From IMG/VR virus record IMGVR_UViG_3300012933_000180, positions 1 through 58,867 of that record: a stretch of 58,867 nt of DNA. One strand, written 5' to 3'. Below the pieces are notes generated by a model that saw only the letters and a list, made by a program, of their open reading frames with translations, did not search any database and was not told the DNA's origin. Both the position numbers and the translations under genes were made by a program. The DNA comes from a virus. Position 1 is the first letter of the stretch. Every line of letters begins with the position of its first letter. Below, in pieces: positions 1 to 58,867 of the stretch.

Positions 1-171
1 ACGGATGAGCAGATTGAGGGAATTGCACAAATGACTTGTATTGGTATTTCGCCACATGAAGACACTTTAAATTTCGCCAGAGCAATCGAAGCCGCCCACG
101 GCATAAAGGATAACAAATGAAGCTCGAATGGAACAAGGCTCCAGTAAAAACACAATGGGGGCACGACATGA
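1..171. repeat. Terminal direct repeat copy A (171 bp, identical to 58697..58867)
   Basis: Both window ends read acggatgagcagattgaggg...caatgggggcacgacatga. The repeat lies inside coding sequence (3' end of ORF 58487..58816 and 5' end of ORF 117..386), so it looks like circular-assembly overlap or terminal redundancy. Confidence 0.9.
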
Positions 172-386
172 TGGAGACTTGTGTTGCCATTGATAAAAAT
201 CATACGCTGTCTCTGTATTGCGAAGAAAGCCAAATAGCTAAAGTGCCTAAAGTTTTGCGACCAAAATGGAAAAGCCTTACTGAGCGTGAAATCGAAGCGT
301 TGATTCTTGAAGGCGACACATACTGGTGGAATGCAGAAGACTACATTCGCAACGTCTTAGCCAAACTCAAGGAGAAGAACACATGA
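117..386 (+). CDS. Hypothetical early protein (89 aa)
   Basis: ORF track. ATGA coupling with the preceding ORF. The first 55 nt are duplicated at 58813..58867. No motif recognised. Confidence 0.6.
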   Translation: MKLEWNKAPVKTQWGHDMMETCVAIDKNHTLSLYCEESQIAKVPKVLRPKWKSLTEREIEALILEGDTYWWNAEDYIRNVLAKLKEKNT

Positions 387-517
387 ACTGCAAACACAAC
401 TGGATACCCAGCGACTTCGGTAAAGCACACCGAACGCCTAACAACTACCTATACCAATGCACACGGTGTAACCGAATGATCTCGGCACTGCTGAAGGACA
501 CCAATGAAAAACCTTAA
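383..517 (+). CDS. Small Cys/His protein, zinc-ribbon-like (44 aa)
   Basis: ATG overlaps the upstream stop (ATGA). GGAG lies 6-12 nt upstream. Sequence MNCKHNW...YQCTRCNRM has C3, H5 and a CxxC. Confidence 0.5.
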   Translation: MNCKHNWIPSDFGKAHRTPNNYLYQCTRCNRMISALLKDTNEKP

Positions 518-677
518 TCCCATGGAATTAGCTGCGGGTATGACCGATGAGATTCTCGAAGTCATATACAAGTACGAAGAAGCGATCATGCTTCCAACTG
601 TGCTGGGCATCCTAGACGTAATCAAGTACGACCTGATTCGATCGCAATGGATAGAAAGCGAGGAGGACGATGACTGA
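504..677 (+). CDS. Small acidic protein (57 aa)
   Basis: Hand-translated, below the ORF-track cutoff: MKNLNPMELAAGMTDEILEV...QWIESEEDDD. Overlaps its neighbours by 14 and 8 nt. Confidence 0.45.
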   Translation: MKNLNPMELAAGMTDEILEVIYKYEEAIMLPTVLGILDVIKYDLIRSQWIESEEDDD

Positions 678-888
678 CGAAGAACTGGAGGATAGACACA
701 CAGTAATCAAAGGCAAAGACTACTACAAGGTACCACCACTGCATCCCAACTCATGTATGGGGTGCGATCGAATATCAATCCCATGCAGTGGCATCGGATG
801 CGATGGTGGCAAACACGAAGATGAGTTCATTCTCATCGAATATTCAATGTCGGCACTAGCCCGATACATATCCCAAAGACTCACATAA
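670..888 (+). CDS. Small Cys-rich protein (72 aa)
   Basis: ORF track. SCMGC (CxxC) and PCSGIGC motifs suggest metal binding. Confidence 0.55.
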   Translation: MTDEELEDRHTVIKGKDYYKVPPLHPNSCMGCDRISIPCSGIGCDGGKHEDEFILIEYSMSALARYISQRLT

Positions 889-897
889 GGAAACATC

Positions 898-1902
898 ATG
901 CGTTACTCACACATCAAGACATCTATACACGAACAATTCAAGGCCAAGGACGGCAACAAAATCGTACCGTTCATCCTCGGTGCGCCGGGCGGTGGCAAAT
1001 CAGCGTGCGCTCGTGACATCATCTCCGAGCTTGACATCGACCCCGACAAAATCGTGGAGTTCACTGCCTCGCTTCGCGACCCTGTTGACGTACTGGGCAC
1101 GCCCAATAACACCGGCGAATACACACGCTGGGTTCCACCAGAGGAGTTCTACAAACTGCGCGCGGGTCAAGGACGCTCAGCACTCATTCTCGAGGAGCTG
1201 TCTGACGCACCGATCCCCATGCAGAACGCACTGTGCGGCATCATCTACGACCGCCGTGCCGGTAACCTAGCTCTGTCCAACGAGCTGTTCATCATCGCCA
1301 CAGGTAACCGCACCGAGGACAAATCGGGTGCCAACCGCATCACGTCCAAGCTGGCTAACCGTACTCGTCGCTTCGAGTTCGTGGAGAACATCGACGACTG
1401 GACTGAGTGGGCGCTCGACAACGACATCGACCCAGTGCTTATTCAGTTCCTGCGCTTCCGTCCCGGCCTGCTGTCCGACTTCGACGCCAATCGCTTCGCC
1501 AACCCAACGCCTCGTGCATGGGAGCGTGTCAACCTTATCCCATCATCGCTTGACGGTTCCTTGTTCTTTGACAACTGTGCAGGCGAGGTAGGTGACGGTG
1601 CGGCCGCTGAGTACACAGGCTTCAAGCGTATCTACGAATCACTGCCTAACATGGACGCGTTGTTGCTCGACCCCAAGGGTGCCGATGTACCGACTGATCC
1701 AGCTGTGCTGTATGCGATCACCGGTGCGCTTGCTCGTAAGGCCACCAAAGATAACTTCGATCGTGTGACCACGTATACCAACCGCTTGTCTCCTGAGTTC
1801 GGTGTCATGACCGTCAAGGACGCGATCAAGTTACAGCCTGCGATCAAGTCATCACGTAGCTTCATCGAGTGGGCGACCAAGAACGCAGAAGTGCTAATGT
1901 GA
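898..1902 (+). CDS. MoxR/CobS-like AAA+ ATPase (334 aa)
   Basis: Walker A GAPGGGKS, Walker B ALILEELSD, sensor-like IIATGNR. Single AAA module of MoxR/AAA_5 size. AAGGAA RBS. Confidence 0.9.
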   Translation: MRYSHIKTSIHEQFKAKDGNKIVPFILGAPGGGKSACARDIISELDIDPDKIVEFTASLRDPVDVLGTPNNTGEYTRWVPPEEFYKLRAGQGRSALILEELSDAPIPMQNALCGIIYDRRAGNLALSNELFIIATGNRTEDKSGANRITSKLANRTRRFEFVENIDDWTEWALDNDIDPVLIQFLRFRPGLLSDFDANRFANPTPRAWERVNLIPSSLDGSLFFDNCAGEVGDGAAAEYTGFKRIYESLPNMDALLLDPKGADVPTDPAVLYAITGALARKATKDNFDRVTTYTNRLSPEFGVMTVKDAIKLQPAIKSSRSFIEWATKNAEVLM

Positions 1903-2177
1903 AACACCTAGTATGGGAGGAAGAGTTCTTCTTCCTCGAAAACCCCACAAGGTTTGACCCCAGCCGGTGCCCAGTACACCATCTTAAAAAAGTAATCATA
2001 GGAGAACCAGCCAAACAGAGATACAAAATAAGTGTTGCGTATGTACAAAAAATAGGCAAGCGACAGTTCGCTGCGGAAGTCACTATGACTAACGCTGAGG
2101 AAACCCCTAAGCAAACGTTTCGCTCGCTAACAGAAGCTAAGGCATGGTGCCTAGCCATATACAGACTGGAGAATTAA
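1899..2177 (+). CDS. Hypothetical protein (92 aa from GTG; the track ORF starts at 1869)
   Basis: GTG overlaps the ATPase stop (GTGA). The C-terminal KQTFRSLTEAKAWCLAIY resembles small AP2/integrase-type DNA-binding folds (weak). Confidence 0.45.
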   Translation: MKHLVWEEEFFFLENPTRFDPSRCPVHHLKKVIIGEPAKQRYKISVAYVQKIGKRQFAAEVTMTNAEETPKQTFRSLTEAKAWCLAIYRLEN

Positions 2178-3050
2178 ATGGAACTAACCAAACTATCCGA
2201 CAAGGCACTGCTCGTCAAACTTACACAAAGAAAGGCAGCACTCACCAAGCGTGATAACGCACTGACAGCAACTGTGCAACAGCAATTCAATGACAACAGC
2301 TTGACCGTATCCACCAAACTGTTCCGTGACAAGAGCAGCCCGATCAACAAGATCGTAGCCAAGTACGCTGAGGTGTATGCGTACCACAAAGCCAACACGC
2401 TACCCTATGTGGATGCAGGGCCTCGTATCCTGCCAAGCACAATGTACTTCGAGTACACCAACGAGATGCGACAGCGTATCGCAGTGGTTGACAAGCTGAT
2501 CGACCAATGGATGCCACAGTATGACCAACTCGTACACGACGACGTCATGTTCCGTAACAGCGGCCAAGCAGCTGGGCGAGCATCGTCCACCGAGTACCCC
2601 AGTGCTGACCAGTTCCGAGCTGCGATGTCTAACGACATGCGGTTCCAGCCTATGCCTGATGCCCGTCACTTCTTGTTCGACCTGAGCGATGAAGACATGG
2701 CGGCGTTCAAAGCAGCTGAGAGCGAGACCATGCAGCTGGCCAACCAAGAGACCATCAACCGTATGCTCAAACCACTGGGTGACCTAGTGCGCCGACTCGG
2801 TGAGTATCAAGGTGGCAAGGGCGAGCGCTTTCACAACAGCCTCGTGGAGAACGTCATCGAAGGCTGTAAGACAGCACGTAAGTTATCAATCAACCCGACA
2901 GAGGAGTTACTAAATGAAATTAACACCATTGAGAGTCTTGCTACGACCTATCTCGACGGCGTGGAAATTATTAAAGGTTCTGCGAACTATCGAGCTGAAG
3001 CCCGTAGCAAACTCGACGCAGTTGCCGAGCGCTTGGGAGCTTTCTACTGA
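2178..3050 (+). CDS. Hypothetical protein, possibly a DUF3150-like partner of MoxR/VWA pairs (290 aa)
   Basis: ORF track. Starts 1 nt after the upstream stop. Size and position between the AAA+ and VWA genes fit DUF3150-type proteins. This family assignment is from memory and unverified. Confidence 0.6.
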   Translation: MELTKLSDKALLVKLTQRKAALTKRDNALTATVQQQFNDNSLTVSTKLFRDKSSPINKIVAKYAEVYAYHKANTLPYVDAGPRILPSTMYFEYTNEMRQRIAVVDKLIDQWMPQYDQLVHDDVMFRNSGQAAGRASSTEYPSADQFRAAMSNDMRFQPMPDARHFLFDLSDEDMAAFKAAESETMQLANQETINRMLKPLGDLVRRLGEYQGGKGERFHNSLVENVIEGCKTARKLSINPTEELLNEINTIESLATTYLDGVEIIKGSANYRAEARSKLDAVAERLGAFY

Positions 3051-3093
3051 TCGAGCCAATATTCTGGTTCGTGTGGATACCAGTCATATTCTC

Positions 3094-3264
3094 ATGACAG
3101 AAGCAACGTATAACGCGATCAAGCACCACCTGATTCGCTTGGACTACGACTACATAGGCACCAGCCGTGTGTGGAAGATTCACAACGACCAGAAGCTCTC
3201 AACCGAGCTGATGAACGCCAAACACTTAACCGCCATGCAAGTGGTACAGAAGTTAGAGCGATGA
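3094..3264 (+). CDS. Hypothetical small protein (56 aa)
   Basis: Internal ATG of track ORF 2914..3264, chosen because the upstream part overlaps 2178..3050. MTEATYNAIKHHLIRL... Confidence 0.35.
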   Translation: MTEATYNAIKHHLIRLDYDYIGTSRVWKIHNDQKLSTELMNAKHLTAMQVVQKLER

Positions 3265-3479
3265 AAAAGACGGACGCCAAAACATATACACGTACAGTTA
3301 AACGCAGCAGTACGTACGGCGTCAATGTGGTTGAGAAGGTAGACAAGTTCAAGACTATTAGCCACATCAACATCTTCATCAACGGTGTACCTGATAGATC
3401 GTTTGAGGTAGAGGGGAGCGTAGACATAGGCAGTGCGCTCATCACAGTAGGCACACATTTAAAACTGGAGAATAAATGA
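3261..3479 (+). CDS. Hypothetical small protein (72 aa)
   Basis: ATGA coupling at 3261. MKKTDAKTYTRTVKRSS... Confidence 0.5.
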   Translation: MKKTDAKTYTRTVKRSSTYGVNVVEKVDKFKTISHINIFINGVPDRSFEVEGSVDIGSALITVGTHLKLENK

Positions 3480-3667
3480 CAGAGATCGAATTCATGTTGC
3501 TTGTAGCGTGGGGGATTACCTTCGCGCTATACGTGACCAAACACATTGACTACAAACACGAACGCCGTATGTCAGGGATGCTGATGACAGCTATGAAAGA
3601 AGTAGCCGAGGGCAAGGCAACTATCACCATAGTAGACGGCGACCTACGAATCAAACACAAGGACTAA
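3476..3667 (+). CDS. Small membrane protein (63 aa)
   Basis: ATGA coupling. N-terminal hydrophobic helix FMLLVAWGITFALYV. Confidence 0.55.
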   Translation: MTEIEFMLLVAWGITFALYVTKHIDYKHERRMSGMLMTAMKEVAEGKATITIVDGDLRIKHKD

Positions 3668-3668
3668 C

Positions 3669-4784
3669 ATGGCAGTAACCACACTCGACCGTGCCAAGGT
3701 AGCAATCGTTACCCAGCACCCGTTCTTTGCATCCATCCTTATGAAGCGCAAGCTTATCGAGGACAACACCATCCCTACTGCCGCTGTCGACCAGCGCGGT
3801 CAGATTTACTACAACAAAGACTTCGTCGACAAGCTATCCGTTGACGAGCTCGTATTCCTGCTGTGCCATGAGGTCGGCCACGTTATCGGTCAACACGGAC
3901 TGCGACGCGGTACCCGTAACGCCAAGCGCTGGAACATCGCAGGTGACGCATGGATCAATGACATGCTCAAGGACGCAGGTGTCGGCCAACTAATCAGCGG
4001 TTGCGTAGACATGCCCGGCTCCAAGGACGAGACTGTTGACGTTATCTACAACAAGCTGCCCGATGACCCTGATGGTGACGGCCCCGGCGGTACAGGCAGT
4101 GACATCATCGAACGTGGTTCACCACTCACTCCCGAAGAGGCTGACCGCATCGACGCCGAGACCCGTGTAGAGATCGCCCAAGCAGCCCAAGCAGCCAAGG
4201 CACAGGGCAAGATGCCCGGCGCGTTAGCCAAGATCATCGCTGACCTCATTGACCCCGGCACTCCATGGCACGAGATTCTCGAACGCTACATGGTGTCGTT
4301 CACCAAGGGCGACTACTCGTGGGCTCGTCCTAACCGCCGCTTCGCTGACTATGCGTATCTGCCTAGCGTTGGCAAGAGCGCACAGATGGGTGAGCTCGTC
4401 GTCCAAGTCGACGTGTCAGGTTCTATCTCGCCTACCGAGCTTGCCCATTACAACGGCCACATGCAACGCATCATCGAGCAGTGCAGTCCCGAGCGTGTCC
4501 ATGTCTTGTACGTAGATACCGATGTATGTAAGCACGAGACCTTTGAGCGTAGCGAGGAGTTTGCTCTTGAGTTCTACTCTGGCGGCGGCACCGACATGGA
4601 GGCTGGCTTCACTTACCTAGACAAGAACGGCATTGACCCCGAGGTTTTTGTCTGCCTGACTGACGGCTACACGTCCTTCAACCCCGCCAATGCACCGACT
4701 TACCCAGTTGTTTGGTGTATTTCCTCTAACATCGAAGCGCCATACGGCGACAATATCCACTTTTCATTGGAGGAACCCAAATGA
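3669..4784 (+). CDS. VWA-domain protein with N-terminal zincin-like metallopeptidase domain (371 aa)
   Basis: HEVGH near the N-terminus. MIDAS motif VQVDVSGSIS in the C-terminal half. The architecture matches putative-metallopeptidase + VWA-like (DUF2201-type) proteins. Confidence 0.85.
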   Translation: MAVTTLDRAKVAIVTQHPFFASILMKRKLIEDNTIPTAAVDQRGQIYYNKDFVDKLSVDELVFLLCHEVGHVIGQHGLRRGTRNAKRWNIAGDAWINDMLKDAGVGQLISGCVDMPGSKDETVDVIYNKLPDDPDGDGPGGTGSDIIERGSPLTPEEADRIDAETRVEIAQAAQAAKAQGKMPGALAKIIADLIDPGTPWHEILERYMVSFTKGDYSWARPNRRFADYAYLPSVGKSAQMGELVVQVDVSGSISPTELAHYNGHMQRIIEQCSPERVHVLYVDTDVCKHETFERSEEFALEFYSGGGTDMEAGFTYLDKNGIDPEVFVCLTDGYTSFNPANAPTYPVVWCISSNIEAPYGDNIHFSLEEPK

Positions 4785-4936
4785 CCGAACCGACCAAAGT
4801 ATCTGATGCTTTCAACACACTGATCGACAAGTACAAGGAACTACTACAACAATGCTACGACGCGTTGGCTGACGACGCTGACCCGCAACAGCGGGCTACC
4901 CTGCGAGAAGCGCTAGGGCAATTCATTCAAAAGTAA
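4781..4936 (+). CDS. Hypothetical small helical protein (51 aa)
   Basis: Hand-translated: MTEPTKVSDAFNTLIDKYKELLQQCYDAL... ATGA coupling to the VWA gene. Followed by a terminator. Confidence 0.45.
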   Translation: MTEPTKVSDAFNTLIDKYKELLQQCYDALADDADPQQRATLREALGQFIQK

Positions 4937-4940
4937 CAAC

Positions 4941-4960
4941 ACCCGCTTCGGCGGGTTTTT
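4941..4960 (+). terminator. Rho-independent terminator (ACCCGC-UUCG-GCGGGU + U5)
   Basis: Perfect 6-bp stem with a UUCG tetraloop followed by ttttt, 5 nt after the stop at 4936. Confidence 0.8.
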
Positions 4961-4978
4961 CAATAGAAAGACAGACAT

Positions 4979-5650
4979 ATGGCAACCGTATACATCACAC
5001 AGCAACTCACCAAAGACATCCATCGTGTTATCTCTCGCATGCAGGACAACGAAGTAGCCGAGACAGTACCTGACCACGGCAAGTCAATCACCGTCAACGC
5101 CACAGAGATGCTCAACCACTTAGCATGGGGAGACCACCACCACCTCATGGCACAGCTACCCAAAGACTGGCTACGTCAGCCCGGCAGTGCCGATGTCAAC
5201 GTCATCTTGGGCGTCACCGAAGAGGGTAAGCCTAACAAACACTGCGTCAGCTACGCACAACTTAACGGATACTTCGAGCGACCATGCAACGACCGCTGGG
5301 GTGCGCCGCGACCTGAGGCTACCAAGCAGTGGTTCGAGCAACATATGCAGTTCACTGGTGCCGCTGAGACACTGGAGAAGATCAAGCAGCTCGATACCCG
5401 AGACGAGATCAACGCTAAATGGGCTAAGACATACGGCGACATCTCCAAGTTCTTGAGTAAGTGCAAGTCACTCAACGAGGCTCTCAAGTTGTGGCCCGGC
5501 CTGCAACTGTATGTTCCATCGCAGTACATCGAGCGTGTCAATACCAAGGTTGAGCGCAAGGCTCGCGAGACCGAGATCATTGCAACCGTTGACTTGGAGG
5601 AGTTAACCGCTAACGCTATCGCAGCCAAGCTGTCAGGTGTTGTTGCGTAG
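4979..5650 (+). CDS. Hypothetical protein (223 aa)
   Basis: ORF track. No motif recognised. Preceded by the 14-mer AGAAAGACAGACAT. Confidence 0.7.
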   Translation: MATVYITQQLTKDIHRVISRMQDNEVAETVPDHGKSITVNATEMLNHLAWGDHHHLMAQLPKDWLRQPGSADVNVILGVTEEGKPNKHCVSYAQLNGYFERPCNDRWGAPRPEATKQWFEQHMQFTGAAETLEKIKQLDTRDEINAKWAKTYGDISKFLSKCKSLNEALKLWPGLQLYVPSQYIERVNTKVERKARETEIIATVDLEELTANAIAAKLSGVVA

Positions 5651-5663
5651 GTAATACTACGTA

Positions 5664-5692
5664 TATACACACGTTGGCTTAGGCAATACATT
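5664..5692 (+). promoter_or_regulatory. Predicted sigma70-type promoter TATACA-N17-TACATT
   Basis: The -10 TACATT is identical to three other predicted promoters. It sits 23 nt upstream of ATG 5716. The -35 overlaps a one-mismatch copy of the 12-mer ACATACACACGT. Confidence 0.45.
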
Positions 5693-5715
5693 CACCCACT
5701 CACAGAAAGACAGAC

Positions 5716-6582
5716 ATGAGATTCGAAGTAGCAAAGAGAAAATATGAAAATGGACGTATTCAAAATCCTGCCAAGGGTAGATCGTTAGGTAACTACACGT
5801 ATCTGTACAAGGTTAATGATGATCGTTATGAGATTCGCAAGCCTTGGAATACATATGAAGAGAATCCTGACTTCGTTCAAGGTAAGCCCGGATCAAACCG
5901 ATACACCCAAATCAGCGATACGCTACCTATCCTCAGCATCGAGCGCGGTAAGGATGGATACACCTACTTGGAAGTATTGTTCGAAGAGAAGCATCACAAC
6001 CAGACCGTCGCTAACGTAGTACACAAACACGTAGTTACGCTGTCAGCGTTCATCTGCAACCATGAGATGCGCTTCTGGTTCCATGGTAGCAACCTAGGCC
6101 GTGGACGCAACGCTCCAGTGTTGGCCAAGGGATTGCGCTTCAAGGTAGACGAGCGTAACTACATGACGCTCTCATTGGACGAAGGCCAAGCAGTTACGAC
6201 AGACAAGCGCTTCGTTAATCGCGAGAAGGCTAAGCCTATCAATGCTCGGCTCAAGCAGCTCAACAAGCTAGGCACTGTGCTCACCAAGTTGGAAGCCGTT
6301 ACCAAGGCTGACGTTAACGGTGCTATCGACTCGGCGTATAGCTATAACAACAACACACTTCTGGACAAGGTGTTCGGCACTGACGAGTTCGAGGTCATAG
6401 ATGTGTACCGCACATTAGCCACGACGTTAGGGTATTGGGAACGTAGCCAGTCAGCGCCCGACCCTATCAAAGACCAGTACAACCGTTTTCAAAATGCGAT
6501 GACAACATTGCGCAAGCATGCGTACAAACGTGCTGGGGTATTAGAAGCTAAGGAGATCGCAAATGGGCTCACTACAAACTGA
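5716..6582 (+). CDS. Hypothetical protein (288 aa)
   Basis: ORF track. No motif recognised. Confidence 0.7.
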   Translation: MRFEVAKRKYENGRIQNPAKGRSLGNYTYLYKVNDDRYEIRKPWNTYEENPDFVQGKPGSNRYTQISDTLPILSIERGKDGYTYLEVLFEEKHHNQTVANVVHKHVVTLSAFICNHEMRFWFHGSNLGRGRNAPVLAKGLRFKVDERNYMTLSLDEGQAVTTDKRFVNREKAKPINARLKQLNKLGTVLTKLEAVTKADVNGAIDSAYSYNNNTLLDKVFGTDEFEVIDVYRTLATTLGYWERSQSAPDPIKDQYNRFQNAMTTLRKHAYKRAGVLEAKEIANGLTTN

Positions 6583-7075
6583 AATCTTCACAAAGGTATT
6601 ACCAAAAATGAAATCACTTGAAACACTTACATTCGACGACGGCGGCGCACCACTCACTAACGCAGAGCCGATCAGCAAGACGCAACAGATTTGGGAGTTC
6701 GTGTACAACAACCCACGAACCACACGCAGGAAGGTAGCGGCGGCAGTACCCGAAGTTAAGGAGGCTGATGTCAGTTCGTTCTTGTCGCAGATGACACGAG
6801 CTAATCGGTTGACGCGTGAGGAAGTCGACGGCGTGTACCAGTACATGACACCAGCGGGAATGACAAAGTTTCCTAGAGGTTCGGAGTTTCGGCTACAAGC
6901 TATTAAGAAGGCACAGGCGGCAAGGGCCGAAGCTAATAAGCAGCCAAAGGATAAACCCACCAAAGCCGCTAAGCCGACCCCAGTGGTCAGCGATGCGAAA
7001 GCATACGTGGAGACACTCAACGTCAAAGAGGCCCGCGAACTCTACGCTGCATTGAAAGAGGTGTTCTCGTTGTGA
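6563..7075 (+). CDS. Putative winged-helix DNA-binding protein (170 aa)
   Basis: AAGGAG RBS 7 nt upstream. ISKTQQIWEFVYNNPRTTRRKVAAAV...FLSQMTRANRLTRE resembles a wHTH. Lys/Ala/Pro-rich linker follows. Confidence 0.55.
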   Translation: MGSLQTEIFTKVLPKMKSLETLTFDDGGAPLTNAEPISKTQQIWEFVYNNPRTTRRKVAAAVPEVKEADVSSFLSQMTRANRLTREEVDGVYQYMTPAGMTKFPRGSEFRLQAIKKAQAARAEANKQPKDKPTKAAKPTPVVSDAKAYVETLNVKEARELYAALKEVFSL

Positions 7076-7536
7076 GAAAGAAATCGAAGTACAAACCCAA
7101 AGGTGTACGCCTTGATGTGATGACGTATGTCAAGTCAGGGCTACTACCACTGACATCCGTTGGTAGCGAAGCGGTCAAGCTGAAGATCATTAACCATGAT
7201 GCACTTAACAACCTGCGCATGGGTACTGGTACAAAGATGGACTTCGATACCTTAGTGGAGTCGATGAACGTGGCGGAAGCATTCGCCATGCACAACCACG
7301 GAGATGACTGGAGGCCTGAGATCAGGACTGCGCTCGATGCGTTGTTTGACTTAGGCGTTCGAGCAAAACATAACGGGATGAAATTTGTAATGAAATCAAA
7401 TGAACTCACTGCACTACAACTAGCCATGGAGATACACGATGCTCAACTGGATGAGGCAACGGTTAACCAACTTGAGCAAGCCATACACACCGTCAGAAAA
7501 ATCAGACAGCTCAAGCAAGCAAGGGTTATCAAATGA
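7072..7536 (+). CDS. Hypothetical protein (154 aa, GTG start)
   Basis: GTGA overlap with the upstream stop. All-helical look. No motif. Confidence 0.6.
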   Translation: MRKKSKYKPKGVRLDVMTYVKSGLLPLTSVGSEAVKLKIINHDALNNLRMGTGTKMDFDTLVESMNVAEAFAMHNHGDDWRPEIRTALDALFDLGVRAKHNGMKFVMKSNELTALQLAMEIHDAQLDEATVNQLEQAIHTVRKIRQLKQARVIK

Positions 7537-7730
7537 GAACGCGACACCCGATGTGGGCGTTACAGCTAACAAGTCAACGCCTATTCAAACCCCTAATAAC
7601 AACGACAGGTATGCCCTACCTGACATTCAACACAAAGAAAGAAGCCCTAGCGCACACAACACAATGGAACATCAAAGCCCGCCCCGTGAAAATTATGGTC
7701 ACAGTTCAAGTACTGGATGTGTGGGGATAA
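7533..7730 (+). CDS. Hypothetical small protein (65 aa)
   Basis: ATGA coupling. ORF track. Confidence 0.5.
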   Translation: MRTRHPMWALQLTSQRLFKPLITTTGMPYLTFNTKKEALAHTTQWNIKARPVKIMVTVQVLDVWG

Positions 7731-7903
7731 ACGAACTGCACGAACGACTCGTTCGTATGGAAACCCGCATGTCCAAGTTTATGGAAGCGTTCGGCATCGA
7801 CCCAACGACAGGCAAGTTCAGCCGACATGTTGACCGACAACTCTACGTCCCCAAGTATTACCCTAACCACCCAACCAACCAAAGGAACGATCATGGCTAC
7901 TAA
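7721..7903 (+). CDS. Hypothetical small protein (60 aa from GTG)
   Basis: 3' part of track ORF 7439..7903. The upstream part overlaps better ORFs. INELHERLVRMETRMSKFMEAFG looks like a real helix. Start uncertain. Confidence 0.35.
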   Translation: MGINELHERLVRMETRMSKFMEAFGIDPTTGKFSRHVDRQLYVPKYYPNHPTNQRNDHGY

Positions 7904-8213
7904 AAAGAAACCCACAACAACTCACAAAGAAGTTCTACCTGAAGATCACCCGCTGTACCATGTGTTCTATGCAGCTATCGAGCAAGCCATGTTCGGTAAA
8001 GGCCAACGACACGGCGGCAACGTGACGCCATTCCTCGAGCAGCCTTGGGCGCACTATCTCAAGATGCACGGTCGCGGCTTCGCTACTGGCCAAGCAGCCA
8101 AGAAGCTGGAAGAAGCAGCATCACTACGCAGCGGTGAAGCGTTCGAGACAGAAGTGTTCGGCGCTATGGTGTACCTCGGCATGGCCATCTTGCACGAGCG
8201 AGGTGAAGTATGA
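7893..8213 (+). CDS. Hypothetical all-alpha protein (106 aa)
   Basis: AAGGAA RBS. FGKGQRHGGN...QPW...GQAAKKLEEA is faintly reminiscent of phage MazG-like NTP-pyrophosphatase families. Not claimed. Confidence 0.55.
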   Translation: MATKKKPTTTHKEVLPEDHPLYHVFYAAIEQAMFGKGQRHGGNVTPFLEQPWAHYLKMHGRGFATGQAAKKLEEAASLRSGEAFETEVFGAMVYLGMAILHERGEV

Positions 8214-8506
8214 GAAAAGTAATTCGTAAATTTATCGTATGGGCCATGGGCTCTAGCGCCCGTGAAGAAGCAATTAAAGCTGCCTACGCACCAATCGTTA
8301 CGCATGAAGGTAACTCGACAAACCTTGACCCGAAGATACGTATCAGCTTTCTCAAAGCCATGAACGGTTCAATCATTGAAGTCAGCTCACACAAACAAAA
8401 CCCGCACGGCCCCGACTGGAAACACGAGCTATACCTTGTTCGCGACGGCGAGAGCCTATCAGACGCAGTAAAAGTAATCTTAGCCACGAAAGCAATCGAA
8501 CAATGA
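8210..8506 (+). CDS. Hypothetical protein (98 aa)
   Basis: ATGA coupling. ORF track. Confidence 0.55.
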   Translation: MRKVIRKFIVWAMGSSAREEAIKAAYAPIVTHEGNSTNLDPKIRISFLKAMNGSIIEVSSHKQNPHGPDWKHELYLVRDGESLSDAVKVILATKAIEQ

Positions 8507-8718
8507 AACCGATCCAAGACATACTCAAAGACTTTTTCCGGCTACCTACTGCGGAAGCATTAGCTGTAACCGAACTGGAGGACGCTAAGCGCCAGCTCTT
8601 ACATGCACAGACAGCGTTGGACTATTCCAAGCGCATGGTGGACTATCACTCTGACCGCATCAAGCGACTCACCGCATACGTCGCTAACAATGCACCAACA
8701 CCTGTGGAGACGCCATGA
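8503..8718 (+). CDS. Hypothetical coiled-coil protein (71 aa)
   Basis: ATGA coupling. ORF track. Confidence 0.55.
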   Translation: MKPIQDILKDFFRLPTAEALAVTELEDAKRQLLHAQTALDYSKRMVDYHSDRIKRLTAYVANNAPTPVETP

Positions 8719-8861
8719 AAGACGACATCACCACCATACTAGAAATGATCGTCATGTGGGTACTAGGTTTAGCCATGTCTATGGCTACATTTTTCCTGCT
8801 CGGCTTGCTAGCTAAACTCGCATGGGTTCCATTCCAGTACGGATGGAACTTGGTGTTCTGA
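8715..8861 (+). CDS. Tiny membrane protein (48 aa)
   Basis: Hand-translated: MKDDITTILEMIVMWVLGLAMSMATFFLLGLLAKLAW... ATGA coupling. One or two TM helices. Confidence 0.5.
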   Translation: MKDDITTILEMIVMWVLGLAMSMATFFLLGLLAKLAWVPFQYGWNLVF

Positions 8862-8992
8862 TGGACTTCTTCGAAGACCTTACCAGCTTTTGGATACTAC
8901 TGGGCCTGCTAGGTTCTGGCTCGTTAGTTACCATAGTGGTGTTGTTGGCATTCGTCAACGCACTAACTTACCTTGAGGATGTAGATGGCTGA
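8861..8992 (+). CDS. Tiny membrane protein (43 aa)
   Basis: Hand-translated: MDFFEDLTSFWILLGLLGSGSLVTIVVLLAFVNAL... Its start shares one nt with the upstream stop. Confidence 0.5.
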   Translation: MDFFEDLTSFWILLGLLGSGSLVTIVVLLAFVNALTYLEDVDG

Positions 8993-9254
8993 CAAAATCA
9001 TTAGCCCTTTCGACTGGCGTGAACTCGCCGCGCAAAAGAAAGACGAAGTCAAGTACACATACCGCGAACGCAACGACGCGTCGCTCGAGTGGAGACGAGG
9101 GCAATCAGTATCTCGCGCACTTGAGAAACGCAGACTCGAAGAACCGACGTACGGCACCATCACCGGTGTCACCAAGAAAGAAATACCGCTACTGCCTAGA
9201 CAGTTCCACGTGTACAGCAAGGCAGGAACGGCTAACACGAAGGTCAAGAAATGA
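8985..9254 (+). CDS. Hypothetical basic protein (89 aa)
   Basis: ORF track. Overlaps the upstream ORF by 8 nt. Confidence 0.55.
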   Translation: MADKIISPFDWRELAAQKKDEVKYTYRERNDASLEWRRGQSVSRALEKRRLEEPTYGTITGVTKKEIPLLPRQFHVYSKAGTANTKVKK

Positions 9255-9460
9255 AAACTGTACTAGCCCCCGGCGCACCGTGGCCGACGTACGACAAACC
9301 AAAGGAAAAAGAAAAAGCACCGCCCAAACCAAAAGTAAACCCGCCAGTTCGGGTTAAGAAGATAAACAAAGACCCTGTATGTTTCATACACCTGCCAATC
9401 AAGACCATGAGTTTCTGCAAAGAAGACATGGAATTTTTTAACAGCCTGAAAAATAAATAA
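9251..9460 (+). CDS. Hypothetical Lys/Pro-rich protein (69 aa)
   Basis: ATGA coupling. ORF track. Confidence 0.5.
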   Translation: MKTVLAPGAPWPTYDKPKEKEKAPPKPKVNPPVRVKKINKDPVCFIHLPIKTMSFCKEDMEFFNSLKNK

Positions 9461-9675
9461 TGGAACGCATCCGCACTTTCTACGGTTACCCCCGTGTCCG
9501 CGACGACCGATGGGTAGGACGAATCACCGCTGGCATCATGTGGCGTTGTGAGAAATGCGAGATGTATTTCTGGGATGCAGTGAAAGCAAAGGAACACCAC
9601 GATGACCCCCGTATACATAGACTTCGAGACGTACTGGTCGACAACGCACTCCCTAACAAGGATGCCACCGACTGA
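9460..9675 (+). CDS. Small C2H2-like zinc-finger protein (71 aa)
   Basis: WRCEKCEMYFWDAVKAKEHHDDPRIH fits C-x2-C-x12/13-H-x5-H. The 3' 74 nt overlap the DNA polymerase start. Confidence 0.5.
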   Translation: MERIRTFYGYPRVRDDRWVGRITAGIMWRCEKCEMYFWDAVKAKEHHDDPRIHRLRDVLVDNALPNKDATD

Positions 9676-11518
9676 GTATGTAATGCACCCTGAGACAGAG
9701 ATCATCTCTGTGGCTATCAAGGTAGGCAATCACCCGACCGACGTACTGTTCGGAGAAGACAAGATCAAGCATGCGCTCAACAAGATCGACTGGTCTGACA
9801 AGATCGCAATCGGCCACAACATGTCCGGCTTCGACTCCATGCTCATGGCATGGCGGCTCGGCATCAAACCAAAGATGTGGGGTTGCACACAAGCAATGGC
9901 CATGGCCAAGTACAAAAAGATTTGCGGCGTATCGCTGAAGAACTTGAGCAAGGAACTCAACATCGGTACTAAGCTGAGTCTTGAGGCTACCAACACCAAG
10001 GGCAAACACTTGATCGACTTTAGCGAAGACGAGCTTGAGTCCATGAAGGAATACAACAAGGTAGACACTGAGCTGTGCGCGTCACTGTTCAAGGTTCTAG
10101 CCAAGGGCTTTTCTAAGGACGAGCTGGTACTCATCGACATGACTACACGTATGTTGGTGGAGCCTAAGTTTGAACTCGACTATGACTTAGTGCGATCAGC
10201 ACTCATCGACGTGCAAGAACTCAAGCGCCAAGGTCTGCTAGATTTGGCCAAGCACTTAGGCATCGAACACTTCGCGGCTGGTGCTCTTGAAGGTACATCC
10301 GTTGAGGAGCAAGTACGTGCTGAGTTGGCTAGCTCTGCCAAGTTTGCTGCGCTGCTCGAGCGCCTCGGTGTGGACACGCCCATGAAGCAGTCACCGACTA
10401 ACCCTGCCAAGATGACACCTGCGCTGGCTAAGACCGACGATGGATTCATCAAGCTGCAAGATCACCCTAACCCTGTTGTGGCGGCTGCGGCGCAAGCCCG
10501 ACTGGAAGTTAAGTCAACCCTGCTGGAGACACGCCTCCAAGCGTTCATCCGTGCGGCTGATGCCTGCGACGGTAAGTTGCCTGTGCCACTACGCTACTGC
10601 GGCGCGGACACTACTGGCCGGTGGTCAGGTGAGCAGTACAACATGCAGAACCTACCCCGCATCGGTAAGGCGGCCAAGCCATCCGACGCCTTGCGTATGA
10701 GTCTGCTTGCACCTAAGGGCCACAAGGTAATCGTTGCTGACTTGTCCGGCATCGAACTGCGAGTCAACCACTTTCTGTGGAAGGTTCCTGAGTCCATGGA
10801 GTTGTATCAAGGCGACGCGGAGGCCGACTTGTATCGTGCGTTTGCAGCTGCGCGCTACGGCATCACACCTGACGAGGTATCCAAGGATCAGCGACAGCTG
10901 GCCAAGGTTGCGCAGTTGGGTCTGGGCTTCGGTGCTGGCGCTCCTACGTTCCAGCGAGTTGCTAAGCTCATGGGTGGCTTGGAGTTGTCAGAGAAAGAGT
11001 CTCTCGACGTTGTTACATCATGGCGTGAGCAGTACAAGGACATCGTCAAAGGCTGGCGCTCATTCCAGAATTCCATCTTCGACATTAGCCAAGGTAACGA
11101 GGGAGCCATCGACCCTTGGGGTATGTGCATCACCGAGAAGGAAGCTGTGCGATTGCCGTCAGGCCGACGCATCCACTACCCTGACTTGCGCAAGGAAGTC
11201 GAGAACGGTAAGCACGAATGGTGGTATGGCCTTGGTCGCCACAAGGCTCGTATCTATGCAGGGAAGGGCGTTGAGAACTTGGTTCAAGCCTTAGCCCGTG
11301 ATGTCATTGCAGGTAACGCACTTGAGTTCAAGAAGCGTACTAAGTTCAACCCAGCACTAGCTGTGCATGACGAACTGGTGTACGTGGTGCCCGAGGCTTA
11401 CGCCGACGTGCTGCTCAAGGAGTTGCAGTCGATCATGCGCACACCACCTACGTGGTGGCCTGAGTTAATCACATGGTCTGAGGGCGATGTGGCTGACTGT
11501 TATGGCGAGGCTAAGTAG
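9602..11518 (+). CDS. Family A DNA polymerase with 3'-5' exonuclease domain (638 aa)
   Basis: Exo I YIDFETYW, Exo II IGHNMSGFDSMLM, Exo III YNKVDTELC. Pol motif A VIVADLSGIELRV, motif B RQLAKVAQLGLGFGAG, motif C LAVHDELVYVV. Confidence 0.95.
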   Translation: MTPVYIDFETYWSTTHSLTRMPPTEYVMHPETEIISVAIKVGNHPTDVLFGEDKIKHALNKIDWSDKIAIGHNMSGFDSMLMAWRLGIKPKMWGCTQAMAMAKYKKICGVSLKNLSKELNIGTKLSLEATNTKGKHLIDFSEDELESMKEYNKVDTELCASLFKVLAKGFSKDELVLIDMTTRMLVEPKFELDYDLVRSALIDVQELKRQGLLDLAKHLGIEHFAAGALEGTSVEEQVRAELASSAKFAALLERLGVDTPMKQSPTNPAKMTPALAKTDDGFIKLQDHPNPVVAAAAQARLEVKSTLLETRLQAFIRAADACDGKLPVPLRYCGADTTGRWSGEQYNMQNLPRIGKAAKPSDALRMSLLAPKGHKVIVADLSGIELRVNHFLWKVPESMELYQGDAEADLYRAFAAARYGITPDEVSKDQRQLAKVAQLGLGFGAGAPTFQRVAKLMGGLELSEKESLDVVTSWREQYKDIVKGWRSFQNSIFDISQGNEGAIDPWGMCITEKEAVRLPSGRRIHYPDLRKEVENGKHEWWYGLGRHKARIYAGKGVENLVQALARDVIAGNALEFKKRTKFNPALAVHDELVYVVPEAYADVLLKELQSIMRTPPTWWPELITWSEGDVADCYGEAK

Positions 11519-11527
11519 AAACCACAG

Positions 11528-11556
11528 TTGACATTTGCGGTTGGAGTCGCTACATT
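11528..11556 (+). promoter_or_regulatory. Predicted sigma70-type promoter TTGACA-N17-TACATT
   Basis: Consensus -35, 17-nt spacer, -10 TACATT. The inverted repeat TGCGGTTG/CGACCGCA (11536..11571) brackets the -10. Confidence 0.6.
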
Positions 11557-11609
11557 GTTACTTCGACCGCAACGAATCATGACTTGCGGCGATACCCTAT
11601 TGGAACAAC

Positions 11610-12269
11610 ATGAAACAACCAGCATGGACATACAGTCAGCTCGATTCATTTGAGACCTGTCCAAAGAAGTTCTACCACCTCAAAGTGGCCAAGGACTACA
11701 TCGACCCGCCCCACGAGAGCAGCATATGGGGTACTCGAGTACACGAAGCGTTTGAACATTTCATACTGGATGGCACACCGCTGCCTGAAGGTATGGATCA
11801 GTGGCAACCGTTTGCTGACAAGCTAGCACGACTCAAGGGTGAGAAGCTATGCGAGAAGCAGATGGCCATTGACAAGAACTTTCAACCCGCTGACTGGAAA
11901 CAAGCATGGTCTCGAGGCATCGCTGACTTGATCGTCCTCCAAGGTAAACGTGCATTGGTTGCTGACTACAAGACAGGTAAGCGCAAGCCCACTGAACAGC
12001 TAGACCTCTACGCCGCATACACGTTCCATCACTACCCTGAGGTGGAAGAAGTTACAACAATGTTGATCTGGCTCAAAGAGAAAAAGATTGACCGCAAAGA
12101 GTTCCACCGAGATGACGTATCGGAAGTGTGGCAGAAGTTGCTACCCCGTACCCAGCGCCTCGAGCGAGCCTACGAAACAGACGAATGGCCAGCACGGTCA
12201 TCCGGCCTGTGCAAAGCGTGGTGCCCAGTCATCACATGTAAGTTCAACGGAAAGCGGGAGCGACTGTAA
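11610..12269 (+). CDS. PD-(D/E)XK nuclease, Cas4/RecB-like with Fe-S cysteines (219 aa)
   Basis: IADLIV...ADYKTGK core. Cys17 plus C-terminal CKAWCPVITC give the four-Cys pattern of Cas4/AddB-type nucleases. Confidence 0.85.
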   Translation: MKQPAWTYSQLDSFETCPKKFYHLKVAKDYIDPPHESSIWGTRVHEAFEHFILDGTPLPEGMDQWQPFADKLARLKGEKLCEKQMAIDKNFQPADWKQAWSRGIADLIVLQGKRALVADYKTGKRKPTEQLDLYAAYTFHHYPEVEEVTTMLIWLKEKKIDRKEFHRDDVSEVWQKLLPRTQRLERAYETDEWPARSSGLCKAWCPVITCKFNGKRERL

Positions 12270-12571
12270 TGGCAATGACGCCCGAAGGTAAAGTTAAGAA
12301 GGCGGTGCGGGAATATCTCAAGGCCAAGAGCGTGTGGTATTTCCAGCCTGTGAGCAACGGCATGGGTCGCGTAGGCATCCCTGATTTTGTTTGTTGCTGG
12401 AACGGTCGATTCATCACCGTGGAGACCAAGGCACCCGGTAAACTTAACGCCACGACCGCTAACCAAGATCGCGTGATGGGGGAAATCAGAGATCATGGAG
12501 GCGCTACCGTAGTGGTAGATAACGTCGAGCAACTCGATTTATTTTTCAACAATCTTGCGTGGAGGAAATGA
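12269..12571 (+). CDS. VRR-NUC domain nuclease (100 aa)
   Basis: GIPDFVCCW...FITVETKAPGK is the PD...ExK signature of VRR-NUC. Its start shares one nt with the upstream stop. Confidence 0.85.
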   Translation: MAMTPEGKVKKAVREYLKAKSVWYFQPVSNGMGRVGIPDFVCCWNGRFITVETKAPGKLNATTANQDRVMGEIRDHGGATVVVDNVEQLDLFFNNLAWRK

Positions 12572-12837
12572 TGGCTACATCAAGCAAACAAAAACTGGCG
12601 TATCAAAAAGCGTACAACGCCCGCCCTGAAGAAGTGGCTAAGCGTGTCAAGAACAATGCGGCCCGACGCGATGCCATCAAAGACGGCAAAGCAAAAGTCG
12701 GTGACGGCAAAGACATTGCACACGTAGTCTCTTTGGAGAACGGTGGCTCTAACACCAAGGGCAACACCAAGGTTCAAGACCGAGCAACCAACCGTGGATG
12801 GAGAAAAGGCAGTGGCAGTTATAACCCCGACAAGTAA
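12568..12837 (+). CDS. Small basic protein with degenerate HNH-like core (89 aa)
   Basis: DIAHVVSLENGGSNTKGNTKVQDRATNR. Start ambiguous (GTG 12559, ATG 12568 or 12571). ATGA overlap with VRR-NUC. Confidence 0.5.
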   Translation: MMATSSKQKLAYQKAYNARPEEVAKRVKNNAARRDAIKDGKAKVGDGKDIAHVVSLENGGSNTKGNTKVQDRATNRGWRKGSGSYNPDK

Positions 12838-13064
12838 CGGCTTTCGACCATACTTCAAAGCAAATCCCCCAAGCATAGGTACATGGTTTGGGGAGTCTAT
12901 ACCGACAGGAGTTGTAGCTGTGAGCGAAACAGACTGCTACGACGACTATCAAAAAATAGTTCGGTGGAAAACAAAAGATGGCGTGATCCACGAGATGCCG
13001 TACGAACCCTACACAGAGAGTATCAATGCAGTAATCATCGCCATGAAACTAACCTGCTAACACC

Positions 13065-14633
13065 ATGCAAATACACAAAGACAAGAAAGCTGTCTTACTC
13101 CACCTTAGGAATCCTGAAAGAGTAACGACAGTCATCCCCACCGCAGTAATGGTGGCCCACAAAGGAAAACAACTCGTGGCTATTCCGCATAGGCCGGATG
13201 AAACACGCGTACTACGAAGCCTTGGGTTTGAAGTACCAGACCCGATGCCATACCACTACGACTGGCCAAAGGTATCCAACAAGTTCAATCCGTTCGCTGC
13301 GCAAGTGGAGACGGCCTCGTTCTTGTCCATGCACAGCCGAGCGTTCTGCCTCAACGACATGGGTACAGGCAAGACCAACTCAGCACTGTGGGCGTATGAC
13401 TACCTGCGTCGGACTAAGCACGTCAAACGTATGCTCGTTGTGTGCCCACTGTCAACGATGGAGCGCACATGGGGCGACTCAGTGTTCCAGACATTCCCGC
13501 ACCTCAAAGCCAATGTGCTCTACGGTTCACGAGACCGTCGACGCAAGCTGCTGGCCGATGAAGCAGATGTGTATGTCATCAACATTGACGGACTACCTAC
13601 CATTCGGGACGACCTCAAAGACCGTCCTGACATTGACCTGATCGTGATCGACGAGCTGGCCTTGGCCCGCAACTCAAGCACCGACAGATGGAAGACGCTG
13701 AACGCTATATGCAACAAACAGTCAAGCCGCCGAGTATGGGGTATGACCGGTTCGCCAACACCTAACGCACCAACCGATGCGTGGGCACAGTGCAAGCTGG
13801 TTACGCCTACCAACAAAGACGTGCCGATGTTCTTCAGCAAGTTCCGCGACTTGGTTATGCGACAGCTCACCCAGTTCAAATGGGTAGCCCGACCAGACGC
13901 CAATGACACCATCTACACAATGATGCAACCATCCATCCGGTATTCGCTGGATGACTGTGTGGACTTGCCGGAGCAGACGTTCATCACCCGCGACGTGGAG
14001 ATGACTACCGAGCAGAAAAAAGCTTACAAGGACATGATGTCTAAGTTAGCGACCGACTATGCAGGGGGGCAAATCCTCGCTGTCAACGAGGCTGTCAAGG
14101 CCAACAAGCTGATTCAGATCGCCTGCGGCGTCGCCTACGGTACCGATGGTGAGGCAGTAGTCATCCCGTCCGGCCCCCGTATGGAGGCACTCAAGGAGTT
14201 GATCGACGAGTCAAGCGGCAAAGTGATCGTGTTCGTCCCACTGACTGCGGCCCTCGAAGCCGTGGCCAAGGAGCTGCGCAAGAGCACTACCGTGGAAGTT
14301 GTCCATGGTGAGACCAGTAAGACCGAACGTGACCGAATCTTCGCTGCGTTCCAGAAGACTGACGACCCCCGTGTGTTGGTGGCCAACGCTGCGGCTATGA
14401 GCCATGGCTTGACACTGACTGCGGCTACAACCATTGTTTGGTACGCACCCGTTCACAGCAACGAAGTGTATGAGCAAGCATGCGCTAGGGTTCGACGCCC
14501 CGGCCAGACCAAGACCACCGTGATTGCCCACATATCCGGCTCAGACGTAGAGCGACGTGTGTATAAACGTTTGCAAGAAAAGCAGTCGATGCAGGGTATT
14601 TTGTTAGAAATGATGAAAGAGAGGCCTGAATAA
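13065..14633 (+). CDS. SNF2-family helicase/ATPase (522 aa)
   Basis: Motif I DMGTGKT, motif II VIDELALARN, C-terminal lobe VANAAAMSHGLTLT and motif VI QACARVRRPGQ. Confidence 0.9.
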   Translation: MQIHKDKKAVLLHLRNPERVTTVIPTAVMVAHKGKQLVAIPHRPDETRVLRSLGFEVPDPMPYHYDWPKVSNKFNPFAAQVETASFLSMHSRAFCLNDMGTGKTNSALWAYDYLRRTKHVKRMLVVCPLSTMERTWGDSVFQTFPHLKANVLYGSRDRRRKLLADEADVYVINIDGLPTIRDDLKDRPDIDLIVIDELALARNSSTDRWKTLNAICNKQSSRRVWGMTGSPTPNAPTDAWAQCKLVTPTNKDVPMFFSKFRDLVMRQLTQFKWVARPDANDTIYTMMQPSIRYSLDDCVDLPEQTFITRDVEMTTEQKKAYKDMMSKLATDYAGGQILAVNEAVKANKLIQIACGVAYGTDGEAVVIPSGPRMEALKELIDESSGKVIVFVPLTAALEAVAKELRKSTTVEVVHGETSKTERDRIFAAFQKTDDPRVLVANAAAMSHGLTLTAATTIVWYAPVHSNEVYEQACARVRRPGQTKTTVIAHISGSDVERRVYKRLQEKQSMQGILLEMMKERPE

Positions 14634-14643
14634 AAAACCCTTA

Positions 14644-14672
14644 TTTACAACCACCAAAAACCAGCGTACATT
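14644..14672 (+). promoter_or_regulatory. Predicted sigma70-type promoter TTTACA-N17-TACATT
   Basis: Lies in the 64-nt gap after the SNF2 gene, 25 nt upstream of ATG 14698. Same -10 hexamer as the other predicted promoters. Confidence 0.55.
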
Positions 14673-14697
14673 CAACACCCCCAACAGAGAAACACAG

Positions 14698-15081
14698 ATG
14701 AAAATATCCGAAGCCATTGGACTTTATGTCCAACTGCGAGACAAACTCGCCGCCGAAAAAGCTGCCTACCAAGACAAAGTAGCCCCGATTGTCGAGAAGA
14801 AAGACAAGCTGGAAGCTAAAATTTTGGAGGCCCTGAACAGCCAAGGTGTTGAGTCATTCAAGACCGAGTTCGGCACAGCCTACACCTCCAGTCGTACCAC
14901 TGCATCCATCGCTGACAAGGACGCGTTCCTTGACTACATGAAGGAGCACAACGAATGGAGTCTCACAACTCTGGCCCCATCAGCGCCAGCAATCAAGCAA
15001 TTCATTGAAGCGACGGAAGGCGATATGCCACCCGGCGTGAACTTGAATACCCAGCGAACCATCGTTGTAAAACGAGCCTAA
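14698..15081 (+). CDS. Coiled-coil protein, possible recombination/replication accessory factor (127 aa)
   Basis: N-terminal coiled coil LRDKLAAEKAAYQDKVAPIVEKKDKLEAKILEAL followed by a small globular domain. Directly upstream of the SSB-like gene. Weakly Gp157/Gam-like architecture. Confidence 0.6.
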   Translation: MKISEAIGLYVQLRDKLAAEKAAYQDKVAPIVEKKDKLEAKILEALNSQGVESFKTEFGTAYTSSRTTASIADKDAFLDYMKEHNEWSLTTLAPSAPAIKQFIEATEGDMPPGVNLNTQRTIVVKRA

Positions 15082-15101
15082 CTTAACCACAAGAGGAAAC
15101 T

Positions 15102-16010
15102 ATGAACATCATTCCATTCGACGGCGGCAATCTACCAGCCCACTTTAAGAAGCGCACAGGCAGCCTGAACGCAGAAGCTCTCAGCGGCTTGGGCGGCGGT
15201 GGCTACCCAGTCATCTCCATCAAAGGCAAAGTGTTTGCCGTGGTCAAAGGCGGCGAGCGCACCGTGTTGCCAAACCCCAAAGACCCAGACAGCCCTGCTA
15301 CAAGCATCGACGCAGTGATCGTGCGTATGAACGCCGGTACAGCCAAGGTCTTCTACCTCAAAGGCTACGACCCAGAAGCCAGCGAGAAGCAAAAGCCTGA
15401 CTGCTACTCCAACGACGGTGTGACTCCAGCATCGGACTCTCCTGCGGCTCAGTCTAAGAAGTGCGCTACCTGCGCCCACAACCAGTTCGGTTCTGCCCGT
15501 CAAGGTAAAGGCAAGGCCTGCTCTGACTCCAAGCGTTTGGCCATCGCCACTGCTGACCAGATCAACGAGCCAATGTTGGTTCGCGTACCTCCTGCATCAC
15601 TGCAAGGCTTGCGCGAGTTCTTGAAGACCTTGGATAACCGTGGTGCAGACTACAACCAAGTGCTTACAAAGATCGGCTTTGACATGGATGCCGAGTCTCC
15701 AAAGCTGACCTTCAAGCCCGTTGGTATCTTGGACGACAAGACCTACGCTCAAGTCACTGAAATGATGGACACTGACCTCGTCCGTGACATTACTGGTGGT
15801 AACCTGTCGGCTGTCCATGAGTCGTTAGCCGAAGCCGATGTTAAGGAGACTGCTCCTAAGGCTGAAGCCAAGCCTGAGAAAGTCGAAGCCGAGGAAGTTG
15901 AAGAAGCTCCTAAGGCCGAAGCCAAACCCAAGGCCAAGGCTAAACCAAAGGCTGAACCCGAGATGATCGACGACGACATCGACATCGACGGCATTAGCTT
16001 CGACGACTAA
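15102..16010 (+). CDS. Putative ssDNA-binding / replisome hub protein (302 aa)
   Basis: Cys cluster DCYSNDG...KKCATCAHNQF...KACSDSK. AEAKP/KAKAKPK low-complexity linker. Acidic tip EMIDDDIDIDGISFDD resembles the SSB C-terminal tip. Confidence 0.55.
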   Translation: MNIIPFDGGNLPAHFKKRTGSLNAEALSGLGGGGYPVISIKGKVFAVVKGGERTVLPNPKDPDSPATSIDAVIVRMNAGTAKVFYLKGYDPEASEKQKPDCYSNDGVTPASDSPAAQSKKCATCAHNQFGSARQGKGKACSDSKRLAIATADQINEPMLVRVPPASLQGLREFLKTLDNRGADYNQVLTKIGFDMDAESPKLTFKPVGILDDKTYAQVTEMMDTDLVRDITGGNLSAVHESLAEADVKETAPKAEAKPEKVEAEEVEEAPKAEAKPKAKAKPKAEPEMIDDDIDIDGISFDD

Positions 16011-16067
16011 TCAAAATTGGGGGAACGCTTCGGTTAGTACCCCAACCCCCAACATACTGGAGAGATC

Positions 16068-16319
16068 ATGAGCCACCAAGTAAATAAAGAACACATCAAC
16101 CAAATCAAAGTGGACGTCATTTCGATGCTGTCGGGCAAGCGAATCCACCCAGTCGACGTAATGTTGGCGTTGACAGAGCTGGTAGGCCGAACAATCGTGG
16201 ACGTGAGCACATCGCCCGGCCAAGTGGATGACTTGAAGCATGCAGCTACGGCGCATCTGAACAACACCATCTTGTATGGTGCCCATGCAACTGGAAAGAG
16301 CATCATCGAACGGGCTTGA
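16068..16319 (+). CDS. Hypothetical protein (83 aa)
   Basis: GGAGAG RBS. ORF track. Confidence 0.6.
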   Translation: MSHQVNKEHINQIKVDVISMLSGKRIHPVDVMLALTELVGRTIVDVSTSPGQVDDLKHAATAHLNNTILYGAHATGKSIIERA

Positions 16320-16320
16320 G

Positions 16321-19317
16321 ATGGACACACTCGAGTTCCTACGGCTGATATTGCCTGAGTATGGCAATCACTACATAGCCTTGTTCAAGGAGGGTAACAA
16401 GTTCCCGGCGCACCTGCCGGTGCTTAACCTCGAAGACATGGCCGACAAGATCGCGGAGATTTCCCGACGAGCCAACTATCAGGTCTACCACGCTTGCGCT
16501 TCGTACAAGATGCCTTTCGTGGAGATCGACCAACCAGACGGCACGACCAAAAAGAAATACCGTGTACCTGAGAACTGGGATCGCGCTCGCGCATTCTGGT
16601 TAGACATCGACTGCGGTGAAGAGAAAGCCGCCAAGGGTGATGGATACCCCACACAGAAAGATGCAGCCAAGGCTGTGTTCAAGTTTGCTGACACGATTGG
16701 CTGGCCTCGACCAATGCTCGTCAGTTCCGGCTACGGCGTACACGCCTACTGGCCACTGACCAAGGACATCAAATCTGAGACGTGGGTGAAGATCGCCACG
16801 GCCCTGAAATCAACGCTGGCCCACGAAGGTGTGCTGGCCGACCCAACCCGTACTGCTGACTTTGCTTCTATCCTACGACCCGTGGGTGCAGCGAACCGCA
16901 AGAACGGCGGCGAGAAGTCAGTGCGTGTCTTAGCACCATGCGAACCCTTTGACCCAGCGGAACTGGCAGCTAGTCTGTCAGCATACGTTAAGGCCAACGG
17001 CGTCAAGATGGTGAAGGAGAAAACTCACAAGCCCCGCAGCGCACTGATGGCCGAGGCCATGTCCGGCCTTGACTACCCACAAGTGGACAACTCCATTGAC
17101 CTGATCGCATCCAAGTGCGAGCAAGTTGCTCAGATGAAACGTACCCTCGGCGACGTGGGCTACGAGGTCTGGCGCGGCATCAACGGTTTGGCCAAGCATT
17201 GCGTGGACGGCGAAGCCATGATGGAAGCATGGAACGAGCGCCGCCTCGACAACCACGACCAAGACGACTGGCGCGTACGATACGACACATGGTCTATGGG
17301 CCCAACAACATGCGAGTTCTTTGAGGCTAGCAACTGCGACGGCTGTACCGGCTGTGAGCACAAGGGCAACATCAAGTCGCCTATCGTTCTAGGACGCATC
17401 ATCCCGATCACAGTGGAGAAGGAAGTCGAAGTCACCAACGAGGACGCACCGCAAGCTGCTCCCGTGGCGGTAACAATTCCAGCTCTGCCTACTGGGTACA
17501 TGTGGGACGGCCAGCTAATGAGCCGCCTCATTCCAGACAAAGACGGTGTGCTGCACCCTATGGCGTTCTCCACTGAACTGTTCTACCTGACAAGCCGTAT
17601 TCGCGGTGAGGATGGTACGTACCGCCACGGTGTGCGTATGCACATGAACAACAACCGTATCCGTGAGTTCGAGATCACCGGTGAGGCACTGGCATCCAAC
17701 GCTGACTTGATGCGCGCCATGGCCAAGCACGAACTCCACGTGAGCAACCACAAGGACGCAGCAAATCATATGGCCGCATACCTACGAGATCAGCTTCGCG
17801 CACTCAAATCCCAAGTGGACGAGGTTCGCACACTGTCAGCCTACGGCTGGAAGGGCAAGGACTTCTTACTAGGGAATACCCTGTACTGCAACGACGGCAC
17901 TGAGCGCGAGGTTCTGCTCGGTGCTAACGCCAAGAGCATGCTGGCTAGCTTGTCCCCATCCGGGACTGCCAAACTCAGCGAGTACGCTGCGGGCATCGAC
18001 TACCTGTACAACCGCAAGGACGCTGTCCACATGCAGTACACACTGCTGGCTGGCTGGAGTTCTATCCTTACCCCTATGGCTGACTCGCTGTACAAGGGCA
18101 TGGTGTTCGCGTTGCACGGCGGCAAGACTGGTCGCGGCAAGACCACTGTGTGTCATGCGTCGCTGTATGCGTTCGGTCGCCCAGACAAGCTCGCTATCGG
18201 CGGCAAAGACGGGTATACCAACAACGGCCTGTGGGGTGTAGTCGGTACGCTGAACAACATCCCTGCCATGGTAGACGAGCTGTCAAACGTCGACCCCCGT
18301 GATATGAGCGCCCTGTCTTACGGTGTCAGCAATGGCCGTGAGAAAGTACGTATGCAGACCCGCAACGGCCAAGTCCAGTTCGCCAATTCCGGCGAGTGGG
18401 GCATGAACGTGTTCGTCACTGGTAACAACGACTTCCATGGTGTTCTGGCATCTGGCCAAGCCAACTCGCAAGCCGAGGCGGTGCGCCTGATTCAGATCGA
18501 GGTGGACAGTTTCCCAAGCCTTACCCCCGAGAGCGAGCGTGACAAAGAGTCACCTGCGGCTGCCGAGGAAATGCGTTTGGCCCGTATCGCCACGAACAAG
18601 GTCGAGGACAACTGCTGCTTGGCCGGTATCGAGATGGTTCGCTACGTGACCAAGAATTACGATGCAGTCAAAGCCGACGTGGATGCCACGCTGCAAGACT
18701 TGAGCACCAAGATTCCGGGCACCGAGTATCGTTTCTACCGTAACCACACAGCCTGCACACTGGCAATCGGACGTGTGGCCAAGAAGCTGGGCATCATCGA
18801 CTTTGACTTGGTCGCCATGGAGCAGTTCATCATCGACTTGCTGCACGGTTTGACTTCACGAGTCATGCAGACTAACAGCATCTCTGACGACGACATGCTT
18901 GGCCAACTGGTTAACTCGTTGATGTCCCGTATCCTCGTGACCAATGAGATGCGCGACAAGCGCGATGGCCGTGGCCCTGAAACTCCACGCAACCGAATCA
19001 TTGGCGAGGTGGCTGGCCGCTACGTGCTGGGTACCCAGAAGGACAAAACCCATGCTGGGCATCTGATGCTTGCGCAGAAGGAAGTCCGCGACTGGTGTAT
19101 CAAGAACCGTACGGACTACAACGCGTTGATGGCGTATCTAACCAAAGAGGGTGTGCTGCTGAACAAGAGCGAGAAGGTTACCTTGACCAAGGGTACGGAC
19201 TTCCCTTACATGCAGCACCGTTGTATCGTCATCGACTTGTCCAAAGCCGAACATTCTGTCGCACCAACACTTACTTTAGTTGGAGTTGTTGACGACCAAG
19301 AGGAACAGAGTGCATAA
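16321..19317 (+). CDS. Primase-polymerase / superfamily-3-like helicase fusion (998 aa from ATG 16321)
   Basis: N-terminal prim-pol-like YHACASY...FWLDIDCGEEK...GYGVHAYW. Cys cluster CEFFEASNCDGCTGCEHKG. Walker A HGGKTGRGKT, Walker B MVDELSN. The track ORF begins 45 nt upstream, inside the preceding gene. Confidence 0.85.
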   Translation: MDTLEFLRLILPEYGNHYIALFKEGNKFPAHLPVLNLEDMADKIAEISRRANYQVYHACASYKMPFVEIDQPDGTTKKKYRVPENWDRARAFWLDIDCGEEKAAKGDGYPTQKDAAKAVFKFADTIGWPRPMLVSSGYGVHAYWPLTKDIKSETWVKIATALKSTLAHEGVLADPTRTADFASILRPVGAANRKNGGEKSVRVLAPCEPFDPAELAASLSAYVKANGVKMVKEKTHKPRSALMAEAMSGLDYPQVDNSIDLIASKCEQVAQMKRTLGDVGYEVWRGINGLAKHCVDGEAMMEAWNERRLDNHDQDDWRVRYDTWSMGPTTCEFFEASNCDGCTGCEHKGNIKSPIVLGRIIPITVEKEVEVTNEDAPQAAPVAVTIPALPTGYMWDGQLMSRLIPDKDGVLHPMAFSTELFYLTSRIRGEDGTYRHGVRMHMNNNRIREFEITGEALASNADLMRAMAKHELHVSNHKDAANHMAAYLRDQLRALKSQVDEVRTLSAYGWKGKDFLLGNTLYCNDGTEREVLLGANAKSMLASLSPSGTAKLSEYAAGIDYLYNRKDAVHMQYTLLAGWSSILTPMADSLYKGMVFALHGGKTGRGKTTVCHASLYAFGRPDKLAIGGKDGYTNNGLWGVVGTLNNIPAMVDELSNVDPRDMSALSYGVSNGREKVRMQTRNGQVQFANSGEWGMNVFVTGNNDFHGVLASGQANSQAEAVRLIQIEVDSFPSLTPESERDKESPAAAEEMRLARIATNKVEDNCCLAGIEMVRYVTKNYDAVKADVDATLQDLSTKIPGTEYRFYRNHTACTLAIGRVAKKLGIIDFDLVAMEQFIIDLLHGLTSRVMQTNSISDDDMLGQLVNSLMSRILVTNEMRDKRDGRGPETPRNRIIGEVAGRYVLGTQKDKTHAGHLMLAQKEVRDWCIKNRTDYNALMAYLTKEGVLLNKSEKVTLTKGTDFPYMQHRCIVIDLSKAEHSVAPTLTLVGVVDDQEEQSA

Positions 19318-19368
19318 TCCACCGTGAGGGTGACCTCATGATTGTTTCTCCTTGAAGTTGGGTTGAAG

Positions 19369-19399
19369 CCCCCCGGCCGCAAAGCTGGGGGGTTTTTTT
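19369..19399 (+). terminator. Rho-independent terminator at the convergence point of both arms
   Basis: CCCCCCGGC-cgcaaa-GCTGGGGGG (9 bp, one G-U) followed by T7. On the minus strand the same hairpin directly follows the stop at 19398 but lacks a U-tract. Confidence 0.85.
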
Positions 19400-19649
19400 A
19401 TTTCTTCAAAGTGGCTTGGTTTGTCTTAGCGTTGTACTTGTACTCGCTAGGTGAACGCCCACTAGCTTTAGCTGCACGGTCTTTGGCTCTACCGTCGTTG
19501 CCTAACGCTTGACGCGCTTCACCCTTTGCGGTGAGTTTGCCGTCTTTCAAATCCCCACGTTTAGTCATTATGGCAATAGCCATACCTTTGGCGTTCTTGT
19601 TGCCTTGAGCGGCAAGCTGCCGAGTCAGTCGTGTTTCTAGTTTAGACAT
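19398..19649 (-). CDS. Small basic Lys/Ala/Gly-rich protein (83 aa)
   Basis: ATG 19649 in TAATG coupling with the upstream gene (the track ORF extends to 19661). MSKLETRLTRQLAAQGNKNAKG... Confidence 0.6.
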   Translation of the reverse strand: MSKLETRLTRQLAAQGNKNAKGMAIAIMTKRGDLKDGKLTAKGEARQALGNDGRAKDRAAKASGRSPSEYKYNAKTNQATLKK

Positions 19650-19903
19650 TAGCACTTCCAAGCGCGCAGTGATTTGTTGATGCGGCTGTTAGGGTCTTTG
19701 GCTGTCTTCTCGCTAGTCAGCTTTTTCTTCATGCCTTCCATACGAGCACAGAATGAGTCACGGCGCGGGCCACCCTCAGGTTGTGGAGCCTTCAAGCCGG
19801 GTTTGCCGGGGTTAGCCTTGTTGTAAGAAGCACGACCCTTGGCGTTTAAACCGCCACTCTCAGCCTTGCCTTCTTTGCGTGTCCATGCGGGCGTCTTAGC
19901 CAT
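19649..19903 (-). CDS. Small basic protein (84 aa)
   Basis: ORF track. MAKTPAWTRKEGKAESGGLNAKGRASYNKANPGKPGLKAP... Starts 1 nt after the giant gene. Confidence 0.65.
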   Translation of the reverse strand: MAKTPAWTRKEGKAESGGLNAKGRASYNKANPGKPGLKAPQPEGGPRRDSFCARMEGMKKKLTSEKTAKDPNSRINKSLRAWKC

Positions 19904-19904
19904 A

Positions 19905-22900
19905 TCAGTCTCCCATCATTCCAGTTACAAATTTCTTGGTGTCCTTGTTGTATTGAACACCGCCCACTGTTTGACGTTCGCGCTGACGCTGTTGCATTGG
20001 AGCTTCAGTCAAACTAGACATTGGCTTACGGGAGAACCCGGCTGCCGAACGGCTGTCTTGTAGCTTACGCCACTTATCACGAGCTTCCAGCATAGAGGTA
20101 GTGTCGCCTGACTTCTTAGCTTGGATGTACTCGTTCTTGATGGAGGTAGCCTTCTCCTCGAACGAAGTCTTAGCCTCGTACAAAGCGTTAGTCTTCATGC
20201 GGCGGATGGTGTCTTGGCTAATCGGCAGACCAATAGCCTTGGCAAAACTTTGCGCAGCGTTGATTTCGTCAGCAGACAGTAGCACGTCACCGTTCTTACG
20301 AGTCACACCTTCGTCAGCCTCTCGAATAGCCTTCATTACATCAGACAAGCCCTTTGGCAGCAGCTTCTCAATACCGCGATAGTATTCGCCACGCTTGATG
20401 TCACCCAAGCCGTCGCCAATCTTCATGGCCATACCTCCGGTAGCACCGGCCAGTACACCAAACCCCATCTCAGCAACACCCTTACGCGACAACTCCATGT
20501 CAGTAAATGGCAGGATAGACAACGCGTTGCCCATACCGATCTTGCCAGACAAGTCCAGACCCATGGCGGTAGGCGTTCCACGCATAATCACTTGAGCCAT
20601 GTCTTCGCCGTAGGCTTCAGCCAGCATGTTGTACGCCGCCAACTCCACATCGGTAGGCTTGTCGTCATCGCCGAAGGCGTCGCCCAGTGCGTTGAGCATG
20701 TAGGCAAAAGCCGCGAAGCCGGGCATACCAACCAAGCCAGCAAGCGCACCCGTGTGGGCAACAGTCAGAGCCAGCGCTTTGCGAGCAGCATGCTGGATTT
20801 CTGGGGTCTCACCTTTTACCGAGTTATGCACCAGCTTAGTCAACAACGTCAACTGGATAAGCTGGAACTTACGGAACTGCAAGGCCACCTTACCGGCGTT
20901 GGTGTTAAACGCACGTGGGGCGTTCAAGCGTGTGTAGTCGCCGTGCGTCTGGCTGATAACCTTACTGGCGTAGTCGATGGCTTCTTGTACGTTGCCGGTC
21001 TTGGCCAACTCCATGCGGTAAGCTGCCATGGCAGTGGACACACGGTTGATAGCTTCCATCTTCTGCGAAGCCGTACGCAGTACACGATCCACAACGTTGA
21101 TGCCACGGGCCGCCGCACTCTCACCAGCAACTTGGAACTTACCCAACTCGGTCTCCATACCGATGTCGATCTGCTGACGATCCACCAAAGTAGAAATCAT
21201 CTTGCGTACATCAGCGGGCACGTTGGCAAAGTCAAACTGCTCGTCAATGCGACTGTTCTTAATCAGGCCGCCAAGTTGCGAGTACGCCTTACCGAGGGCA
21301 GCAACCGACTTGAAGTAGTTGTGGCGACCGGCCATAAATGGAACCGACAGCAAGAATGGCTGTGTCAAGTTCTGGATGTAGTACGTCGGGCTAGTAGCCA
21401 GCATCCACAGAGACGTCATGCGAGCAGTCTTCTCCGCCCAAGTAGACGCGTCGTACGTCATGGACTGCATGTGGCGAGCCCAGATTTCATTGAACAAGTC
21501 AGACTTGGCCGCTTGGTCACCGCCTTCACGAACCTGCTTGCGCATCTCGTTGAACGCATCCATGGTCTGTGAGTTGTACTTGGCAGCAGCCAAGAACTGA
21601 GCATCGGCTCGGCCTTGCGTGGCAAACGAGCGCAGCATGTCGATCTCACCAGCAACACCCTTACGGCGCATCTCTGACTTGCGTGAGCTAGCATCGGCCA
21701 ACGCAGCAAGGTACAGGTCAGACACCAACTCACGAGTCTTAACTAGAGCGGCGCGCTCGTCGCCACTGGGGTAGTTGTTCAGCTCAGAGTCCACAGTAGC
21801 GCGGAGCTTGTTGAACGCTGACAGCAGGCCACCGGCCATGTCATTCTTCGCGTCCTCTTTTGCACGGTACTCGACCTCACCACCCTTGAACTGAGCAGCC
21901 AACTGGTCACGCAGCTCGATAGCCGACATACGGCTCTCAGCAAAGCTGACGTGGTACTCGTTGGGGTCGTTCTGCATCTTGGCCTGCTCCGCAGGAGACG
22001 CAGCCATGTACTTGGCAGACTTGGCCACCACCACAAAATCACCGAAGCGACGCAGTGGAGCGTATGGCAAGAACTCGTTAGACGAGAACAAACGTGTGTA
22101 CTCTTTGAGTTGAGCAGCCTTGGCCTTGTTGAGCTTGTCGACTTTACCTTGGTCACCCTTGTCCTGAGCATGCTTGATAAGCGCGTCGTACTCAGAGTTG
22201 GTAGCTTCGATCAGCGTGGCCTTCTTATTGGCCAGCATGGAGTCGCCATGCTTGAACACTTCACGAATCCACTCTTGAGATTCCTCGGACAGTCGGTTGA
22301 AGCGCTGCTCCATCACTGGATCAGGTGCGACTTTTGTCGCGGTAGCTGCGCGCCAGTCAGGGCTGAAACCCCACTTGGCTTCGCGTGTCATGTCATACAC
22401 AAAACGGTTTGCGCTGGCAGCACCAGTACCACGGTCAGCATCAGGGATGCGGTTGTACAAGCTGGCGATACGCTCGACCTCGCGCTCCTCACGACCCACC
22501 ATGGCAGCTCGCTCACGGTAGATTTTGAGAATCTTGCTGGCGGACTTAATACCTTGCTTGACTGCACGGGACAGCAAGTCCTCGGTGAACACCACAGTGT
22601 TCAGTGCTTTGTCAGCCGTGGCAGACACGGCCTCAGTCAGCAGCTTAGCCGCAGGTGAGTTTAGGAGGGTTTCTTTATTCCCTTGGGCAGTTCCACCCCC
22701 TGAGCGGATTTGGCGAACATCTCCGCCAGCTTGGGGTTTGGTCGAAACTTGTCCTGACTTAGCACTTTGTTTTTTGGCATAGTCTGTTTGTTTAACTTCT
22801 GCATGTACCTTCTCCATGAACGCCGCAGCTTGCGGCAAGTTGTTTTCCTTGAGGAACTTCATGCCTGCGTCAGAGGCAGTGAACGCCCACAACTGCGCAA

Positions 22901-25900
22901 ACAGTTCTTCGCGGACACGGTCAGCCGTCATACCCTCGTTGTCTTCCAACGGGTAGAACATCAGCTCAGCCAATGGTGACTCAGGGTCTGCTTTAACGTG
23001 AGCCAACAACTCAGCCACGATGTCGCCCTTAGGCATGGCAGAAACTGTGCCATTCTTGAACTTCAAGTTGAACTGAGGCTCGCCGGAGTATAGGCCGCCG
23101 TTTTCCAAGCCCTCGATGGCGTGGCCGATTTCGTGCAGCGTAGCAATAGTGGCATCGTACTCAGAAGCCAGAGCGTCAGCGCTAAACACGATTGCGCGTT
23201 CACCATCAATGGTGGTGTAGATAGCGTCCCAAGCCACAGGGTCGTTCGTTACATACCAAGCGTCGATAGCCTTCACAGTGTGAGACAGACCGGACTTGTG
23301 CAAAACCGCCACAGCTTTGACCACACCTTTGTGATCGAGCAAGTCTTGGAGCGTAGTCTCTTCGGCGGCAAAGTTGTTGCCTTCACCATCACGCATCGGG
23401 ATGGCCGAGCGCTTCTCGTAGATGTCGCCTGTCAGCTCTTTGGTGACGTTAGTGTCTTCGACTTCCTCGGCTTGGTCGATACCGAAGTCTTCTACCTTGG
23501 CTTCCTTAGATGCTCTGGTTTGCTTAGCTTCAACCTTCTTCAGCGTTACTTGTAGCTTGGCTTCTTGCTCCACAATAAGTTTGGCAAGTCGTGTTTCCAA
23601 GGATGGGTCTTCCTCGACCATGGCTTTCAACGCATCAATAGCGTCTAAGATTCCTATGATTGAGTTGTTCTGAGCTTCAGTAGCTGCGTTGGCAGTATCG
23701 CCAATACCGGCCTTGGCGTTACCTTGTTTCCACAAAGTAGACTGGTCATCGCCATACCCAAGGGTGCCGCTTTCTGAAGCATCAACACCAAGCTCGCGCA
23801 GCTTAGCCGCAACCTCAGCCGGAATTTCTTCCCCTGTGGTAGATACCTTTTTCTTGGAAAAGTCCGCTACTTCAAGCAGTGACCGCGCTTGTGCAGGGCT
23901 CATACCCATTTCAACAGCAGCAGCCACCAGCTCGGTAGTGCTTCCGATACTACGTACTGTTTTAGCTGTAATGCCGTACTGAGCTCCAATTTCATCAGCC
24001 ACTTTGCCAGTCAGACCGTATGGAGCATTTTTCATCGCCGCCAAATACTGATTGGCAATCTTAATGTCACGTTCAGGGTTCGTGCTAGTAGCAAAGCGAC
24101 GTTTCATCACGGCTTCGACGGCTGCTTGACTTTGTTCGTCGTTAAGCATCTCTACATCAGACAGCAGTGACGTACCTTGCTGACCTTGAGTATCACCCTC
24201 GGACTTAAGGAGTTCTTGAGACTCGGCAGTGTTGCCAGTCAACTCACCCAAGGCCAGCTGGTCTTCCAACGAAAGGTTGGATACACGCTCCGCAGGGATG
24301 CCTTCTTGAACGGCAGTGTCCTCTGTGGTTTCTGGGGCCACGTATGCAGTTCCCTGCTGTGGTTGATTAAACACCACGCGGCGCTTGCGCGTTACAACGG
24401 GAGCTTGTTGGTTGGCACCAGTTCCGAGAAGTGAAACTTCTGGGCCACTTGATGGAGCGATGGGGGCAACTCCACCCACTCCCCCAACTCCTTGGGCGAC
24501 ATTAGCATTTGATCCAGTAGGAGCCACGCCTCCTGATACGACACCGCCCCCAACATCCACGCTTGGTGCAACTCCGGTGTCAGTGGGAACTGTTGTGCCG
24601 ACATTTTGTTGATCCTTAGGTACGCGGTACGCCTTGCCTACTTTGGCAACACGCTGCTTTTCTTGGAAGTCTGCTTCGATCTGAGCCAGAGTTTTCTCTA
24701 CGGCTCCATAACGGTTCTTCTTCAGCTCAGCGGCCACCTCACCCAACTGGGCGGGGGTAAGCAATTCATTACCCACAAGGTCGACAGCCTTGGTGAACAG
24801 GTCGATGCGTTGCTGGATTGGCGTACCTTTCTTGGACGTCAATTTCAGCTTGTACTTTTCGGCAGCTTGGGTCAACTCATCAGCAATGTCGCCGGTAGTA
24901 GTCTGGGCCGCAGTCTCGGCTTGCGTAGCAGCAGGAGGCACGTACCCGGGGTATCGGGCTTTAAGTGTGTCTTCTGGGGTAAGCGCGGCAGTTCCGTCTG
25001 ACGTGACGTTGATAGCCTCTGAGGAAGGGCGAACCGATCCATCAGGGTAGGTAATCATGTTGCCAGCCATGGGGTCGTACCCAATACCCAGCAATGGTGG
25101 GCGCTGTACTAACTGGTCATCCGCAGTGGGGTTAGCCCCGCCGAGCAAGTTGACCGTATGCGAACGGTTGTTCAGGTAAGCAACACCGCCACCACCAATG
25201 CCGCCGAGAGCGCCACCCATCAGGGCAGAGCCAAACACGCCTTTGCTGCGGTCAATCGTGGGGTCGTACTGGTGCGCAGCAATGTTGGCCGAAGCCTTAG
25301 TCGCACCTTCTTCACCGAACTCACTGGCAAATTCTTTGGCAGCCAGCTTGCGGATACCCTGCTTACCAGCACCAGCCATAACGGCTTCCATACCAGTACC
25401 GCCAGTGATTGCGCCGATCAGCGCTGGAACCACGGACGCATCACGTGCAGCAGCACGGGCAAGCATTTCCTTTTGTTCCTGTGGAACATTGGGGCTAGCC
25501 ATGACTTGGGCGTAGGCATCAGCCGCAGCATCACCGCCGCCAGCAGCACCGCTCATAGCAGCACCAGCACCACGGCCAGCCCATGTAGAACCCTTAGCGC
25601 CAAGGCCCGCCAGCTCAGCAGCACCAACAGCAGTCTTAACGCCACGACCGATAGGGCCGACGTTACCGACAATCTTGGCAGCAGTCTGGATAGGGGAGGT
25701 GACGATGTACTTACCAACACCCTTGGCAGCTTCCCAGCCACCCTCGTCGATGGCTTGATTCAGCTCACCTTCAGATTGCTTGACGATGTCACTTTGGTTT
25801 TGCTCACCCTCAGTGATGATGGATTGCAGACCGCGAGACAGTGGGTTATCCACGGACACGAAGTCGCTCATGGATTTGGCCAAGCCTAAGCCAGAGTTAA

Positions 25901-26066
25901 CCGCCGTGATGACGGTGTCATTGGCTACCGCAAACGGGTTGCGGGTTTTAGGTGCTGTCTTAGCCTTTGGCCCGGCTTCGATTTCATCCCACACACTACG
26001 CGTGGAGGTGTCCGCTTTAGGCAAGCTAGGTTTGCCAGATTCAATCTCATCCCAAATGCTTGCCAT
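19905..26066 (-). CDS. Giant internal virion/ejection protein with PLxRFG motif (2053 aa)
   Basis: Uninterrupted 6.2-kb ORF. PLRRFG at nt 22041..22058. HEIGH at 23121..23135. Gly/Ala-rich hydrophobic N-terminal third. Several TM-like stretches in the C-terminal quarter. Last large gene of the virion arm. Confidence 0.85.
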   Translation of the reverse strand: MASIWDEIESGKPSLPKADTSTRSVWDEIEAGPKAKTAPKTRNPFAVANDTVITAVNSGLGLAKSMSDFVSVDNPLSRGLQSIITEGEQNQSDIVKQSEGELNQAIDEGGWEAAKGVGKYIVTSPIQTAAKIVGNVGPIGRGVKTAVGAAELAGLGAKGSTWAGRGAGAAMSGAAGGGDAAADAYAQVMASPNVPQEQKEMLARAAARDASVVPALIGAITGGTGMEAVMAGAGKQGIRKLAAKEFASEFGEEGATKASANIAAHQYDPTIDRSKGVFGSALMGGALGGIGGGGVAYLNNRSHTVNLLGGANPTADDQLVQRPPLLGIGYDPMAGNMITYPDGSVRPSSEAINVTSDGTAALTPEDTLKARYPGYVPPAATQAETAAQTTTGDIADELTQAAEKYKLKLTSKKGTPIQQRIDLFTKAVDLVGNELLTPAQLGEVAAELKKNRYGAVEKTLAQIEADFQEKQRVAKVGKAYRVPKDQQNVGTTVPTDTGVAPSVDVGGGVVSGGVAPTGSNANVAQGVGGVGGVAPIAPSSGPEVSLLGTGANQQAPVVTRKRRVVFNQPQQGTAYVAPETTEDTAVQEGIPAERVSNLSLEDQLALGELTGNTAESQELLKSEGDTQGQQGTSLLSDVEMLNDEQSQAAVEAVMKRRFATSTNPERDIKIANQYLAAMKNAPYGLTGKVADEIGAQYGITAKTVRSIGSTTELVAAAVEMGMSPAQARSLLEVADFSKKKVSTTGEEIPAEVAAKLRELGVDASESGTLGYGDDQSTLWKQGNAKAGIGDTANAATEAQNNSIIGILDAIDALKAMVEEDPSLETRLAKLIVEQEAKLQVTLKKVEAKQTRASKEAKVEDFGIDQAEEVEDTNVTKELTGDIYEKRSAIPMRDGEGNNFAAEETTLQDLLDHKGVVKAVAVLHKSGLSHTVKAIDAWYVTNDPVAWDAIYTTIDGERAIVFSADALASEYDATIATLHEIGHAIEGLENGGLYSGEPQFNLKFKNGTVSAMPKGDIVAELLAHVKADPESPLAELMFYPLEDNEGMTADRVREELFAQLWAFTASDAGMKFLKENNLPQAAAFMEKVHAEVKQTDYAKKQSAKSGQVSTKPQAGGDVRQIRSGGGTAQGNKETLLNSPAAKLLTEAVSATADKALNTVVFTEDLLSRAVKQGIKSASKILKIYRERAAMVGREEREVERIASLYNRIPDADRGTGAASANRFVYDMTREAKWGFSPDWRAATATKVAPDPVMEQRFNRLSEESQEWIREVFKHGDSMLANKKATLIEATNSEYDALIKHAQDKGDQGKVDKLNKAKAAQLKEYTRLFSSNEFLPYAPLRRFGDFVVVAKSAKYMAASPAEQAKMQNDPNEYHVSFAESRMSAIELRDQLAAQFKGGEVEYRAKEDAKNDMAGGLLSAFNKLRATVDSELNNYPSGDERAALVKTRELVSDLYLAALADASSRKSEMRRKGVAGEIDMLRSFATQGRADAQFLAAAKYNSQTMDAFNEMRKQVREGGDQAAKSDLFNEIWARHMQSMTYDASTWAEKTARMTSLWMLATSPTYYIQNLTQPFLLSVPFMAGRHNYFKSVAALGKAYSQLGGLIKNSRIDEQFDFANVPADVRKMISTLVDRQQIDIGMETELGKFQVAGESAAARGINVVDRVLRTASQKMEAINRVSTAMAAYRMELAKTGNVQEAIDYASKVISQTHGDYTRLNAPRAFNTNAGKVALQFRKFQLIQLTLLTKLVHNSVKGETPEIQHAARKALALTVAHTGALAGLVGMPGFAAFAYMLNALGDAFGDDDKPTDVELAAYNMLAEAYGEDMAQVIMRGTPTAMGLDLSGKIGMGNALSILPFTDMELSRKGVAEMGFGVLAGATGGMAMKIGDGLGDIKRGEYYRGIEKLLPKGLSDVMKAIREADEGVTRKNGDVLLSADEINAAQSFAKAIGLPISQDTIRRMKTNALYEAKTSFEEKATSIKNEYIQAKKSGDTTSMLEARDKWRKLQDSRSAAGFSRKPMSSLTEAPMQQRQRERQTVGGVQYNKDTKKFVTGMMGD

Positions 26067-26087
26067 AAAGGGCCTTTTACAGTGACG

Positions 26088-27305
26088 TTATTTTTTCAAC
26101 CATGTCAGCTCGGATTTATCCACCTTGCTGTTTGGGTAACGTTTATTGTAGTCGTCCACGTCTTTCTCGGTAAGTTTTTTACCCTTGTATGTCCCATCCA
26201 AGATCGTAGTCTCGGCATCTGCGGGAGCTACGCCACGGCGGGCGAAGAACTGAGTTTGTTGCTGGCGGATTTCATCCGACGTAGAACCTTGCTTGACAAG
26301 CTCAAGTTCAGTCTTAGCCCAGTCACCTTCAACGGCGCTGCGGCCTCCAGTCTTAGCACCAGTAACTTTGGGGAACAGGCTAACGGGCTTACCCTTGCTG
26401 TCCATCGGGCCTTGCATGACACCGATTTCACCGTTCTTCTTGATGCCGTAGATTTTGCCGTCTTCGTCTTGTGAAAGAATTTGCTGGAAACCTTTCAGGC
26501 GATCACGAGCTTCGTCAGCCTGAGCACCCCACAGACTAGACTTAGCTGCCAGTTCTTTGGCGTCCAACGCATTACGCTCTTGGTAAACGCCGAGCATGCC
26601 AGTTTTGTACGTACGGTCAGTATCACCAGCCTTACGCTCAAGGTTGAGTTTGCCATAAACAGTGGGAGCCGCAGATGCCAGAGCGTCCATCTTCATGGCT
26701 TGCAGAGCGTCGCCAAGTTTGTCTTGGGGGATCATCATGTCGCCAGCGCCGGGGCGGGTCACCTTGTACAGCATCTCACCCTTGGGGCCAGCCACTGGGG
26801 TAGCAGTCACGCCTTTTGTACTGGTTGGGCCGAACTTATCTGCGTTGAACGCAGCCAAACCCTTGGTGATACCTTCCAAGTTGTTGGTTCGGATGGCTTC
26901 TTCCAACGGTGCAAACGATTCGTTGATGGAATCTACAGCGCTGGATTCACGTTCAGTACGCGCAGCTTGCTTAAGCTGAATAGACTTGGCAATAGACTCA
27001 GGCGTGTTGCGCGCAGCATACACACCGGCCATGTCAGAAAGAATTTCATGCTGCGCACGAGGCGTACGAACCGCTTTAGACGACTCGCCATCAATACCGC
27101 CGGTAGCGCCTTCGTAGGAAGTAGCCACGTTTTCGCGTTTGATGTTAGCCATTTGTTGGCGCACAGCGTCTTCCTCGGCGTATTTAGCACGCTCACGCGC
27201 CTGCTGTTCCTTGCGGAACTTGGCGTCGTCCATACGCTCGAGGTCTTGGATGCCTCCGGAAATGCCTTGGCCAACGCCACCCAAAATGCCCATGAGATTG
27301 GCCAT
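26088..27305 (-). CDS. Internal virion/ejection protein candidate (405 aa)
   Basis: ORF track. Gly-rich N-terminus MANLMGILGGVGQGISGG and coiled-coil-rich body. Position directly upstream of the giant gene. Confidence 0.6.
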   Translation of the reverse strand: MANLMGILGGVGQGISGGIQDLERMDDAKFRKEQQARERAKYAEEDAVRQQMANIKRENVATSYEGATGGIDGESSKAVRTPRAQHEILSDMAGVYAARNTPESIAKSIQLKQAARTERESSAVDSINESFAPLEEAIRTNNLEGITKGLAAFNADKFGPTSTKGVTATPVAGPKGEMLYKVTRPGAGDMMIPQDKLGDALQAMKMDALASAAPTVYGKLNLERKAGDTDRTYKTGMLGVYQERNALDAKELAAKSSLWGAQADEARDRLKGFQQILSQDEDGKIYGIKKNGEIGVMQGPMDSKGKPVSLFPKVTGAKTGGRSAVEGDWAKTELELVKQGSTSDEIRQQQTQFFARRGVAPADAETTILDGTYKGKKLTEKDVDDYNKRYPNSKVDKSELTWLKK

Positions 27306-27315
27306 GGCTTGCTCC

Positions 27316-27585
27316 TTAAACTTCGATCTGTACTTCGTCAGTGGTAGCTACAGCAACAACAGGTGCGACTTCGGCTTCCACTTTTTTGCTCTTGGCGCTC
27401 TTAGCTACCTTGAAAGCAGCAGCGGCCTCAGCCTCGTTGTTCATCTGCAAACCGAGCGCGTTCAAGAACGGCTGGCCGTCATCACCGATGTCAGTGATGT
27501 ATGTACGTTTGTCATTGACGCGAACAATCAGGCGACCGCCCATTGATTCAGCACCTACTGCTACTGCGAGTTCATCTAAAGTCAT
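27316..27585 (-). CDS. Hypothetical virion-module protein (89 aa)
   Basis: ORF track. No motif. Confidence 0.55.
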   Translation of the reverse strand: MTLDELAVAVGAESMGGRLIVRVNDKRTYITDIGDDGQPFLNALGLQMNNEAEAAAAFKVAKSAKSKKVEAEVAPVVAVATTDEVQIEV

Positions 27586-27587
27586 GG

Positions 27588-29033
27588 TTAAGCCTTTCCA
27601 ATACCAAGTTTTTTCTCATACGCCAAGCCATCTTGGCGAATCTTTTCGAGCTTAGCAAGCCCGATTTTGTCGACTGCATCAGGTTGGATGATGAACTCAT
27701 CGTCTGACACGCGAACCCGAACCATACCACGCTTCTTTGTAGGAGCGGAGTGATCTTCGATCTCGTTCATTTTGTGCAAAGCCTTGAGGCCGAGCTTCTT
27801 AACCGCGCCGATTGGCATGACGAAAGCGCCTTCAGGAATCTCCGTGGCGATCAAGTCATCCTTAGGACCGCCGGGGCCATCGACCTCACCGCCTTTGTTG
27901 TAGCCACTTTGGTTAACGATACCGCCTTCAGCAAACATACCCAAAGCAGAACCCGCCAACATGGCAGCACCAACCCATGGAAGCGCCGCACCCAAAGTGG
28001 CAGCAGCAGTACCCGCACCAGCAGTAGCAGCCCCAGCACCGGCAGCAGTAGCACCACCAGCAGCAGCACCGGATTCAGCCGCGATCATTGCATTTGCTTG
28101 AGCAGCCGTTAATTCCGCAGCACCAGCAGTTTCGGCACCAGCCGCAGCGTTAGTAGTAGCTGCGCCTGTGTTAGCTCCAAGAACGGAATCAACCGCCTCA
28201 GTAGCTTGAGCTGTAGGAGTCGCAGGAGCCATAGCTTTGTCAATCTGACCGCCAATACCTTGACCAACCTTATCGCCATAGCGCATCAGGCCGGGGCCCA
28301 CAGTGCTGGCAAACTGAGAGTTAGCTGACGGGCCAACTGGCGCACTTGGTGTGGGAGGGGGAGCTTGAATACCTTGCAACGCACCTTCGATACCACCGGT
28401 AGCGCGACCGCCATAAGCAAGTTTTTGGACGTATCCGCCGCCTTTGAGCTTAAGCACAGGGCCGCCGTCAGCACGAGTGGCAAAGCCGTACAGGTCGATA
28501 CCACCACGAACCGCACCCGCAGTATTGGCAGAAGCTTGCTGTTGTTCGCGCTGTGCAGCACTCATCAAATTAGAACCCGTAGCACTAGCACTTGACATAG
28601 CTGAGGAAGCGTTAGAAGGCAGGCCAGCCAACGTATTCGTGGTGTCTTGAAGACGAGCAAATCCCATCTGAGTACCGCGCTCACGTGCGCCTGTAACGCC
28701 AGCAGCACCTTGACCAAAGCCAGAAACCGCCATCTTGCGCATTTGAGAGTTGTACTCAGGACTACCGGGCTGGATACCATACGACTTCAAGTCGTCCGCC
28801 ATGCCTGTTTTGGCTTGGTCAAATGTAGATTGATAGTCCGCTTCGGCTTGACCAGCCATACGGTTTTGATTTGCCTGCGAGCCATAGTCCAGCGATTCGC
28901 TGACCATGCGTTCGTACATTGGGTAAGTCAGCTTTTCTGACAGGCCCATCAGACGCTCGGCTTGATCCGCCTGCGTCCCGTACAGTTTCTCTAGGTTTGC
29001 GTAATAAGAGCCGCCGCCGCCACCACCGCCCAT
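27588..29033 (-). CDS. Internal virion/ejection protein candidate (481 aa)
   Basis: N-terminal MGGGGGGGS. Long Ala/Gly/Thr low-complexity region with a TM-like ALPWVGAAMLAGSALGMF. Repeated GG-x-V boxes. C-terminal box GGEVDGPGGPKDDLI...GAFVMP is seen in podovirus internal proteins (from memory). Confidence 0.6.
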   Translation of the reverse strand: MGGGGGGGSYYANLEKLYGTQADQAERLMGLSEKLTYPMYERMVSESLDYGSQANQNRMAGQAEADYQSTFDQAKTGMADDLKSYGIQPGSPEYNSQMRKMAVSGFGQGAAGVTGARERGTQMGFARLQDTTNTLAGLPSNASSAMSSASATGSNLMSAAQREQQQASANTAGAVRGGIDLYGFATRADGGPVLKLKGGGYVQKLAYGGRATGGIEGALQGIQAPPPTPSAPVGPSANSQFASTVGPGLMRYGDKVGQGIGGQIDKAMAPATPTAQATEAVDSVLGANTGAATTNAAAGAETAGAAELTAAQANAMIAAESGAAAGGATAAGAGAATAGAGTAAATLGAALPWVGAAMLAGSALGMFAEGGIVNQSGYNKGGEVDGPGGPKDDLIATEIPEGAFVMPIGAVKKLGLKALHKMNEIEDHSAPTKKRGMVRVRVSDDEFIIQPDAVDKIGLAKLEKIRQDGLAYEKKLGIGKA

Positions 29034-29458
29034 TAGACACCTCGTTCCAAGATAGTGTAAATTTTACCGGCTTCAGGCACTACGCGCCTACAGTACCGTT
29101 CCATTGAAGGGCGAACCGCCCCTCGTATCGCAGAAGCACCGACCAGCTGCGCTAGCTCAGCCAGATGCTCCCAACAAATCTTTATGATGACATCAAACCC
29201 AGTTCCACCCATGGCTAGAACATACAGGACGCACTTCTTGGGGTACTCGAGAATCTCAAAGCACACTGCCAAATTGATCTTGTCGTTCTGAGACATCGCT
29301 GCGATAAACGCCCGCTTGTCCTTGACCATGGTCAGAATGTCATCGACGTCGAACTCCCCGGAGGAATGCTCGATGCCGGGCTCCAACAACGCACGTAGTT
29401 CAACCCACTGACGTTCGACCGTCTCAGGTAGGAGTACGTTTAGGGCGATGCCGGACAT
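29033..29458 (-). CDS. Hypothetical protein (141 aa)
   Basis: ORF track. No motif recognised. Confidence 0.6.
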   Translation of the reverse strand: MSGIALNVLLPETVERQWVELRALLEPGIEHSSGEFDVDDILTMVKDKRAFIAAMSQNDKINLAVCFEILEYPKKCVLYVLAMGGTGFDVIIKICWEHLAELAQLVGASAIRGAVRPSMERYCRRVVPEAGKIYTILERGV

Positions 29459-29470
29459 ACACCGATGTTA

Positions 29471-29632
29471 TCAGGTCGCAGGCGATTCGTCTGCTTTTTT
29501 CTCAGCTTCTTCTAGCTGTAGCCAACACTGATGTACGTTTGTGGCTATACCTGTGGCTAACTCAGAAGTCAGCTTACTGCCGATGTTGTTGGTCAAGGCC
29601 GTGGCCAAGACTTGCATAATTTGTTCACGCAT
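29471..29632 (-). CDS. Hypothetical small protein (53 aa)
   Basis: Hand-translated: MREQIMQVLATALTNNIGSKLTSELATGIATNVHQCWLQLEEAEKK... The ATG overlaps the fibre stop (ATGCGTGA). Confidence 0.4.
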   Translation of the reverse strand: MREQIMQVLATALTNNIGSKLTSELATGIATNVHQCWLQLEEAEKKADESPAT

Positions 29633-31544
29633 TGTTTGCTTCCAGTTGGGCTAGCCGCGCATCTATTTCTTTCAGCGCAGTGATGATAGGAGCTACGTAC
29701 GAAGCGTAGTCAGCAGCGAGTTTACCTTCAAGTGGGCCAGAACCAGTGGTGTACACGAGGGAAGACTCTTCTCCGGCCACATCCATCACGTCGTTGGCAA
29801 TCAAACCATACATCTTTTTCTTAAACCCAAACAGGCTGTCGTCTAGGTAGTAATACGTAACTGGGTTAAGTTGGCGGATGAAATCCATACCAAGGGTGTT
29901 TGGGGTGATGTCCTTTTTAAGAGACCTGTCTGATGTTTGGAAAATCGTATAGCCGACGTTGTTTGTGCCGCTTCCAGACACAGAGAAACCTACACCGGGG
30001 AATGTGCAAGATGCGCTAAAACTTTTACCAAACGACGCCAAATATGCCAATGTATCGGACGTGGTGCTGTAGTTAGTCAGGCTGGAAGTCGAGGAAGTTA
30101 TGTAGCCGCTTGGGTTGCTAGAGTTGTATGGGGTGTAACCCAAAGCACCGGTCACGTTTCCGCTAGTCAAGGACAGGGAGCCGCCAAGTGTAAGAAACCC
30201 GTCAGTGCTAACGTCCCCAGATAGTGATATACCAGACACTGTACCGGTACCACGAACTCGACTTACCGTACCGCCACCGATAGCTCCAATAGACACCCAA
30301 GTGCCATCATTGCGTAGGTACTTGTCAGTGCCACCATCAGGGGGCAACACCGCAACTCCGTTGTACGTCAAATACCCTTTGCCAATACTGATAGCTGTAG
30401 AAGTTGTGGTTGCTGCGGCAACAACGATACCCGCACCGGACGTAGAGTCCGACGTAAACGAACCGCCGTAAAAACCTACACCCACCACACCAACAGCGTT
30501 GTTGTTGTAGAACCCGCCTGAGGCTGTGCCTAGCACGCCTACGTTCCAAGCAGAATTTACTGAGTTAGCACGACCAAGCAACCCGACGCGGGCGTTAGTG
30601 CCTGCACTCGTAGCACCAACACCGAACACACTATAGTCCAGATAGAAAGGGGTGCCGTCAATAATTACTTGGTATGAGGTGGCAGCTTGGCCTTCAAAGT
30701 AAGCGTCGCCGCCGGTATTGATATCGCCCGAGAATACAGCATTGCCTGTGTTGTCAATCGAGAAAGTAACCACGCCAGACTTGACGCCGGTGATACCGTT
30801 CTCAGTCAATACCACGCCAGACCCACCAGTCACTACACCTGTGGAGGAGTTCCAAGTAACGCTGCCCGCTTGAATACCACCGGTATTGGTAACGGAAACC
30901 ACACCAGCTAAGGTATAGCTAGATGACGCTGACAGTTTGCTGGATACTTGAGATAGTGCGCTGGCCGCGTCTGAAGAAGCGTTGGACACATCCGTCAGAA
31001 CCGAACTGACAGTCTGCGATCCAAGGTACGCACCCGTCTGAATAACTGAGTTGGCCTTGATTGTGCCTAGCACCGTGAGGTTGCCCGTAGCAGCTTCTAT
31101 GGCCAGTGTGGTCTGCCATGCGCCAGTCGACTTGTTGTTGTAGCCAGCGATGATGCCTGTGGACGTAATGCCAAGTGCCGTACGGAAGTCGCCAGAATAC
31201 GCTGCTGTAGTGCCTAGGATCGAAGCATCTTTGTGCTGGAACGACATATACGTCGCCGCAGTCTTGATGATCGAATCGCTGTTACGCGCCCCAGATACAG
31301 CGGTTATAGCCCCAGAAACCAAATCGTCCTTTAGGTTCTGTACTGTGTACGCGCCGCCAAAGTTGGTGATATTGGTTGTACTGCTGGGAGACCCGAACGT
31401 GGTTGCCCCGCCAACTTGTGGAGCCTGCTCAACCGTAGCCGTAGCCTGAATTGAGTCGATGGTGATCTGCACGTTGCGCGAAAGCGCGTCCAACACGGCG
31501 CGGACTTGAGGGTCTGCAACCGCATGGGTTGGTGGGATGGGCAT
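29625..31544 (-). CDS. Tail fibre/spike with C-terminal S74 intramolecular-chaperone domain (639 aa from ATG 31544)
   Basis: C-terminal SDRSLKKDITPNTLGMDFIRQLNPVTYYY...KKKMYGLIANDV matches the endosialidase-type self-cleaving chaperone. Ser/Thr/Gly-rich body. The track ORF start at 31589 overlaps the upstream gene. Confidence 0.8.
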   Translation of the reverse strand: MPIPPTHAVADPQVRAVLDALSRNVQITIDSIQATATVEQAPQVGGATTFGSPSSTTNITNFGGAYTVQNLKDDLVSGAITAVSGARNSDSIIKTAATYMSFQHKDASILGTTAAYSGDFRTALGITSTGIIAGYNNKSTGAWQTTLAIEAATGNLTVLGTIKANSVIQTGAYLGSQTVSSVLTDVSNASSDAASALSQVSSKLSASSSYTLAGVVSVTNTGGIQAGSVTWNSSTGVVTGGSGVVLTENGITGVKSGVVTFSIDNTGNAVFSGDINTGGDAYFEGQAATSYQVIIDGTPFYLDYSVFGVGATSAGTNARVGLLGRANSVNSAWNVGVLGTASGGFYNNNAVGVVGVGFYGGSFTSDSTSGAGIVVAAATTTSTAISIGKGYLTYNGVAVLPPDGGTDKYLRNDGTWVSIGAIGGGTVSRVRGTGTVSGISLSGDVSTDGFLTLGGSLSLTSGNVTGALGYTPYNSSNPSGYITSSTSSLTNYSTTSDTLAYLASFGKSFSASCTFPGVGFSVSGSGTNNVGYTIFQTSDRSLKKDITPNTLGMDFIRQLNPVTYYYLDDSLFGFKKKMYGLIANDVMDVAGEESSLVYTTGSGPLEGKLAADYASYVAPIITALKEIDARLAQLEANNA

Positions 31545-31548
31545 GAAC

Positions 31549-33552
31549 TCAGACACTACGCAGCTCCGACATGGCATCGGCCATAGCAAATTCTTCCACG
31601 ATACCGGCGGTCTGGAATCTCACAGACCAGCGCAGCGAACGGTTGCCTGAAGGCAGTCGGTAGTAGCCTGTACCTGAAGCAGTGAATTGATACCATTCGG
31701 TATCGTCAGCATACAGGGTAACAGTTGTGGACGCAGTGCATTTGATGTACGCCGCGCCGAAGTTGACGTAGTCACCAAGAACAAAGTCCTTGCTCCACCA
31801 ATCCAGTGTGTAGTAGCTGCCCCCACGAAAACGGTAGACGTTCGCTCCCTTAGAGTAGTACAGCGTGTCCTGCACCGGCAGGTAGAACATGGAGTCGTAC
31901 GTCTCGTTGAATTGAGTCAGCGTACCAGCAGCCTCGTCCAGTCGAATCACGATACCCTTGGCGGATGCAGAAGACACCATAACAAGGTAGCCGTCCGTGT
32001 AGCCGAACCGAGCGTCCGATGCGATAGCCGAAATCGTGTTACGCCAGTTTTCGCGAGAGTAGAACTTCTGGCTCAGAGCCATGGTGGCCTGAGACCCTTG
32101 TACCAAGACAACGCCGTCGTTCGAGGCGTAGGCCACTGCACCCTCTAAGTTGGCCATCAACTTGTGGGATATACCGGCTTGAGGTAGAGGAAGCTTCTGC
32201 GAGGCCATGTTGGCAGGCACGCTGCCGAGAATCATGAACGCATTAGCTTTCGTGGTTACAACCAAGGACTGGGCGTCTGCGCAGATTCCGACCACGGGGT
32301 GCGGAAACGACTTGATGTACTGCCACGAATGTGGGCGGTAGGGCTCGCTCAGGTACACCTTGTTGTCTTTATAAGCAGCGAACACACCGTTAGGCATGGC
32401 GGTCAAACCGAGCATACCGGTAACTGGAGGCTCCCATTCAAGGGAGGGCAGTAAAGTACCAACGTCGGAAGACTTGTACGTCTTGTCTTCGTACACCGTA
32501 GTGCTGCCGGACTTCAGCGTGGCGGCTACTTTAAAGTAGTTAGGGTTTGTACCAAAGGTACGGTAAATGTTTGTGGACGCTCTGGGCTTGTACCCCGTGA
32601 ACGTAGGGACAGTCGTACCGACTTCGACGTACTGCATGTACGTAACACCAACAGCGTTAGCTGGCGAGGGTGCAGACTCTTCGCCAAAGTCGTTCACCAT
32701 GGTGTAGACATAGGCTCTGTTTTCTACGATACCCCAAGAGAACGTTACCTTTCCGGCGTCCGTCAACGTCATCTCAAGACCGCCGGGGAACGCTGAGCTA
32801 CGCGTAGGCGTAGTCGACCCAGACGAAATGGTTACGTTAAAGAACTCTTTGTTTGGCGACACCGTAGTGTCTTTCATAATGATCTGGCACACCAGCTTGG
32901 CGTCCGTCGGAGTGCCCGAAGGAGTCCCTGCTTCAGTCACAGTAGTAGTCTCGCCAGTTTCTGCGTTGTAGCTAGTAACCGCAGTCTTCCCGTCGTTGTA
33001 AGCAGTTTTGGTAGGTGGAGTAAACGTGTACTCTTTCCACGCAGTCACTTCAACAAGACTACTTAGCGTGCTGGCTTTGTCGTACTGCTTACCGTCGAGC
33101 TCGTACCAAGCGTCCAACGTAACGGATTTAGTGGGGTAGTCGGGCAGCGCATCGCGCTCCTTGATGGTGAGAGTAACCTGTGTGTCTGGCGTAGGTACGC
33201 CAACTAACCATGAAGACGATGGTTGCCCGCCGGTAGATGCCGCTAGGCTGTACTGCGTAACCTTGAACCCGTCTGAGTTCATAAAGTACACACGGCCAAA
33301 GCTGTCTTCCAACACGGGGCCTTTGTAGGCGTAGGTCTCAGTAGGCCACGTAAAGAAGTTTGTGCCTTCTTCCGTGTAAATGCCCTTGACCGTGTTGGCC
33401 ATGGTCTTCAGCAACGCGCCATCTTTCAACGGGCGAAGGTCGTTCTGAGCAAAATCGCAGTTAATTGCCTGCTGTGCGTTAGCCTCCGAAAGCTTGTACT
33501 TAGGGATGTTCGGCAGTTCGCCGGAGAAGTTTTTCAGAACGATCGAAGTCAT
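31549..33552 (-). CDS. Large tail protein (667 aa), possibly nozzle/tubular-type
   Basis: ORF track. Size and position next to the fibre gene. No diagnostic motif. Confidence 0.5.
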   Translation of the reverse strand: MTSIVLKNFSGELPNIPKYKLSEANAQQAINCDFAQNDLRPLKDGALLKTMANTVKGIYTEEGTNFFTWPTETYAYKGPVLEDSFGRVYFMNSDGFKVTQYSLAASTGGQPSSSWLVGVPTPDTQVTLTIKERDALPDYPTKSVTLDAWYELDGKQYDKASTLSSLVEVTAWKEYTFTPPTKTAYNDGKTAVTSYNAETGETTTVTEAGTPSGTPTDAKLVCQIIMKDTTVSPNKEFFNVTISSGSTTPTRSSAFPGGLEMTLTDAGKVTFSWGIVENRAYVYTMVNDFGEESAPSPANAVGVTYMQYVEVGTTVPTFTGYKPRASTNIYRTFGTNPNYFKVAATLKSGSTTVYEDKTYKSSDVGTLLPSLEWEPPVTGMLGLTAMPNGVFAAYKDNKVYLSEPYRPHSWQYIKSFPHPVVGICADAQSLVVTTKANAFMILGSVPANMASQKLPLPQAGISHKLMANLEGAVAYASNDGVVLVQGSQATMALSQKFYSRENWRNTISAIASDARFGYTDGYLVMVSSASAKGIVIRLDEAAGTLTQFNETYDSMFYLPVQDTLYYSKGANVYRFRGGSYYTLDWWSKDFVLGDYVNFGAAYIKCTASTTVTLYADDTEWYQFTASGTGYYRLPSGNRSLRWSVRFQTAGIVEEFAMADAMSELRSV

Positions 33553-33578
33553 GGCCTATTGTCCCATCAGATTAGCTG

Positions 33579-34193
33579 TCAAGCAAGCACAGAGCTGTCC
33601 GCACAAGCTGCAAGAGCTAAATTAGTATGCTTGACGCGATCATCGTACCCGATAGTTCCGCCGTTGATTTTCTTAGTTAGCGCAACCCAGTCACCCGCCT
33701 CAGCCAGTTTGTTGCAACCGTGGGTAGACCAGAACCAGCCAGCAGTCAAAGCAGCGTACTTTGGAGTAGCCACCAAATCAGGGTTCATTACGAAGTCCAC
33801 GCCGAGAGCTTGCCCCGCATGGTAGTAATTCGCATGGCCAGTAAGCTGAATACAACCACGACCCCTAAACCTAAAGCCATCACCGCTAAGCTCGTCGCGA
33901 TTGCCCATGCGTGAAGCGTAGACCATATTGGCGATTTTCTTGGGATTGCCTGCATACTGGTTAGCCAATTCAAGAGTAGGGAAACGCTTAGGCCATAGCT
34001 TCATCAGCGTGGCGGCTCGGTAGTTAAGGTTCTCTTCCAAGACTTTGAAATGACCGCATTCGTGCCCGCACTGGCCGATGAAGGCAGCCTGCTGTCTGGG
34101 CGTAGCGATCATAAATTGGGCAAACGTATCGTTGAGGGCCGGAACCCACTCGATGCCGATGTGCAGTTTTTGTAGTTGCTCAGCGTTGACCAT
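33579..34193 (-). CDS. Endolysin, glycoside hydrolase family 19 (204 aa)
   Basis: QCGHECGHFKVLEENLNY, FRGRGCIQLTGHANY, AGWFWSTHGCN and INGGTIGYDDR are GH19 (class I chitinase-like) lysozyme signatures. Confidence 0.9.
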   Translation of the reverse strand: MVNAEQLQKLHIGIEWVPALNDTFAQFMIATPRQQAAFIGQCGHECGHFKVLEENLNYRAATLMKLWPKRFPTLELANQYAGNPKKIANMVYASRMGNRDELSGDGFRFRGRGCIQLTGHANYYHAGQALGVDFVMNPDLVATPKYAALTAGWFWSTHGCNKLAEAGDWVALTKKINGGTIGYDDRVKHTNLALAACADSSVLA

Positions 34194-34638
34194 TTGCGGC
34201 CTCCCTTACTTGCTCGTAGGCTGCGATGCAGGCGTTGAGCTGGTTGATGGCGCGGTCTCCGTCGGCGACGATTTGAGCAATAAGTTCGAGAGTCGCTCGG
34301 TCAGATTCGCTTCCTGCTTGGTTATTCCCGCTGGGAGCGGTGGAACCTGAAGCGGCTTGTACGCAACTTGCGGAGGGGAGGCGCACCCCGCCAGACTTGA
34401 TAAGGCGAGTAAGGTCAGACTCTTTTTTAGCGATAACATCGTTGGCATCCTTCAGTTCGGTTGATGTGGCAGCAAGCTGTTCATCCAGCTTGTGTTTCGT
34501 CTTGCGGATCTCTTCGTTCTTGCTGGCGATCTCCGCCTGCATCTCTATGTCGCGGTCCACAAAACCCGCATGGTGGCCGTAGAAATATGCACTTATGCAA
34601 ACACCTAGGGCCCCCAGAATCATCCAAGGGTTCGGCAT
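34180..34638 (-). CDS. Rz: i-spanin (Rz-like, 152 aa)
   Basis: N-terminal TM WMILGALGVCISAYFY, coiled-coil periplasmic domain, C-terminal DRATLELIAQIVADGDRAINQLNACIAAY typical of Rz. Overlaps the endolysin by 14 nt. Confidence 0.8.
   Translation of the reverse strand: MPNPWMILGALGVCISAYFYGHHAGFVDRDIEMQAEIASKNEEIRKTKHKLDEQLAATSTELKDANDVIAKKESDLTRLIKSGGVRLPSASCVQAASGSTAPSGNNQAGSESDRATLELIAQIVADGDRAINQLNACIAAYEQVREAANGQR
34206..34448 (-). CDS. Rz1: o-spanin (Rz1-like lipoprotein) embedded in Rz in another frame
   Basis: MLSLKKSLTLLALSSLAGC lipobox followed by the Pro-rich ASPPQVAYKPLQVPPLPAG. Lies entirely inside 34180..34638. The start may be the Met at 34439. Confidence 0.75.
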   Translation of the reverse strand: MPTMLSLKKSLTLLALSSLAGCASPPQVAYKPLQVPPLPAGITKQEANLTERLSNLLLKSSPTETAPSTSSTPASQPTSK

Positions 34639-35150
34639 TATGCGTCCTCCAATTTGGCTGCTGCTCGTTCATGGGCAATGTCCGAATGCGCCGGATCAAC
34701 AAAGTCGGCTGGAGTTGTGGGTGGAGGTGGCGCACGCCACTCTTCGTCTAAGGCTGGGTTCTTAAACCCGCCGAAGTTGAAATCAAACATACCCCCGGAA
34801 GCCGCAGTCACTGGGGTGACGCTAGGTGCTACGGCTTGGGGCTGTGGGGGTGGAGTAGGCTGTGAGGATGCCAGCTTCTCGGCAACGGCTTGGACGCCCT
34901 TGCGACTCATCACTCCGCCGATACCGCCGACAACTAGGAGGACGATGTCATTGAGCATCTTGGCAAACGCCTGATCCATAGGAGCCATGGACTTCAATGG
35001 CTGCGTCACGAACGCCAAGCTGTACAGCATGAACGCTACGATACCGGCCAAAATAAATGTCACTACGACCACGACGAAGCCCCAGATGCGGACTTCAAAT
35101 TCTTCAGCGGTCAGAAGCCGCTTGTGCTGGGGTGGGTGCTTGTTGAACAA
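34638..35150 (-). CDS. Two-TM membrane protein, holin candidate (170 aa, TTG start)
   Basis: TM1 IWGFVVVVVTFILAGIVAFMLY, TM2 IVLLVVGGIGGVM, Pro-rich C-terminus. GGAG 7 nt upstream of the TTG. TAATG coupling to Rz. Confidence 0.6.
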   Translation of the reverse strand: MFNKHPPQHKRLLTAEEFEVRIWGFVVVVVTFILAGIVAFMLYSLAFVTQPLKSMAPMDQAFAKMLNDIVLLVVGGIGGVMSRKGVQAVAEKLASSQPTPPPQPQAVAPSVTPVTAASGGMFDFNFGGFKNPALDEEWRAPPPPTTPADFVDPAHSDIAHERAAAKLEDA

Positions 35151-35328
35151 CTTGTTTCTCCAATACAGGGGCTACGAGGTAATCTGGACAATCCTGCGTG
35201 AACAGGCAGTCAGGGCGTTGGCAACGTTTCTGCGGCCAGTTTGCTGGGTCTTGGCAGAAGTACCTGTAACGGTCTTCGCAGGCTGCCAAGCTACTCAGGA
35301 TCAATAGGATCGCGGCGAGCTTTTTCAC
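35104..35328 (-). CDS. Small Cys-rich lipoprotein (74 aa, GTG start)
   Basis: Signal peptide MKKLAAILLILSSLAAC with lipobox. The mature 57 aa has four further Cys. Overlaps both neighbours (38 and 47 nt). Confidence 0.65.
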   Translation of the reverse strand: MKKLAAILLILSSLAACEDRYRYFCQDPANWPQKRCQRPDCLFTQDCPDYLVAPVLEKQVVQQAPTPAQAASDR

Positions 35329-35473
35329 GTTTCTTTTCCTTTTCTTCCAAGCGCAAGACTAGCGCATCCACTTTCTTGATCTGCACGTTCGTGTGCAGTA
35401 TGGCAAACGACAGCAACATGATGCACAGAATAAGAAGCGTCACGATGGCAACCCAGAACCAGAATTCTCTCAT
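35291..35473 (-). CDS. Single-TM protein with charged C-terminal helix (60 aa)
   Basis: MREFWFWVAIVTLLILCIMLLSFAIL followed by KKVDALVLRLEEKEKKREKARR. ATGA coupling. Internal Met of track ORF 35291..35575. Confidence 0.55.
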   Translation of the reverse strand: MREFWFWVAIVTLLILCIMLLSFAILHTNVQIKKVDALVLRLEEKEKKREKARRDPIDPE

Positions 35474-36210
35474 AGAGTGAAATACAACCCCAGAATCTCG
35501 AGCAGCCCCATCGTCACTGCCACTACGTACACCAGTTTGGCTGTTAGGATTTCTTTGCGGTGCTCGTGTTGCCATGCTGTATCTCGCTCTTTCTTGCGTT
35601 TCAACTCACGCGCAACTTCCTGTTCTTCCAAAATCTCGTCGTACTTCTCAAGGAACTCTTGGTACATTGCACCAAGGCCTAGCTCCTGCGGAGTACCGTA
35701 AATCATAGCCTGCTTAAGTTGCCGGTTTAGCTCTTTCATTTGCCACTGCATCTCAATACGATCAATGGCACTGTCCGCAACTTTCTCGGTTGTTAGGGCT
35801 TCTTCTTCGAGTTCCCGGCAGTGCGCTTTGAGGTGCCTGATGGCTTCGAAGTAGACTTTGAGGTTTTCGCAGATTTCGTGGACGGCGCGGGCTTGGAACT
35901 CTTCGTAGCTGAGTTCTGGCTCGGGCTCCGCTTTTGACTTTTTGGCTGCGGGCTTGGCTGGCTCTTTGGCTGGAGCGGCGGCTGCGGCAACGGGCTTAAT
36001 GGTTGGCTTAGGGGCTGCGCCGAAGAGGCCTTGTATCCAGCCCCAGATTCCGACGACTTCTCCATAGATTGCTTTGGCGTCGGCGATTCCACCTTCGACT
36101 TGCTTCTTAAACTTGCCAATTTCAGCCTTGCCTTCTGAAAGCATTTGGCAGCCAGCTCTGATAGCTGAGACCGCACTTTGAGCCATAAGGAGGAGGCTGA
36201 TGGGGTCCAC
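35470..36210 (-). CDS. Tail-anchored membrane protein with coiled coil (246 aa)
   Basis: Amphipathic N-terminus, Ala/Pro/Lys linker, coiled coil, C-terminal TM LVYVVAVTMGLLEILGLYF. Confidence 0.65.
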   Translation of the reverse strand: MDPISLLLMAQSAVSAIRAGCQMLSEGKAEIGKFKKQVEGGIADAKAIYGEVVGIWGWIQGLFGAAPKPTIKPVAAAAAPAKEPAKPAAKKSKAEPEPELSYEEFQARAVHEICENLKVYFEAIRHLKAHCRELEEEALTTEKVADSAIDRIEMQWQMKELNRQLKQAMIYGTPQELGLGAMYQEFLEKYDEILEEQEVARELKRKKERDTAWQHEHRKEILTAKLVYVVAVTMGLLEILGLYFTL

Positions 36211-36211
36211 A

Positions 36212-36433
36212 TCACTTGTCTTGCTTTGCGTCTAGCTTATCGAAAATTTGCTTCAGCATCTCTTTGATGTCGCGCATGTCTGAGCGGTAGTCATCTTTCT
36301 GAACGTAGTCATGAGGCAGCGCTCGCAACTCGTCTTCCAGTCTCTGGATAGTTCGCGTCAGGTTGTTGATGACGTACACGGCCAAAAAGCCAGCAACGCT
36401 GACCACCAAATTAAAGAGCTGCTGGTTGTCCAT
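36212..36433 (-). CDS. Single-TM protein, holin-like (73 aa)
   Basis: N-terminal TM LFNLVVSVAGFLAVYVINNL followed by a charged coiled coil. Size and shape resemble class III holins. Confidence 0.55.
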   Translation of the reverse strand: MDNQQLFNLVVSVAGFLAVYVINNLTRTIQRLEDELRALPHDYVQKDDYRSDMRDIKEMLKQIFDKLDAKQDK

Positions 36434-36435
36434 GG

Positions 36436-36795
36436 TTACTTGAGGTTCTTGAGTTTGTACAAAGTGCTCAGGTACTCGGCGACGGCTTCGTCGATCAGAT
36501 TCTGAATGGCGGTCTCGGACTTATCGACGGCGGTGTAGCGCATTTTCTCTAGCATGGCCAGATGCTTTTCCAGCACAGCGACCGGCTCACCACTCACATC
36601 CACGTCCAACATTGGAATTTTGTCAATGATGCCGTGACGCCCTTGGTAGGCTTCAGCAATAGAGTCGGCGATGCCTACGATGTCTTCGTAGAAGGAGCCC
36701 AAGGCCATGTGCTGTGAGTAACTCGTAGAGCGTAGGTGTGCGCGATGCGCATACTCTCGACTTAAAAACAGCAAGGCAATTAAACGTCCGATCAT
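36436..36795 (-). CDS. Small four-helix-bundle protein, Dps/ferritin-like pattern (119 aa)
   Basis: REYAHRAHLRSTSYSQHMALGSFYEDIVGIADSIAEAYQGRHG resembles the Dps H...H...FY...D..AE helix pair. Weak, by eye. Confidence 0.5.
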   Translation of the reverse strand: MIGRLIALLFLSREYAHRAHLRSTSYSQHMALGSFYEDIVGIADSIAEAYQGRHGIIDKIPMLDVDVSGEPVAVLEKHLAMLEKMRYTAVDKSETAIQNLIDEAVAEYLSTLYKLKNLK

Positions 36796-36820
36796 GTTGG
36801 GCTCCTAGTATGCGCAGATT

Positions 36821-37186
36821 TTACTCTGCGGCAGGTACTTCAGTCCACGACGTTGTGGCTTCGTCCCAAGTGTACATCTTTCCGTCCGTTGGGTACGCTG
36901 TTGGGGCTTCCCAGTTGCAGGTAGTTTCGTTCAGAGTCCAGCTTGCAAATGGTTTTGGCGGGATGAACGCGTCACGCGTACTATCATACGTGTAGCCAGT
37001 GCCAGCGTAATTTTTACGCATCGTGGCGTTGTAGCTTGTCTGTACCCACGTACCACCAAACAGATTGCGGCAGAACTCAGCGCCAACTGATTCTGTTTCT
37101 ACGCCATCAAGTAGGCAGTCATTGTCGTGCACCACGATAACGCGGAGCACTGTGTTGTTCAAACCGATTTCAGCAAAGTGTGCCAT
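36821..37186 (-). CDS. Hypothetical protein (121 aa from ATG 37186)
   Basis: MAHFAEIGLNNTVLRVIVV... GAGG RBS upstream of this Met. The track ORF starts 5 codons earlier. Confidence 0.6.
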   Translation of the reverse strand: MAHFAEIGLNNTVLRVIVVHDNDCLLDGVETESVGAEFCRNLFGGTWVQTSYNATMRKNYAGTGYTYDSTRDAFIPPKPFASWTLNETTCNWEAPTAYPTDGKMYTWDEATTSWTEVPAAE

Positions 37187-37207
37187 GTTGTTTCCTCTCA
37201 AAATTTG

Positions 37208-38608
37208 TTACATCTGATAGCGAATTACGACCAGCCCTGACCCGCCAGCACCGCCCGCACCAGCATCATAAGACCCACCACCACCGCCACTACCAGTATT
37301 TACTGTTGCGTCACTACCCGCAGAAGTTGAAGTGGTAGAGTGACCTGCTCCGCCGCCACCCGAGCCTCCAGTTCCATCTGTAGTTCCGTTAGACCAGTTG
37401 TACGCAGCACCGCCGCCGCCGCCCGCGCGTGTGACAGCAGTTCCAGTAATAGACGACGACAGACCACTGCCGCCACTACCGGCGCGTGTATTTGCCACAG
37501 CATCACTTCCAGCAGACCCTGCACCGCCGCCGCCGCCAGCAACATAACCTTGACGACCAAGGCCAATGCCGCCAGCGTGCCCTTGGCCAGATGTACCTGC
37601 GCCTCCGGAATAGCCTGTACTGGTCTCTGATGATCCACCGCCGCCGCCAGAACCGCCTGAAGTGCCTGTAGAGTAAGTTGTATGGGAGCGATAACTACCG
37701 CCCGTGCCGCCACCTACCGAAACAATGCTGTTAAAGGATGAGTTAGTACCATTGACGCCAACAGGGCTAGACACGGGATTTCCCGTACCGCCCGCTCCTC
37801 CAGCGCCGACTACTACAGCGTAGGTACCAGCAGTCAAACTTGTAATAGCCGCTTCCGCAGATGAGTTACCTCCAGAAGTTTCACCCGGAACAGAGCAACG
37901 ATATCCGCCAGCTCCGCCGCCGCCGCCAAAAGCAGCAGAGCCGCCAGCTCCTCCAGCGATAATCAAATACTGCACAGCCGATAACGTAGCGCCCGTAGGT
38001 ACTGTAAAGTTGCCGGAGCCAGTGAATGTATGGATAAAGAAGTTGCCGGACGTTGTAACAGTTCCACCTGTTGGTAGGCCAACCGACGTACGCGTATATT
38101 GATTAGACTTAGCACCATCCGAATTCGTTACTTGAATAGATACATCCGTACCCGAAGCAAGCGCATAAATGGCAGACGGCACAGCTACCGATATAGTTTC
38201 ACCGCTGTTAGTTGGAGTTATATCGGAAACAGTTGCGGTAGTGCTTCCAGCGGTAAACGTAACTGAGGCGGCGCTTCCGCCGTAGTTGGTTCCAGTTAGA
38301 GTTAGCGTTGTCGCTATGGACGATATGATACTTCCCGATACAGAAGTAATTACTGGTATAAGGGCGGCAACTTTTACCCACCCGCTTGTAGTGTAATTTT
38401 CAAGTGCGGTGATTGTGGTGTTGTACCGCAACATGCCGACGGTGGGGGACGTAGGGCGCTGCTCAGTTGTACCTGCAGGCACTCCAAAAGAACCTGTTGA
38501 TGTATTGGCAGCGTCAGACACAGCCGCAGGGGTTACGTCAGGTGTAGGGATCGTGCCATCGGTCGCGACGCTTTGCGCGAACTTGGAAAGGTTACGAGAA
38601 AGACTCAT
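37208..38608 (-). CDS. Glycine-rich fibre protein, paralogue 3 (466 aa)
   Basis: Fibre-type N-terminus (GTTEQRPTSPTVGMLRYNT...WVKV), an IPT-like domain, then a Gly-rich domain VQYLIIAGGAGG...GGSGLVVIRYQM. Confidence 0.75.
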   Translation of the reverse strand: MSLSRNLSKFAQSVATDGTIPTPDVTPAAVSDAANTSTGSFGVPAGTTEQRPTSPTVGMLRYNTTITALENYTTSGWVKVAALIPVITSVSGSIISSIATTLTLTGTNYGGSAASVTFTAGSTTATVSDITPTNSGETISVAVPSAIYALASGTDVSIQVTNSDGAKSNQYTRTSVGLPTGGTVTTSGNFFIHTFTGSGNFTVPTGATLSAVQYLIIAGGAGGSAAFGGGGGAGGYRCSVPGETSGGNSSAEAAITSLTAGTYAVVVGAGGAGGTGNPVSSPVGVNGTNSSFNSIVSVGGGTGGSYRSHTTYSTGTSGGSGGGGGSSETSTGYSGGAGTSGQGHAGGIGLGRQGYVAGGGGGAGSAGSDAVANTRAGSGGSGLSSSITGTAVTRAGGGGGAAYNWSNGTTDGTGGSGGGGAGHSTTSTSAGSDATVNTGSGGGGGSYDAGAGGAGGSGLVVIRYQM

Positions 38609-38617
38609 TTGATTTCC

Positions 38618-39472
38618 TTAGAACGTGATGGAGCCAGAAGACGTCCATTTGTAGACGCGGTAGCCGCCAGCGACTGTAATTGTTGGGGAACCTGTCGTGG
38701 CTGTAGCTGCAGAATAAGCATCGGAGTACCGAATAATAACAACCCCTGATCCGCCAGCGCCGCCAGCGTTGCCGATGATTGAATCGTAACCACCGCCATC
38801 ACCACCTGTACCAGAGTTTGCAGCGCCGCTTTGAATGTTGTCCAGATAATCTCTTACACCTCGACCACCAGCAGCGTAAGTAACTGAAGACCCGCTAATA
38901 GAATTTGTAGTGCCCGCACCGCCAGCAACGTAATCTCCGGAGATTCCAGTGGCACCTACTCCACTAGAGCCGCCTCCGCCTCCGCCAGTATAAAGGGTGT
39001 TTCCGCCGCCTGTTCCACCAGCATATCCTTCAACTGGTGAATAGCTTCCAGAGTTACCAGAGCCACCTGCTTTTGCTCCGCTATAACCGCCACCGCCACC
39101 GCCAGAGCCGCCAGAAGCGCCAGTACCTCCGCTATATCCACCGCCACCTCCACCGCCAGTAGCTGTAATAGTTGAAAAAACAGAGTTACTGCCGTTAGGA
39201 GCGGGGGTTGAGGTATATGATGAACTACTAGCGCCAGCGCCACCAGCGCCGACTGTCACCGTGTAGGCCGTTCCAGTGGAAATAGAAAAACCTGTTGCGG
39301 TTCTGTATCCGCCAGCACCGCCGCCGCCGCCAACGTCCCAACCGCCGCCGCCGCCGCCCGCGACAACAAGATACTCAACCGCAGTAGGAGGTATAACTAT
39401 AATCGGCCAATTACCGGCCCCTTTAGCCTGCCCCTGTTGTGTCAGCGTAAAAATTCCTGAGTATTGAGCCAT
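38618..39472 (-). CDS. Glycine-rich protein, paralogue 2 (284 aa)
   Basis: VEYLVVAGGGGGG...GGAGGSGVVIIRY...GSPTITVAGGYRVYKWTSSGSITF. Same length and layout as 39482..40336. Confidence 0.75.
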   Translation of the reverse strand: MAQYSGIFTLTQQGQAKGAGNWPIIVIPPTAVEYLVVAGGGGGGWDVGGGGGAGGYRTATGFSISTGTAYTVTVGAGGAGASSSSYTSTPAPNGSNSVFSTITATGGGGGGGYSGGTGASGGSGGGGGGYSGAKAGGSGNSGSYSPVEGYAGGTGGGNTLYTGGGGGGSSGVGATGISGDYVAGGAGTTNSISGSSVTYAAGGRGVRDYLDNIQSGAANSGTGGDGGGYDSIIGNAGGAGGSGVVIIRYSDAYSAATATTGSPTITVAGGYRVYKWTSSGSITF

Positions 39473-39481
39473 TTTTTATCC

Positions 39482-40336
39482 TCAGAATGTGATCGTACCT
39501 GAAGCGGTAAATTTGTAGATGTTATAAGAACCATCGGTTGTAATTGTGGGAGAGCCTGTTGTTGCTGCTGCTGATGCAAGCGTTCTAATAACTACAACCC
39601 CAGAACCACCAGTCCCACCATGACCAGTAGAACCAGAAAGTAAACCGCCACCGCCGCCGCCGCCGCCTAAATTGGCAGTACCGTTTGTCGCATTTGCCGT
39701 ACTCCCAGAACCTGCGCCGCCGCCGCCAGTACCACCAGCACCGGGGGTCCCACTTTCTGTACCGCCACCGCCACCGCCTGCGTAATTTACGCTAATTCCA
39801 GTAATTGAAGATGAAGCACCCGCACCACCAACGCCGCAAGTAGTAGTACCGCTTGAGCCAGTAGTACCCGCAGAGGTTTTACCACCGCCGCCGCCGCCGT
39901 AACCTTGACCGGCAGTAGAGCCGCCACCGCCATCGTTACCTTGACCCGCTGTGCCACTTCCACCAACAGAAACATTATAATTTTTGCCGCCGCCTGAGCC
40001 GCCATTACCACCGCCACCGCCTAAAGCGCCTCCACTTCCCCCACCAAGCGCAGTTATAGAACCAAAAACAGAATCTCCGCCATTAGTGCCGCCAACTCCA
40101 CTACCAGAACCGTAAGTTCCACCAGCGCCAACAGTTACTGTTATTGGAGAACCAGACGTTACCGAATAACTATTCAATGACAACATGCCGCCCGCGCCAC
40201 CGCCGCCGCCATAGTTTCCGCCGCCTCCGCCTCCTCCAGCAACTACTAGATAGTCAACCGAAACGCTAGGAGGTGTTTGATCTGCTAAAGGATCAAACGT
40301 AGCAGTGACGAATCCGCCTTTGTAACGATGTGACAT
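39482..40336 (-). CDS. Glycine-rich protein, paralogue 1 (284 aa)
   Basis: VDYLVVAGGGGGGG...GGTGGSGVVVIR...GSPTITTDGSYNIYKFTASGTITF. Confidence 0.75.
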   Translation of the reverse strand: MSHRYKGGFVTATFDPLADQTPPSVSVDYLVVAGGGGGGGNYGGGGGAGGMLSLNSYSVTSGSPITVTVGAGGTYGSGSGVGGTNGGDSVFGSITALGGGSGGALGGGGGNGGSGGGKNYNVSVGGSGTAGQGNDGGGGSTAGQGYGGGGGGKTSAGTTGSSGTTTCGVGGAGASSSITGISVNYAGGGGGGTESGTPGAGGTGGGGAGSGSTANATNGTANLGGGGGGGGLLSGSTGHGGTGGSGVVVIRTLASAAATTGSPTITTDGSYNIYKFTASGTITF

Positions 40337-40345
40337 GGCGGCTCC

Positions 40346-40720
40346 TTAAGAGATTTCCTCGTAGCTGACGGTGTAGGTGACCTTGCTGCCCGTGCTGCTT
40401 GTCACTACGATGGATTTGTTTTCTTCGAGGTAGAACGCCGTGTTCTTGTCGCTTGCCACGATGGAAGCGTCAGATGGGATGTCCACCGTAGAGGCAATGG
40501 GGTAGGAAGTACCAGAACCGTCTGCCGCAGTGTTGATCGCAATCGTAGCCGCATAGGTAGACGAGCCGTCTATGTTAGCCGCAATAATCATGTTGACTTT
40601 GAGCACCTTACCGCTTGAGGCAGCGTTGGCCAACAGCACAGTTGCACTGGTGTTTGACGGGGTCGCGTAGGCTGTCTTGCCTGTTATGGTCGCTACAGCG
40701 ACGATGTTTGGTGCAGCCAT
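40346..40720 (-). CDS. Small beta-rich protein, paralogue of 43839..44165 (124 aa)
   Basis: SATVLLANAASSGKVLKV...IPSDASIV...FYLEENKSIVV...VSYEEIS aligns with the 108-aa protein. Confidence 0.6.
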   Translation of the reverse strand: MAAPNIVAVATITGKTAYATPSNTSATVLLANAASSGKVLKVNMIIAANIDGSSTYAATIAINTAADGSGTSYPIASTVDIPSDASIVASDKNTAFYLEENKSIVVTSSTGSKVTYTVSYEEIS

Positions 40721-40721
40721 T

Positions 40722-41132
40722 TCAGCCTCCGAAGATCATTGACATGGCGATTGCCTTGCCTGTTGTGAATGGGGTTGGCGTGCCCGTCAAGTCAGAATAT
40801 GCGCCAGACGTAGCCACATCCGCCAGAGACGCCGAGGTTGGGTACTTGGCATCAGCTTCTGCCTTAGTGTACCCGTCGCTCAAGCCGCGAGGCAGGTAAG
40901 CAACAGTCTCTACGACGTCCCCGCTGGCCGCGCCAGAGCCAAGAACAACGGTTGTCCCGTTTGTTGCCGTGAAGTCAGTAGTTGCGACAAGTTTCACACC
41001 GTTCAAGAATACATCAACCAAACCCAGCGCGTACCCAGATGCCGGAGTAAACGTAGTCTGCGAAGACGTAGCCGTGAACGTTGTCGTGATACGTTGCGAC
41101 GAGACGCCGGGGGTGTTACCTAGATATGACAT
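40722..41132 (-). CDS. Short tail-fibre-like protein (136 aa)
   Basis: FTATSSQTTFTPASGYALGLVDVFLNGVKLVATTDFTATNGTTVVL is a common fibre N-terminal module (from memory). Confidence 0.6.
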   Translation of the reverse strand: MSYLGNTPGVSSQRITTTFTATSSQTTFTPASGYALGLVDVFLNGVKLVATTDFTATNGTTVVLGSGAASGDVVETVAYLPRGLSDGYTKAEADAKYPTSASLADVATSGAYSDLTGTPTPFTTGKAIAMSMIFGG

Positions 41133-41141
41133 GTGTCCCCC

Positions 41142-43829
41142 TTACTTGCCTTTGAACGCCGATGTTGGCGTAGTGATTGTTCGGGCATATCCGTTGGTAA
41201 TGCGTAGGTCGTCTATATAGCCGTTCCACGTTGCCCCGTGAGCGGGGTTGACATAGCCGACGTACATTGGTTCTACGCTCGTAGTCCATACAGCTGTTGT
41301 ACCGGATGCAACGCTGTTCCCGTTTACATACAGTGTGGTGGTGTTGCCGTTTCGTACCGCAGCAATGTAATACCAAGTACCGGTAGTAATAACCCCAGAG
41401 GTGGAAACAATTTCATTTGTTCCGACTTTTCCTATACCAAGTGATCCTGTGCTGTAAACGTAAATCAATGTTTTACTGTCGGAGCTTCCACTATGCGTTC
41501 CGCAAATACCAAACACAGCTGCACCGCTTAAAACGCTTGCGTAAACCCAACACTCAATAGTTACATCCCCTGTAAAAGCAAACTGCGGAGATGCCTTGGC
41601 TACCAAATAATCACCAGTACCGTCAAACTTCAGCGACCCAGTACCGTACTTCTTCACACTTGTAGAAATCTGAGCATCGCCCACAGTCTCCAAGTCGTGC
41701 ATCATCGCACCGTCACGGATAGCGGCATTGGTCATACTATGAAGCAACGACGTATTAGCTACCGCGGTTAGCGGAGCTGTTGGGACAGTAATATTACTGG
41801 TACCTGTATACTGCGCTGCACCTTTAATCACACGGATGTCGGCTACGTACCCGTTCATGTATGTCCCTGCACCTACCCAGGACCCGACAACAGTTGCTGC
41901 CGAATTGGCGTTAAGCGTGGCAATATTGAAAACCAGCACCCCTTGGTAAAAACCGTTGAGCCACATGCGTACGTTAGCACCTGAGCCAGTACCATCACAT
42001 GTAACTGCAAAATGGTTCCAAGCGTTGATTTGGATATTATCTGCGCTGTCCAAAACAGACGCGCTCCCACCAACCATCAGCACTAGACGACATTTATTTG
42101 TGTTTACCGTCCGAACAAACCAGTTGATACCGCTCTCAGCGCTACCTGTACATTGAGAAATTGGATAGTTTGAATCAGAGCCGCTAACAGACGTGTAAAA
42201 CCAACCTTCGACGGTAAACATACTGCTGTTCAGTTGTAGCGCAGAATTGTTGGCGACGCTTAAATAGTCCCCGGTTCCATCAAAATACCCACTACCACCA
42301 ATAGTAGCCGTGCTGTACGCAGACGTCGGCCTAAATGGACTGAAGCGTTGTACGCTTACATGCCCAACCGGTGTGACAGCGTACGCGTTTGTACTGGCGT
42401 CAAAAAAACGATTGCTTTGGCACGTAAGCAGCACAGTTCCACTTACCGCAGTAAGTGGTGTCGTGCTAGGCGCAAAGTTTGCGCTGTATAAAGCAGTTCC
42501 ACTTATAACTCGCACGTTTGATAGGTAGCCGGTATAGTTAGAGTACGTATACGACTGACCTAACGCGAAGCCGTTAGCGTTTGCGCCTCGGTTAGTAAGC
42601 GTTGTGGTGCCTGTTAGAGTTTCAGTAAAACCATTAACAAACAACTTAATAGTATTACTACTAACGGCTACTGCTACGTGATACCAAGTATTGAGCGCCA
42701 GCGTCGTAGACCCTTCCGCATACTTTGAAGCTCCATCAAACCAACGCATACGAAGTTTTCTGGATGAAATAGGTCCAAACCCCATGTAGTTAGTAGCATC
42801 ATTGCCGCCGCCGCAGTTAACCGAGATCATCGCAGGGATGTCATTCGCATCATCTGTAGGTGCTGATGTCATATAAACCCAACCTTCAATCGTAAAGGTT
42901 GTAGTTGTATTAGCAATTAAATAATTAGAACTGTTTGTTAAATAATCACTAGAACCATCAAAGTAATTTGCCCAGTTAGGACCGTAAGGACTGAACGAGC
43001 CTTGGGTTGGGTTACCGGCACGAGTTACTGTAAAGTTGTTGGCTGAGCTGTCCAAGAACGTATTGTTCTGAGCCGCATTAGTACCTTCCCCCTGTAGGAG
43101 CATGGTGACGTAGTGGAACTGCGCGTCTCCAGTGGATACAGTAACGGAAAAGCTGCGGGGTGTTTCTTGGTTTTCCTCGTCTGTTGCATCGACAGAAAAA
43201 CTAAACGTCTGGTCGGTATCAACAGAACCTTCAATTAGGCCTGTGCTAGAAAGTGTAACGCCAGAGGGTAAAGAAGACCCGGAAGACAGTGTATATGTAA
43301 TAGCCGAGTTACTTGTAGCTTCCAGCTGAATTGACAGTGGAACATCTAAAGTACCCAACGAACCAGCAGACGTTGTCCACGCAGGAGTGCCAGAATACGA
43401 TACGCCCATCACTTTGATAGCTGTAGAGCCGTCGGTGTTGATGACGTACAAGTTGTACGTACCCGCAGTCTTGGCTGGCGTGGTAAACGTGATCTCAGTG
43501 CTAGAGACAAAAGACACAGACGGAGCGATCGTGTCGTTCACATACACCGTGGGCGTGTCAACAAAGCCTGAACCCGTAACCGTGATGGTCTGGCCGCCTG
43601 CGGGGTCCGCAGCTAAGTCGTCCCCGGCATAGTCAATGCTCGTGATCTTAACTACGCTCAACGCCCCCCACGACGAGTCTGTACCGTCAGTTGTTAGGTA
43701 CTTTCCTGCGTTGCCGGTCTGTGATGGTACGGCTGCGCCGGGAGCCAGATCAGCAGCGGTGATGCTGCCGTCTAGGATGTTGTCGCCAGTGATGATGCCT
43801 AGCGCGGGTGCGTTGCCGATAACTGCCAT
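41142..43829 (-). CDS. Large tail fibre: IPT + Ig-like + three LamG/concanavalin-like domains (895 aa)
   Basis: IPT: ITSIDYAGDD...GGQTITVTGSGF...ITFTTPAKTAGTYNLYV. Ig-like: LPSGVTLSSTGLIEGS. Three repeats of FT(I/V)E(G/C)W(V/F)Y ... W(Y/N)H(V/F)AV ... (F/L/Y)VNG ... (V/I)R(V/I). Confidence 0.8.
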   Translation of the reverse strand: MAVIGNAPALGIITGDNILDGSITAADLAPGAAVPSQTGNAGKYLTTDGTDSSWGALSVVKITSIDYAGDDLAADPAGGQTITVTGSGFVDTPTVYVNDTIAPSVSFVSSTEITFTTPAKTAGTYNLYVINTDGSTAIKVMGVSYSGTPAWTTSAGSLGTLDVPLSIQLEATSNSAITYTLSSGSSLPSGVTLSSTGLIEGSVDTDQTFSFSVDATDEENQETPRSFSVTVSTGDAQFHYVTMLLQGEGTNAAQNNTFLDSSANNFTVTRAGNPTQGSFSPYGPNWANYFDGSSDYLTNSSNYLIANTTTTFTIEGWVYMTSAPTDDANDIPAMISVNCGGGNDATNYMGFGPISSRKLRMRWFDGASKYAEGSTTLALNTWYHVAVAVSSNTIKLFVNGFTETLTGTTTLTNRGANANGFALGQSYTYSNYTGYLSNVRVISGTALYSANFAPSTTPLTAVSGTVLLTCQSNRFFDASTNAYAVTPVGHVSVQRFSPFRPTSAYSTATIGGSGYFDGTGDYLSVANNSALQLNSSMFTVEGWFYTSVSGSDSNYPISQCTGSAESGINWFVRTVNTNKCRLVLMVGGSASVLDSADNIQINAWNHFAVTCDGTGSGANVRMWLNGFYQGVLVFNIATLNANSAATVVGSWVGAGTYMNGYVADIRVIKGAAQYTGTSNITVPTAPLTAVANTSLLHSMTNAAIRDGAMMHDLETVGDAQISTSVKKYGTGSLKFDGTGDYLVAKASPQFAFTGDVTIECWVYASVLSGAAVFGICGTHSGSSDSKTLIYVYSTGSLGIGKVGTNEIVSTSGVITTGTWYYIAAVRNGNTTTLYVNGNSVASGTTAVWTTSVEPMYVGYVNPAHGATWNGYIDDLRITNGYARTITTPTSAFKGK

Positions 43830-43838
43830 TGTCGTCCC

Positions 43839-44165
43839 TTACACCAGATAGGAGATGATTACATCTGCGGAATTGCTTGCGCTTGAGTACGCTGTGATCG
43901 TGTCACCAGCTTCGAGCACCATCTTTTGGTCACCGCCGATAGCGATCAACGCGCCGCCGGGCAGCACTGTTGCGTCCTTAATTAGAAACGCCGAACTGCC
44001 GCCAGACTTGTTGAGTTTAGCTGAAACTGTGATCGCGGATGCGCTTGAGTTGGCAAGCGAGAATCCAATACACGTGGCTGTTGTGCCGCTGCTAACAGTG
44101 GGGGTTACCGTCGACGGGCTGCCAGACTGTCCGATGTTTGCTGTGACGTATGATTTGAATGCCAT
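43839..44165 (-). CDS. Small beta-rich protein, paralogue of 40346..40720 (108 aa)
   Basis: IGFSLANSSASAITVSAKL...VLPGGALIAIGGDQKMVLEAGDTITAYSS...VIISYLV. Confidence 0.6.
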   Translation of the reverse strand: MAFKSYVTANIGQSGSPSTVTPTVSSGTTATCIGFSLANSSASAITVSAKLNKSGGSSAFLIKDATVLPGGALIAIGGDQKMVLEAGDTITAYSSASNSADVIISYLV

Positions 44166-44174
44166 GATTTTTCC

Positions 44175-45041
44175 TTAGCCGAGCGCGATTGCCATTGCAA
44201 CGGCGTAGTCTTGTGATTCAGCAATACTCATCACACCCAAGTTTGTTCGAGCGTCTGCTGCCGTTGTACCGCCAGTGCCACCAGAATCAACGGCCAATGT
44301 TGCTGACAAGCCAGCAGCCGTGCCTGTTGTGTTTTGGTTCCAAGTCGGTACAGTGCCAGACAAGTTAGCGTAAGTGTAGCCGGTACAGTTTGTCAGCGTA
44401 CCGCTTGCTGGAGTACCAAGCGCAAACACAGCGCCGTTGGTCACACCAATAGTTTTGGCAGAACCTTGCCCGTTGAAAGTAATGTTCCCGCCAAGATACC
44501 AAGACTTGGCAGCGGAAGCCGACGTGACAATGTTTCCGTTTGCCAAGAACAGTGCTACGTTGCCGCCATAAGTCAGGCCAGAGTCACCATTCTCAGCGTC
44601 ACCATACAAACCAATGTTGTAGTTGCCGGTGTGAGTATCTTTTGCATACCCGCGAACACCAACAGCAACACCCGCGTCTCCAGCTGCGGACACATGTCCT
44701 TCACCAGTTACGCCAGTACCGCGACCGTCTCCTGTTGAATTGGTATAACCAGCCCCGTAAACACCAGAACCCCACGTCGTACCAACGCTTGACGCCTCAG
44801 CCATTTGACCGATGTACAGGGATTCGTTATGTTGAACACCAGACGCAATGTTAGAAACAACCGATAGGGCGTTCGGGAAACGCGTTAAGTTGGCAGACGC
44901 AGTAGGACCCGTCAACGACGTCGAAAACAAAACGTTGGACCCTGACTCATATTTGTCAGTGTTCAAGTTGGTAAAGTTGGCATCGACCTCGTTATTTGTT
45001 AGAGGTGATCCCTTCCCGGCGCGGGTGACGATGGTGCTCAT
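44175..45041 (-). CDS. Tail fibre protein (288 aa)
   Basis: N-terminal MSTIVTRAGKGSPLTNNEVDANFTNLNTDK is a widespread fibre anchor motif. The body is Gly/Thr/Asn-rich. Confidence 0.7.
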   Translation of the reverse strand: MSTIVTRAGKGSPLTNNEVDANFTNLNTDKYESGSNVLFSTSLTGPTASANLTRFPNALSVVSNIASGVQHNESLYIGQMAEASSVGTTWGSGVYGAGYTNSTGDGRGTGVTGEGHVSAAGDAGVAVGVRGYAKDTHTGNYNIGLYGDAENGDSGLTYGGNVALFLANGNIVTSASAAKSWYLGGNITFNGQGSAKTIGVTNGAVFALGTPASGTLTNCTGYTYANLSGTVPTWNQNTTGTAAGLSATLAVDSGGTGGTTAADARTNLGVMSIAESQDYAVAMAIALG

Positions 45042-45053
45042 TCAGCGCTCCAA

Positions 45054-45503
45054 TTAGGAGATTGTCACAGTCCAAGTGATGGCCATGGTGTCGTTGACAT
45101 CCTTGTTTACAGGCTGGAACACGGTACGGCACAACATAGTGCCGCTGGACGAAGCGTTAAAAATGCCAGCTTCGGTAATCGCTGTAAGCGATGCTGGCGT
45201 GCCAGCTGGGAATGTAGCCACGTACGCAACCGCGTTGGCGGTCACGGTGGTAGAAGTCAGAGACACACGGGCAGACTCAACTACAAGAGCAGTTTGGCTA
45301 GCGCCTGCTGAAGTTGTACCAGCTCCGATAGCCATGTGGCTCATCGCTGTAGCAGTGGTGTCCTTCATGCGGCTAGCGATGTACGCCAAACCTGTGTCAA
45401 CCACCATGTTAGGGATGGTCTGCTCGTGTTTCACAGTGCCGTCAGCAGCTGTAACTAAGACTTGCACTACGCCTGTGGCGCTGACTTTTTCATTCGTGTT
45501 CAT
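45054..45503 (-). CDS. Virion-module protein (149 aa)
   Basis: ORF track. Beta-rich. ITEAGIFNASSSGTMLCRTVF pattern is seen in fibre-associated phage proteins (from memory). Confidence 0.55.
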   Translation of the reverse strand: MNTNEKVSATGVVQVLVTAADGTVKHEQTIPNMVVDTGLAYIASRMKDTTATAMSHMAIGAGTTSAGASQTALVVESARVSLTSTTVTANAVAYVATFPAGTPASLTAITEAGIFNASSSGTMLCRTVFQPVNKDVNDTMAITWTVTIS

Positions 45504-45512
45504 GTAAATTCC

Positions 45513-46487
45513 TCAAAAGTTAAAACGGTACCCGACGTAGTCTTCTGCGAAATACGTGATGTCACAGTAGCCTTGACTAACCACTGACCCAGAGTCCGAA
45601 GCAGCAGCCGAATCTGAGGCAATTTTACCCACAGACAGTGCTGTAGTATCCGTTGTAACCGCAGATTCAGTCAAGCCTTTAAGGAATGAAACGAACGCGG
45701 AGTCCAGAGTAGATGCGCCGTCAGCAAATGTTTTGCTCAACGACCAAGCGGCCGCATCGGATACGGAGCCAGAATCAGTGGCAGACTGGTACACACCTTT
45801 TTCGTAGACGAGATCATCAGTAGCCGAGACACTATCAAACAGCGCCTTGACAAAAGATTTAGCCGCAGCATCTGATGTTGCCGCCGTGTCAGATAAAGAG
45901 CGCACAAAGTCAACGTACCGCTGCAAGGAGTCACTTGTGGATGCGTTGTCTGACACCACTTTTACAAATTGGATTGTCTGGTCATCGTCAGTCGCCACGC
46001 CATCCATGTCGTCAACAGCACTCACTGTGTCCGCCAAGGTTTTTGTAAATGTTTTTGTAGCTACGTCAGACGCATTAGCTAGGTCTTCCACCGCTTTGTT
46101 GAGCGTTACAGCAATAGTTTCCGAGTGCATTACGTCATCCGACAGCTGCTTACCGAAGGACACCGTGAGGGCGTCGGCAGCGTCTGCTATGTCTGACAAG
46201 GCCTTTACTACTGCCTTTGCGGCAGTATCAGAAGTCGTAACTGTTTCGTCGAACTCAAAAAAACTAAGAAAGTACCCCACTAAAGCGTCAGCTTTTAAGA
46301 GCACATATTGCGTGTCGGCGCTAAGTTTTACTGAGTTCAAGGCCACCTGTAGCTTGGTATGCGCAACCGCAGCTTGCAGTTTTACATACTCAGTCGAAGC
46401 AACAATAGCCCCTGAATCTACAGCCGCCTGTAACTTTTGATAGGCAGCCTCTACTTGCAGCCTTAGATATTCGGCTGCTGAGCGCAT
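45513..46487 (-). CDS. Repeat protein, about eleven 18-residue units (324 aa)
   Basis: N-terminal coiled coil, then repeated K-x-(L/F)-x-D-x-(A/V)-x-x-(S/T)-D units, e.g. KALSDIADAADALTVSFG, KTLADTVSAVDD, RSLSDTAATSDAAAKSFV, KALFDSVSATDD. Confidence 0.7.
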   Translation of the reverse strand: MRSAAEYLRLQVEAAYQKLQAAVDSGAIVASTEYVKLQAAVAHTKLQVALNSVKLSADTQYVLLKADALVGYFLSFFEFDETVTTSDTAAKAVVKALSDIADAADALTVSFGKQLSDDVMHSETIAVTLNKAVEDLANASDVATKTFTKTLADTVSAVDDMDGVATDDDQTIQFVKVVSDNASTSDSLQRYVDFVRSLSDTAATSDAAAKSFVKALFDSVSATDDLVYEKGVYQSATDSGSVSDAAAWSLSKTFADGASTLDSAFVSFLKGLTESAVTTDTTALSVGKIASDSAAASDSGSVVSQGYCDITYFAEDYVGYRFNF

Positions 46488-46822
46488 TAGAACTCGCCGC
46501 GCATGCGGAATTTAAGCAGGTCGTAGACTGTCTGTACGCCGCTGCCAGAAGCAAAAGTGACTTGAATTTCACCTTCGTAGTCGCCGGGTTCGCCAGCCAT
46601 CGCCGCAGTGGACATCGGGAAAATAACTATGCCCGCAGCTCCGTTGGTCACGGTGCCGGTTATGGTCGCTGTAAGCGTTGTAGAACCTACTTGTCGGAAC
46701 TTTAGCAACACCGTAGCGCCAGTAATGTCTACAACCGCACCAGTGTTTTCGTTGGTAATGGTCGCTTGAACTTGAGGACGGTCAACGTCACCCTGAACTA
46801 AGTAGATGCGGTCTGTCGTCAT
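46487..46822 (-). CDS. BppU_N-like Ig-fold protein (111 aa from ATG 46822)
   Basis: DVDRPQVQATITNENTGAVVDITGATVLLKF...ITGTVTNGAAGIVIFPM...GDYEGEIQVTF matches the baseplate-upper-protein N-domain pattern. The track start at 46828 is a TTG. ATG 46822 gives ATGA coupling. Confidence 0.65.
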   Translation of the reverse strand: MTTDRIYLVQGDVDRPQVQATITNENTGAVVDITGATVLLKFRQVGSTTLTATITGTVTNGAAGIVIFPMSTAAMAGEPGDYEGEIQVTFASGSGVQTVYDLLKFRMRGEF

Positions 46823-47463
46823 GCCCAAATCCTGTTGTAACGTACGCGCAATGGCGCGTTGTTCATGCCGCCGTTAACGTAAGCACGGGTGTTTTGCTTG
46901 GCCGTACGGAACTGAGTTCGGTAGTACGTAGATGCCGCCACATCGGTGTATGGCTGGTTTGGAGTAGCCATCAAGTGGGCCAGTACGCCAGCCACGATGT
47001 CTTCCAAATAGCGCTCGTACAGCACCGAGTCCACGGTTGTGGAGTCTCGGGTAGGCATGTAAGAGAAACGGCCTGTGATGGCCGCCTGCTTAGTTTCAGC
47101 AGGGCACAGCACCAAAGTGATCTCGTCAGCGTTGAACTGAGTAAACGCCTGAGGTGTACCTGTCAGAGACTGCCAGTTACGTGTGAACGCACGCTCTAAT
47201 TCGAGCTGGCTCTTACGTTCCAGTTTGCGCGTCAAGTAGTACAACCCCAGCACTTGGCCGGTGATGTAACCCTTAGGCGGGTCAATCTCGTACGTGCTAA
47301 CACCGGTCTGCGTAGTAATCGGGTCGAGGTCTTGCTGCAAGATGAGGGTCTCACGGCAGAAGTCGATGCACGCGTTACGCGTAGCGATGATAACTTGCTC
47401 ATCGAAGCAGTTGTTGACGTGCGGTAGCACGTGCGGCAGGAATACTTCGTAGGATACTGTCAT
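46819..47463 (-). CDS. Head-tail joining/adaptor candidate (214 aa)
   Basis: ORF track. Position after the capsid block. ATGA coupling on both sides. No diagnostic motif. Confidence 0.5.
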   Translation of the reverse strand: MTVSYEVFLPHVLPHVNNCFDEQVIIATRNACIDFCRETLILQQDLDPITTQTGVSTYEIDPPKGYITGQVLGLYYLTRKLERKSQLELERAFTRNWQSLTGTPQAFTQFNADEITLVLCPAETKQAAITGRFSYMPTRDSTTVDSVLYERYLEDIVAGVLAHLMATPNQPYTDVAASTYYRTQFRTAKQNTRAYVNGGMNNAPLRVRYNRIWA

Positions 47464-48143
47464 TGTGCCAGCCCGGGGTTATTGGGGTTCAACTCAGCCA
47501 ACGGTTTGTTGGGGTTGACCGCCGTTTCAGCAGCGACCTTGCCTTGCAGCGAAGCCGTGAACATACCCATGTACGCAGAAGCCTGCGCCCCGTTGGCGTA
47601 CTCAGCATCCTTAGCGTAGGCCTTGGCAATGACGTAGTTCATCAACGCAGTAGCGTAGACGTCGTCCAGTTGAATATTGCCGTCGCTAGTGCAGTTGGCA
47701 GGAGAAGCCGAATACAGAATCTCCACATAGCCACGGCTAGAAGCCGGTTGTGGGGGGTACACATAGTAGTTCTTTGGGTCGAACGGCGAATACGTAAAGT
47801 GGCGGACCACTGCATTAGCCGTACTTGAATGCCAGTCAGGCACTTGGTTGTCGATAATCTCACGGCTCACAAGACGGATGGCCTTGCCCGGAGTAGAACC
47901 GTCGGTACCCATGTTGCGAATCACATCAAGCAAAGACACCGCGTCGGATGGAAGACTTTGCTTGGTGCCCTGTACCAGCTGCACAGGAGTATTTTTTGTA
48001 TTGGCGTTGGGCTTCAGCGCGACCAAGTCACGTTGCCCGTCATTTAGCCAGCCTAAAAGTTCAGACGCAGTCCAGCGCACGTTAGACGTGTCTTGCAAGA
48101 TCGTTGCGGCTTTCGACAGTAAGGAAGCTACAGTGGTGGTCAT
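47460..48143 (-). CDS. Head-tail joining/adaptor candidate (227 aa)
   Basis: ORF track. RWTASELLGWLNDGQRDLV resembles phage adaptor families (weak). Confidence 0.5.
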   Translation of the reverse strand: MTTTVASLLSKAATILQDTSNVRWTASELLGWLNDGQRDLVALKPNANTKNTPVQLVQGTKQSLPSDAVSLLDVIRNMGTDGSTPGKAIRLVSREIIDNQVPDWHSSTANAVVRHFTYSPFDPKNYYVYPPQPASSRGYVEILYSASPANCTSDGNIQLDDVYATALMNYVIAKAYAKDAEYANGAQASAYMGMFTASLQGKVAAETAVNPNKPLAELNPNNPGLAQ

Positions 48144-48182
48144 GCGAGTCGCCGAGTGAGTGAAACTACCTGAATCCTAGCA

Positions 48183-48206
48183 CAAAAGGGGCCCCCGTAG
48201 GGGCCC
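48183..48206 (-). terminator. Rho-independent terminator after the 112-aa gene
   Basis: Minus strand reads GGGCCCC-uacg-GGGGCCC (7-bp GC stem) followed by CUUUUG. Confidence 0.7.
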
Positions 48207-48216
48207 GCTTTACGCT

Positions 48217-48555
48217 TTAGGCGCTGAGGACCGCGCCCCAGTTTTCGCTACCCAAGCTGATGTAAGCACCAGACATGTTAGCGGCCAAAGCTTTAGCAGC
48301 GTTGGCAGTGCCGTTGTTGATCTTGCCACCAGTAGCTGGGTACACGTTCAAAGCAACGCCAGAGCTGTTCACAACGTAAACCACGTCGCCAACACCACGG
48401 CCAGTAGGCAACACAACGCCGTCGCTGGCATTGCCAGTAGTGACGAAGTTGACAGCGCCTGTCAAAGCTGTACCGCCAGCTTGGGTTTGAGTAGTACCTG
48501 CTGTAGCGGTCTCGTAACCGCCGATAGAGGTTTCAAATTTCATCGAATTAGCCAT
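48217..48555 (-). CDS. Small beta-rich capsid-associated protein, decoration candidate (112 aa)
   Basis: ORF track. Sits between the capsid gene and a strong terminator. Gly/Thr/Ala-rich. Confidence 0.55.
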   Translation of the reverse strand: MANSMKFETSIGGYETATAGTTQTQAGGTALTGAVNFVTTGNASDGVVLPTGRGVGDVVYVVNSSGVALNVYPATGGKINNGTANAAKALAANMSGAYISLGSENWGAVLSA

Positions 48556-48565
48556 ATCAGTTCTC

Positions 48566-48600
48566 CAAAAATAAAGAAATTGAAGGACCCCGGAGGGCCC
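48566..48600 (-). terminator. Hairpin plus U-rich tract after the capsid gene (partial terminator/attenuator)
   Basis: Minus strand reads GGGCCC-uccg-GGGUCC (one G-U) followed by uucaauuucuuuauuuuu. Confidence 0.5.
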
Positions 48601-48609
48601 CTCTGTCTA

Positions 48610-49578
48610 TCAGCCCTTGACGACTGCGTATGTCAAAGCTTGTGGCTTGACAGTCTTACGACCGTAAACCATCAAACCGCGCACCAATGTACCGAAATCG
48701 TTGGGGTTAGGGATAGACTCAACCTTGTTGATTTGCGATGCAAAAGTCATGGCGGAACGCTGACCAGCGATCATCACGTGACGCTTCACTTTACCGGAGT
48801 CAGTGCCACCGGTGTAGTTCTTGTCAGCTGCGGCTTTTGGCAACAGGTTCGACACATAGATGTCGAAACGGTCGATGCGGCCGATCTTGCCGTTACGCAA
48901 GATAGACTGGCTGTCACCAGTCACATAGGCTTGTGACAATGGGCTAGACATCAACAACTGACGCTCGTAAGGAGTCAAGACCAAGAAACGGTCTGTCTCA
49001 GGCACGTTTTGCTCGTCCAACACAGAAGACATCGCAGTGATGGTCTTCAGGATTTCAGGAGCGTTAGAGCTGGCAGCGAAGTCCAAAGGTGATGCGTCTG
49101 TACCCAAGTTGAAGGCACCGCTCAACACACCAGCGGTGTCGCCGATGTTGTCTGCGTCAGCAGCGCTAAATGTGTTCAAGAAGCAGTCGCGGTCAACGGC
49201 GATTTTCATCTGGTTGGCAGCGTCAGTAGTGAACGTGTCCATCAAGTTAGGCTGAGATTGGTACTCGAGCACGTCAGAGACGTTCACGCCAAAGTAGAAG
49301 CCCTTGTCGATTTGCAACTCGATGACTTCAGGAGTTGGAACTTCGTAAGTCAAAGACTGACCAACGGTATAAGCGTTGATGCTGATCGTTGGGATGTTGT
49401 TGATAGTGACCTTGTCACCCATGTTTTTGATGTCGCCTTCCCAGTTGGTATTGGAAACATCGCCGAACACGGTGTTAGCGTAGAACTTGACGTTCAACTT
49501 GCTAGACCAGATCGCTGGAATGAACGTACCTGAGTACGCGGGAGAGGTGTTAAAAGGGGACTGAACAGAATAAGACAT
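48610..49578 (-). CDS. Major capsid protein (322 aa)
   Basis: FIPAIWSSKLNVKFYANTVFGDV...GDKVTINNIP matches the P22-coat/HK97-fold capsid N-terminal pattern. Follows the scaffold gene. Bracketed by hairpins. Confidence 0.85.
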   Translation of the reverse strand: MSYSVQSPFNTSPAYSGTFIPAIWSSKLNVKFYANTVFGDVSNTNWEGDIKNMGDKVTINNIPTISINAYTVGQSLTYEVPTPEVIELQIDKGFYFGVNVSDVLEYQSQPNLMDTFTTDAANQMKIAVDRDCFLNTFSAADADNIGDTAGVLSGAFNLGTDASPLDFAASSNAPEILKTITAMSSVLDEQNVPETDRFLVLTPYERQLLMSSPLSQAYVTGDSQSILRNGKIGRIDRFDIYVSNLLPKAAADKNYTGGTDSGKVKRHVMIAGQRSAMTFASQINKVESIPNPNDFGTLVRGLMVYGRKTVKPQALTYAVVKG

Positions 49579-49620
49579 AAAAACTCCAAAAGGTTTGTGA
49601 AAACACGCGCCCTAGTTGAC

Positions 49621-50619
49621 TTACGGTGTGACCCGTCCTTCAGCCAGAGCAGCATTTAACTCTGCATCTAAGCGAGCGGCTTCGTCGTTGCTACCTTTCT
49701 GCTGCAATCGCATCAAGCGCATACTCTCGTTCTGAAACTGAGAACCAGTGTATGTGCGACGCGACGTTGGCGTTGCGGTAGACGCTGACGATTTACCGGG
49801 CGCTACTTGACGATTCAGTTCTTGGCGCGCTGTGTCGGCTTCCTGCTTCTTAGCTTTAGGGTTCAGCGTTGGGTGACGTTCAAAGAACGCATCAAACACC
49901 TCAACAACAGCGGATACATCGCGACGTCCTGCGGCACCTACCAAAGCGTCGTTCCATGTAATTGTCGAGCCCGGAATACGAGAACTCAACCATGTCTGAC
50001 ACTGGTCGGTAGCCTGAATTGCTTCCCATGTAGGTAAGGCCGTCGTCAGGTTATCAAAGAACCTTTCTTGGGCCGAAGCAGCTTGTGACTGTACGACTTC
50101 TCCGACTGTACCCTTGGCTTCAGCAAGCTTGCCTTCAAGCGCTTCGATTTGCCTAACGTACGTTGACTCGCGCTTACCAAATTCTTCTTTGGCTATACGA
50201 CGAGCAAGGTCCACTAGGTCCTCACCAAAAGCATCCACGTCGGTTTTGGTAACCAGCTCGCTCGCTTCGGGTTCTTTGGGAGCGGCTTTCGCTACTTCCG
50301 CGGCCTCGAGGCGTGCGGTTAACTGATCCACTGCGTCTGTCATTTGTCGCACTTGCTGTTGCAATGCGGGCACCTGACTATTGAATTGACCTTGCAGTGA
50401 CTGATAGCGTTGTCGCCACGTCAAACTGTTGGGGTCATCCTCAACTGACTTCACTGGTTCAGCGGAGACTGGCTCCTGACTTTGCTGCACAGGCTCTGTA
50501 GCAGGCTCTGCTTCTGGCTTTACTTCTTGGTTAGGTTCAGTAGCTTTCGCTTCCGCAACCGCCTTTTCGTACGCTTCCAAAGCGTCGGCTTGATCTTGAA
50601 CTTGTTTTGGCAATGCCAT
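49621..50619 (-). CDS. Scaffolding protein (332 aa)
   Basis: Acidic, coiled-coil-rich and low in aromatics. Immediately upstream of the capsid gene. Confidence 0.7.
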   Translation of the reverse strand: MALPKQVQDQADALEAYEKAVAEAKATEPNQEVKPEAEPATEPVQQSQEPVSAEPVKSVEDDPNSLTWRQRYQSLQGQFNSQVPALQQQVRQMTDAVDQLTARLEAAEVAKAAPKEPEASELVTKTDVDAFGEDLVDLARRIAKEEFGKRESTYVRQIEALEGKLAEAKGTVGEVVQSQAASAQERFFDNLTTALPTWEAIQATDQCQTWLSSRIPGSTITWNDALVGAAGRRDVSAVVEVFDAFFERHPTLNPKAKKQEADTARQELNRQVAPGKSSASTATPTSRRTYTGSQFQNESMRLMRLQQKGSNDEAARLDAELNAALAEGRVTP

Positions 50620-50696
50620 AAATACTCCTATGCCGGTCCCACCACAGGACTTAGGCGTGTTTTACAAACCGAATCGGCCGGGGGCTTCCCTTGGGC

Positions 50697-50927
50697 TTAT
50701 CGGGTCTTTTCTGCCAGCTCAGGCGCTTGCTTGAGCAAAACGATCAAGTCTTTGACTTGTCGCGCCATCCCTTGGACTTTCGGGGTGACTTCGCCGGACG
50801 AATCCAGCAAGTTTGTGGTTAGACGATCGAGTTCGGTTTCAAGAAACTTCTTGAGTACCTCTCCATCGGCAGACCGTGAAATACGGGCCAGCGCTTGAAG
50901 CTGCTGGGCATCTGGTTTAGTTAGCAA
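50697..50927 (-). CDS. Hypothetical head-module protein (76 aa from TTG 50927)
   Basis: Track ORF 50697..50999 overlaps the 60-aa gene. TTG at 50927 overlaps that gene's stop (TTGCTAA) and has AAGGG upstream. Confidence 0.45.
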   Translation of the reverse strand: MLTKPDAQQLQALARISRSADGEVLKKFLETELDRLTTNLLDSSGEVTPKVQGMARQVKDLIVLLKQAPELAEKTR

Positions 50928-51103
50928 GCTTTGCCCTTTGCGGTAGCGGCTTGACGTTTTACAACGCCGCCTGCTGCCTTCTTGACTGGGCCGCCGCACA
51001 TGAGGCCGTACTCAGCTTTTTCCTTGGCCATTACGCCAGCAGGAGCTTTGCCTTTTTTCAAGGCGGCCATTTCGGCCATTGCGTGTTTGCCGAGCTTTTT
51101 CAT
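50921..51103 (-). CDS. Lys/Ala-rich small protein ending in GKAC (60 aa)
   Basis: MKKL...CGGPVKKAAGGVVKRQAATAKGKAC. Mini-paralogue of the upstream 184-aa protein. Confidence 0.6.
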   Translation of the reverse strand: MKKLGKHAMAEMAALKKGKAPAGVMAKEKAEYGLMCGGPVKKAAGGVVKRQAATAKGKAC

Positions 51104-51658
51104 TTAGCAGGCCTTTCCGTGGGATTTAACCGTAGAGCGGGCTACCACGCCACCGTTTGCACGACGAGGCAACAGTGTGTTGGGGTTCACGTTAGATGTG
51201 TCGATCACGCCACGACCTTTAGCTGGTGCGCGTGAAGCCAAACGAGCTGTCTCGCGAGCTGTCTCAGACTTTGCCGCAGAGGCTTCGCGGTTGGTACGGT
51301 TCATACGATCGTATGGAGTCTCATACTTTGGCTTAGCTGTATCAGCAGACGCTGTAGAAGCAGCAGGTTTAGCAGCAGTGGTTTCCTTGCGGGCACCGGC
51401 CATCTCTGTCGTGTACTTCTTGCCGTTGTACTCAAAAGTACCGACGCCAGCCTTGCGGTTGGCAGCAAAAGCTTCTTTGAAGGATTTGTACTCAGGCTTA
51501 GATGCTTCAGCTTTAGTCTCAGTAGACTCGTTAGCCGCCTCGGCCATACCAGCGTTGCTGTCATTTTCAGGCGTGCCTGCGAAAGACTTAACGTCGTCCG
51601 ACACTTCACCACCGTCTTCAAAACGCTTAAGTTTCTTAGTTGTTGCGAGCTTTTTCAT
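51104..51658 (-). CDS. Lys/Ala-rich head-module protein ending in GKAC (184 aa)
   Basis: MKKL...FEDGGEV...FKEAFAANRKAGVGTFEYNGKKYTTEMAG...RRANGGVVARSTVKSHGKAC. Directly after the portal gene. Confidence 0.65.
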   Translation of the reverse strand: MKKLATTKKLKRFEDGGEVSDDVKSFAGTPENDSNAGMAEAANESTETKAEASKPEYKSFKEAFAANRKAGVGTFEYNGKKYTTEMAGARKETTAAKPAASTASADTAKPKYETPYDRMNRTNREASAAKSETARETARLASRAPAKGRGVIDTSNVNPNTLLPRRANGGVVARSTVKSHGKAC

Positions 51659-51706
51659 TTCAAGTCCTTCGTATGGTGAGTTTGTACACTAAGTTAGTGC
51701 CTACTG

Positions 51707-53785
51707 TCAAGAGAAATTATCGGTGATCGGCGCGCCGTTTTCAAGTGTCTGTTGGTTGAACACTGGAGAACCTTGCTGACCACCGGGCAACGCGCTTGAC
51801 TGTGGAGCTGGCATGTTGGCCTGCATCATCTGTTGAATCTGCTGGTCGACTCGGAATTTCTCACGAGGCGGCACGATGTCATCAGCGTTCATATCAAGCT
51901 GTTTGGCGTTTTCGCGCAACAGTGTTGCACGGCCTTCGATGCCCATGATGCCCATGTCGATCGGGTTGGCTGTGGCCATCAAGAACTCGTTGCGGCGAAC
52001 CTGTGCAGACTCCTTGGCGATGATGCTGTTAGCACCGCGCGCAACGATCGTCACGTCACCCTTCAACTCTGGGTCTTGGCTGTACTTCATGTTGTAGAAA
52101 TACTGGCGCTCTAGCAACGGAGTCATCACGTTCGTGTCGATGTTAGACACAACTTGCTTCATCGACTTATTCGCGTTGGTCATGAGCATGCTCATGCCGG
52201 ACGCTGTGCGGCCTGCGCCACCTGCTGGGGCGGACCCAGTCATATAGCGAGGAATACCCGAATACTCGTCGGCCAACACCGAAAACTTCTCGTAGACGGC
52301 CATCAACTCTTGCGCGTTCGAGTTCGGCTGGAAGAATCCAATTGGCGCAGCACTCGAGCCCATTGGGTCTGATGTGACTTGGTGAATCTTCCATGGGTAC
52401 AAATTGGTGATGTCTTCGCCTGCTGGCACGCGGTCGACGTTGACGTACATCTGAGGGCCCGACGCGATGCCCATGTTGTTAGCCAGAGCTCGTGCTGAGC
52501 TGTTGACCATGTCTTGGCAGTCCTTGATGAGGTCGTACGTGCTGTTGCCCCAGAACGTGCCGGGGATGTCTTCGTACGATGCCTTGTAGTAAGGCTTCTT
52601 GCCCAAGGGGTGGTAGTTCAGCGAGGCCTTGATGACGTACTGACCGATCAACCAGCATTCGCAGTAATACTGCTTAGCAATGTCTGGTACTTCGGCGTCC
52701 GACATACCCCAGTCGCGCAACACTTGGCCTGACACTGTGCCCCAGAACTGGAGTGCGTCGATCAAGTGTTCGCTGTTGTTCATAACGGCTGTGGTGCTGC
52801 GACCTTCGGCCTGAGCCTTTGTCGAGTCAACGATGAGCCACTCTTGCAAGCCGCCGCGACCGTAGTCTTCCAGCACTTGGCGAATAGCAGCGTCGTCATA
52901 TCCTTCAACGCCGATCAGCTCTTCGAGGTCTGTCTGGCGCAACTTGTGGCGCTCGATCAAGTAACCGTCGTCGATGCCTGTAGACGCAGGCGATGGGTAG
53001 ATCATGAATGGGTCAACGCGTTCCCACTCGAGTACCAAGTCGTCTTCGATGACTAACTGGTAGCCGCCCTGTGCGTTAGGGTTCCACTTCATCGTTGGCT
53101 TGCGGCGAACCACTGGGCCTTTGATGAACGCGCATGGGAATGTCGTGATGTCGTCGATGAACTGGTCCATCGCTTTCATGAAGCCGCCCTCGCAGAGCTG
53201 GTCTTCCATCTTGCCTTCCATCTGGCGAACTTGGAACTTAGCTTCTTCCTGCAAGTTGTACATGTACGACTCGCGCAATTCATTCAAGAACTTACGCAGC
53301 TGCATAGGTGGCAGCGCTTGGCCAGTCACCTCAATCACTTTGGCCAACTGCTGAATCGCATCTTGGCGCATCTCTTCGATGATGTTCGGTGGCAGCGTTG
53401 GCACTGGTGTTGGACGAATCGTCCATGGCTTCTCGCTACCTTGGTTCATCAACACATCACGCAACCAGCTAGCCGCAGCGCGGCATTTGTTACTGGTCAA
53501 CATCATGTAGATTTCAGAGCCGCCGGTCTCACGAATTTTCGTAAGCACGTCTGGATCGTATTCACCGCGACGTGATCGCACCGCTTTAAACATGCGAGAC
53601 TCAACGGTCTGCTCTTTGGCTTTGCGAGCTTCAGTCCAACAGTTGCGTACATAAGACGCAAGGGACTTCACCAACGGTTGGGCCTGCGCCAACTCAGACG
53701 CTCTGCGTTGCTGATCTGCGATACCTTGTGCCGACATGGCTGGCAGGATACCGCCCATACTGATGCCTAGGTTTGGAGGAGTCAT
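51707..53785 (-). CDS. Portal protein (692 aa)
   Basis: Size and position between terminase large subunit and scaffold. No single diagnostic motif read by eye. Confidence 0.75.
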   Translation of the reverse strand: MTPPNLGISMGGILPAMSAQGIADQQRRASELAQAQPLVKSLASYVRNCWTEARKAKEQTVESRMFKAVRSRRGEYDPDVLTKIRETGGSEIYMMLTSNKCRAAASWLRDVLMNQGSEKPWTIRPTPVPTLPPNIIEEMRQDAIQQLAKVIEVTGQALPPMQLRKFLNELRESYMYNLQEEAKFQVRQMEGKMEDQLCEGGFMKAMDQFIDDITTFPCAFIKGPVVRRKPTMKWNPNAQGGYQLVIEDDLVLEWERVDPFMIYPSPASTGIDDGYLIERHKLRQTDLEELIGVEGYDDAAIRQVLEDYGRGGLQEWLIVDSTKAQAEGRSTTAVMNNSEHLIDALQFWGTVSGQVLRDWGMSDAEVPDIAKQYYCECWLIGQYVIKASLNYHPLGKKPYYKASYEDIPGTFWGNSTYDLIKDCQDMVNSSARALANNMGIASGPQMYVNVDRVPAGEDITNLYPWKIHQVTSDPMGSSAAPIGFFQPNSNAQELMAVYEKFSVLADEYSGIPRYMTGSAPAGGAGRTASGMSMLMTNANKSMKQVVSNIDTNVMTPLLERQYFYNMKYSQDPELKGDVTIVARGANSIIAKESAQVRRNEFLMATANPIDMGIMGIEGRATLLRENAKQLDMNADDIVPPREKFRVDQQIQQMMQANMPAPQSSALPGGQQGSPVFNQQTLENGAPITDNFS

Positions 53786-53826
53786 GGGGGCCCAACGTGA
53801 ATATTCATGGGGGTATGTTACCCCTT

Positions 53827-55296
53827 TCAGTAATTGTATGCCACTTTTTTGATCTCGCGCTTACCTTTTTGGAACCCAACGCCACGGATATTCATGTCGA
53901 TCACCGAGTCGGCGTACTGGTTCGCGTCGTGGACGTGGGAAAACTCGTTCTTGTCAGGACGGTCTTCCAGCTCCCCGTTTTTCTTGATTTTGTACCGGTA
54001 GCCGTAGCGGAAGCCTTTGATTAGCTGCTCGCATGACTTGTCAATCAGGTACATCGCTTTACCCTCCAGCTGCTGGTTGAGCAGTCGCTCCACCGCTTGG
54101 ATACGCAACTCGGGGTTGTTCGTCGGCGGGCGCACGCACTTAAAGCCTTCTTGCTTCAAGACGTCCACCAGTGTCATCTCGTTCAACTGCTGCTTGGCAA
54201 AGCCAGCGGGGTCCGGCGCGCACAAGAACACACCACCTGACAGATTATTGGCAATGTACGGATTCAGCCGAGTGCGCACGAATGTCTCGATGCCCATGTT
54301 CTCAGCCGTGAGCTCTCCCAGTGTGATTACTCGACCGCGAGCATCGCGCTGCTTGAACACCGCCGCCGGGGTTCGCCCGAAGTCAATACCGATGACGATC
54401 GGGTAGTTCTCACCCTTGATATATTTCAGCGGCTCAGGCGCAACGTGGAAATCGTATGTGAACGTCTTCTCGTACACCGGGGTGCCAGACAGACTACGGC
54501 CGTACTCCGAGCGTAGATACACACGTAACCAGTCTTCCGTTTTACCGGGGATCAAGTTGGGGTAATACTGCTTGGGCAAGTGATCGTAGTTATCCGCCAG
54601 CGGGTTGACAACCCACTCCTCGCCGTCTTTGTCCAGCAAGATTTCCTCGGCTTCTTCGTTGAACATCTCAACGTACTTGGCAGGCTTGACGATCGCAGCG
54701 GGCTGCAAGTACACCGCCCAGTTACTGGGTGGGTTCTCCATTTTGTCGTGCCACCACGTGTCCTCGTCTGGCATGTTCGTATCGAACAGCGCGCACGAAC
54801 GAGTCGGCCCACCGTCCTTCATCGAGGGGTATCGGTTCAGACGACCAAGCAGACCGTCGACAACTTCCGAATTGAGCTCTCGGGCTTCGTTACCCCAGAT
54901 GAACGTGGTCTCCAGTGACAGCGCCTTACGAACGTCGTCCGGTGTATCCAACGCGATGAACAGCCACTCGGACTCGACCTCTGTGCCGTCAGGCAGTTTC
55001 GCCTTCAGGATGAACGTCTTCTCCACGGCCTTCCAAATACCAGCCTCACCCGGAGGCAACCAATCGAAGACCGTTTTTCTGGTAGTAAGCGCTAACTGAT
55101 CGGCCGTGTTACGAACAATGACCGCCCGGGTTTTTCGAATACCCTTCGCATTTGGCGCTTGTCCGCAGGCTAGGCGTACCAATTCATGTACACACGTCAC
55201 CGATTTACCGCCGCCCACTGGCCCGGCCAGAACTCGTACGTATTGTTGGTCCAGCATGTAGTCACGCTGGGTCGGTGTTGGCTTGTAAACGCTCAT
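53827..55296 (-). CDS. terL: Terminase large subunit (489 aa)
   Basis: Walker A LAGPVGGGKS, Walker B-like TFIWGNEARE, C-terminal nuclease-like half. Upstream of the portal gene. Confidence 0.9.
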   Translation of the reverse strand: MSVYKPTPTQRDYMLDQQYVRVLAGPVGGGKSVTCVHELVRLACGQAPNAKGIRKTRAVIVRNTADQLALTTRKTVFDWLPPGEAGIWKAVEKTFILKAKLPDGTEVESEWLFIALDTPDDVRKALSLETTFIWGNEARELNSEVVDGLLGRLNRYPSMKDGGPTRSCALFDTNMPDEDTWWHDKMENPPSNWAVYLQPAAIVKPAKYVEMFNEEAEEILLDKDGEEWVVNPLADNYDHLPKQYYPNLIPGKTEDWLRVYLRSEYGRSLSGTPVYEKTFTYDFHVAPEPLKYIKGENYPIVIGIDFGRTPAAVFKQRDARGRVITLGELTAENMGIETFVRTRLNPYIANNLSGGVFLCAPDPAGFAKQQLNEMTLVDVLKQEGFKCVRPPTNNPELRIQAVERLLNQQLEGKAMYLIDKSCEQLIKGFRYGYRYKIKKNGELEDRPDKNEFSHVHDANQYADSVIDMNIRGVGFQKGKREIKKVAYNY

Positions 55297-55308
55297 TTTT
55301 AATGCACT

Positions 55309-55827
55309 TTATGATTCATCAGTGATGATTTTGGTAGGCAAATCAAGGGTTTGCATGCGATTTGTATCATTCATATTGGACAAACTGAGGGTGTTTCCAC
55401 CGCCCAAGTCGATCGAAATGCTGAATCCGGGCCCTGAATTGGACTGTTTTTCCTCTTTTGGCTCCAAACCGCCAGCTTTTATGAGGGTTTTCAGCACATC
55501 ATGGCGCTGACTGAGGCTGGCATCGGCACTTGCCGCCTGCACATAGACCTTATCCAACAAATCGGACGCCATCCATGCGGCTTTGGCCTTGAATGTAACG
55601 CCGTTTTTCTCGAATTCGGACCTCAGTACGGCGATGCGCACCTGAATATGGGGTAGTGCCTCGAGCGCCTTGAATTCTTCCACAGTTAACCCGTGGCGTG
55701 CAGCGATCACGACGTCTTCCTCTAACCCCAGTGCCATGGAATTGAGCATTTCCTCCGAGATCAGAGGAAACGATACGGTTTTGTTGCCGTACTCCAGCGG
55801 GTCGTCGGTGATTTCTAGATCATCCAT
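55309..55827 (-). CDS. Terminase small subunit candidate (172 aa)
   Basis: Position immediately upstream of terL and typical size. No motif. Confidence 0.5.
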   Translation of the reverse strand: MDDLEITDDPLEYGNKTVSFPLISEEMLNSMALGLEEDVVIAARHGLTVEEFKALEALPHIQVRIAVLRSEFEKNGVTFKAKAAWMASDLLDKVYVQAASADASLSQRHDVLKTLIKAGGLEPKEEKQSNSGPGFSISIDLGGGNTLSLSNMNDTNRMQTLDLPTKIITDES

Positions 55828-55978
55828 TGGCTTTGGCTTCCTCGGCCTTCTTGACGGCGGCTAAGTATTTTTCAATAGCTGTACGGATGACGTCTGCCAT
55901 GGCAATCTTCTTGCGATCGGCTAGCTTTTTGACATCGTCCATCAGGGCGTCGGGGAGGTATAGGTTTCTGCGTCTCAT
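55820..55978 (-). CDS. Ribbon-helix-helix (CopG/Arc/MetJ-type) DNA-binding protein (52 aa), absent from the ORF track
   Basis: Hand-translated: MRRRNLYLPDALMDDVKKLADRKKIAMADVIRTAIEKYLAAVKKAEEAKANG. Beta-strand RNLYLP followed by two helices. Its stop overlaps the next start (ATGGATGA). Confidence 0.7.
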   Translation of the reverse strand: MRRRNLYLPDALMDDVKKLADRKKIAMADVIRTAIEKYLAAVKKAEEAKANG

Positions 55979-55984
55979 GGGCGC

Positions 55985-56012
55985 AATGTATCACGTGTGT
56001 ATGTAGTGTCAA
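55985..56012 (-). promoter_or_regulatory. Predicted sigma70 promoter TTGACA-N16-TACATT with A-tract UP element
   Basis: Minus strand reads aaaaaaaatcaaaaaaagccTTGACActACATACACACGTgaTACATTgcgcccATG. The -10 ends 6 nt before the RHH start codon. Confidence 0.65.
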
Positions 56013-56488
56013 GGCTTTTTTTGATTTTTTTTACGTGTGTATGTCCTTAAAACTTGGCTTGCTGTGAGAGAACGCCGTAAGGGGAGGGGGCTGGGGTCGA
56101 CCTCGTTGGGCCCATGGGTGGGGTGGCAAAGTGCCCTAGTGTGTAGGGTAGACACAGCGAATCGAGTAGCAGACTGCCCTACATTGTGAAGTGATCGTAC
56201 TTTGCATTTTGCCTACCTTCGGGTAGGACACCGAGTCACATTGCCGCCGTGCGTTGTGCCTTCGCCCCAAGATTTCTTCGTGGGCAAGGCGTGTATCGTC
56301 AAGCGGGTAAACAATGCCACACGGTGCGATCGTTAAAAATTTACATATGCGTTGGATTTCCCCGCATCACCTAACCCACGATTACGTGGCACGGTGTAAA
56401 CGAGCACGGCATGGCACGGCGGGGAGATTTTGTGATGTACCTTGATTCGCAGGGCACATCCTGAAATTAACCTTCAAAGGAAATCAAA

Positions 56489-56890
56489 ATGACAAACGCA
56501 CTCTCAATCATCGAAAACGGCACTTCAATCGTAATCGACAAGCGTGGTAACACGGGTTCATTCGCCTTGGCTATCGCATACGCTTCTCGTGAACAGCGCG
56601 CCGAGTTCGGCCAAATGATGTACGCCAAATGGCTTGGCACGGGTCAATTCCGCCCCTTGGTCAACGATATTCTCGCATCGGGCTTGATCCCCAAAGCCGC
56701 TGTGCCTTACGTGGCCGCAACTGTGCCTGCAACTGGCGCAATCAGCAAAGATACGCTCACATACTTGTGCCAGCAAATCTCTGGTGCTGTGGCCGCCAAG
56801 GGTAAAGAGCTCAAAGGCAAAAAAGCATACGTGTTCGCTGTGGTTGATCGCATCGCTCGTGGTGCAACACCTTCAACTATCGAAGCCTAA
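56489..56890 (+). CDS. First plus-arm protein, hypothetical (133 aa)
   Basis: AAAGGAAA RBS. ORF track. No motif. Confidence 0.65.
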   Translation: MTNALSIIENGTSIVIDKRGNTGSFALAIAYASREQRAEFGQMMYAKWLGTGQFRPLVNDILASGLIPKAAVPYVAATVPATGAISKDTLTYLCQQISGAVAAKGKELKGKKAYVFAVVDRIARGATPSTIEA

Positions 56891-57111
56891 TGCCTAAGGT
56901 TCATTCCGTGCCCAAGGGCACTATGTATGCAATGCCTCCCCTCCGCAAAGGGGAGGTTGATCGCAAAACGCAGGGCGGCTTGCCGCCTGTGCCATACCGC
57001 AACGCTTGCTCAAAGTGGGCTGGGTGTCCAACCAAGTTTGCTCGGGAGCCCTTTGCATCCAAACAAATCAAAGCGGAGGTGTTTGCTGACCGTAAACATA
57101 CACACGTTTGA
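56890..57111 (+). CDS. Doubtful ORF (73 aa)
   Basis: ORF track only. Pro/Lys/Gly-rich and runs into the repeat-rich control DNA. Confidence 0.25.
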   Translation: MPKVHSVPKGTMYAMPPLRKGEVDRKTQGGLPPVPYRNACSKWAGCPTKFAREPFASKQIKAEVFADRKHTHV

Positions 57112-57125
57112 CACCACGAATCGAA

Positions 57126-57463
57126 TAAGACAACGCCAAATTGTCTTGCAGACTGTCTTAATTGAAATATCCATATAAATCAACGACTTACCCTTCCTAT
57201 TAAGACAATAAGACAATAAGACAATATATATAAGGTACACGCCTATGAAAATGTTGTTCGTGTAGCCCATACAAATTGCGCGCAAACATCACGCACACAC
57301 AATAGGCAGCCCCTACCTTTTCGCTCTGTCTTATTCGAGCAGGGTAAACCCTAATATGCCTCGCTAGCCCAATATCCATGCGGGTTTCAAGGCATACACA
57401 CGTAAAAACGATTAAGACAGCGCCCCCAAAACTGTCTTATTACCCCCCGCCTATTGTCTTAAT
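57126..57463. repeat. Array of at least 10 TAAGACA(A/G) 8-mers in both orientations (iteron/operator array)
   Basis: Three perfect tandem TAAGACAA at 57201..57224. Further boxes at 57126, 57141, 57154, 57327, 57412, 57432 and 57454. The region is AT-rich and non-coding. Confidence 0.85.
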
Positions 57464-57499
57464 AGGTACTTTGCAACTACATACACACATGGAGTAAAC

Positions 57500-57643
57500 A
57501 TGACTGACCAAGAACTATCCGAACTCACCCGCCGCTATGTCTATGAGAAGGACGATGCTGTGGCCGAACAACTGAAGGAACAAATCCAAGCCGAATACGC
57601 CCGCCGTGGTGTTGCCATATACAAACCCGAACACATGGAGTAA
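57500..57643 (+). CDS. Small early protein (47 aa)
   Basis: GGAG RBS 6 nt upstream. MTDQELSELTRRYVYEKDDAVAEQLKEQIQAEYARRGVAIYKPEHME. Confidence 0.5.
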   Translation: MTDQELSELTRRYVYEKDDAVAEQLKEQIQAEYARRGVAIYKPEHME

Positions 57644-57646
57644 CTC

Positions 57647-57808
57647 ATGCGCTACATATACATACACACCTTGAACGATCAACCGATAGACTTCTATACC
57701 GATGAAGACTTAGACGAATACATCTGTGAGTACAACGTGGACACATCCGAACACTTGGAAACCTTGGATGATGCAATCAACGCCCGTTACACAAGGATGT
57801 TCGCATGA
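57647..57808 (+). CDS. Small highly acidic early protein (53 aa)
   Basis: MRYIYIHTLNDQPIDFYTDEDLDEYICEYNVDTSEHLETLDDAINARYTRMFA. Confidence 0.5.
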   Translation: MRYIYIHTLNDQPIDFYTDEDLDEYICEYNVDTSEHLETLDDAINARYTRMFA

Positions 57809-57966
57809 CCAAGAATGAATCTGTACTCGTGGCCATATGGTCTTGCATAGCTATCTCGGCAGGCATGGATATGCACGGCTATGTAGCCGATGTCTTACTG
57901 ACCTTAGGCGGTGCAGGCATAGGCGCGGCATTCATGCTCCCAACCCAAAAGGAAAAAGATGACTAA
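57805..57966 (+). CDS. Small membrane protein (53 aa)
   Basis: ATGA coupling. VLVAIWSCIAISAG and LLTLGGAGIGAAFML are hydrophobic stretches. Confidence 0.5.
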   Translation: MTKNESVLVAIWSCIAISAGMDMHGYVADVLLTLGGAGIGAAFMLPTQKEKDD

Positions 57967-58087
57967 GCACACCACAAGGGGTATCCGTTTCAGCCTATAT
58001 CCCGACGATGGATTCGGTAACTGCCAAGTCCGCATCACATACCACCAACTCTTAACGCGCATCGACACCCACTGGGGAGAACTATGA
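57959..58087 (+). CDS. Small early protein (42 aa)
   Basis: Hand-translated: MTKHTTRGIRFSLYPDDGFGNCQVRITYHQLLTRIDTHWGEL. Overlaps both neighbours. Confidence 0.4.
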   Translation: MTKHTTRGIRFSLYPDDGFGNCQVRITYHQLLTRIDTHWGEL

Positions 58088-58368
58088 ACACCACTCACTT
58101 ACCGCAAACACGCACAGCCACCTACCACTGGATGTCAGACCCCGGCCATGCTTGGCTCGCCGTAGATATGGAGGAGCTGGACTTGCTGGGCATAACCAAA
58201 CAGATCAGCCCGTATTCATATCAGCGCAACGACATCGCATACCTTGAAGAAGACTGTGATGCTGGCCTGTTCCTTGAAGCCATGCGAGCTAAGGGCGTAG
58301 CCATACAGTTCCGCACACACCACACAGACCACGACAGCGTGATTCGCTCATACCGGAGATTCCCATGA
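58084..58368 (+). CDS. Hypothetical early protein (94 aa)
   Basis: ORF track. YHWMSDPGHAWLAV...ISPYSYQRNDIAYLEEDCDAGLF looks like a conserved phage family (from memory; function unknown). Confidence 0.6.
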   Translation: MNTTHLPQTRTATYHWMSDPGHAWLAVDMEELDLLGITKQISPYSYQRNDIAYLEEDCDAGLFLEAMRAKGVAIQFRTHHTDHDSVIRSYRRFP

Positions 58369-58490
58369 CAGTCAAACGAAAATCGTGGCCGTTTCCAACC
58401 AAAGACGCGCCGCTTAAACCCACAACGCCTGCACAGGAACGCACGTACCAGCAGGAACAACGAAGCAAACTACCCGAGGCACCCCTATGA
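58365..58490 (+). CDS. Small basic early protein (41 aa)
   Basis: ATGA coupling on both sides. MTVKRKSWPFPTKDAPLKPTTPAQERTYQQEQRSKLPEAPL. Confidence 0.4.
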   Translation: MTVKRKSWPFPTKDAPLKPTTPAQERTYQQEQRSKLPEAPL

Positions 58491-58816
58491 CAGACAAGCA
58501 AGAGCAGGGTGAGCCAAAGAAAAAGTGGAAAGGCCAAATTGACAATGATGAATTCTTTGAATCGTTAGAGCAAGAGCAGGGTGAGCCTGTGGCGCAGTGT
58601 TGTTCAGCAGGAATAGCGCACGATTGCCACGCTGGTGATGGGTGTCGAATTGTTGAACGAATCAAATCCACACCACAACCAGCACAGAAGCCGCTGACGG
58701 ATGAGCAGATTGAGGGAATTGCACAAATGACTTGTATTGGTATTTCGCCACATGAAGACACTTTAAATTTCGCCAGAGCAATCGAAGCCGCCCACGGCAT
58801 AAAGGATAACAAATGA
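58487..58816 (+). CDS. Hypothetical early protein (109 aa); its 3' end is repeated at 1..120
   Basis: ORF track. The C-terminal LTDEQIEGIAQMT...FARAIEAAHGIK motif is common in small phage early proteins. Confidence 0.6.
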   Translation: MTDKQEQGEPKKKWKGQIDNDEFFESLEQEQGEPVAQCCSAGIAHDCHAGDGCRIVERIKSTPQPAQKPLTDEQIEGIAQMTCIGISPHEDTLNFARAIEAAHGIKDNK

Positions 58817-58867
58817 AGCTCGAATGGAACAAGGCTCCAGTAAAAACACAATGGGGGCACGACATGA
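58697..58867. repeat. Terminal direct repeat copy B (identical to 1..171)
   Basis: Same 171 nt as the window start. Reading frames continue seamlessly across the junction. Confidence 0.9.

Follow-up and report, generated by a model that had tools for sequence, protein, structure and literature searches.

The gene string at positions 898–4960 of the window, the whole 58,867-nt stretch of viral DNA that was analysed, very probably carries a phage copy of a conserved mobile-element cassette made up of an AAA+ ATPase, a DUF3150 protein and a zincin metallopeptidase fused to a VWA domain, with the two enzymes corresponding to the gp24/gp25 pair of phage N4. The ATPase/zincin-VWA dyad is already known from the core genome of N4-like phages, homologues being present in some 600–780 genomes of phage isolates, and it is not peculiar to this phage, a MoxR ATPase with a peptidase-fused vWA protein having already been published for jumbo phages. 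Judged from sequence comparison, the whole three-protein cassette is present on conjugative plasmids too. The function of N4 gp24/gp25 was not found in the searchable literature, nor was DUF3150 covered there. By analogy with related machines, the cassette might be an ATP-driven device that captures, remodels and cuts a target in the service of intracellular establishment or replication of the mobile element, a reading that we put forward tentatively.

All reading frames, the four motifs and the terminator described in an earlier sequence-only reading of 898–4960 were located where it had placed them. The ORF list holds 898–1902 (334 aa), 2178–3050 (290 aa), 3476–3667 (63 aa), 3669–4784 (371 aa) and 4781–4936 (51 aa), and the hand-called starts hold at GTG 1899 (GTGA overlap, 92 aa), ATG 3094 (56 aa) and ATG 3261 (ATGA overlap, 72 aa). 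The two domain calls, a MoxR-type single-module AAA+ ATPase and a zincin HExxH fused to VWA/MIDAS, were borne out by Pfam, PHROG and profile comparisons, and the Walker A, Walker B, HEVGH and DVSGSIS motifs were confirmed by residue position. The logic of pairing a MoxR ATPase with a VWA partner was also sound. That reading had not recognised the pair as the one known from N4 (gp24/gp25).

Catalytic signatures of the two enzymes

The ATPase gene (898..1902, + strand), preceded by a good Shine-Dalgarno (SD) sequence (aaggaaacatcATG), encodes a single-module protein of the MoxR/midasin (AAA_5) type, assigned as an N4 gp24 homologue from the ORF list, PHROG and tblastn. Walker A (GAPGGGKS) occupies residues 28–35 (nt 979–1002) and Walker B (LILEELSD) residues 96–103 (nt 1183–1206). 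PHROG 1297 matched the protein with E 7e-64, and Pfam AAA_5 with E 0.0027 (18.1 bits, under the 22-bit cut-off); a nine-sequence profile reached the midasin AAA modules with E 9e-22 and CbbQ with E 4e-6. In tblastn, homologues were found in 781 phage records, mainly N4-like, with jumbo phages including RaK2 and PBECO4 among the matches. Residues P30, G31, G33, K34, N137, R155 and P205-R206 were invariant across phage and plasmid homologues.

The zincin-VWA gene (3669..4784, + strand) encodes an N4 gp25 homologue in which a zincin metallopeptidase (DUF2201_N) is fused to a VWA/MIDAS domain (DUF2201), as assigned by Pfam, PHROG and Foldseek. The N-terminal part matched PF13203 DUF2201_N, a putative metallopeptidase family, with E 6e-50, and the VWA-like part matched PF09967 DUF2201 with E 3e-20; PHROG 1314 matched with E 1.5e-94, its label 'HNH endonuclease' being wrong. 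HEVGH lies at residues 67–71 (HEVGHVIGQH at nt 3867–3896) and DVSGSIS at residues 248–254 (MIDAS DVSGS at nt 4410–4424), with T308 at nt 4590–4592 and D332 at nt 4662–4664. Homologues were found in 601 phage records and 116 plasmid records, and H67, E68, H71, H76, D93, D248, S250, S252, T308 and D332 were invariant among those aligned. HExxHxxxxH, DxSxS and GGT were intact in 80/80 full-length homologues, the sequence-only reading having made conservation of HExxH and MIDAS residues in orthologues a test of its proposal. Across phage and plasmid homologues, the catalytic and metal-binding residues of both enzymes were invariant at ~30% overall identity. A profile of the peptidase part gave weak M48 and selecase matches. 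With the AF2 model of the whole protein (pLDDT 75), Foldseek ranked the MIDAS domain of human midasin first, ahead of integrin I domains and of NorD in the NorQD complex.

The NorD match favours a rival explanation in which the pair would act in metal chelation or cofactor insertion, either as a viral CobS/CobT hijacking host CobN so as to increase cobalamin supply or as a metal-centre maturase resembling NorQD or CoxDE. A published survey treats viral AAA+/vWA two-gene clusters as cobST and proposes a hijacked CobN (it also states that peptidase is a frequent annotation for the 'cobT' of cyanophages), and one bacterial triad adjoins a class II ribonucleotide reductase (RNR). However, neither Pfam CobS_N, CobT or CobT_C nor the NCBIfam CobS/CobT equivalogs matched, in agreement with the pair being something other than an ordinary chelatase. 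No RNR family was matched among the large ORFs scanned, and on plasmids the cassette has transfer genes rather than cob genes as neighbours. The N-terminal half is a zincin with an HExxHxxxxH that is invariant in all 80 homologues and that a chelatase does not need. We consider this explanation very improbable.

DUF3150 partner and lineage-variable reading frames

The 290-aa ORF between the two enzyme genes (2178..3050, + strand, preceded by a good SD) was left with no assigned function by the sequence-only reading; homologue searches and AF2/Foldseek place it as a divergent member of the DUF3150 family. No direct Pfam match was obtained in a Pfam scan of the ORF itself. Its homologue search returned 2401 cluster representatives at E ≤ 1e-3, and among 60 diverse representatives 6 matched PF11348 DUF3150 (best E 9e-10); the ORF also aligned with the annotated DUF3150 protein of cyanophage MinM2 at 26% identity (E 2e-15). 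The AF2 model (pLDDT 85.9) superposed on predicted DUF3150 phage proteins with TM 0.77–0.94, and no PDB structure was matched in the structure search. The protein was found in 62 loci of the clade, the ~60-kb phage family of this window, at a median identity of 65%, compared to ~80% for both enzymes. DUF3150 therefore evolves faster than its partners, which would fit a target-facing subunit. From these homologies and gene order, we infer that DUF3150 is a real, conserved partner of the ATPase and the zincin-VWA protein, a conserved third subunit.

The partner ORFs of the sequence-only reading thus fared unequally: the 290-aa ORF stood, whereas the small ORFs are not conserved partners among the clade loci. 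By the same comparison, the four small ORFs lying between the core genes are lineage-variable fillers or passengers. The 92-aa ORF (1899..2177, + strand; 102 aa if started from GTG 1869), whose GTG start overlaps the ATPase stop, is a weak call without Pfam or PHROG match; homologues reached ≥70% coverage in only 11 clade loci, with a median identity of 36%. The hand-called 56-aa ORF (3094..3264, + strand, in the frame of the 2914–3264 ORF), starting 43 nt past the stop at 3050, is likewise a weak call, with homologues in 3 clade loci only. The 72-aa ORF (3261..3479, + strand; 102 aa from GTG 3171) overlaps it by ATGA, matched no Pfam or PHROG family and had homologues in 2–3 clade loci. No convincing SD was found upstream of the ORFs at 1899, 3094 and 3261. 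The fourth, of 63 aa (3476..3667, + strand), contains one hydrophobic stretch of helix length (FMLLVAWGITFALYV) and follows a good SD (ctggagaataaATG); it is specific to this lineage, with a homologue in 0/70 clade loci. Downstream of the core genes, the 51-aa ORF (4781..4936, + strand), whose ATGA overlap couples its translation to that of the VWA gene and which is preceded by a strong SD (ggaggaacccaaATG), was moderately conserved (55 clade loci, median identity 40%) and had no significant Pfam or PHROG match.

The cassette is closed at 4941..4960 (+ strand) by an intrinsic-terminator-like hairpin, ACCCGC-TTCG-GCGGGT followed by TTTT, with a 6-bp GC-rich stem. The UUCG-loop terminator said to end the gene string is thus present, and it is the sole + strand terminator-like site within 1–8000. 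In clade relatives a hairpin with a T run lies ~160 nt past the VWA stop, with several different stem sequences; in plasmids of Burkholderia and Ralstonia, as in phage Pollock, one comes directly after the VWA gene. Altogether, terminator-like hairpins after the cassette were seen in 34/74 loci, and in phages and plasmids alike.

Distribution and genome context

As the sequence-only reading had suggested checking, gene neighbourhood is conserved in related phages: the order ATPase–DUF3150–zincin-VWA is kept in at least 60 clade loci. The same order occurs in relatives whose DUF3150 proteins are 42–45% identical, in a distant viral contig (L071), in one cyanophage lineage (MinM2) and on plasmids. 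Among bacterial loci found via DUF3150 (Burkholderiaceae and alphaproteobacterial), all three genes were present in 78/80, the other 2 ending at a contig edge. DUF3150 lay directly upstream of the VWA gene in 11/11 plasmids common to both searches. In annotated plasmids the cassette sits beside type IV secretion or replication genes: some copies adjoin virB11/B2/B3/B4, TraI and TraD, others a Toprim protein and ParB. Elsewhere in bacteria, copies have a primase, a class II RNR and a DnaN homologue nearby. DUF3150 was not detectable beside the dyad in N4-like phages, CRP-7 and actinobacterial plasmids, indicating that it is not universally required.

The two ends of the window share an exact 171-bp repeat, so the window is a whole genome opened at an arbitrary point, and position alone does not show that the cassette is early. 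The genome, of ~58.7 kb, is not N4-like in sequence, and an N4-type virion RNA polymerase was not recognised among the ORFs scanned. We infer early expression of the cassette only by analogy, its N4 homologues being described as middle genes. In this genome the cassette lies in the replication arm; downstream of it, the same strand encodes DNA polymerase A, a PD-(D/E)XK nuclease, a helicase and a DUF927 primase-helicase, and all structural genes are on the opposite strand.

This arrangement bears on the proposal that the cassette is a virion-assembly chaperone, the MoxR-vWA pair folding or assembling structural proteins and the zincin trimming them. Such a role was proposed for the MoxR ATPase and metallopeptidase-fused vWA protein of group 2.2 jumbo phages, citing a MoxR-vWA pair needed in tail development of Acidianus two-tailed virus (PMC7824862), and the gp24/gp25 homologues of N4-like roseophages have as neighbours a second module of virion-protein genes, which are expressed in mid-phase. 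However, a cassette with all catalytic residues is also found on conjugative and non-mobilisable plasmids and on bacterial contigs, which build no virions. The location in the replication arm, on the strand opposite to the structural genes, also argues against assembly, as do the N4 homologues, which are middle genes, not late genes. We find an assembly role quite unlikely.

Proposed mode of action and comparison with known systems

By analogy with midasin, in which clamping of a ligand's acidic residue by MIDAS and pulling by the AAA ring are established (cited in PMC7159879), and with CbbQ-CbbO and NorQ-NorD, the MIDAS metal ion would clamp an acidic residue of a protein target, the ATPase ring would then pull on or remodel the clamped target, and the fused zincin would cut it. 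DUF3150 would be the third subunit, acting as substrate receptor or adaptor, or as a regulated first substrate. The location in phage replication or middle-gene arms and in plasmid transfer or replication backbones suggests that the cassette acts within the cell just entered by the element, its target being a protein that blocks establishment or replication there; it would take no part in building capsids or tails, nor in making cobalamin. Taken as a whole, including the establishment role, this three-protein reading is possible but falls somewhat short of probable. Gene neighbourhood is in itself weak evidence of function. Against the reading, the roseophage pair adjoins mid-phase virion-protein genes, which fits assembly, and the peptidase may act on the cassette's own proteins alone.

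A rival explanation, suggested by the sequence-only reading, is a counter-defence protease: soon after the DNA has entered the cell, a host immunity protein would be bound by the VWA adaptor and put out of action by the AAA+ motor and the zincin. The cassette is shared by phages and conjugative plasmids, both of which face the same host barriers, and the faster evolution of DUF3150 relative to both enzymes would also fit. Conflict-type genes, for a DUF262 protein, a CRISPR RAMP protein and a MazF toxin, are neighbours of some cellular dyads, MoxR-vWA cores are scaffolds of predicted conflict systems (PMC7159879), and zincin peptidases are the commonest domain in published phage and plasmid polyvalent conflict proteins. 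However, PADLOC models gave no match to the cassette, and the enzymes are ~80% conserved within the clade, with no arms-race diversification seen. Accessory anti-defence genes are usually patchy in distribution, whereas the dyad belongs to the strictly conserved core of N4-like phages that infect very different hosts. Genes around the cassette serve replication or transfer, nothing was found that points specifically to defence, and a survey of leading-region anti-defence genes makes no mention of VWA, AAA or peptidase genes. We consider counter-defence rather doubtful.

Among the closest known systems is the gp24 (ATPase)/gp25 (vWFA protein) pair of N4 and other Schitoviridae. Both proteins are homologous to those described here (~30–33% identity over >90% of the length, E 1e-37 to 5e-41), the gp25-type protein having the same two-domain architecture with HExxH and MIDAS intact, and the pair likewise lies among early, middle or replication genes, outside the structural arm. 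In N4-like phages the two genes are adjacent with no detectable DUF3150, whereas in this genome DUF3150 and four small ORFs lie between them. The same two-protein architecture is in print for group 2.2 jumbo phages (Iyer et al. 2021, PMC7824862), as a dyad with a proposed virion-assembly role; that paper mentions neither DUF3150 nor plasmid copies. The vWA-MoxR-VMAP ternary conflict systems (Kaur et al. 2020, PMC7159879) similarly combine MoxR, vWA and a dedicated third protein, with metallopeptidase effector domains occasionally fused to the vWA protein. They are, however, cellular systems of multicellular prokaryotes with variable effectors, whereas here the third protein is DUF3150 and no known defence model was matched.

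Of solved structures, midasin (Rea1/MDN1) is the best match to both the ATPase (E 9e-22) and the VWA/MIDAS domain. Midasin, a single giant polypeptide of eukaryotes, has six AAA modules, lacks a peptidase and acts on pre-ribosomes; here, in contrast, there are separate small proteins, with a zincin and DUF3150 in addition. CbbQ-CbbO, NorQ-NorD, RavA-ViaA, CoxD-CoxE, CobS-CobT and BchI-BchD likewise consist of a single-module AAA+ ring and a VWA/MIDAS adaptor. Chelatases have a third, substrate-holding subunit (CobN/BchH), which parallels the three-part design here, although the DUF3150 protein, with its 290 aa, does not resemble CobN in size and matched no PDB structure. The MoxR-VWA pairs and chelatases carry no peptidase on the VWA subunit, whereas the present cassette has a zincin there.

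Gene string and predicted enzymes of the cassette

Every ORF named in the sequence-only reading was present in the ORF list of the window, and all lie on the + strand. The ATPase ORF (898–1902, 334 aa) is followed by a 92-aa ORF whose GTG start at 1899 overlaps the ATPase stop as GTGA, by a 290-aa ORF (2178–3050), by a 56-aa ORF with an ATG at 3094, 43 nt past the stop at 3050, by a 72-aa ORF with an ATG at 3261 in an ATGA overlap, and by a 63-aa ORF (3476–3667); then come the 371-aa zincin-VWA ORF (3669–4784) and a 51-aa ORF (4781–4936). Strong Shine-Dalgarno sequences were found for the ATPase, 290-aa, 63-aa, zincin-VWA and 51-aa ORFs. The starts at 1899, 3094 and 3261, which have no strong Shine-Dalgarno sequence and had been called by hand, hold. 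Antisense ORFs in 898–4960 are all ≤115 aa and lie inside conserved coding sequence, and were treated as chance ORFs. Scans of the window for tRNA and with Rfam gave zero matches.

The co-directional string ends, as had been read, at a predicted intrinsic terminator on the + strand (4941–4960; 6-bp stem, UUCG loop and TTTT, ACCCGC-TTCG-GCGGGT + TTTT), the sole + strand terminator-like candidate within 1–8000. A hairpin with a T run occupies the equivalent position in 34 of 74 loci, plasmids and phage Pollock included, with differing stems, and there closes the string past the VWA gene (plus small ORF). The transcription unit would therefore have the zincin-VWA gene as its final core gene.

The ATPase carries the Walker A (GAPGGGKS) and Walker B (LILEEL, within the originally noted LILEELSD) motifs in a single AAA module. 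Searched as a single sequence it reached 18.1 bits against Pfam AAA_5, under the 22-bit cut-off, and phmmer found zero matches in the PDB; single-sequence PDB searches gave nothing useful for any of the three core proteins, and only profiles helped. The proposed ATPase domain was borne out by the match to PHROG 1297 (E = 7e-64) and by a nine-sequence profile that matched midasin AAA modules (E = 9e-22) and CbbQ (E = 4e-6) in the PDB. P30, G31, G33, K34, N137, R155 and P205-R206 are invariant among the phage and plasmid homologues, and the P-loop PGxGK[ST] is kept in 66 of 67. We assign the protein, from its sequence, to the MoxR/midasin-type (AAA_5) AAA+ ATPases.

The two domains proposed for the 371-aa protein were likewise recovered, as Pfam matches to DUF2201_N (PF13203, putative metallopeptidase, clan Peptidase_MA; E = 6e-50) and to the VWA-like DUF2201 (E = 3e-20, above the family cut-off), and the HEVGH and DVSGSIS motifs were confirmed along with the Walker motifs. 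Phage and plasmid versions share ~30% identity overall, with H67, E68, H71, H76, D93, D248, S250, S252, T308 and D332 invariant; H76 and D93 are candidate third zinc ligands. The sequence-only reading depended on HExxH and MIDAS residues being kept in orthologues, and HExxHxxxxH, DxSxS and GGT were intact in all 80 full-length homologues. In the AF2 model (pLDDT 75), whose linker at residues 130–240 is of low confidence, the C-terminal half adopts a VWA fold, for which Foldseek gave the MIDAS domain of human midasin (MDN1) as the best solved relative, followed by integrin I domains, Ro60 and NorD. For the N-terminal half, a profile weakly matched M48 peptidases (E = 7e-4) and the minimal zincin selecase (E = 1e-3), and a literature search for a characterised DUF2201_N member found none. 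The protein is thus best described as a VWA domain with a complete MIDAS fused to a predicted zincin metallopeptidase. In PHROG 1314 this family carries the label 'HNH endonuclease', which has been copied into dozens of deposited annotations of Vibrio and Escherichia phages (e.g. OZ196215.1, NC_027381.1). Since the proteins have HExxH and MIDAS motifs and match metallopeptidase and VWA-like Pfam families, we consider the label an error; judged by these motifs and matches, the family is not an HNH nuclease.

The DUF3150 protein and the triad

The 290-aa protein gave no direct match in Pfam (none at E ≤ 0.1), PHROG or NCBIfam. An exhaustive phmmer search returned 2401 cluster representatives at E ≤ 1e-3, and 6 of 60 diverse relatives from phmmer matched Pfam DUF3150 (PF11348; best E = 9e-10). 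With the phage MinM2 protein annotated as DUF3150 it shares 26% identity (E = 2e-15); D26 is a conserved acidic residue. Its AF2 model (pLDDT 85.9, pTM 0.75), a small beta-sheet packed against a long helical bundle, superposes on predicted DUF3150 phage proteins with TM 0.77–0.94, among them a BFVD 'DUF3150 domain-containing protein' (TM 0.77, E = 5e-13). Against the PDB the model had no significant match: the Foldseek matches were non-specific helical bundles, all at E >0.2, and were rejected, as was the sub-threshold GapR/UPF0335 match of the DUF3150 profile (E = 0.12), taken as noise. Homology together with the predicted shared fold places the 290-aa protein in DUF3150.

Gene order was compared among 70 viral contigs related to the window, whose VWA proteins are 73–90% identical to its own. 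From the ATPase gene the string runs through variable small ORFs to DUF3150, and through further variable small ORFs to zincin-VWA, the 51-aa ORF and a 223-aa ORF. Median identity to the window in this clade was 80.5% for the ATPase, 79.3% for the zincin-VWA protein, 65.1% for DUF3150, 39.5% for the 51-aa ORF and 36.0% for the 223-aa ORF. At ≥70% coverage the 92-aa ORF at 1899 recurred in 11 loci, the one at 3094 in 3 and the one at 3261 in 2, and no homologue of the 63-aa ORF was found in the 70 clade loci. The idea that the intervening ORFs are partners of the enzymes thus stood for DUF3150, a conserved third partner, and fell for the others, which are passengers. The 223-aa ORF (4979–5650, directly past the terminator) was considered as a fourth subunit and rejected, being restricted to the ~60-kb family and absent from distant triads and plasmids. 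Across the wider ~60-kb family, its homologues in two contigs (L076, L078) are 26–27% identical (E = 1e-18 to 1e-24), with no family match.

The same order was found in phages of the ~60-kb type with 42–45% identical DUF3150, in a distant contig (L071) and in MinM2. Among isolate phages, only the cyanophage lineage of MinM2, Pag-Yong1 and Pra-JY27 has a DUF3150 homologue, and the gene is annotated DUF3150 there. The triad is also carried by plasmids of Burkholderia, Paraburkholderia, Caballeronia, Cupriavidus, Ralstonia and Rhodovastum, with DUF3150 directly upstream of the VWA gene in 11 of the 11 plasmids common to both searches. All three genes were present in 78 of 80 bacterial loci retrieved via DUF3150 with a narrow plasmid alignment, a sample biased towards Burkholderiaceae, and the remaining two are cut by a contig end. 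The ATPase and zincin-VWA genes alone, as a dyad, were found in N4-like phages, CRP-7, actinobacterial plasmids and a Sphaerotilus plasmid. A DUF3150 that might have been overlooked in N4-like phages and CRP-7 was sought with an HMM on the fetched loci, by tblastn of a consensus sequence against all isolate phages and by an hhalign comparison with CRP-7 gp16, each time with a negative result. We conclude that in one large branch the pair has DUF3150 as its constant third member. This ternary form is present in sequence annotations (MinM2); we found it in no paper.

Two rearranged loci were seen. Between its ATPase and VWA genes the distant viral contig L072 (IMGVR_UViG_3300017565_000023, 3877–7203 and 10520–11518) encodes an Nmad5-domain protein (nucleotide-modification associated, PF18757, E = 1.6e-15), and the DUF3150-like gene of this contig is displaced 3.3 kb downstream. 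In Pseudovibrio axinellae (L162, 7962–15449) the order is permuted to DUF3150, DUF5983, ATPase and VWA, followed by genes for a DUF4942 protein and a DnaN homologue.

Neighbourhood and possible role

The window begins and ends with an exact 171-bp direct repeat (1–171 and 58697–58867). It is therefore a complete ~58.7 kb genome, opened at an arbitrary position, and is terminally redundant or was assembled as a circle. The label 'early', given before to the cassette, cannot rest on its position. The cassette belongs to a + strand gene block running from near 56.4 kb, past position 1, to ~19.3 kb, and lies upstream of the genes for DNA polymerase A, a PD-(D/E)XK nuclease, a helicase and a DUF927 primase-helicase. 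The – strand carries all of the window's structural genes, and also a 2053-aa ORF (19905–26066) that matches neither a Pfam family nor a PDB sequence. Over its C-terminal ~900 aa this ORF matches PHROG 10089 ('DarB-like antirestriction', E = 2e-63) and further PHROGs of giant virion proteins. It may encode an ejected polyvalent protein; a signature of an N4-type virion RNA polymerase was not recognised in it.

On MOBH/MPF_T Burkholderia plasmids the triad lies just upstream of virB11, virB2, virB3, virB4, TraI and TraD, on a Rhodovastum plasmid between a Toprim protein gene and zeta toxin and ParB genes, and in a proteobacterial MAG (L158, 10692–14363) it precedes genes for a Toprim primase and a class II ribonucleotide reductase. 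Upstream of the triad, the Burkholderia and Ralstonia plasmids examined encode a hypothetical protein of ~510 aa (L083, 5075–6613; L084, 4303–5823; L075, 2248–3768) that has no Pfam family; in the two Burkholderia plasmids its gene is followed by a DUF3717 gene. This ~510-aa protein may be a further plasmid-specific partner. Pfam scans of the large hypothetical proteins beside plasmid and cellular copies recovered no families.

In the module a midasin/MoxR-type ATPase is combined with a VWA domain whose MIDAS is complete and a zincin that keeps its catalytic residues; all are under purifying selection, and both enzymes are genetically tied to DUF3150. Because the cassette is common to phages and plasmids and sits amid replication or transfer genes, we tentatively favour, at somewhat less than an even chance, a role in the intracellular phase of establishment or replication. 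In analogy to the MoxR-VWA model systems, midasin with Rsa4/Ytm1, CbbQ-CbbO and NorQ-NorD (PMC7159879), the MIDAS ion would clamp an acidic residue of a protein ligand and the AAA+ ring would then exert force on it, after which the fused zincin could cut. DUF3150 might be the third subunit, acting as substrate receptor, adaptor or first substrate, and its faster evolution fits a target-facing role. A far more specific version, which we regard as a long shot, makes the triad a machine devoted to the establishment of mobile DNA, with one mode of action in phages and conjugative plasmids alike. It would be a miniature midasin in separate pieces, equipped with a protease and with DUF3150 as substrate receptor. 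It would strip and cut a protein bound tightly or covalently either to the host replication apparatus or to the element as this enters or replicates, and would so parallel, in prokaryotes, extraction and cleavage of the Cdc48-Wss1 type.

The capture and cleavage of a host defence protein, raised as a possibility in the sequence-only reading, is only one reading among several. Sharing among mobile elements is compatible with counter-defence, but PADLOC-DB models were unmatched at E ≤ 0.01 by the ATPase, DUF3150, the VWA protein and the two downstream ORFs, and strict core-gene conservation is awkward for it; we hold it to be unlikely, while still worth weighing. For jumbo phages, in which a MoxR AAA+ ATPase is paired with a vWA partner carrying a fused N-terminal metallopeptidase, a role in virion assembly has been suggested (Iyer et al. 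2021, PMC7824862). The neighbourhood in roseophages agrees with this proposal, whereas the position of the cassette in the replication arm and the existence of plasmid and cellular copies contradict it, which leaves it quite unlikely. With DUF3150 as a fixed partner and the cassette, its catalytic residues all intact, on conjugative plasmids, a purely virion-related role is unlikely, and so is one related to B12.

The known two-enzyme pair and related systems

Megablast of the region against isolate phages found no nucleotide similarity, which indicates a phage without a cultured close relative. At the protein level, tblastn found the zincin-VWA protein in 601 and the ATPase in 781 isolate phage records, all at <60% identity. 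These matches are mostly N4-like phages of Escherichia, Pseudomonas, Vibrio, Klebsiella, Erwinia, Achromobacter and others, with rV5-like and jumbo phages also among them. The module is not peculiar to this phage, the dyad being known from N4-like and jumbo phages. In N4-like phages, gp24 and gp25 are two of 14 core genes, and for N4 they are described as middle transcripts (PMC4193335). Escherichia phage Pollock has two genes annotated "N4 gp24-like" and "N4 gp25-like"; its gp24-like ATPase gene (L002, 4181–5969) is interrupted by an inserted gene for an HNH homing endonuclease with a NUMOD4 domain, which leaves it in two ORFs.

The two-enzyme pair is thus already known, its function unsolved: our literature searches on the function of DUF2201, DUF3150 and N4 gp24/gp25, and on MinM2, found no experimental work on any member. 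The dyad recurs in hundreds of phage genomes beyond the N4-like core. N4, the cultured cyanophages MinM2 and Pag-Yong1, and the Burkholderia plasmids offer tractable systems. The cassette is widespread and unexplained, and nothing here overturns what a specialist would expect.

Viral AAA+/vWA clusters have been taken as cobS/cobT (Liu et al. 2021, PMC8651126), and a chelatase or metal-insertion function could be read from such a pairing. The CobS_N + AAA_5 (TIGR01650) and CobT + CobT_C (TIGR01651) signatures were absent from the Pfam and NCBIfam matches, and no cob families were among the matches of the window ORFs scanned. Unlike CobT, the VWA protein of the window carries a zincin domain, whose invariance this function would leave unexplained, and we consider it highly improbable.

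N4 gp24/gp25 are the closer comparison. Both enzymes of the window are homologous to gp24-like and gp25-like proteins: the ATPase matches N4-like phages at up to E = 5e-41 and the 'N4 gp24-like protein' of DSS3phi2 at E = 8e-10, and the zincin-VWA protein is 32.8% identical to the Pollock 'N4 gp25-like metallopeptidase' (E = 1e-37). The window differs from N4-like phages in that its 2053-aa ORF gives no RNA polymerase match, and from the gp24/gp25 arrangement in that its two genes are not adjacent but separated by five ORFs, one of which encodes DUF3150.

Follow-up and report, generated by a model that had tools for sequence, protein, structure and literature searches.

In some podophages, 10 to 20% of the genome goes to giant virion-borne proteins. 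By what means these are recruited, packed, and ejected is a standing question, posed explicitly by the authors of the phi24B study (bioRxiv 10.64898/2026.04.10.717836). In phage N4, gp50 comprises an N-terminal domain (NTD) that enters nanodiscs, a subdomain C1 with an HExxH motif, and an alpha-helical subdomain C2 of ~110 kDa that has no structural homolog; the smaller gp51 and gp52 form the tunnel, and gp50 has its C-terminal half in the cytoplasm (PMC13434306). The NTD was modeled as associating with gp51, encoded just upstream, an association that the N4 model only postulates (PMC13434306). Two other giants were detected by mass spectrometry in purified virions, gp47 of phi24B (2,811 aa), a proposed ejection protein carrying LPD5, LPD1, LPD38, and MuF-C (bioRxiv 10.64898/2026.04.10.717836), and gp69 of Burkholderia phage JC1 (4,515 aa; PMC9144972). 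Furthermore, a phage MPTase clade with an acidic residue three positions past HExxH was unified with anthrax lethal factor (LF) by Iyer et al. 2017 (PMC5512222).

Here, we analyzed a 58,867-nt stretch of viral DNA (the window), in which a single unbroken ORF of 2,053 aa (19905..26066; this and all further coordinates are on the minus strand) takes up ~10.5%, in agreement with a first-pass annotation that had put it at about 10% of the genome. The ORF probably encodes a phage-type polyvalent protein that has the layout of N4 gp50 without the RNA polymerase cargo, would dock by a tandem leader on the protein encoded upstream, and bears a predicted active gluzincin of the anthrax-lethal-factor type. 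The giant protein itself belongs to the known polyvalent giants, which some phages probably package in the virion and inject; the candidate docking cassette is the part that is new.

Domain anatomy of the giant protein and its locus

In the minus-strand structural module, the giant ORF comes last among the large genes and, by gene context, follows the internal-virion-protein and fibre genes. Upstream lies a gene encoding a 405-aa protein (26088..27305) with a Gly-rich hydrophobic N terminus and then a charged helical region, the candidate docking partner. Downstream is an 84-aa DUF6321 gene (19649..19903), the invariable downstream neighbor of the giant gene among relatives. Read from N to C terminus, the giant protein consists of a disordered leader with two aromatic/acidic peptides, a Gly/Ala-rich N-domain, variable linkers, a gluzincin, and a ~920-residue all-alpha PLxRFG module. 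No Pfam model matched the protein at all, and Pfam, NCBIfam, and PDB searches recovered no RNA polymerase domain.

The N-domain (aa 42 to 300; 25167..25943; ANDTVI ... GGDAAxxAY ... EEG ... Gly-zipper) was the most conserved module across all relatives and has no Pfam family. It resembles the NTD of N4 gp50, whose aa 231 to 441 aligned collinearly with the N-domain profile over ~190 positions, at 17.6 bits, a low score with a sizeable composition-bias term; shuffles of the N4 segment scored -10.0 ± 4.3 (maximum 4.9), and none of 2,000 reached 17.6 bits. We read the N-domain as probably related to the membrane-inserting NTD of N4 gp50. Between the zincin and C-terminal module and N4 C1 and C2, sequence homology was not detected. 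Gly and Ala make up 40 to 41% of aa 101 to 300, bearing out the Gly/Ala-rich segment described earlier, and hydropathy places a Gly-zipper-like hydrophobic segment at aa 277 to 297 (VFGSALMGGALGGIGGGGVAY; 25176..25238). The variable central region (aa 301 to 884; 23415..25166), made of low-complexity linkers and helical segments, was poorly conserved among relatives, and domain searches recognized none there. Relatives sharing the N-domain carry LPD38, LPD1, ART-PolyVal, InPase, LPD5, LPD3, MuF_C, and ddrB-ParB, and homologs with the same N- and C-modules also carry GGDEF and RadC. The only recognizable enzyme domain in the giant protein is the zincin, so it is barely "polyvalent".

Alignment and predicted structure delimit the all-alpha C-module to aa 1130 to 2053 (19908..22679). 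Within it, aa 1334 to 2029 (19980..22067) matched NCBIfam NF032893 (PLxRFG domain, "tail-700") over profile positions 2 to 660 of 681 at 330.8 bits (E 1.7e-98; curated cut-off, 100 bits), and the earlier PLxRFG assignment was correct. In the model, PLRRFG itself (aa 1337 to 1342; 22041..22058) begins a small three-strand sheet, and Y1335, R1340, and G1342 were invariant in 38 sequences; the motif stands at the start of the domain and the domain at the C terminus of a large phage protein. In BFVD, Foldseek matched the C-module to polyvalent proteins, in their C-terminal parts (E 3e-53 to 1e-10).

The first-pass annotation had cast the protein as a trans-envelope conduit. In the version of that reading weighed here, the PLxRFG module would be the equivalent of T7 gp16 and conduct DNA, the hydrophobic segments at both ends would cross the membranes, and the zincin would travel along as a passenger to periplasm or cytoplasm. 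The position of the gene, gp16-like at the end of the structural module, and the conserved Gly-rich, moderately hydrophobic segments are consistent with such a role, as are BFVD fold matches, all at E about 1e-5 and probability 1.0, to a Roseobacter phage CRP-4 protein named "Internal virion protein D" (TMq 0.44), the Ralstonia phage RSB3 internal core protein, and a protein of Vibrio phage ICP2. However, the large helical body is linked to T7-like protein D only by weakly similar predicted folds (TMq 0.26 to 0.44 at E about 1e-5), and the C-module has no relative among PDB entries released up to April 2026 (Foldseek best E 0.6, TM below 0.1), while its profile recovered only coiled-coil-like HA2 noise from PDB sequences. 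Pfam and NCBIfam searches returned no transglycosylase or lysozyme match, the N-terminal lytic transglycosylase being a trait of T7 gp16. Hydrophobic segments are present, but "TM-like", as they had been called, was an overstatement. The most hydrophobic of them (aa 1764 to 1791; 20694..20777) peaks at a Kyte-Doolittle score of just 1.55 for the best 19-mer (aa 1773 to 1791), others (aa 212 to 230, 277 to 295, and 1863 to 1881) score 1.0 to 1.4, and all fall under the usual threshold, none being a classical TM helix. N4, where gp51 and gp52 form the tunnel and the giant's C-half is cytoplasmic, is the better architectural match, and we regard the conduit role as unlikely.

The C-module also bears on the functional label that the family carries. 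The best PHROG match was phrog_10089, "DarB-like antirestriction" (E 2e-63), and RefSeq relatives bear a DarB-like name, as would fit a protein acting on host restriction after injection. The match is limited to profile positions 3730 to 4629 of 4647, the shared C-terminal module, and the methyltransferase and helicase domains of the P1 DarB type are absent by Pfam, NCBIfam, and PADLOC; DarB-like JC1 gp69, by comparison, has helicase- and methylase-like regions and lacks the PLxRFG domain. The extent of the profile match shows that the label reflects only the shared C-terminal module, and the domain content of the giant protein makes a DarB-like identity very improbable.

A lethal-factor-type zincin

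An internal zincin motif had been noted, and the HExxH does lie inside a real, conserved domain (aa 885 to 1100; 22767..23414), supported by profile, AF2 model, Foldseek, and conservation. The model was confident (pLDDT 91.5, pTM 0.89), and in a Foldseek search of PDB its top 17 matches were all LF (E 4e-3, probability 1.0), placing the region in a zincin fold rather than a non-peptidase one, at a TM-score of only about 0.4 and 12 to 15% identity to LF. HEIGH (aa 978 to 982; 23121..23135; TLHEIGHAIEG in full, 23109..23141), the sole HExxH of the giant protein, is predicted to supply two Zn ligands, H978 and H982, and the catalytic base, E979. The predicted third ligand is E1054 in an ExFAQ helix (22905..22907), which aligns with E735 of anthrax LF, whose Zn ligands are H686, H690, and E735.

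These residues were invariant or nearly so among about 150 distant matches, clustered at ≤50% identity: H978 in 143 of 144, E979 and H982 in 144 of 144, Y1038 in 147 of 147, and E1054 in 152 of 152. E985, three residues past the second His of HEIGH, is Asp in 141 of 144 relatives, and the overall pattern agrees with the phage MPTase clade of Iyer et al. 2017 (PMC5512222). In total, 232 proteins matched the zincin profile, and among the best 150, about 100 are 2,000 to 3,600 aa long. Because the protease residues are so strictly conserved, the zincin is very likely an active enzyme.

The features of peptidase family M34 were found, namely a zincin fold and an HExxH whose third ligand is a Glu from the helical pair that follows. 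By sequence, no Pfam peptidase family was recovered at E≤1, and the domain profile matched, among solved structures, only anthrax LF (1pwu, at a marginal E of 1e-3) and then PPEP-1 at E about 1. The domain is thus predicted to function as a zincin of the lethal-factor type but is not filed as M34.

The duplicated leader and the tail of the upstream protein

The leader (aa 1 to 41; 25944..26066) consists of two tandem motifs and a basic PK-rich tail ending in TRN, directly before the conserved N-domain. Both copies that the first-pass annotation had recorded between nt 25971 and 26060 are present, SIWDEIESG at aa 3 to 11 (26034..26060) and SVWDEIEAG at aa 24 to 32 (25971..25997). The repeat is not a product of chance (p≤0.001 against 1,000 leader shuffles), and WDEIE occurs nowhere else in a six-frame translation of the window. 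Across the family, a tandem aromatic/acidic motif was significant in 25 of 44 non-redundant leaders, its sequence varying by lineage.

Leader type also tracked the C-tail of the upstream protein, that is, its last ~90 aa (26091..26360; here type A, ...LTEKDVDDYNKRYPNSKVDKSELTWLKK), and the two types agreed in 13 of 13 loci. Types A and B were both found inside each of three clades, whose giant proteins are ≤46% identical to those of other clades, and where one type occurred in different clades the upstream protein was conserved only over its last ~60 to 100 aa. In one pair of relatives (P0012 and P0004), the giant proteins are 92 to 98% identical throughout, except for the leader at 12%; their contigs (L060 and L061) differ in one divergent DNA block that covers the upstream gene and stops at the leader end. 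Leader and upstream-gene tail move between phages as a single exchangeable unit, which suggests that they form a docking pair. A packaging or portal-docking signal had been proposed for the tag; docking gains support in a modified form, since what the leader varies with is the C-terminal domain encoded by the upstream gene and not the portal.

Linkage offers a competing account, in which the leader is a fast-evolving repeat that has no docking function and is carried along with the nearby end of the upstream gene in one recombination block. Leader and C-tail adjoin in the DNA, about 10 to 20 nt apart, and because only ~20 nt separate them, co-inheritance as one block is expected from linkage alone; the divergent block is indeed a single stretch. 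Moreover, the repeat is absent at p≤0.05 in 14 of the 44 leaders, some of which (type C, PFIVSHD...) have a single aromatic motif. Yet on its right-hand side the block reaches into the giant gene and ends where leader and domain join, not between genes, and the pairing recurs in all three of the divergent clades. In the 25 leaders with a significant repeat, the two copies are alike within one protein yet different between lineages, which argues for selection on both copies. Hitch-hiking without function is, on this evidence, a doubtful explanation.

Colicin translocation domains are disordered N termini with short Trp/acidic epitopes, and some leaders, such as DWSSFE, resemble the TolB box of ColE9, GWSSE. 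By this likeness, the leader peptides could latch onto a host protein of the periplasm or envelope, in the manner of colicin Tol/Ton boxes, and so drive translocation of the ejected protein. However, two giant proteins can be 95% identical and still differ in leader type, and the type tracks a phage-encoded partner domain, with no link to a host protein here; host capture seems highly unlikely.

Docking on the upstream protein would fit a broader scheme, in which the duplicated leader and the last ~90 upstream residues are an exchangeable plug-and-socket cassette that chooses the giant cargo for the ejection apparatus. Such a principle, with two aromatic/acidic peptides placed before a conserved N-domain like that of N4 gp50, may be common to many podophage polyvalent proteins and might explain both capsid loading and exit; we advance it tentatively. 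Under the main reading, the giant protein would be packed into the capsid with its two leader peptides docked on the ~90-residue C-domain of the 405-aa protein, and at infection would exit via the tail behind this partner. The N-domain would then associate with the inner membrane, and zincin and C-module would arrive at the cytoplasmic side, where the protease may cut the giant polyprotein itself, host proteins, or both. The candidate interface is small and genetically defined: it pairs a leader of ~40 residues with a domain of ~90, and it occurs in at least three natural specificity types. If the docking holds true, the leader/tail cassette could also be used to bring foreign cargo into phage particles.

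Comparison with known systems

The literature searched, PMC5512222 included, gave no instance of the term "PLxRFG" or of a tandem leader, and no virion proteomics for the source phage or a PLxRFG-type homolog. Like the gene of the giant protein, those of phi24B gp47 and JC1 gp69 come last in the structural modules of podophages; neither protein matched NF032893 or the C-module profile (hhalign), and because both lack the PLxRFG domain, their virion evidence transfers by analogy only. The case for packaging and for delivery into the host along with the DNA draws on the gene's place in the structural module and on analogy with JC1, phi24B, and N4. PLxRFG giants of isolated phages (Klebsiella LASTA, SopranoGao, and ZX1, Erwinia Pavtok and PEp14, Agrobacterium Atu_ph08, Sinorhizobium PBC5, and Ochrobactrum POI1126) have the C-terminal module in common with it, at 23 to 29% identity over aa ~1250 to 2040. 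Unlike it, several are far larger (495 kDa in Lastavirus; a 14.5-kb gene in POI1126) and have methylase, Snf2 helicase, or transglycosylase parts in their annotation, and nothing in these giants aligned with the protein described here upstream of its aa ~1200.

The polyvalent proteins with an MPTase domain (Iyer, Burroughs, Anand, de Souza & Aravind 2017, J Bacteriol; PMC5512222) are likewise giant phage proteins with a central HExxH...E metallopeptidase that unifies with LF, whereas the protein described here has one recognizable enzyme domain, no Pfam match, and an N-domain outside any Pfam family. Anthrax LF and PPEP-1 (M34) provide the best and essentially sole profile and fold match and share HExxH and a Glu in an ExFAx helix. 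The phage zincin differs from them in its longer spacing from HExxH to the third ligand (72 residues) and in being embedded in a 2,053-aa phage protein.

N4 gp50 differs in its size of 3,500 aa and its RNA polymerase domain, and PLxRFG does not occur as a feature of N4. In layout the two nevertheless agree, with an NTD that associates with the membrane in N4 and may do so here, then long linkers, an HExxH subdomain, and an alpha-helical C-terminal part of ~1,000 residues that lacks a structural homolog, and in both phages the gene immediately upstream of the giant gene encodes a mid-sized protein, which in N4 is the virion protein gp51.

The giant protein and its genomic setting

The giant gene is one uninterrupted ORF at 19905..26066(-), encoding 2,053 aa, as the first-pass annotation had stated, and taking up 10.5% of the window. 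Its motifs had also been placed correctly, namely SIWDEIESG at aa 3-11 and SVWDEIEAG at aa 24-32 (nt 25971..26060), HEIGH at aa 978-982 (nt 23121..23135), the sole HExxH of the protein, and PLRRFG at aa 1337-1342 (nt 22041..22058), and the Gly/Ala richness was borne out (Gly+Ala 40-41% across aa 101-300). These observations were correct, and the interpretation built on them, a PLxRFG ejection protein carrying a zincin between membrane-active ends, is partly supported: the PLxRFG domain and the zincin stand, while "TM-like" was too strong a label, the top Kyte-Doolittle 19-residue mean being 1.55 (aa 1773-1791) and the remaining peaks 1.0-1.4 (aa 212-230, 277-295, and 1863-1881). We infer a virion protein that would be ejected, insert into membranes, act on protease substrates, and contact a partner through its leader. 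A Pfam search of the whole protein matched no domain, PADLOC gave no match, and a 20-kb portion of the window, compared with a phage collection by megablast, had no DNA-level relative there.

The gene lies near the end of a minus-strand structural module, with only an 84-aa DUF6321 gene (19649-19903, -; Pfam E 1e-18), which begins directly after the giant stop, beyond it in transcription order. The module runs from terminase (53827..55296, -), a portal-like gene (51707..53785, -), and capsid protein (48610..49578, -) through several virion proteins to a GH19-type lysozyme (33579..34193, -), an "internal virion protein" (31549..33552, -), a tail fibre (29625..31589, -), and then, in that order, minus-strand genes for proteins of 141, 481, 89, and 405 aa. 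Replication genes, encoding a family-A DNA polymerase, an SNF2-type helicase, and a DUF927 primase-helicase, are on the plus strand. Among the window genes scanned we saw neither a tape measure nor a sheath, which makes a podovirus-like particle likely. The head genes scanned included no recognisable prohead protease able to cleave the giant's leader.

Loci compared with the window, among them IMG/VR loci, carry L numbers here. In L060, L061, L062, L065, and L066, too, the giant gene is directly followed by a DUF6321 gene, and the 84-aa sequence of the window matches the C-termini of far longer families (PHROGs). The GH19/chitinase-like lysozyme gene (33579-34193, -) adjoins the "internal virion protein" gene, and the same slot in the related contig L062 (265-708) holds an unrelated Phage_lysozyme (PF00959) gene, indicating that the slot was refilled with a nonhomologous gene. 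Three consecutive genes in the structural module (37208-38608, 38618-39472, and 39482-40336, -) all match phrog_2295, of unknown function, and look like tandem paralogues. In L066, the contig of homologue P0030, a phage integrase gene (L066:10763-11770) occurs shortly downstream of the giant and DUF6321 genes; hence, this phage group may include temperate members.

Relatives of the giant comprised 43 homologues of aa 1-1330 and 59 IMG/VR loci, the latter used instead of a protein search with aa 1-330, which returned 3 matches from a candidate list swamped by G/A-rich words. Across all relatives the best-conserved part was aa 42-300, hereafter the N-domain (ANDTVI ... GGDAAxxAY ... ExxxExxEEG ... 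Gly-zipper), with 30 columns invariant among 21 diverse sequences. No Pfam family covers it and no solved structure is related to it; hits of its profile in the PDB, to the prion hydrophobic core and SMK toxin (E >= 0.2), reflected only the low-complexity G/A stretch. Among 17 scanned proteins sharing the N-domain, we found LPD38 and LPD1 in 6 each, ART-PolyVal in 4, InPase, LPD5, and LPD3 in 3 each, MuF_C in 2, and LPD37, LPD23, ddrB-ParB, RadC, and DUF6782 in 1 each; GGDEF too occurs among N-domain relatives. Their C-termini are of PLxRFG or LPD38 type, distinct types by curated models. Set against this parts list, the giant is a stripped-down polyvalent member composed of the N-domain, linkers, one zincin, and a PLxRFG module.

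That module (C-module, aa 1130-2053) contains the PLxRFG domain proposed in the first-pass annotation, NCBIfam NF032893 ("tail-700") matching aa 1334-2029 at 330.8 bits (cut-off 100). By tblastn the C-module alone recurs at the C-terminus of giant proteins in other phages, including Agrobacterium Atu_ph08, Klebsiella LASTA/SopranoGao/ZX1, Erwinia Pavtok/PEp14, Sinorhizobium PBC5, Ochrobactrum POI1126, and others, annotated as methylase, Snf2 helicase, transglycosylase, or "DarB-like antirestriction". The PHROG "DarB-like" match is confined to profile positions 3730-4629 of 4647, so this label is uninformative on the giant's function. An AlphaFold2 model of aa 1130-2053 (38 sequences; pLDDT 77.6, pTM 0.69) was nearly all helical, with one three-strand sheet starting at PLRRFG. 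Foldseek found no fold relative in an April-2026 copy of the PDB, which may not include the N4 gp50 CTD coordinates (best E 0.6; noise comprising transporters and BDLP), and no sequence-profile relative was found there either, a match to influenza HA2 (E about 0.01) being a spurious coiled-coil stretch. Strong BFVD matches were C-terminal fragments of proteins named for a "large polyvalent protein-associated domain" (E 3e-53 to 1e-10). Entries for T7-like "internal virion protein D" and "internal core protein" matched more weakly (E about 1e-5, TMq 0.26-0.44), and we regard this link as a lead rather than a result.

Two further stretches lie between the N-domain and the zincin. A short hypervariable island at window ~24940-25110 (-), aa ~320-375 (L060:10963-11120), shows 49-55% identity between L060 and L061 with flanks at about 90%. 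The sequence ADEIGAQYGITAKTVRSIG at aa ~685-710 (window ~23940-24015, -) resembles a helix-turn-helix and is kept among close orthologues, with sub-threshold matches only (Sigma70_r4, E 0.021; SigA region 4 in the PDB, E 0.24). Searches of the PDB with the central aa 380-880 returned BiP (E 3e-3) and sigma region-4 (E 0.24), both judged unconvincing.

A lethal factor-like zincin

When aa 885-1100 of 14 orthologues were aligned, H978, E979, H982, E1019, Y1038, P1039, E1054, F1056, A1057, and Q1058 proved invariant. Searched against solved structures, the profile of this region matched anthrax lethal factor (LF) only (1pwu, E 1.1e-3), followed weakly by PPEP-1/Zmp1 (E about 1). LF was matched twice, in its degenerate N-terminal copy and its catalytic domain, and the alignment to LF 723-771 of the latter puts E735, the third zinc ligand of LF, on E1054 of the giant. 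The AlphaFold2 model (pLDDT 91.5, pTM 0.89) is a small sheet plus helices, and its top 17 Foldseek matches in the PDB were all LF (E 4e-3, probability 1.0, TM about 0.4), ahead of a Bacteroides putative metallopeptidase, MATCAP, and PPEP-1.

A search of 1.84 billion cluster representatives with the profile retrieved 232 proteins, the best 150 of which were mostly 2,000-3,600 aa long with the domain mid-protein. In 157 domains matched in this set and in related proteins, the signature residues were near-universal: H978 in 143/144, E979 and H982 in 144/144, Y1038 in 147/147, and E1054 in 152/152. The acidic residue three positions past HExxH was Asp in 141 and Glu in 3; the giant has Glu. The zincin reading had been staked beforehand on conservation of HExxH in orthologues and on a fold other than that of a non-peptidase, and with conserved catalytic residues and an LF-like fold it held on both. 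The zincin is thus real and conserved. Because the fold is LF-like, it points to proteins, either the polyprotein itself or host proteins, as probable substrates rather than peptidoglycan cross-links.

A tandem leader that travels with the upstream tail

Of the new leads, the most useful is that tandem leaders occur family-wide and travel with the tail of the upstream gene. In the relatives, the leader (aa 1-41 of the giant) precedes the R-N/G...ANDTVI start and is short and Pro/Lys-rich. It very often holds two copies of a 5-15-residue aromatic/acidic motif, spaced 9-27 residues apart, whose sequence is lineage-specific: SIWDEIE, SVWDEFEGP, IEGFTP, WWKQGSTPV, TPVDYDPFAK, NPFADP(N/D)FG, PRDLFAE, TDWEKG, or NFFDQ(Y/F)DS, each twice, or the pair DWSSFE / DWDSFE. 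With 1,000 shuffles per leader, a tandem motif was detected at p<=0.01 in 25 of 44 nonredundant leaders and at p<=0.05 in 30; other leaders have either one longer "FDEIRxxxPxxxxLSDxEI" element or an aromatic motif in single copy. A search for WDEIE-like motifs shared with other virion proteins, as in the T4 capsid-targeting sequence, found none elsewhere in the window. In L034 and L056 a ~210-residue segment directly before the ANDTVI domain replaces the short leader and, by reading of sequence alone, resembles a muramidase motif (LLGQWGLETGWG).

Homologues P0004 (SIWDEIE type; contig L060) and P0012 (IEGFTP type; contig L061) are 92-98% identical in every region but the leader, where identity is 12%; the leader is a separate evolutionary unit. 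Comparison of the contigs of P0004, P0012, and P0009 extended this to the gene directly 5' of the giant gene (26088..27305, -, in the window). Between L060 and L061 the nine other neighbouring genes compared were all 87-100% identical and the upstream gene 51%; pairs with the P0009 contig gave 33-43% for this gene, whose product is 405, 447, and 453 aa long in the P0004, P0012, and P0009 contigs, respectively. The DNA block in which L060 and L061 diverge starts shortly within the upstream gene and stops where the leader does, identity being about 90% again beyond it.

In 13 loci the C-terminal 70 residues of the upstream proteins sorted into three clusters coinciding exactly with leader type: type A with W-D leaders (the window, L060, L002, L001, L004, and L005), type B with EGF leaders (L061, L003, L007, L009, and L065), and type C with PFI(V/F)S leaders (L062 and L066). 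Pairs within a cluster scored 51-358, pairs from different clusters 38 or less. The giant bodies gave a different tree, both A and B occurring in each of three clades (body identity 95% for L060/L061 and 72% for both L001/L065 and L002/L003), and the same leader type recurs across clades whose bodies share 46% identity or less. Where clade is shared and type differs, conservation of the upstream protein covers its N-terminal but not its C-terminal part; where type is shared and clade differs, only its last ~60-100 residues are conserved. This pattern indicates a mobile unit made up of the last ~90 aa of the upstream protein and the first ~40 aa of the giant.

Since the two segments are adjacent in DNA, linkage alone predicts their co-transfer. 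A function is favoured because the unit boundaries fall inside both genes, at domain junctions, because the leader/tail pairing recurs in independent clades, and because both leader copies stay alike within each protein. We give slightly better than even chances to the leader docking on the C-tail of the upstream protein. In L025 the upstream ORF ends in EDGYRFKGGDPSDASNWEKM, the unit that occurs twice in the L022 giant's leader, and W-E-K/R copies flank the gene boundary (NWEKM | MAGPWEKY ... KPWERY), so that motif units can sit on either partner.

Comparison with known phage giants

The giant belongs to an already known class, the phage polyvalent or ejection giants with MPTase. Its HExxHxxD...YP...ExFAQ signature fits the phage MPTase clade that was unified with lethal factor and for which HExxxH variants were described (Iyer et al. 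2017, PMC5512222); such variants are present in distant homologues of the giant. In the literature searched we found no proteomic evidence for a PLxRFG-type giant in virions. Neither NCBIfam nor hhalign detects a PLxRFG domain in JC1 gp69 of a Bcep22-like phage (51 unique virion peptides; PMC9144972), and phi24B gp47, abundant in virions (bioRxiv 10.64898/2026.04.10.717836), matches neither NF032893 nor our C-module profile A3, making LPD38-type and PLxRFG-type C-modules distinct by these models. Both were set aside as direct virion evidence for the giant, being analogues, not homologues, of its C-module.

In N4 gp50, as described in a 2026 study (PMC13434306), the NTD enters nanodiscs and has predicted membrane-spanning helices at residues 224-278; it is followed by a ~100-residue low-complexity linker, the RNA polymerase domain, a C1 subdomain in which an HExxH is conserved, and a ~110 kDa alpha-helical C2 subdomain without structural homologues. 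In the model of that study, gp50-NTD associates with gp51. We note that gp51 is encoded just upstream of gp50. The gp50 start, SVFDRLAGFADSV, has two aromatic-acidic dipeptides 7 residues apart. Our N-domain profile was collinear with aa 231-441 of gp50 (gene at L069:524-11026, -) at 17.6 bits, matching GG..AY, A..A.R.A...P...G, E..EEG, and KGV..A..GA..G, a score reached by 0 of 2,000 shuffles of this region (-10.0 +/- 4.3, maximum 4.9). Zincin and C-module profiles gave no signal against C1 and C2 by hhalign or hmmsearch with the single N4 sequence. With the N-domain matched and C1 and C2 not detected, we claim not membership but an N4-like architecture, with an N-domain probably common to the giant and N4 gp50.

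What the first reader, a model, noticed from the sequence alone, without database searches (positions are those of the whole stretch)
57126..57463. Dense array of TAAGACA(A/G) 8-mers plus DnaA-box-like 9-mers: replication origin or omega-type RHH operator field
Seen: three perfect tandem TAAGACAA lie at 57201..57224. Single boxes lie at 57126..57133 and 57412..57420 (+). Inverted boxes lie at 57141..57147, 57154..57161, 57327..57335, 57432..57441 and 57454..57463. One pair forms TTAAGACAG-N11-CTGTCTTATT (57412..57441). All sit in about 340 bp of AT-rich DNA with no convincing ORF. The 9-mer AATATCCAT occurs twice (57166..57174, 57371..57379) and is two mismatches from the DnaA-box consensus TTATCCACA. 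Possible outlying boxes are AAGACA-N7-TGTCTT at 13078..13096 and the AAGACAG core in the leaders at 4965 and 5704. Established: iteron arrays beside AT-rich DNA mark origins. Contiguous 7-8-bp repeats in mixed orientation are how RHH regulators such as omega (pSM19035) and ParG read DNA. Inference: this is either the phage ori or a cooperative operator field read by the RHH protein encoded 1.2 kb away. No ParA-type ATPase is present, so partition is unlikely.
Basis: partly seen in the sequence, partly recalled or inferred. Interest (0 to 1): 0.65.

Follow-up and report, generated by a model that had tools for sequence, protein, structure and literature searches.

The report
Conserved 8-bp box array, reader unknown
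A 360-bp non-coding stretch of an uncultured phage carries about ten copies of an 8-base box laid out the same way in 68 related phages, and the boxes change in step between relatives, so an unidentified protein (not the nearby RHH repressor) most likely reads them, possibly to start DNA replication.

Summary
Nine of the window's 14 TAAGACAR boxes lie in 57126-57461, including a perfect tandem triplet at 57201-57224.

The window is a circular 58.7-kb genome of an uncultured podovirus-like phage. The array lies between the terminase/structural arm and the early/replication arm.

Sixty-eight distinct arrays in related contigs share one map:
- a (+) box near -80 and (-) boxes near -50;
- an IHF consensus near -25;
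- the triplet at 0;
- a 90-bp box-free gap;
- (-) boxes near +120 and an inverted pair at +205/+235.

Box sequence switches as a set between relatives (TAAGACAA, TTAGACAA, TTATCCAA, TTATCTAA and others) while the spacers stay conserved. Mixed arrays also exist. This points to a sequence-specific trans-acting reader.

Its beta-strand class tracks a second motif that brackets the array (CATACACAC in the window).

Best guess (about 0.4): an iteron-type replication origin assembled with IHF. The rivals are an early-promoter control field and a packaging site.

The parts
57126..57133 (+). Left-cluster box TAAGACAA (map position about -75 from the triplet)
   Evidence: A (+) box lies at -95..-70 in most of 58 arrays.
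57141..57161 (-). Two inverted boxes: TTGTCTT (57141-57147) and CTGTCTTA (57153-57160)
   Evidence: (-) boxes lie at -65..-45 in the family map. The aligned boxes in L002 read TTGGATT and TTGGCTTA.
57166..57174 (+). AATATCCAT: a copy of the sister box type (ATATCCA), not a good DnaA box
   Evidence: ATATCCAA and TTATCCAA are the boxes of relatives L212, L337, L338 and most of the window lineage.
57178..57190 (+). IHF consensus AATCAACGACTTA (WATCAANNNNTTR), 23 bp before the triplet
   Evidence: 3 matches in the whole window. The consensus lies at -30..-21 in 31 of 58 arrays. It is 11-fold enriched in arrays against the rest of the loci and is kept in L002 while the boxes change.
57201..57224 (+). 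Tandem triplet (TAAGACAA)x3, the anchor of the array
   Evidence: The exact 24-mer occurs in 22 syntenic viral contigs. A triplet of whatever box type is present in all 68 distinct arrays.
57225..57325 (.). Box-free central segment: a short A+T-rich start (TATATATAAGG), then the palindrome TTGCGCGCAA at 57276-57285
   Evidence: No boxes lie between +24 and +110 in 58 arrays. An A/T- or purine-rich run follows the triplet in all lineages, and a G+C-rich palindrome recurs near the centre.
57326..57333 (-). Inverted box CTGTCTTA (map position +125)
   Evidence: The (-) box peak lies at +110..+135. The aligned box in L002 is TTGGATTA.
57334..57402 (+). Conserved spacer blocks TTCGAGCAGGGTAAACCCTA and CCAATATCCATGCGGGTTTCAAGGCATACACACG. 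The second contains the second AATATCCAT (57371-57379) and a CATACACAC copy (57393-57401).
   Evidence: Nearly identical in L002 although the boxes differ. ATCCATGCGGG is present in L033 and L039 and in many window-lineage arrays.
57413..57439 (.). Inverted pair TAAGACAG-N11-CTGTCTTA
   Evidence: A (+) box at +200..+215 pairs with a (-) box at +220..+255 in the family map. The aligned pair in L002 is TTAATCCAA-N12-TTGGATTAA.
57454..57461 (-). Last inverted box TTGTCTTA, 39 bp before the first early start codon (57500)
   Evidence: This is the only box left unchanged in L002 (L002 7024-7031).
55995..56043 (-). Two copies of the second motif CATACACAC (55995-56003 and 56035-56043) at the RHH/late-operon promoter (TTGACA-16-TACATT, 56012-55985)
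   Evidence: Not part of the 8-mer array, but part of the same control region.
57097..57105 (+). Second-motif copy just left of the array. Further copies lie at 57393-57401, 57480-57488 (12 nt before the first early ATG) and 57661-57669.
   Evidence: 8 copies in the window against 0.5 expected, 6 of them in 55995-57669. The motif type tracks the RHH beta-strand class in 38 loci.
55820..55978 (-). RHH (Arc/CopG-like) gene: probable reader of the second motif, excluded as reader of the 8-mer boxes
16276..19317 (+). Primase-helicase (DUF927; helicase core related to the SCCmec Cch and SaPI Rep helicases). It is the replication protein an origin here would have to load. It is not shown to read the boxes.
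   Evidence: PDB 5DGK E = 2.4e-5; 8TCH E = 0.088. No subdomain co-varies with box type.

Best explanation
The array is a single-copy assembly site where many copies of one protein bind the DNA.

Proposed steps:
1. A sequence-specific factor binds about ten copies of an 8-bp box. The factor is most likely phage-encoded and has not been identified.
2. The boxes form a left cluster, a tandem triplet and two right-hand inverted groups.
3. Host IHF bends the DNA at its consensus site, 23 bp before the triplet, and brings the clusters together.
4. The most likely job of the complex is to mark the phage replication origin. It would destabilise or present the A+T-rich, box-free 90-bp segment next to the triplet.
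5. The phage primase-helicase (DUF927, Cch/SaPI-Rep family) and family-A polymerase would then start replication there.
6. Operators for the RHH repressor (CATACACAC in the window) sit on both flanks and at the late promoter. They would couple the site to early transcription.

Shown: the array, its conserved map, the concerted switching of boxes, the IHF consensus, the RHH/second-motif link, and the exclusion of several candidate readers.

Inferred: that a protein binds, that IHF is used, and that the function is replication initiation.
For: 1. The clustering is far beyond chance.
2. There is one array per genome in all loci that cover about 20 kb.
3. The position is the same in every relative: between terS-terL-portal and the early genes, upstream of the AAA_5/VWA/PolA genes. 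This holds from TerL 90% identity down to 33%.
4. The map is stereotyped in 58 fully flanked arrays out of 68 distinct ones.
5. Eight aligned boxes differ by the same GA<->TC dinucleotide between the window and L002, while the spacers and the IHF site are conserved. Further types occur (TTAGACAA, TTATGACA, TTATCTAA, ATATCCAA, GGAATATT).
6. All boxes in a genome share one sequence, which a set of independent RNA or DNA helices would not need.
7. An IHF consensus lies at a fixed offset in 31 of 58 arrays and is 11-fold enriched.
8. A tandem triplet, an adjacent A/T-rich run, an IHF site, and inverted copies before the first gene together match the layout of iteron origins (pSC101, P4 ori, SaPI ori; from my own knowledge).
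9. The phage helicase belongs to the family of the SaPI Rep and Cch initiator helicases.
10. No sigma-70-like promoter lies on the early strand inside the array. The separate palindromic operators that track the RHH sit at its edges. So transcription control has its own, different sites.
Against: - No protein was found whose presence or sequence tracks box type. The RHH, the wHTH, TerS, the zinc-ribbon protein, the upstream gene (three unrelated families), AAA_5, the 290-aa protein and the primase-helicase were all tested.
- No initiator gene is adjacent. The primase-helicase is 17.8 kb away and its variable stretch looks like a linker.
- The A+T-rich run next to the triplet is short (about 10-13 bp) in the window lineage and in the high-G+C relatives.
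- 8-bp contiguous repeats are shorter than most iterons.
- The exact triplet is shared by phages whose proteins are only 25-50% identical. That is unusual for an initiator/iteron pair and could point to a host factor.
- Mixed arrays exist.
- GC skew shows no turning point.
Confidence: 0.4

Rival explanations
1. Early-transcription control field. An unidentified phage regulator coats the boxes and, with IHF, represses or activates the promoter(s) of the early operon that starts at 57500.
For: - The array lies directly upstream of the first early gene, and the last box is 39 bp before the ATG.
- The N11 inverted pair and the contiguous 8-mers resemble operators read by small oligomeric repressors.
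- RHH-type operators interleave with the array.
- The box following the triplet could overlap a weak -10-like A/T run.
Against: - No sigma-70-type promoter lies on the + strand in the array.
- Boxes occur at one locus only, not at other promoters.
- Ten sites spread over 360 bp with a 90-bp gap is more than an operator needs.
- The genes just downstream differ between relatives that share the same boxes.
- The region already carries a separate operator system that tracks the RHH.
Confidence: 0.25
2. Packaging recognition site (pac or cosB-like). The small terminase subunit binds the box clusters, IHF bends the DNA, and the terminase cuts in the box-free segment.
For: - There is one site per genome, 1.3-2 kb from terS-terL.
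- Repeat clusters flanking a roughly 90-bp segment with an IHF site recall P1 pac and lambda cosB (from my own knowledge).
- Many metagenomic contigs end in or next to the array.
Against: - TerS does not track the boxes. The window's 172-aa TerS is only marginally related to the 117-aa TerS of distant phages that carry the identical triplet.
- L077 has the same TerS core but TTATGACA boxes.
- Only one T-conserved TerS column differs in both AGACA lineages, about what chance gives.
- Contig ends fall at different positions, as expected where a conserved segment is flanked by strain-variable genes.
- A gene on the opposite strand separates the array from terS.
Confidence: 0.12
3. Host-factor site cluster. 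The boxes are read by a conserved host protein. For the TTATCCAA type this would be DnaA, making the element an oriC-like origin that uses the host initiator.
For: - The exact TAAGACAA triplet is kept across phages with 25-50% protein identity.
- TTATCCAA matches 7 of 9 positions of the DnaA box, and one copy in L175 reads TTATCCACT.
- An IHF site is present.
- No phage protein correlates with box type (many calls).
Against: - At least six box types occur among close relatives and even within one array. That does not fit a single conserved host protein.
- The window's own boxes (TAAGACAA) are not DnaA boxes.
- The 8-bp tandem period is shorter than the 9-bp DnaA site.
- The host is unknown, so this could not be tested.
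Confidence: 0.1
4. Omega/MetJ-type operator field read by the RHH protein encoded at 55820-55978.
For: Contiguous 8-bp repeats in mixed orientation fit the way RHH proteins bind DNA. An RHH gene lies 1.2 kb away.
Against: - The same MRRRNLY beta-strand class occurs with TAAGACAA (window) and with TTATCCAA (7 loci).
- The KRWNLF class occurs with both pure-ATCCA and mixed arrays.
- tblastn finds no RHH homologue in the distant loci with identical boxes, and the terS-to-upstream-gene gap there is too short for one.
- The RHH class tracks a different motif: GTGTATACAC, CACTAnCnGnTAGTG or CATACACAC.
Confidence: 0.03
5. Another single-locus DNA transaction site, such as an arm-type recombination site (attP-like) or an injection-stop or anchoring signal as proposed for T5. 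Alternatively, a structured leader RNA whose helices are formed by the direct and inverted boxes.
For: - The layout (arm-like repeats in both orientations, an IHF site, a central unique segment) resembles attP (from my own knowledge).
- Direct and inverted boxes could pair.
Against: - The early-arm and selected structural proteins scanned against Pfam/PHROGs gave no integrase or recombinase match. Not every ORF was scanned.
- None of 35 bacterial contigs with the 24-mer has the array, so no prophage copy was seen.
- All boxes in a genome share one sequence, and there is no helix-specific covariation.
- No Rfam family matches.
Confidence: 0.08

Closest known systems
Iteron-type plasmid origins, pSC101 in particular (IHF site, three direct repeats, then inverted repeats before the first gene)
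   Same: A tandem triplet of direct repeats, an IHF site just upstream of it, inverted copies of the same repeat further on before the first gene, a single locus, and repeats that change together with their reader across relatives.
   Different: The repeats are 8 bp and contiguous rather than about 18-22 bp at helical spacing. There is no adjacent rep gene and no DnaA box. The A+T-rich run is short.
Phage P4 ori/crr (octamer type I iterons, TGTTCACC, in both orientations, read by the alpha primase-helicase) and SaPI ori (two sets of short iterons flanking an A+T-rich segment, read by the Rep helicase)
   Same: Octamer or hexamer repeats in direct and inverted orientation. Two repeat groups flank an 80-90-bp segment. 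The element encodes a primase-helicase whose helicase core matches the Cch/SaPI Rep family.
   Different: The primase-helicase gene is 17.8 kb from the array. No domain of it co-varies with box type. There is no second site like crr.
Omega (pSM19035), ParG and MetJ operators read by RHH proteins
   Same: Contiguous 7-8-bp units, tandem and inverted, which suggests cooperative binding of small dimers.
   Different: The sites span 360 bp with a 90-bp gap and an IHF site, and no promoter overlaps the triplet.
Lambda cosB and P1 pac
   Same: Repeat clusters plus an IHF site near the terminase genes, once per genome.
   Different: TerS does not track the boxes. No defined ends were seen.

Membership tests
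Iteron-type replication origin | Several direct repeats of one sequence at a single locus | tested here: met
   A triplet plus 6-7 further boxes, with one array per genome.
Iteron-type replication origin | A+T-rich unwinding element beside the repeats | tested here: inconclusive
   An A/T- or purine-rich run follows the triplet in all lineages. It is 30-55 bp in distant relatives but only about 10-13 bp in the window and the high-G+C relatives.
Iteron-type replication origin | Cognate initiator whose specificity changes with the repeats | tested here: not met
   The boxes switch in concert, but no protein tracking them was found among all genes within about 10 kb or in the primase-helicase.
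Iteron-type replication origin | Supports initiation of replication | not testable with these tools
   Needs marker-frequency analysis or an autonomous-replication assay. GC skew is uninformative.
Iteron-type replication origin | Host bending-protein site (IHF) within the origin | tested here: met
   WATCAANNNNTTR lies at 57178-57190 and at the same offset in 31 of 58 arrays. This is a sequence match only.
RHH (omega/MetJ-type) operator array | Contiguous 7-8-bp units in direct and inverted orientation | tested here: met
RHH (omega/MetJ-type) operator array | An RHH protein whose DNA-reading beta-strand goes with the repeat sequence | tested here: not met
   The same beta-strand class occurs with different boxes, and different classes occur with the same boxes. 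The classes track another motif.
RHH (omega/MetJ-type) operator array | Repeats overlap the regulated promoter | tested here: inconclusive
   The consensus scan found no sigma-70-type promoter on the early strand. Weak promoters are not excluded.
DnaA-box cluster | 9-mers matching TTATCCACA with at most one or two mismatches | tested here: not met
   The window's boxes are TAAGACAA. The two AATATCCAT 9-mers are poor matches. The sister type TTATCCAA matches 7 of 9.
pac/cosB packaging site | Small terminase subunit specificity goes with the repeats | tested here: not met
pac/cosB packaging site | Terminase cut or genome end at the site | not testable with these tools
   Contig ends near the array are imprecise. 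The window's 171-bp end overlap lies inside genes.
SaPI/P4-type origin read by a primase-helicase | Element encodes a helicase of the initiator (DUF927 / Cch / Rep) family | tested here: met
   PF06048. PDB 5DGK E = 2.4e-5, with 8TCH only weakly at E = 0.088.
SaPI/P4-type origin read by a primase-helicase | Origin adjacent to the helicase gene, and a specificity domain matched to the iterons | tested here: not met
   The gene is 17.8 kb away. The low-identity stretch (aa 751-810) is a variable-length linker, and the C-terminal region is conserved across box types.

The most novel reading that the evidence does not exclude
The array is the origin, or master assembly site, of a large family of uncultured aquatic phages. 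It would be read by a DNA-binding protein that current profiles do not recognise, or by a domain of one. The central dinucleotide of the box (GA, TC, TT and others) would act as a switchable specificity code defining mutually exclusive replication or 'immunity' groups, and the mixed arrays would be recombinants caught in transition.
Probability: 0.3. Interest if true: 0.7.

Novelty: new variant of a known kind. Interest (0 to 1): 0.55.

Why it matters
The module is found in 68 distinct arrays from many metagenomes. It belongs to a phage family with no cultured member at the DNA level, whose closest cultured relatives have a TerL only 39% identical.

It gives a clean natural experiment in co-evolution between a DNA site and its reader. 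The same 360-bp scaffold carries at least six box variants, including a two-base switch applied to eight aligned boxes, as well as mixed arrays.

It would also give a simple sequence marker for sorting these phages into compatibility groups.

The work also corrects a tempting but wrong assignment. The nearby RHH repressor reads a different motif.

Tried and rejected
Searches that found nothing:
- DNA search of 56000-58867 against GenBank phages: no match.
- Literature search for the box strings: nothing relevant.
- Rfam on 55900-57700: no family.
- Pfam/PHROGs on all early small ORFs, the upstream gene families and the 223-aa core protein: no DNA-binding annotation beyond the RHH and the wHTH. 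A PDB profile search with the 223-aa family found nothing.

Checks on related records:
- Genome-collection scan for the 24-mer: 35 bacterial hits, all plain microsatellites without inverted boxes, so no prophage copy and no host clue.
- Pseudomonas phage Rollin, the closest isolate by primase-helicase, is not syntenic.

Candidate readers rejected:
- RHH.
- The upstream gene: three unrelated families, hhalign probability below 2%.
- wHTH 6563-7075: absent from distant TAAGACAA loci, and its recognition helix does not partition by box type.
- Zinc-ribbon early protein: absent from the window.
- TerS.
- AAA_5 and the 290-aa protein: no columns that separate box types. VWA and the 223-aa protein could only be compared with L033/L039.
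- Primase-helicase.

Other analyses:
- Gene presence/absence across 26-39 typed loci gave only weak, phylogeny-confounded correlates. The best was the 98-aa ORF at 8210-8506: present in 5/6 AGACA-type, 3/5 mixed and 0/3 ATCCA-type loci.
- Contig ends near the array were considered as physical genome ends and rejected because the positions are not precise.
- The boxes as sigma-70 -35 elements were considered and rejected, because spacing to -10-like runs is not conserved.
- Structure prediction was not run. The sequence comparison had already shown that the variable stretch of the primase-helicase is a linker.
Full report
**1. The observation**

Every coordinate in the finding is correct.
- TAAGACAR occurs 14 times in the window, against 3.05 +/- 1.8 in dinucleotide-preserving shuffles.
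- Nine of the 14 lie in 57126-57461. The binomial probability of that concentration is 1.4e-17.
- The stretch is 41.7% G+C against 52.7% for the genome.
- It lies between a gene conserved in relatives that ends at 57111 and the first early gene at 57500.

The proposed outlying sites are not part of the array.
- The 'leaders' at 4965 and 5704 share a ribosome-binding context, GAAAGACAGACAT(A)TG.
- The pair at 13078-13096 is inside the SNF2 gene, has no counterpart of the other box type in a relative, and has no equivalent near the SNF2 gene in distant relatives that keep the TAAGACA box.

**2. Genomic context**

The first 171 nt of the window repeat its last 171 nt, so this is a circular assembly of 58,696 bp.

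Genes run rightward from about 56.4 kb, through the junction, to 19.3 kb. This is the early and replication arm:
- an AAA_5 ATPase, a VWA/metallopeptidase protein and family-A DNA polymerase;
- a PD-(D/E)XK nuclease and an SNF2 helicase;
- a 1013-aa DUF927 primase-helicase.

Genes run leftward from 56.0 to 19.9 kb:
- RHH, small terminase, large terminase, portal and major head protein;
- an internal virion protein, tail fibre proteins and a 2053-aa DarB-like protein.

No GenBank phage matches at the DNA level. The best TerL match is 39% identical, in Pelagibacter phage Hodr.

**3. The array is a conserved module**

The exact 24-mer (TAAGACAA)x3 occurs in 28 IMG/VR contigs. Twenty-two of them have the same flanking boxes and the same neighbours: portal, TerL and TerS on one side, and early genes, AAA_5, VWA and PolA on the other. 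Yet their TerL is only 33-35% and their portal about 45% identical to the window's.

Searches seeded with PolA, TerL, SNF2 and AAA_5 brought in many more relatives. In all, 89 loci (68 distinct arrays) have a tandem triplet with at least three inverted copies nearby.

In the 58 arrays with full flanks, the map relative to the first base of the triplet is stereotyped:
- a (+) box at -95..-70;
- (-) box(es) at -65..-45;
- an IHF consensus at -30..-21 in 31 arrays;
- the triplet at 0/8/16;
- no boxes from +24 to +110;
- (-) box(es) at +110..+135;
- a (+) box at +200..+215 paired with (-) boxes at +220..+255;
- nothing beyond +280.

The window fits this map box for box. Only one array was seen per genome in loci covering about 20 kb.

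The 24-mer also occurs in 35 bacterial contigs, but there it is a plain microsatellite without inverted copies.

**4. The boxes change in concert**

L001 and L002 are close relatives (TerL 89%, portal 82%). They keep the architecture, the spacer blocks (for example TTCGAGCAGGGTAAACCCTA and TATCCATGCGGG..AGGCATACACACG) and the IHF site. In eight aligned boxes, however, TAAGACAA is replaced by TAATCCAA/TTATCCAA. This is the same GA->TC change each time, on whichever strand the box lies. One box is left unchanged.

Other relatives use other boxes:
- TTAGACAA;
- TTATGACA (L077);
- TTATCTAA (L187, L325);
- ATATCCAA (L212, L337);
- GGAATATT (L033, L039).

In the window's own lineage (TerL 81-90%), TTATCCAA is the commonest type and the AGACA type is the minority. 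Ten loci have mixed arrays, in which the AGACA boxes sit in the triplet and the flanks are ATCCA.

All boxes in a genome share one sequence and change together, while the spacers do not change. The simplest reading is that a sequence-specific trans-acting reader is co-evolving with its sites. A set of RNA or DNA helices would not need one common sequence, and no Rfam family matches.

The window's two AATATCCAT 9-mers are copies of the sister box type. The second sits in a spacer block conserved in relatives whatever their box type.

**5. The RHH reads a different motif**

CATACACAC occurs 8 times in the window (0.5 expected). Six copies lie in 55995-57669:
- two at the RHH/late promoter;
- one just left of the array;
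- one inside it;
- one 12 nt before the first early ATG;
- one just inside the second early ORF.

In 38 window-lineage loci, the RHH beta-strand class predicts this second motif:
- KRWNL[FY] goes with the palindrome GTGTATACAC (49 copies in 20 loci, none elsewhere);
- KRHN[LM]F goes with CACTAnCnGnTAGTG (27 copies in 4 loci, none elsewhere);
- RRRNLY (the window and 7 others) goes with CATACACAC only.

The 8-mer box type does not follow the RHH class. RRRNLY occurs with TAAGACAA in the window and with TTATCCAA in seven loci. KRWNLF occurs with both pure-ATCCA and mixed arrays.

In the distant phages with the identical triplet, tblastn finds no RHH homologue and the short gap between terS and the upstream gene leaves no room for one.

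The RHH probably controls promoters at the edges of the array and its own promoter.

**6. The search for the real reader**

None of the following tracks box type:
- **The gene just upstream of the array.** Three unrelated families occupy this slot (hhalign probability below 2%), and each occurs with more than one box type.
- **The wHTH protein (6563-7075).** It is absent from distant TAAGACAA loci, and its recognition helix does not partition by type.
- **A zinc-ribbon early protein.** It is common next to the array but absent from the window.
- **TerS.** The window's is only marginally related to that of distant phages with the same triplet. L077 has the same TerS core but different boxes. 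Only one conserved column differs in both AGACA lineages, about what chance gives.
- **AAA_5 and the 290-aa protein.** No discriminating columns. For VWA and the 223-aa protein only the L033/L039 comparison was available.
- **The primase-helicase.** It is 27% identical to the distant group with no conserved subdomain. It is 60% identical to a TTATCCAA-type near relative, and the low-identity stretch is a variable-length linker. The C-terminal region is conserved across types.

Presence/absence analysis over typed loci gave only weak correlates that are confounded by relatedness. The best was the 98-aa ORF at 8210-8506, present in 5/6 AGACA-type, 3/5 mixed and 0/3 ATCCA-type loci. It may lie in parts of the genomes I could not fetch, or be a host protein.

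**7. What the array most likely does**

The features point to an assembly site for many protein copies on the DNA, of the kind used for replication origins, packaging sites or recombination sites, rather than a simple operator:
- one copy per genome;
- about ten sites in both orientations over 360 bp;
- a fixed IHF consensus between the left cluster and the triplet;
- a box-free segment beginning with an A/T-rich run;
- inverted copies before the first gene.

The layout is closest to iteron origins. In pSC101 the order is an IHF site, three direct repeats, then inverted repeats before the first gene. P4 has octamer iterons in both orientations read by a primase-helicase. SaPIs have two sets of short iterons flanking an A+T-rich segment, read by the Rep helicase (all from my own knowledge).

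The phage's helicase core matches the Cch and SaPI Rep helicases (5DGK E = 2.4e-5, 8TCH E = 0.088).

I therefore rank a replication origin first, at about 0.4. The arguments against are:
- the missing cognate initiator;
- the short A+T run in this lineage;
- the distance to the helicase gene;
- the unusual conservation of the exact box across very divergent phages.

An early-promoter control field comes next (0.25). The array is directly upstream of the early genes. But no sigma-70-type promoter was found on that strand, the boxes occur nowhere else, and a separate operator system is already present.

A packaging site is possible (0.12), but TerS does not track the boxes and contig ends near the array are imprecise.

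A host-factor or DnaA reading (0.1) fits the TTATCCAA type only loosely. It does not fit the many box types found among close relatives.

**8. Novelty and verdict**

The element is a new variant of a known kind: an iteron-like, IHF-assisted multi-site array. It is found across a large uncultured phage family and shows an unusually clear record of concerted site switching.

Its origin reading stays open as the leading hypothesis. Its RHH reading is refuted, and its DnaA-box reading is not supported.

Noticed in passing
window 55995-56003, 56035-56043, 57097-57105, 57393-57401, 57480-57488, 57661-57669: A second repeated motif, CATACACAC, occurs 8 times in the window against 0.5 expected. It brackets the array and sits on the RHH/late promoter. 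In relatives its form (GTGTATACAC, CACTAnCnGnTAGTG or CATACACAC) follows the RHH beta-strand class, so it is probably the RHH operator.
   Followed up: yes
window 1-171 and 58697-58867: The two ends of the window are identical over 171 nt, inside coding sequence. The window is therefore a circular assembly of a 58,696-bp genome opened at an arbitrary point.
   Followed up: partly
window 56489-57111 and the same slot in L003, L006, L015 and others: The gene slot just upstream of the array is filled by three unrelated protein families of 130-180 aa in different relatives. All are of unknown function (one is phrog_1448).
   Followed up: partly
window 9602-11518: The DNA polymerase is 54% identical to that of the distant TAAGACAA group but only 35% identical to that of the otherwise closer L034/L037 group. 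This indicates module exchange in the replication arm.
   Followed up: partly
window 898-5650: A conserved early block holds an AAA_5 (MoxR-like) ATPase, a 290-aa protein, a DUF2201 metallopeptidase/VWA protein and a 223-aa protein. Relatives of the 223-aa protein weakly match Nmad5 (nucleotide-modification-associated domain). This may be a DNA-modification or host-takeover module.
   Followed up: no
window 19905-26066 (-): A 2053-aa protein matches DarB-like antirestriction proteins over its C-terminal 900 residues. It lies at the far end of the structural arm.
   Followed up: no
window 4941-4978 and 5690-5716: Two genes share the leader AGAAAGACAGACAT(A)TG. The first follows a terminator-like hairpin, ACCCGCTTCGGCGGGTTTTT.
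   Followed up: partly
L004, L013, L014, L016, L024, L039, L048, L075 and others: Many metagenomic contigs of this family end inside or within about 1.5 kb of the array, at varying positions. This is as expected where a conserved segment is flanked by strain-variable early genes.
   Followed up: partly
L008, L018, L021, L026 (both flanks of the array): In one distant sub-lineage, a motif like CGACTCATAGG(N)ATATG recurs on both sides of the array. It recalls the core of T7-type promoters, but no phage RNA polymerase gene was seen in the stretches fetched.
   Followed up: no
L002 7544-7804, L015 2298-2516, L006 6828-7037, L033 about 550-760 and others: A roughly 70-aa zinc-ribbon protein (CxxC...CxxC...PMHKSNY) is the most widely kept early gene next to the array in all lineages, but it is missing from the window.
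   Followed up: partly
L065 290-520: A different array of TGACGTA boxes lies between a leftward gene and a gene upstream of PolA. It looks like an ordinary divergent operator region and is unrelated to the array studied here.
   Followed up: no
window 57276-57285: A perfect palindrome, TTGCGCGCAA, lies in the middle of the box-free segment. A G+C-rich palindrome or hairpin recurs at about the same place in several relatives (L187, L212, L230).
   Followed up: no
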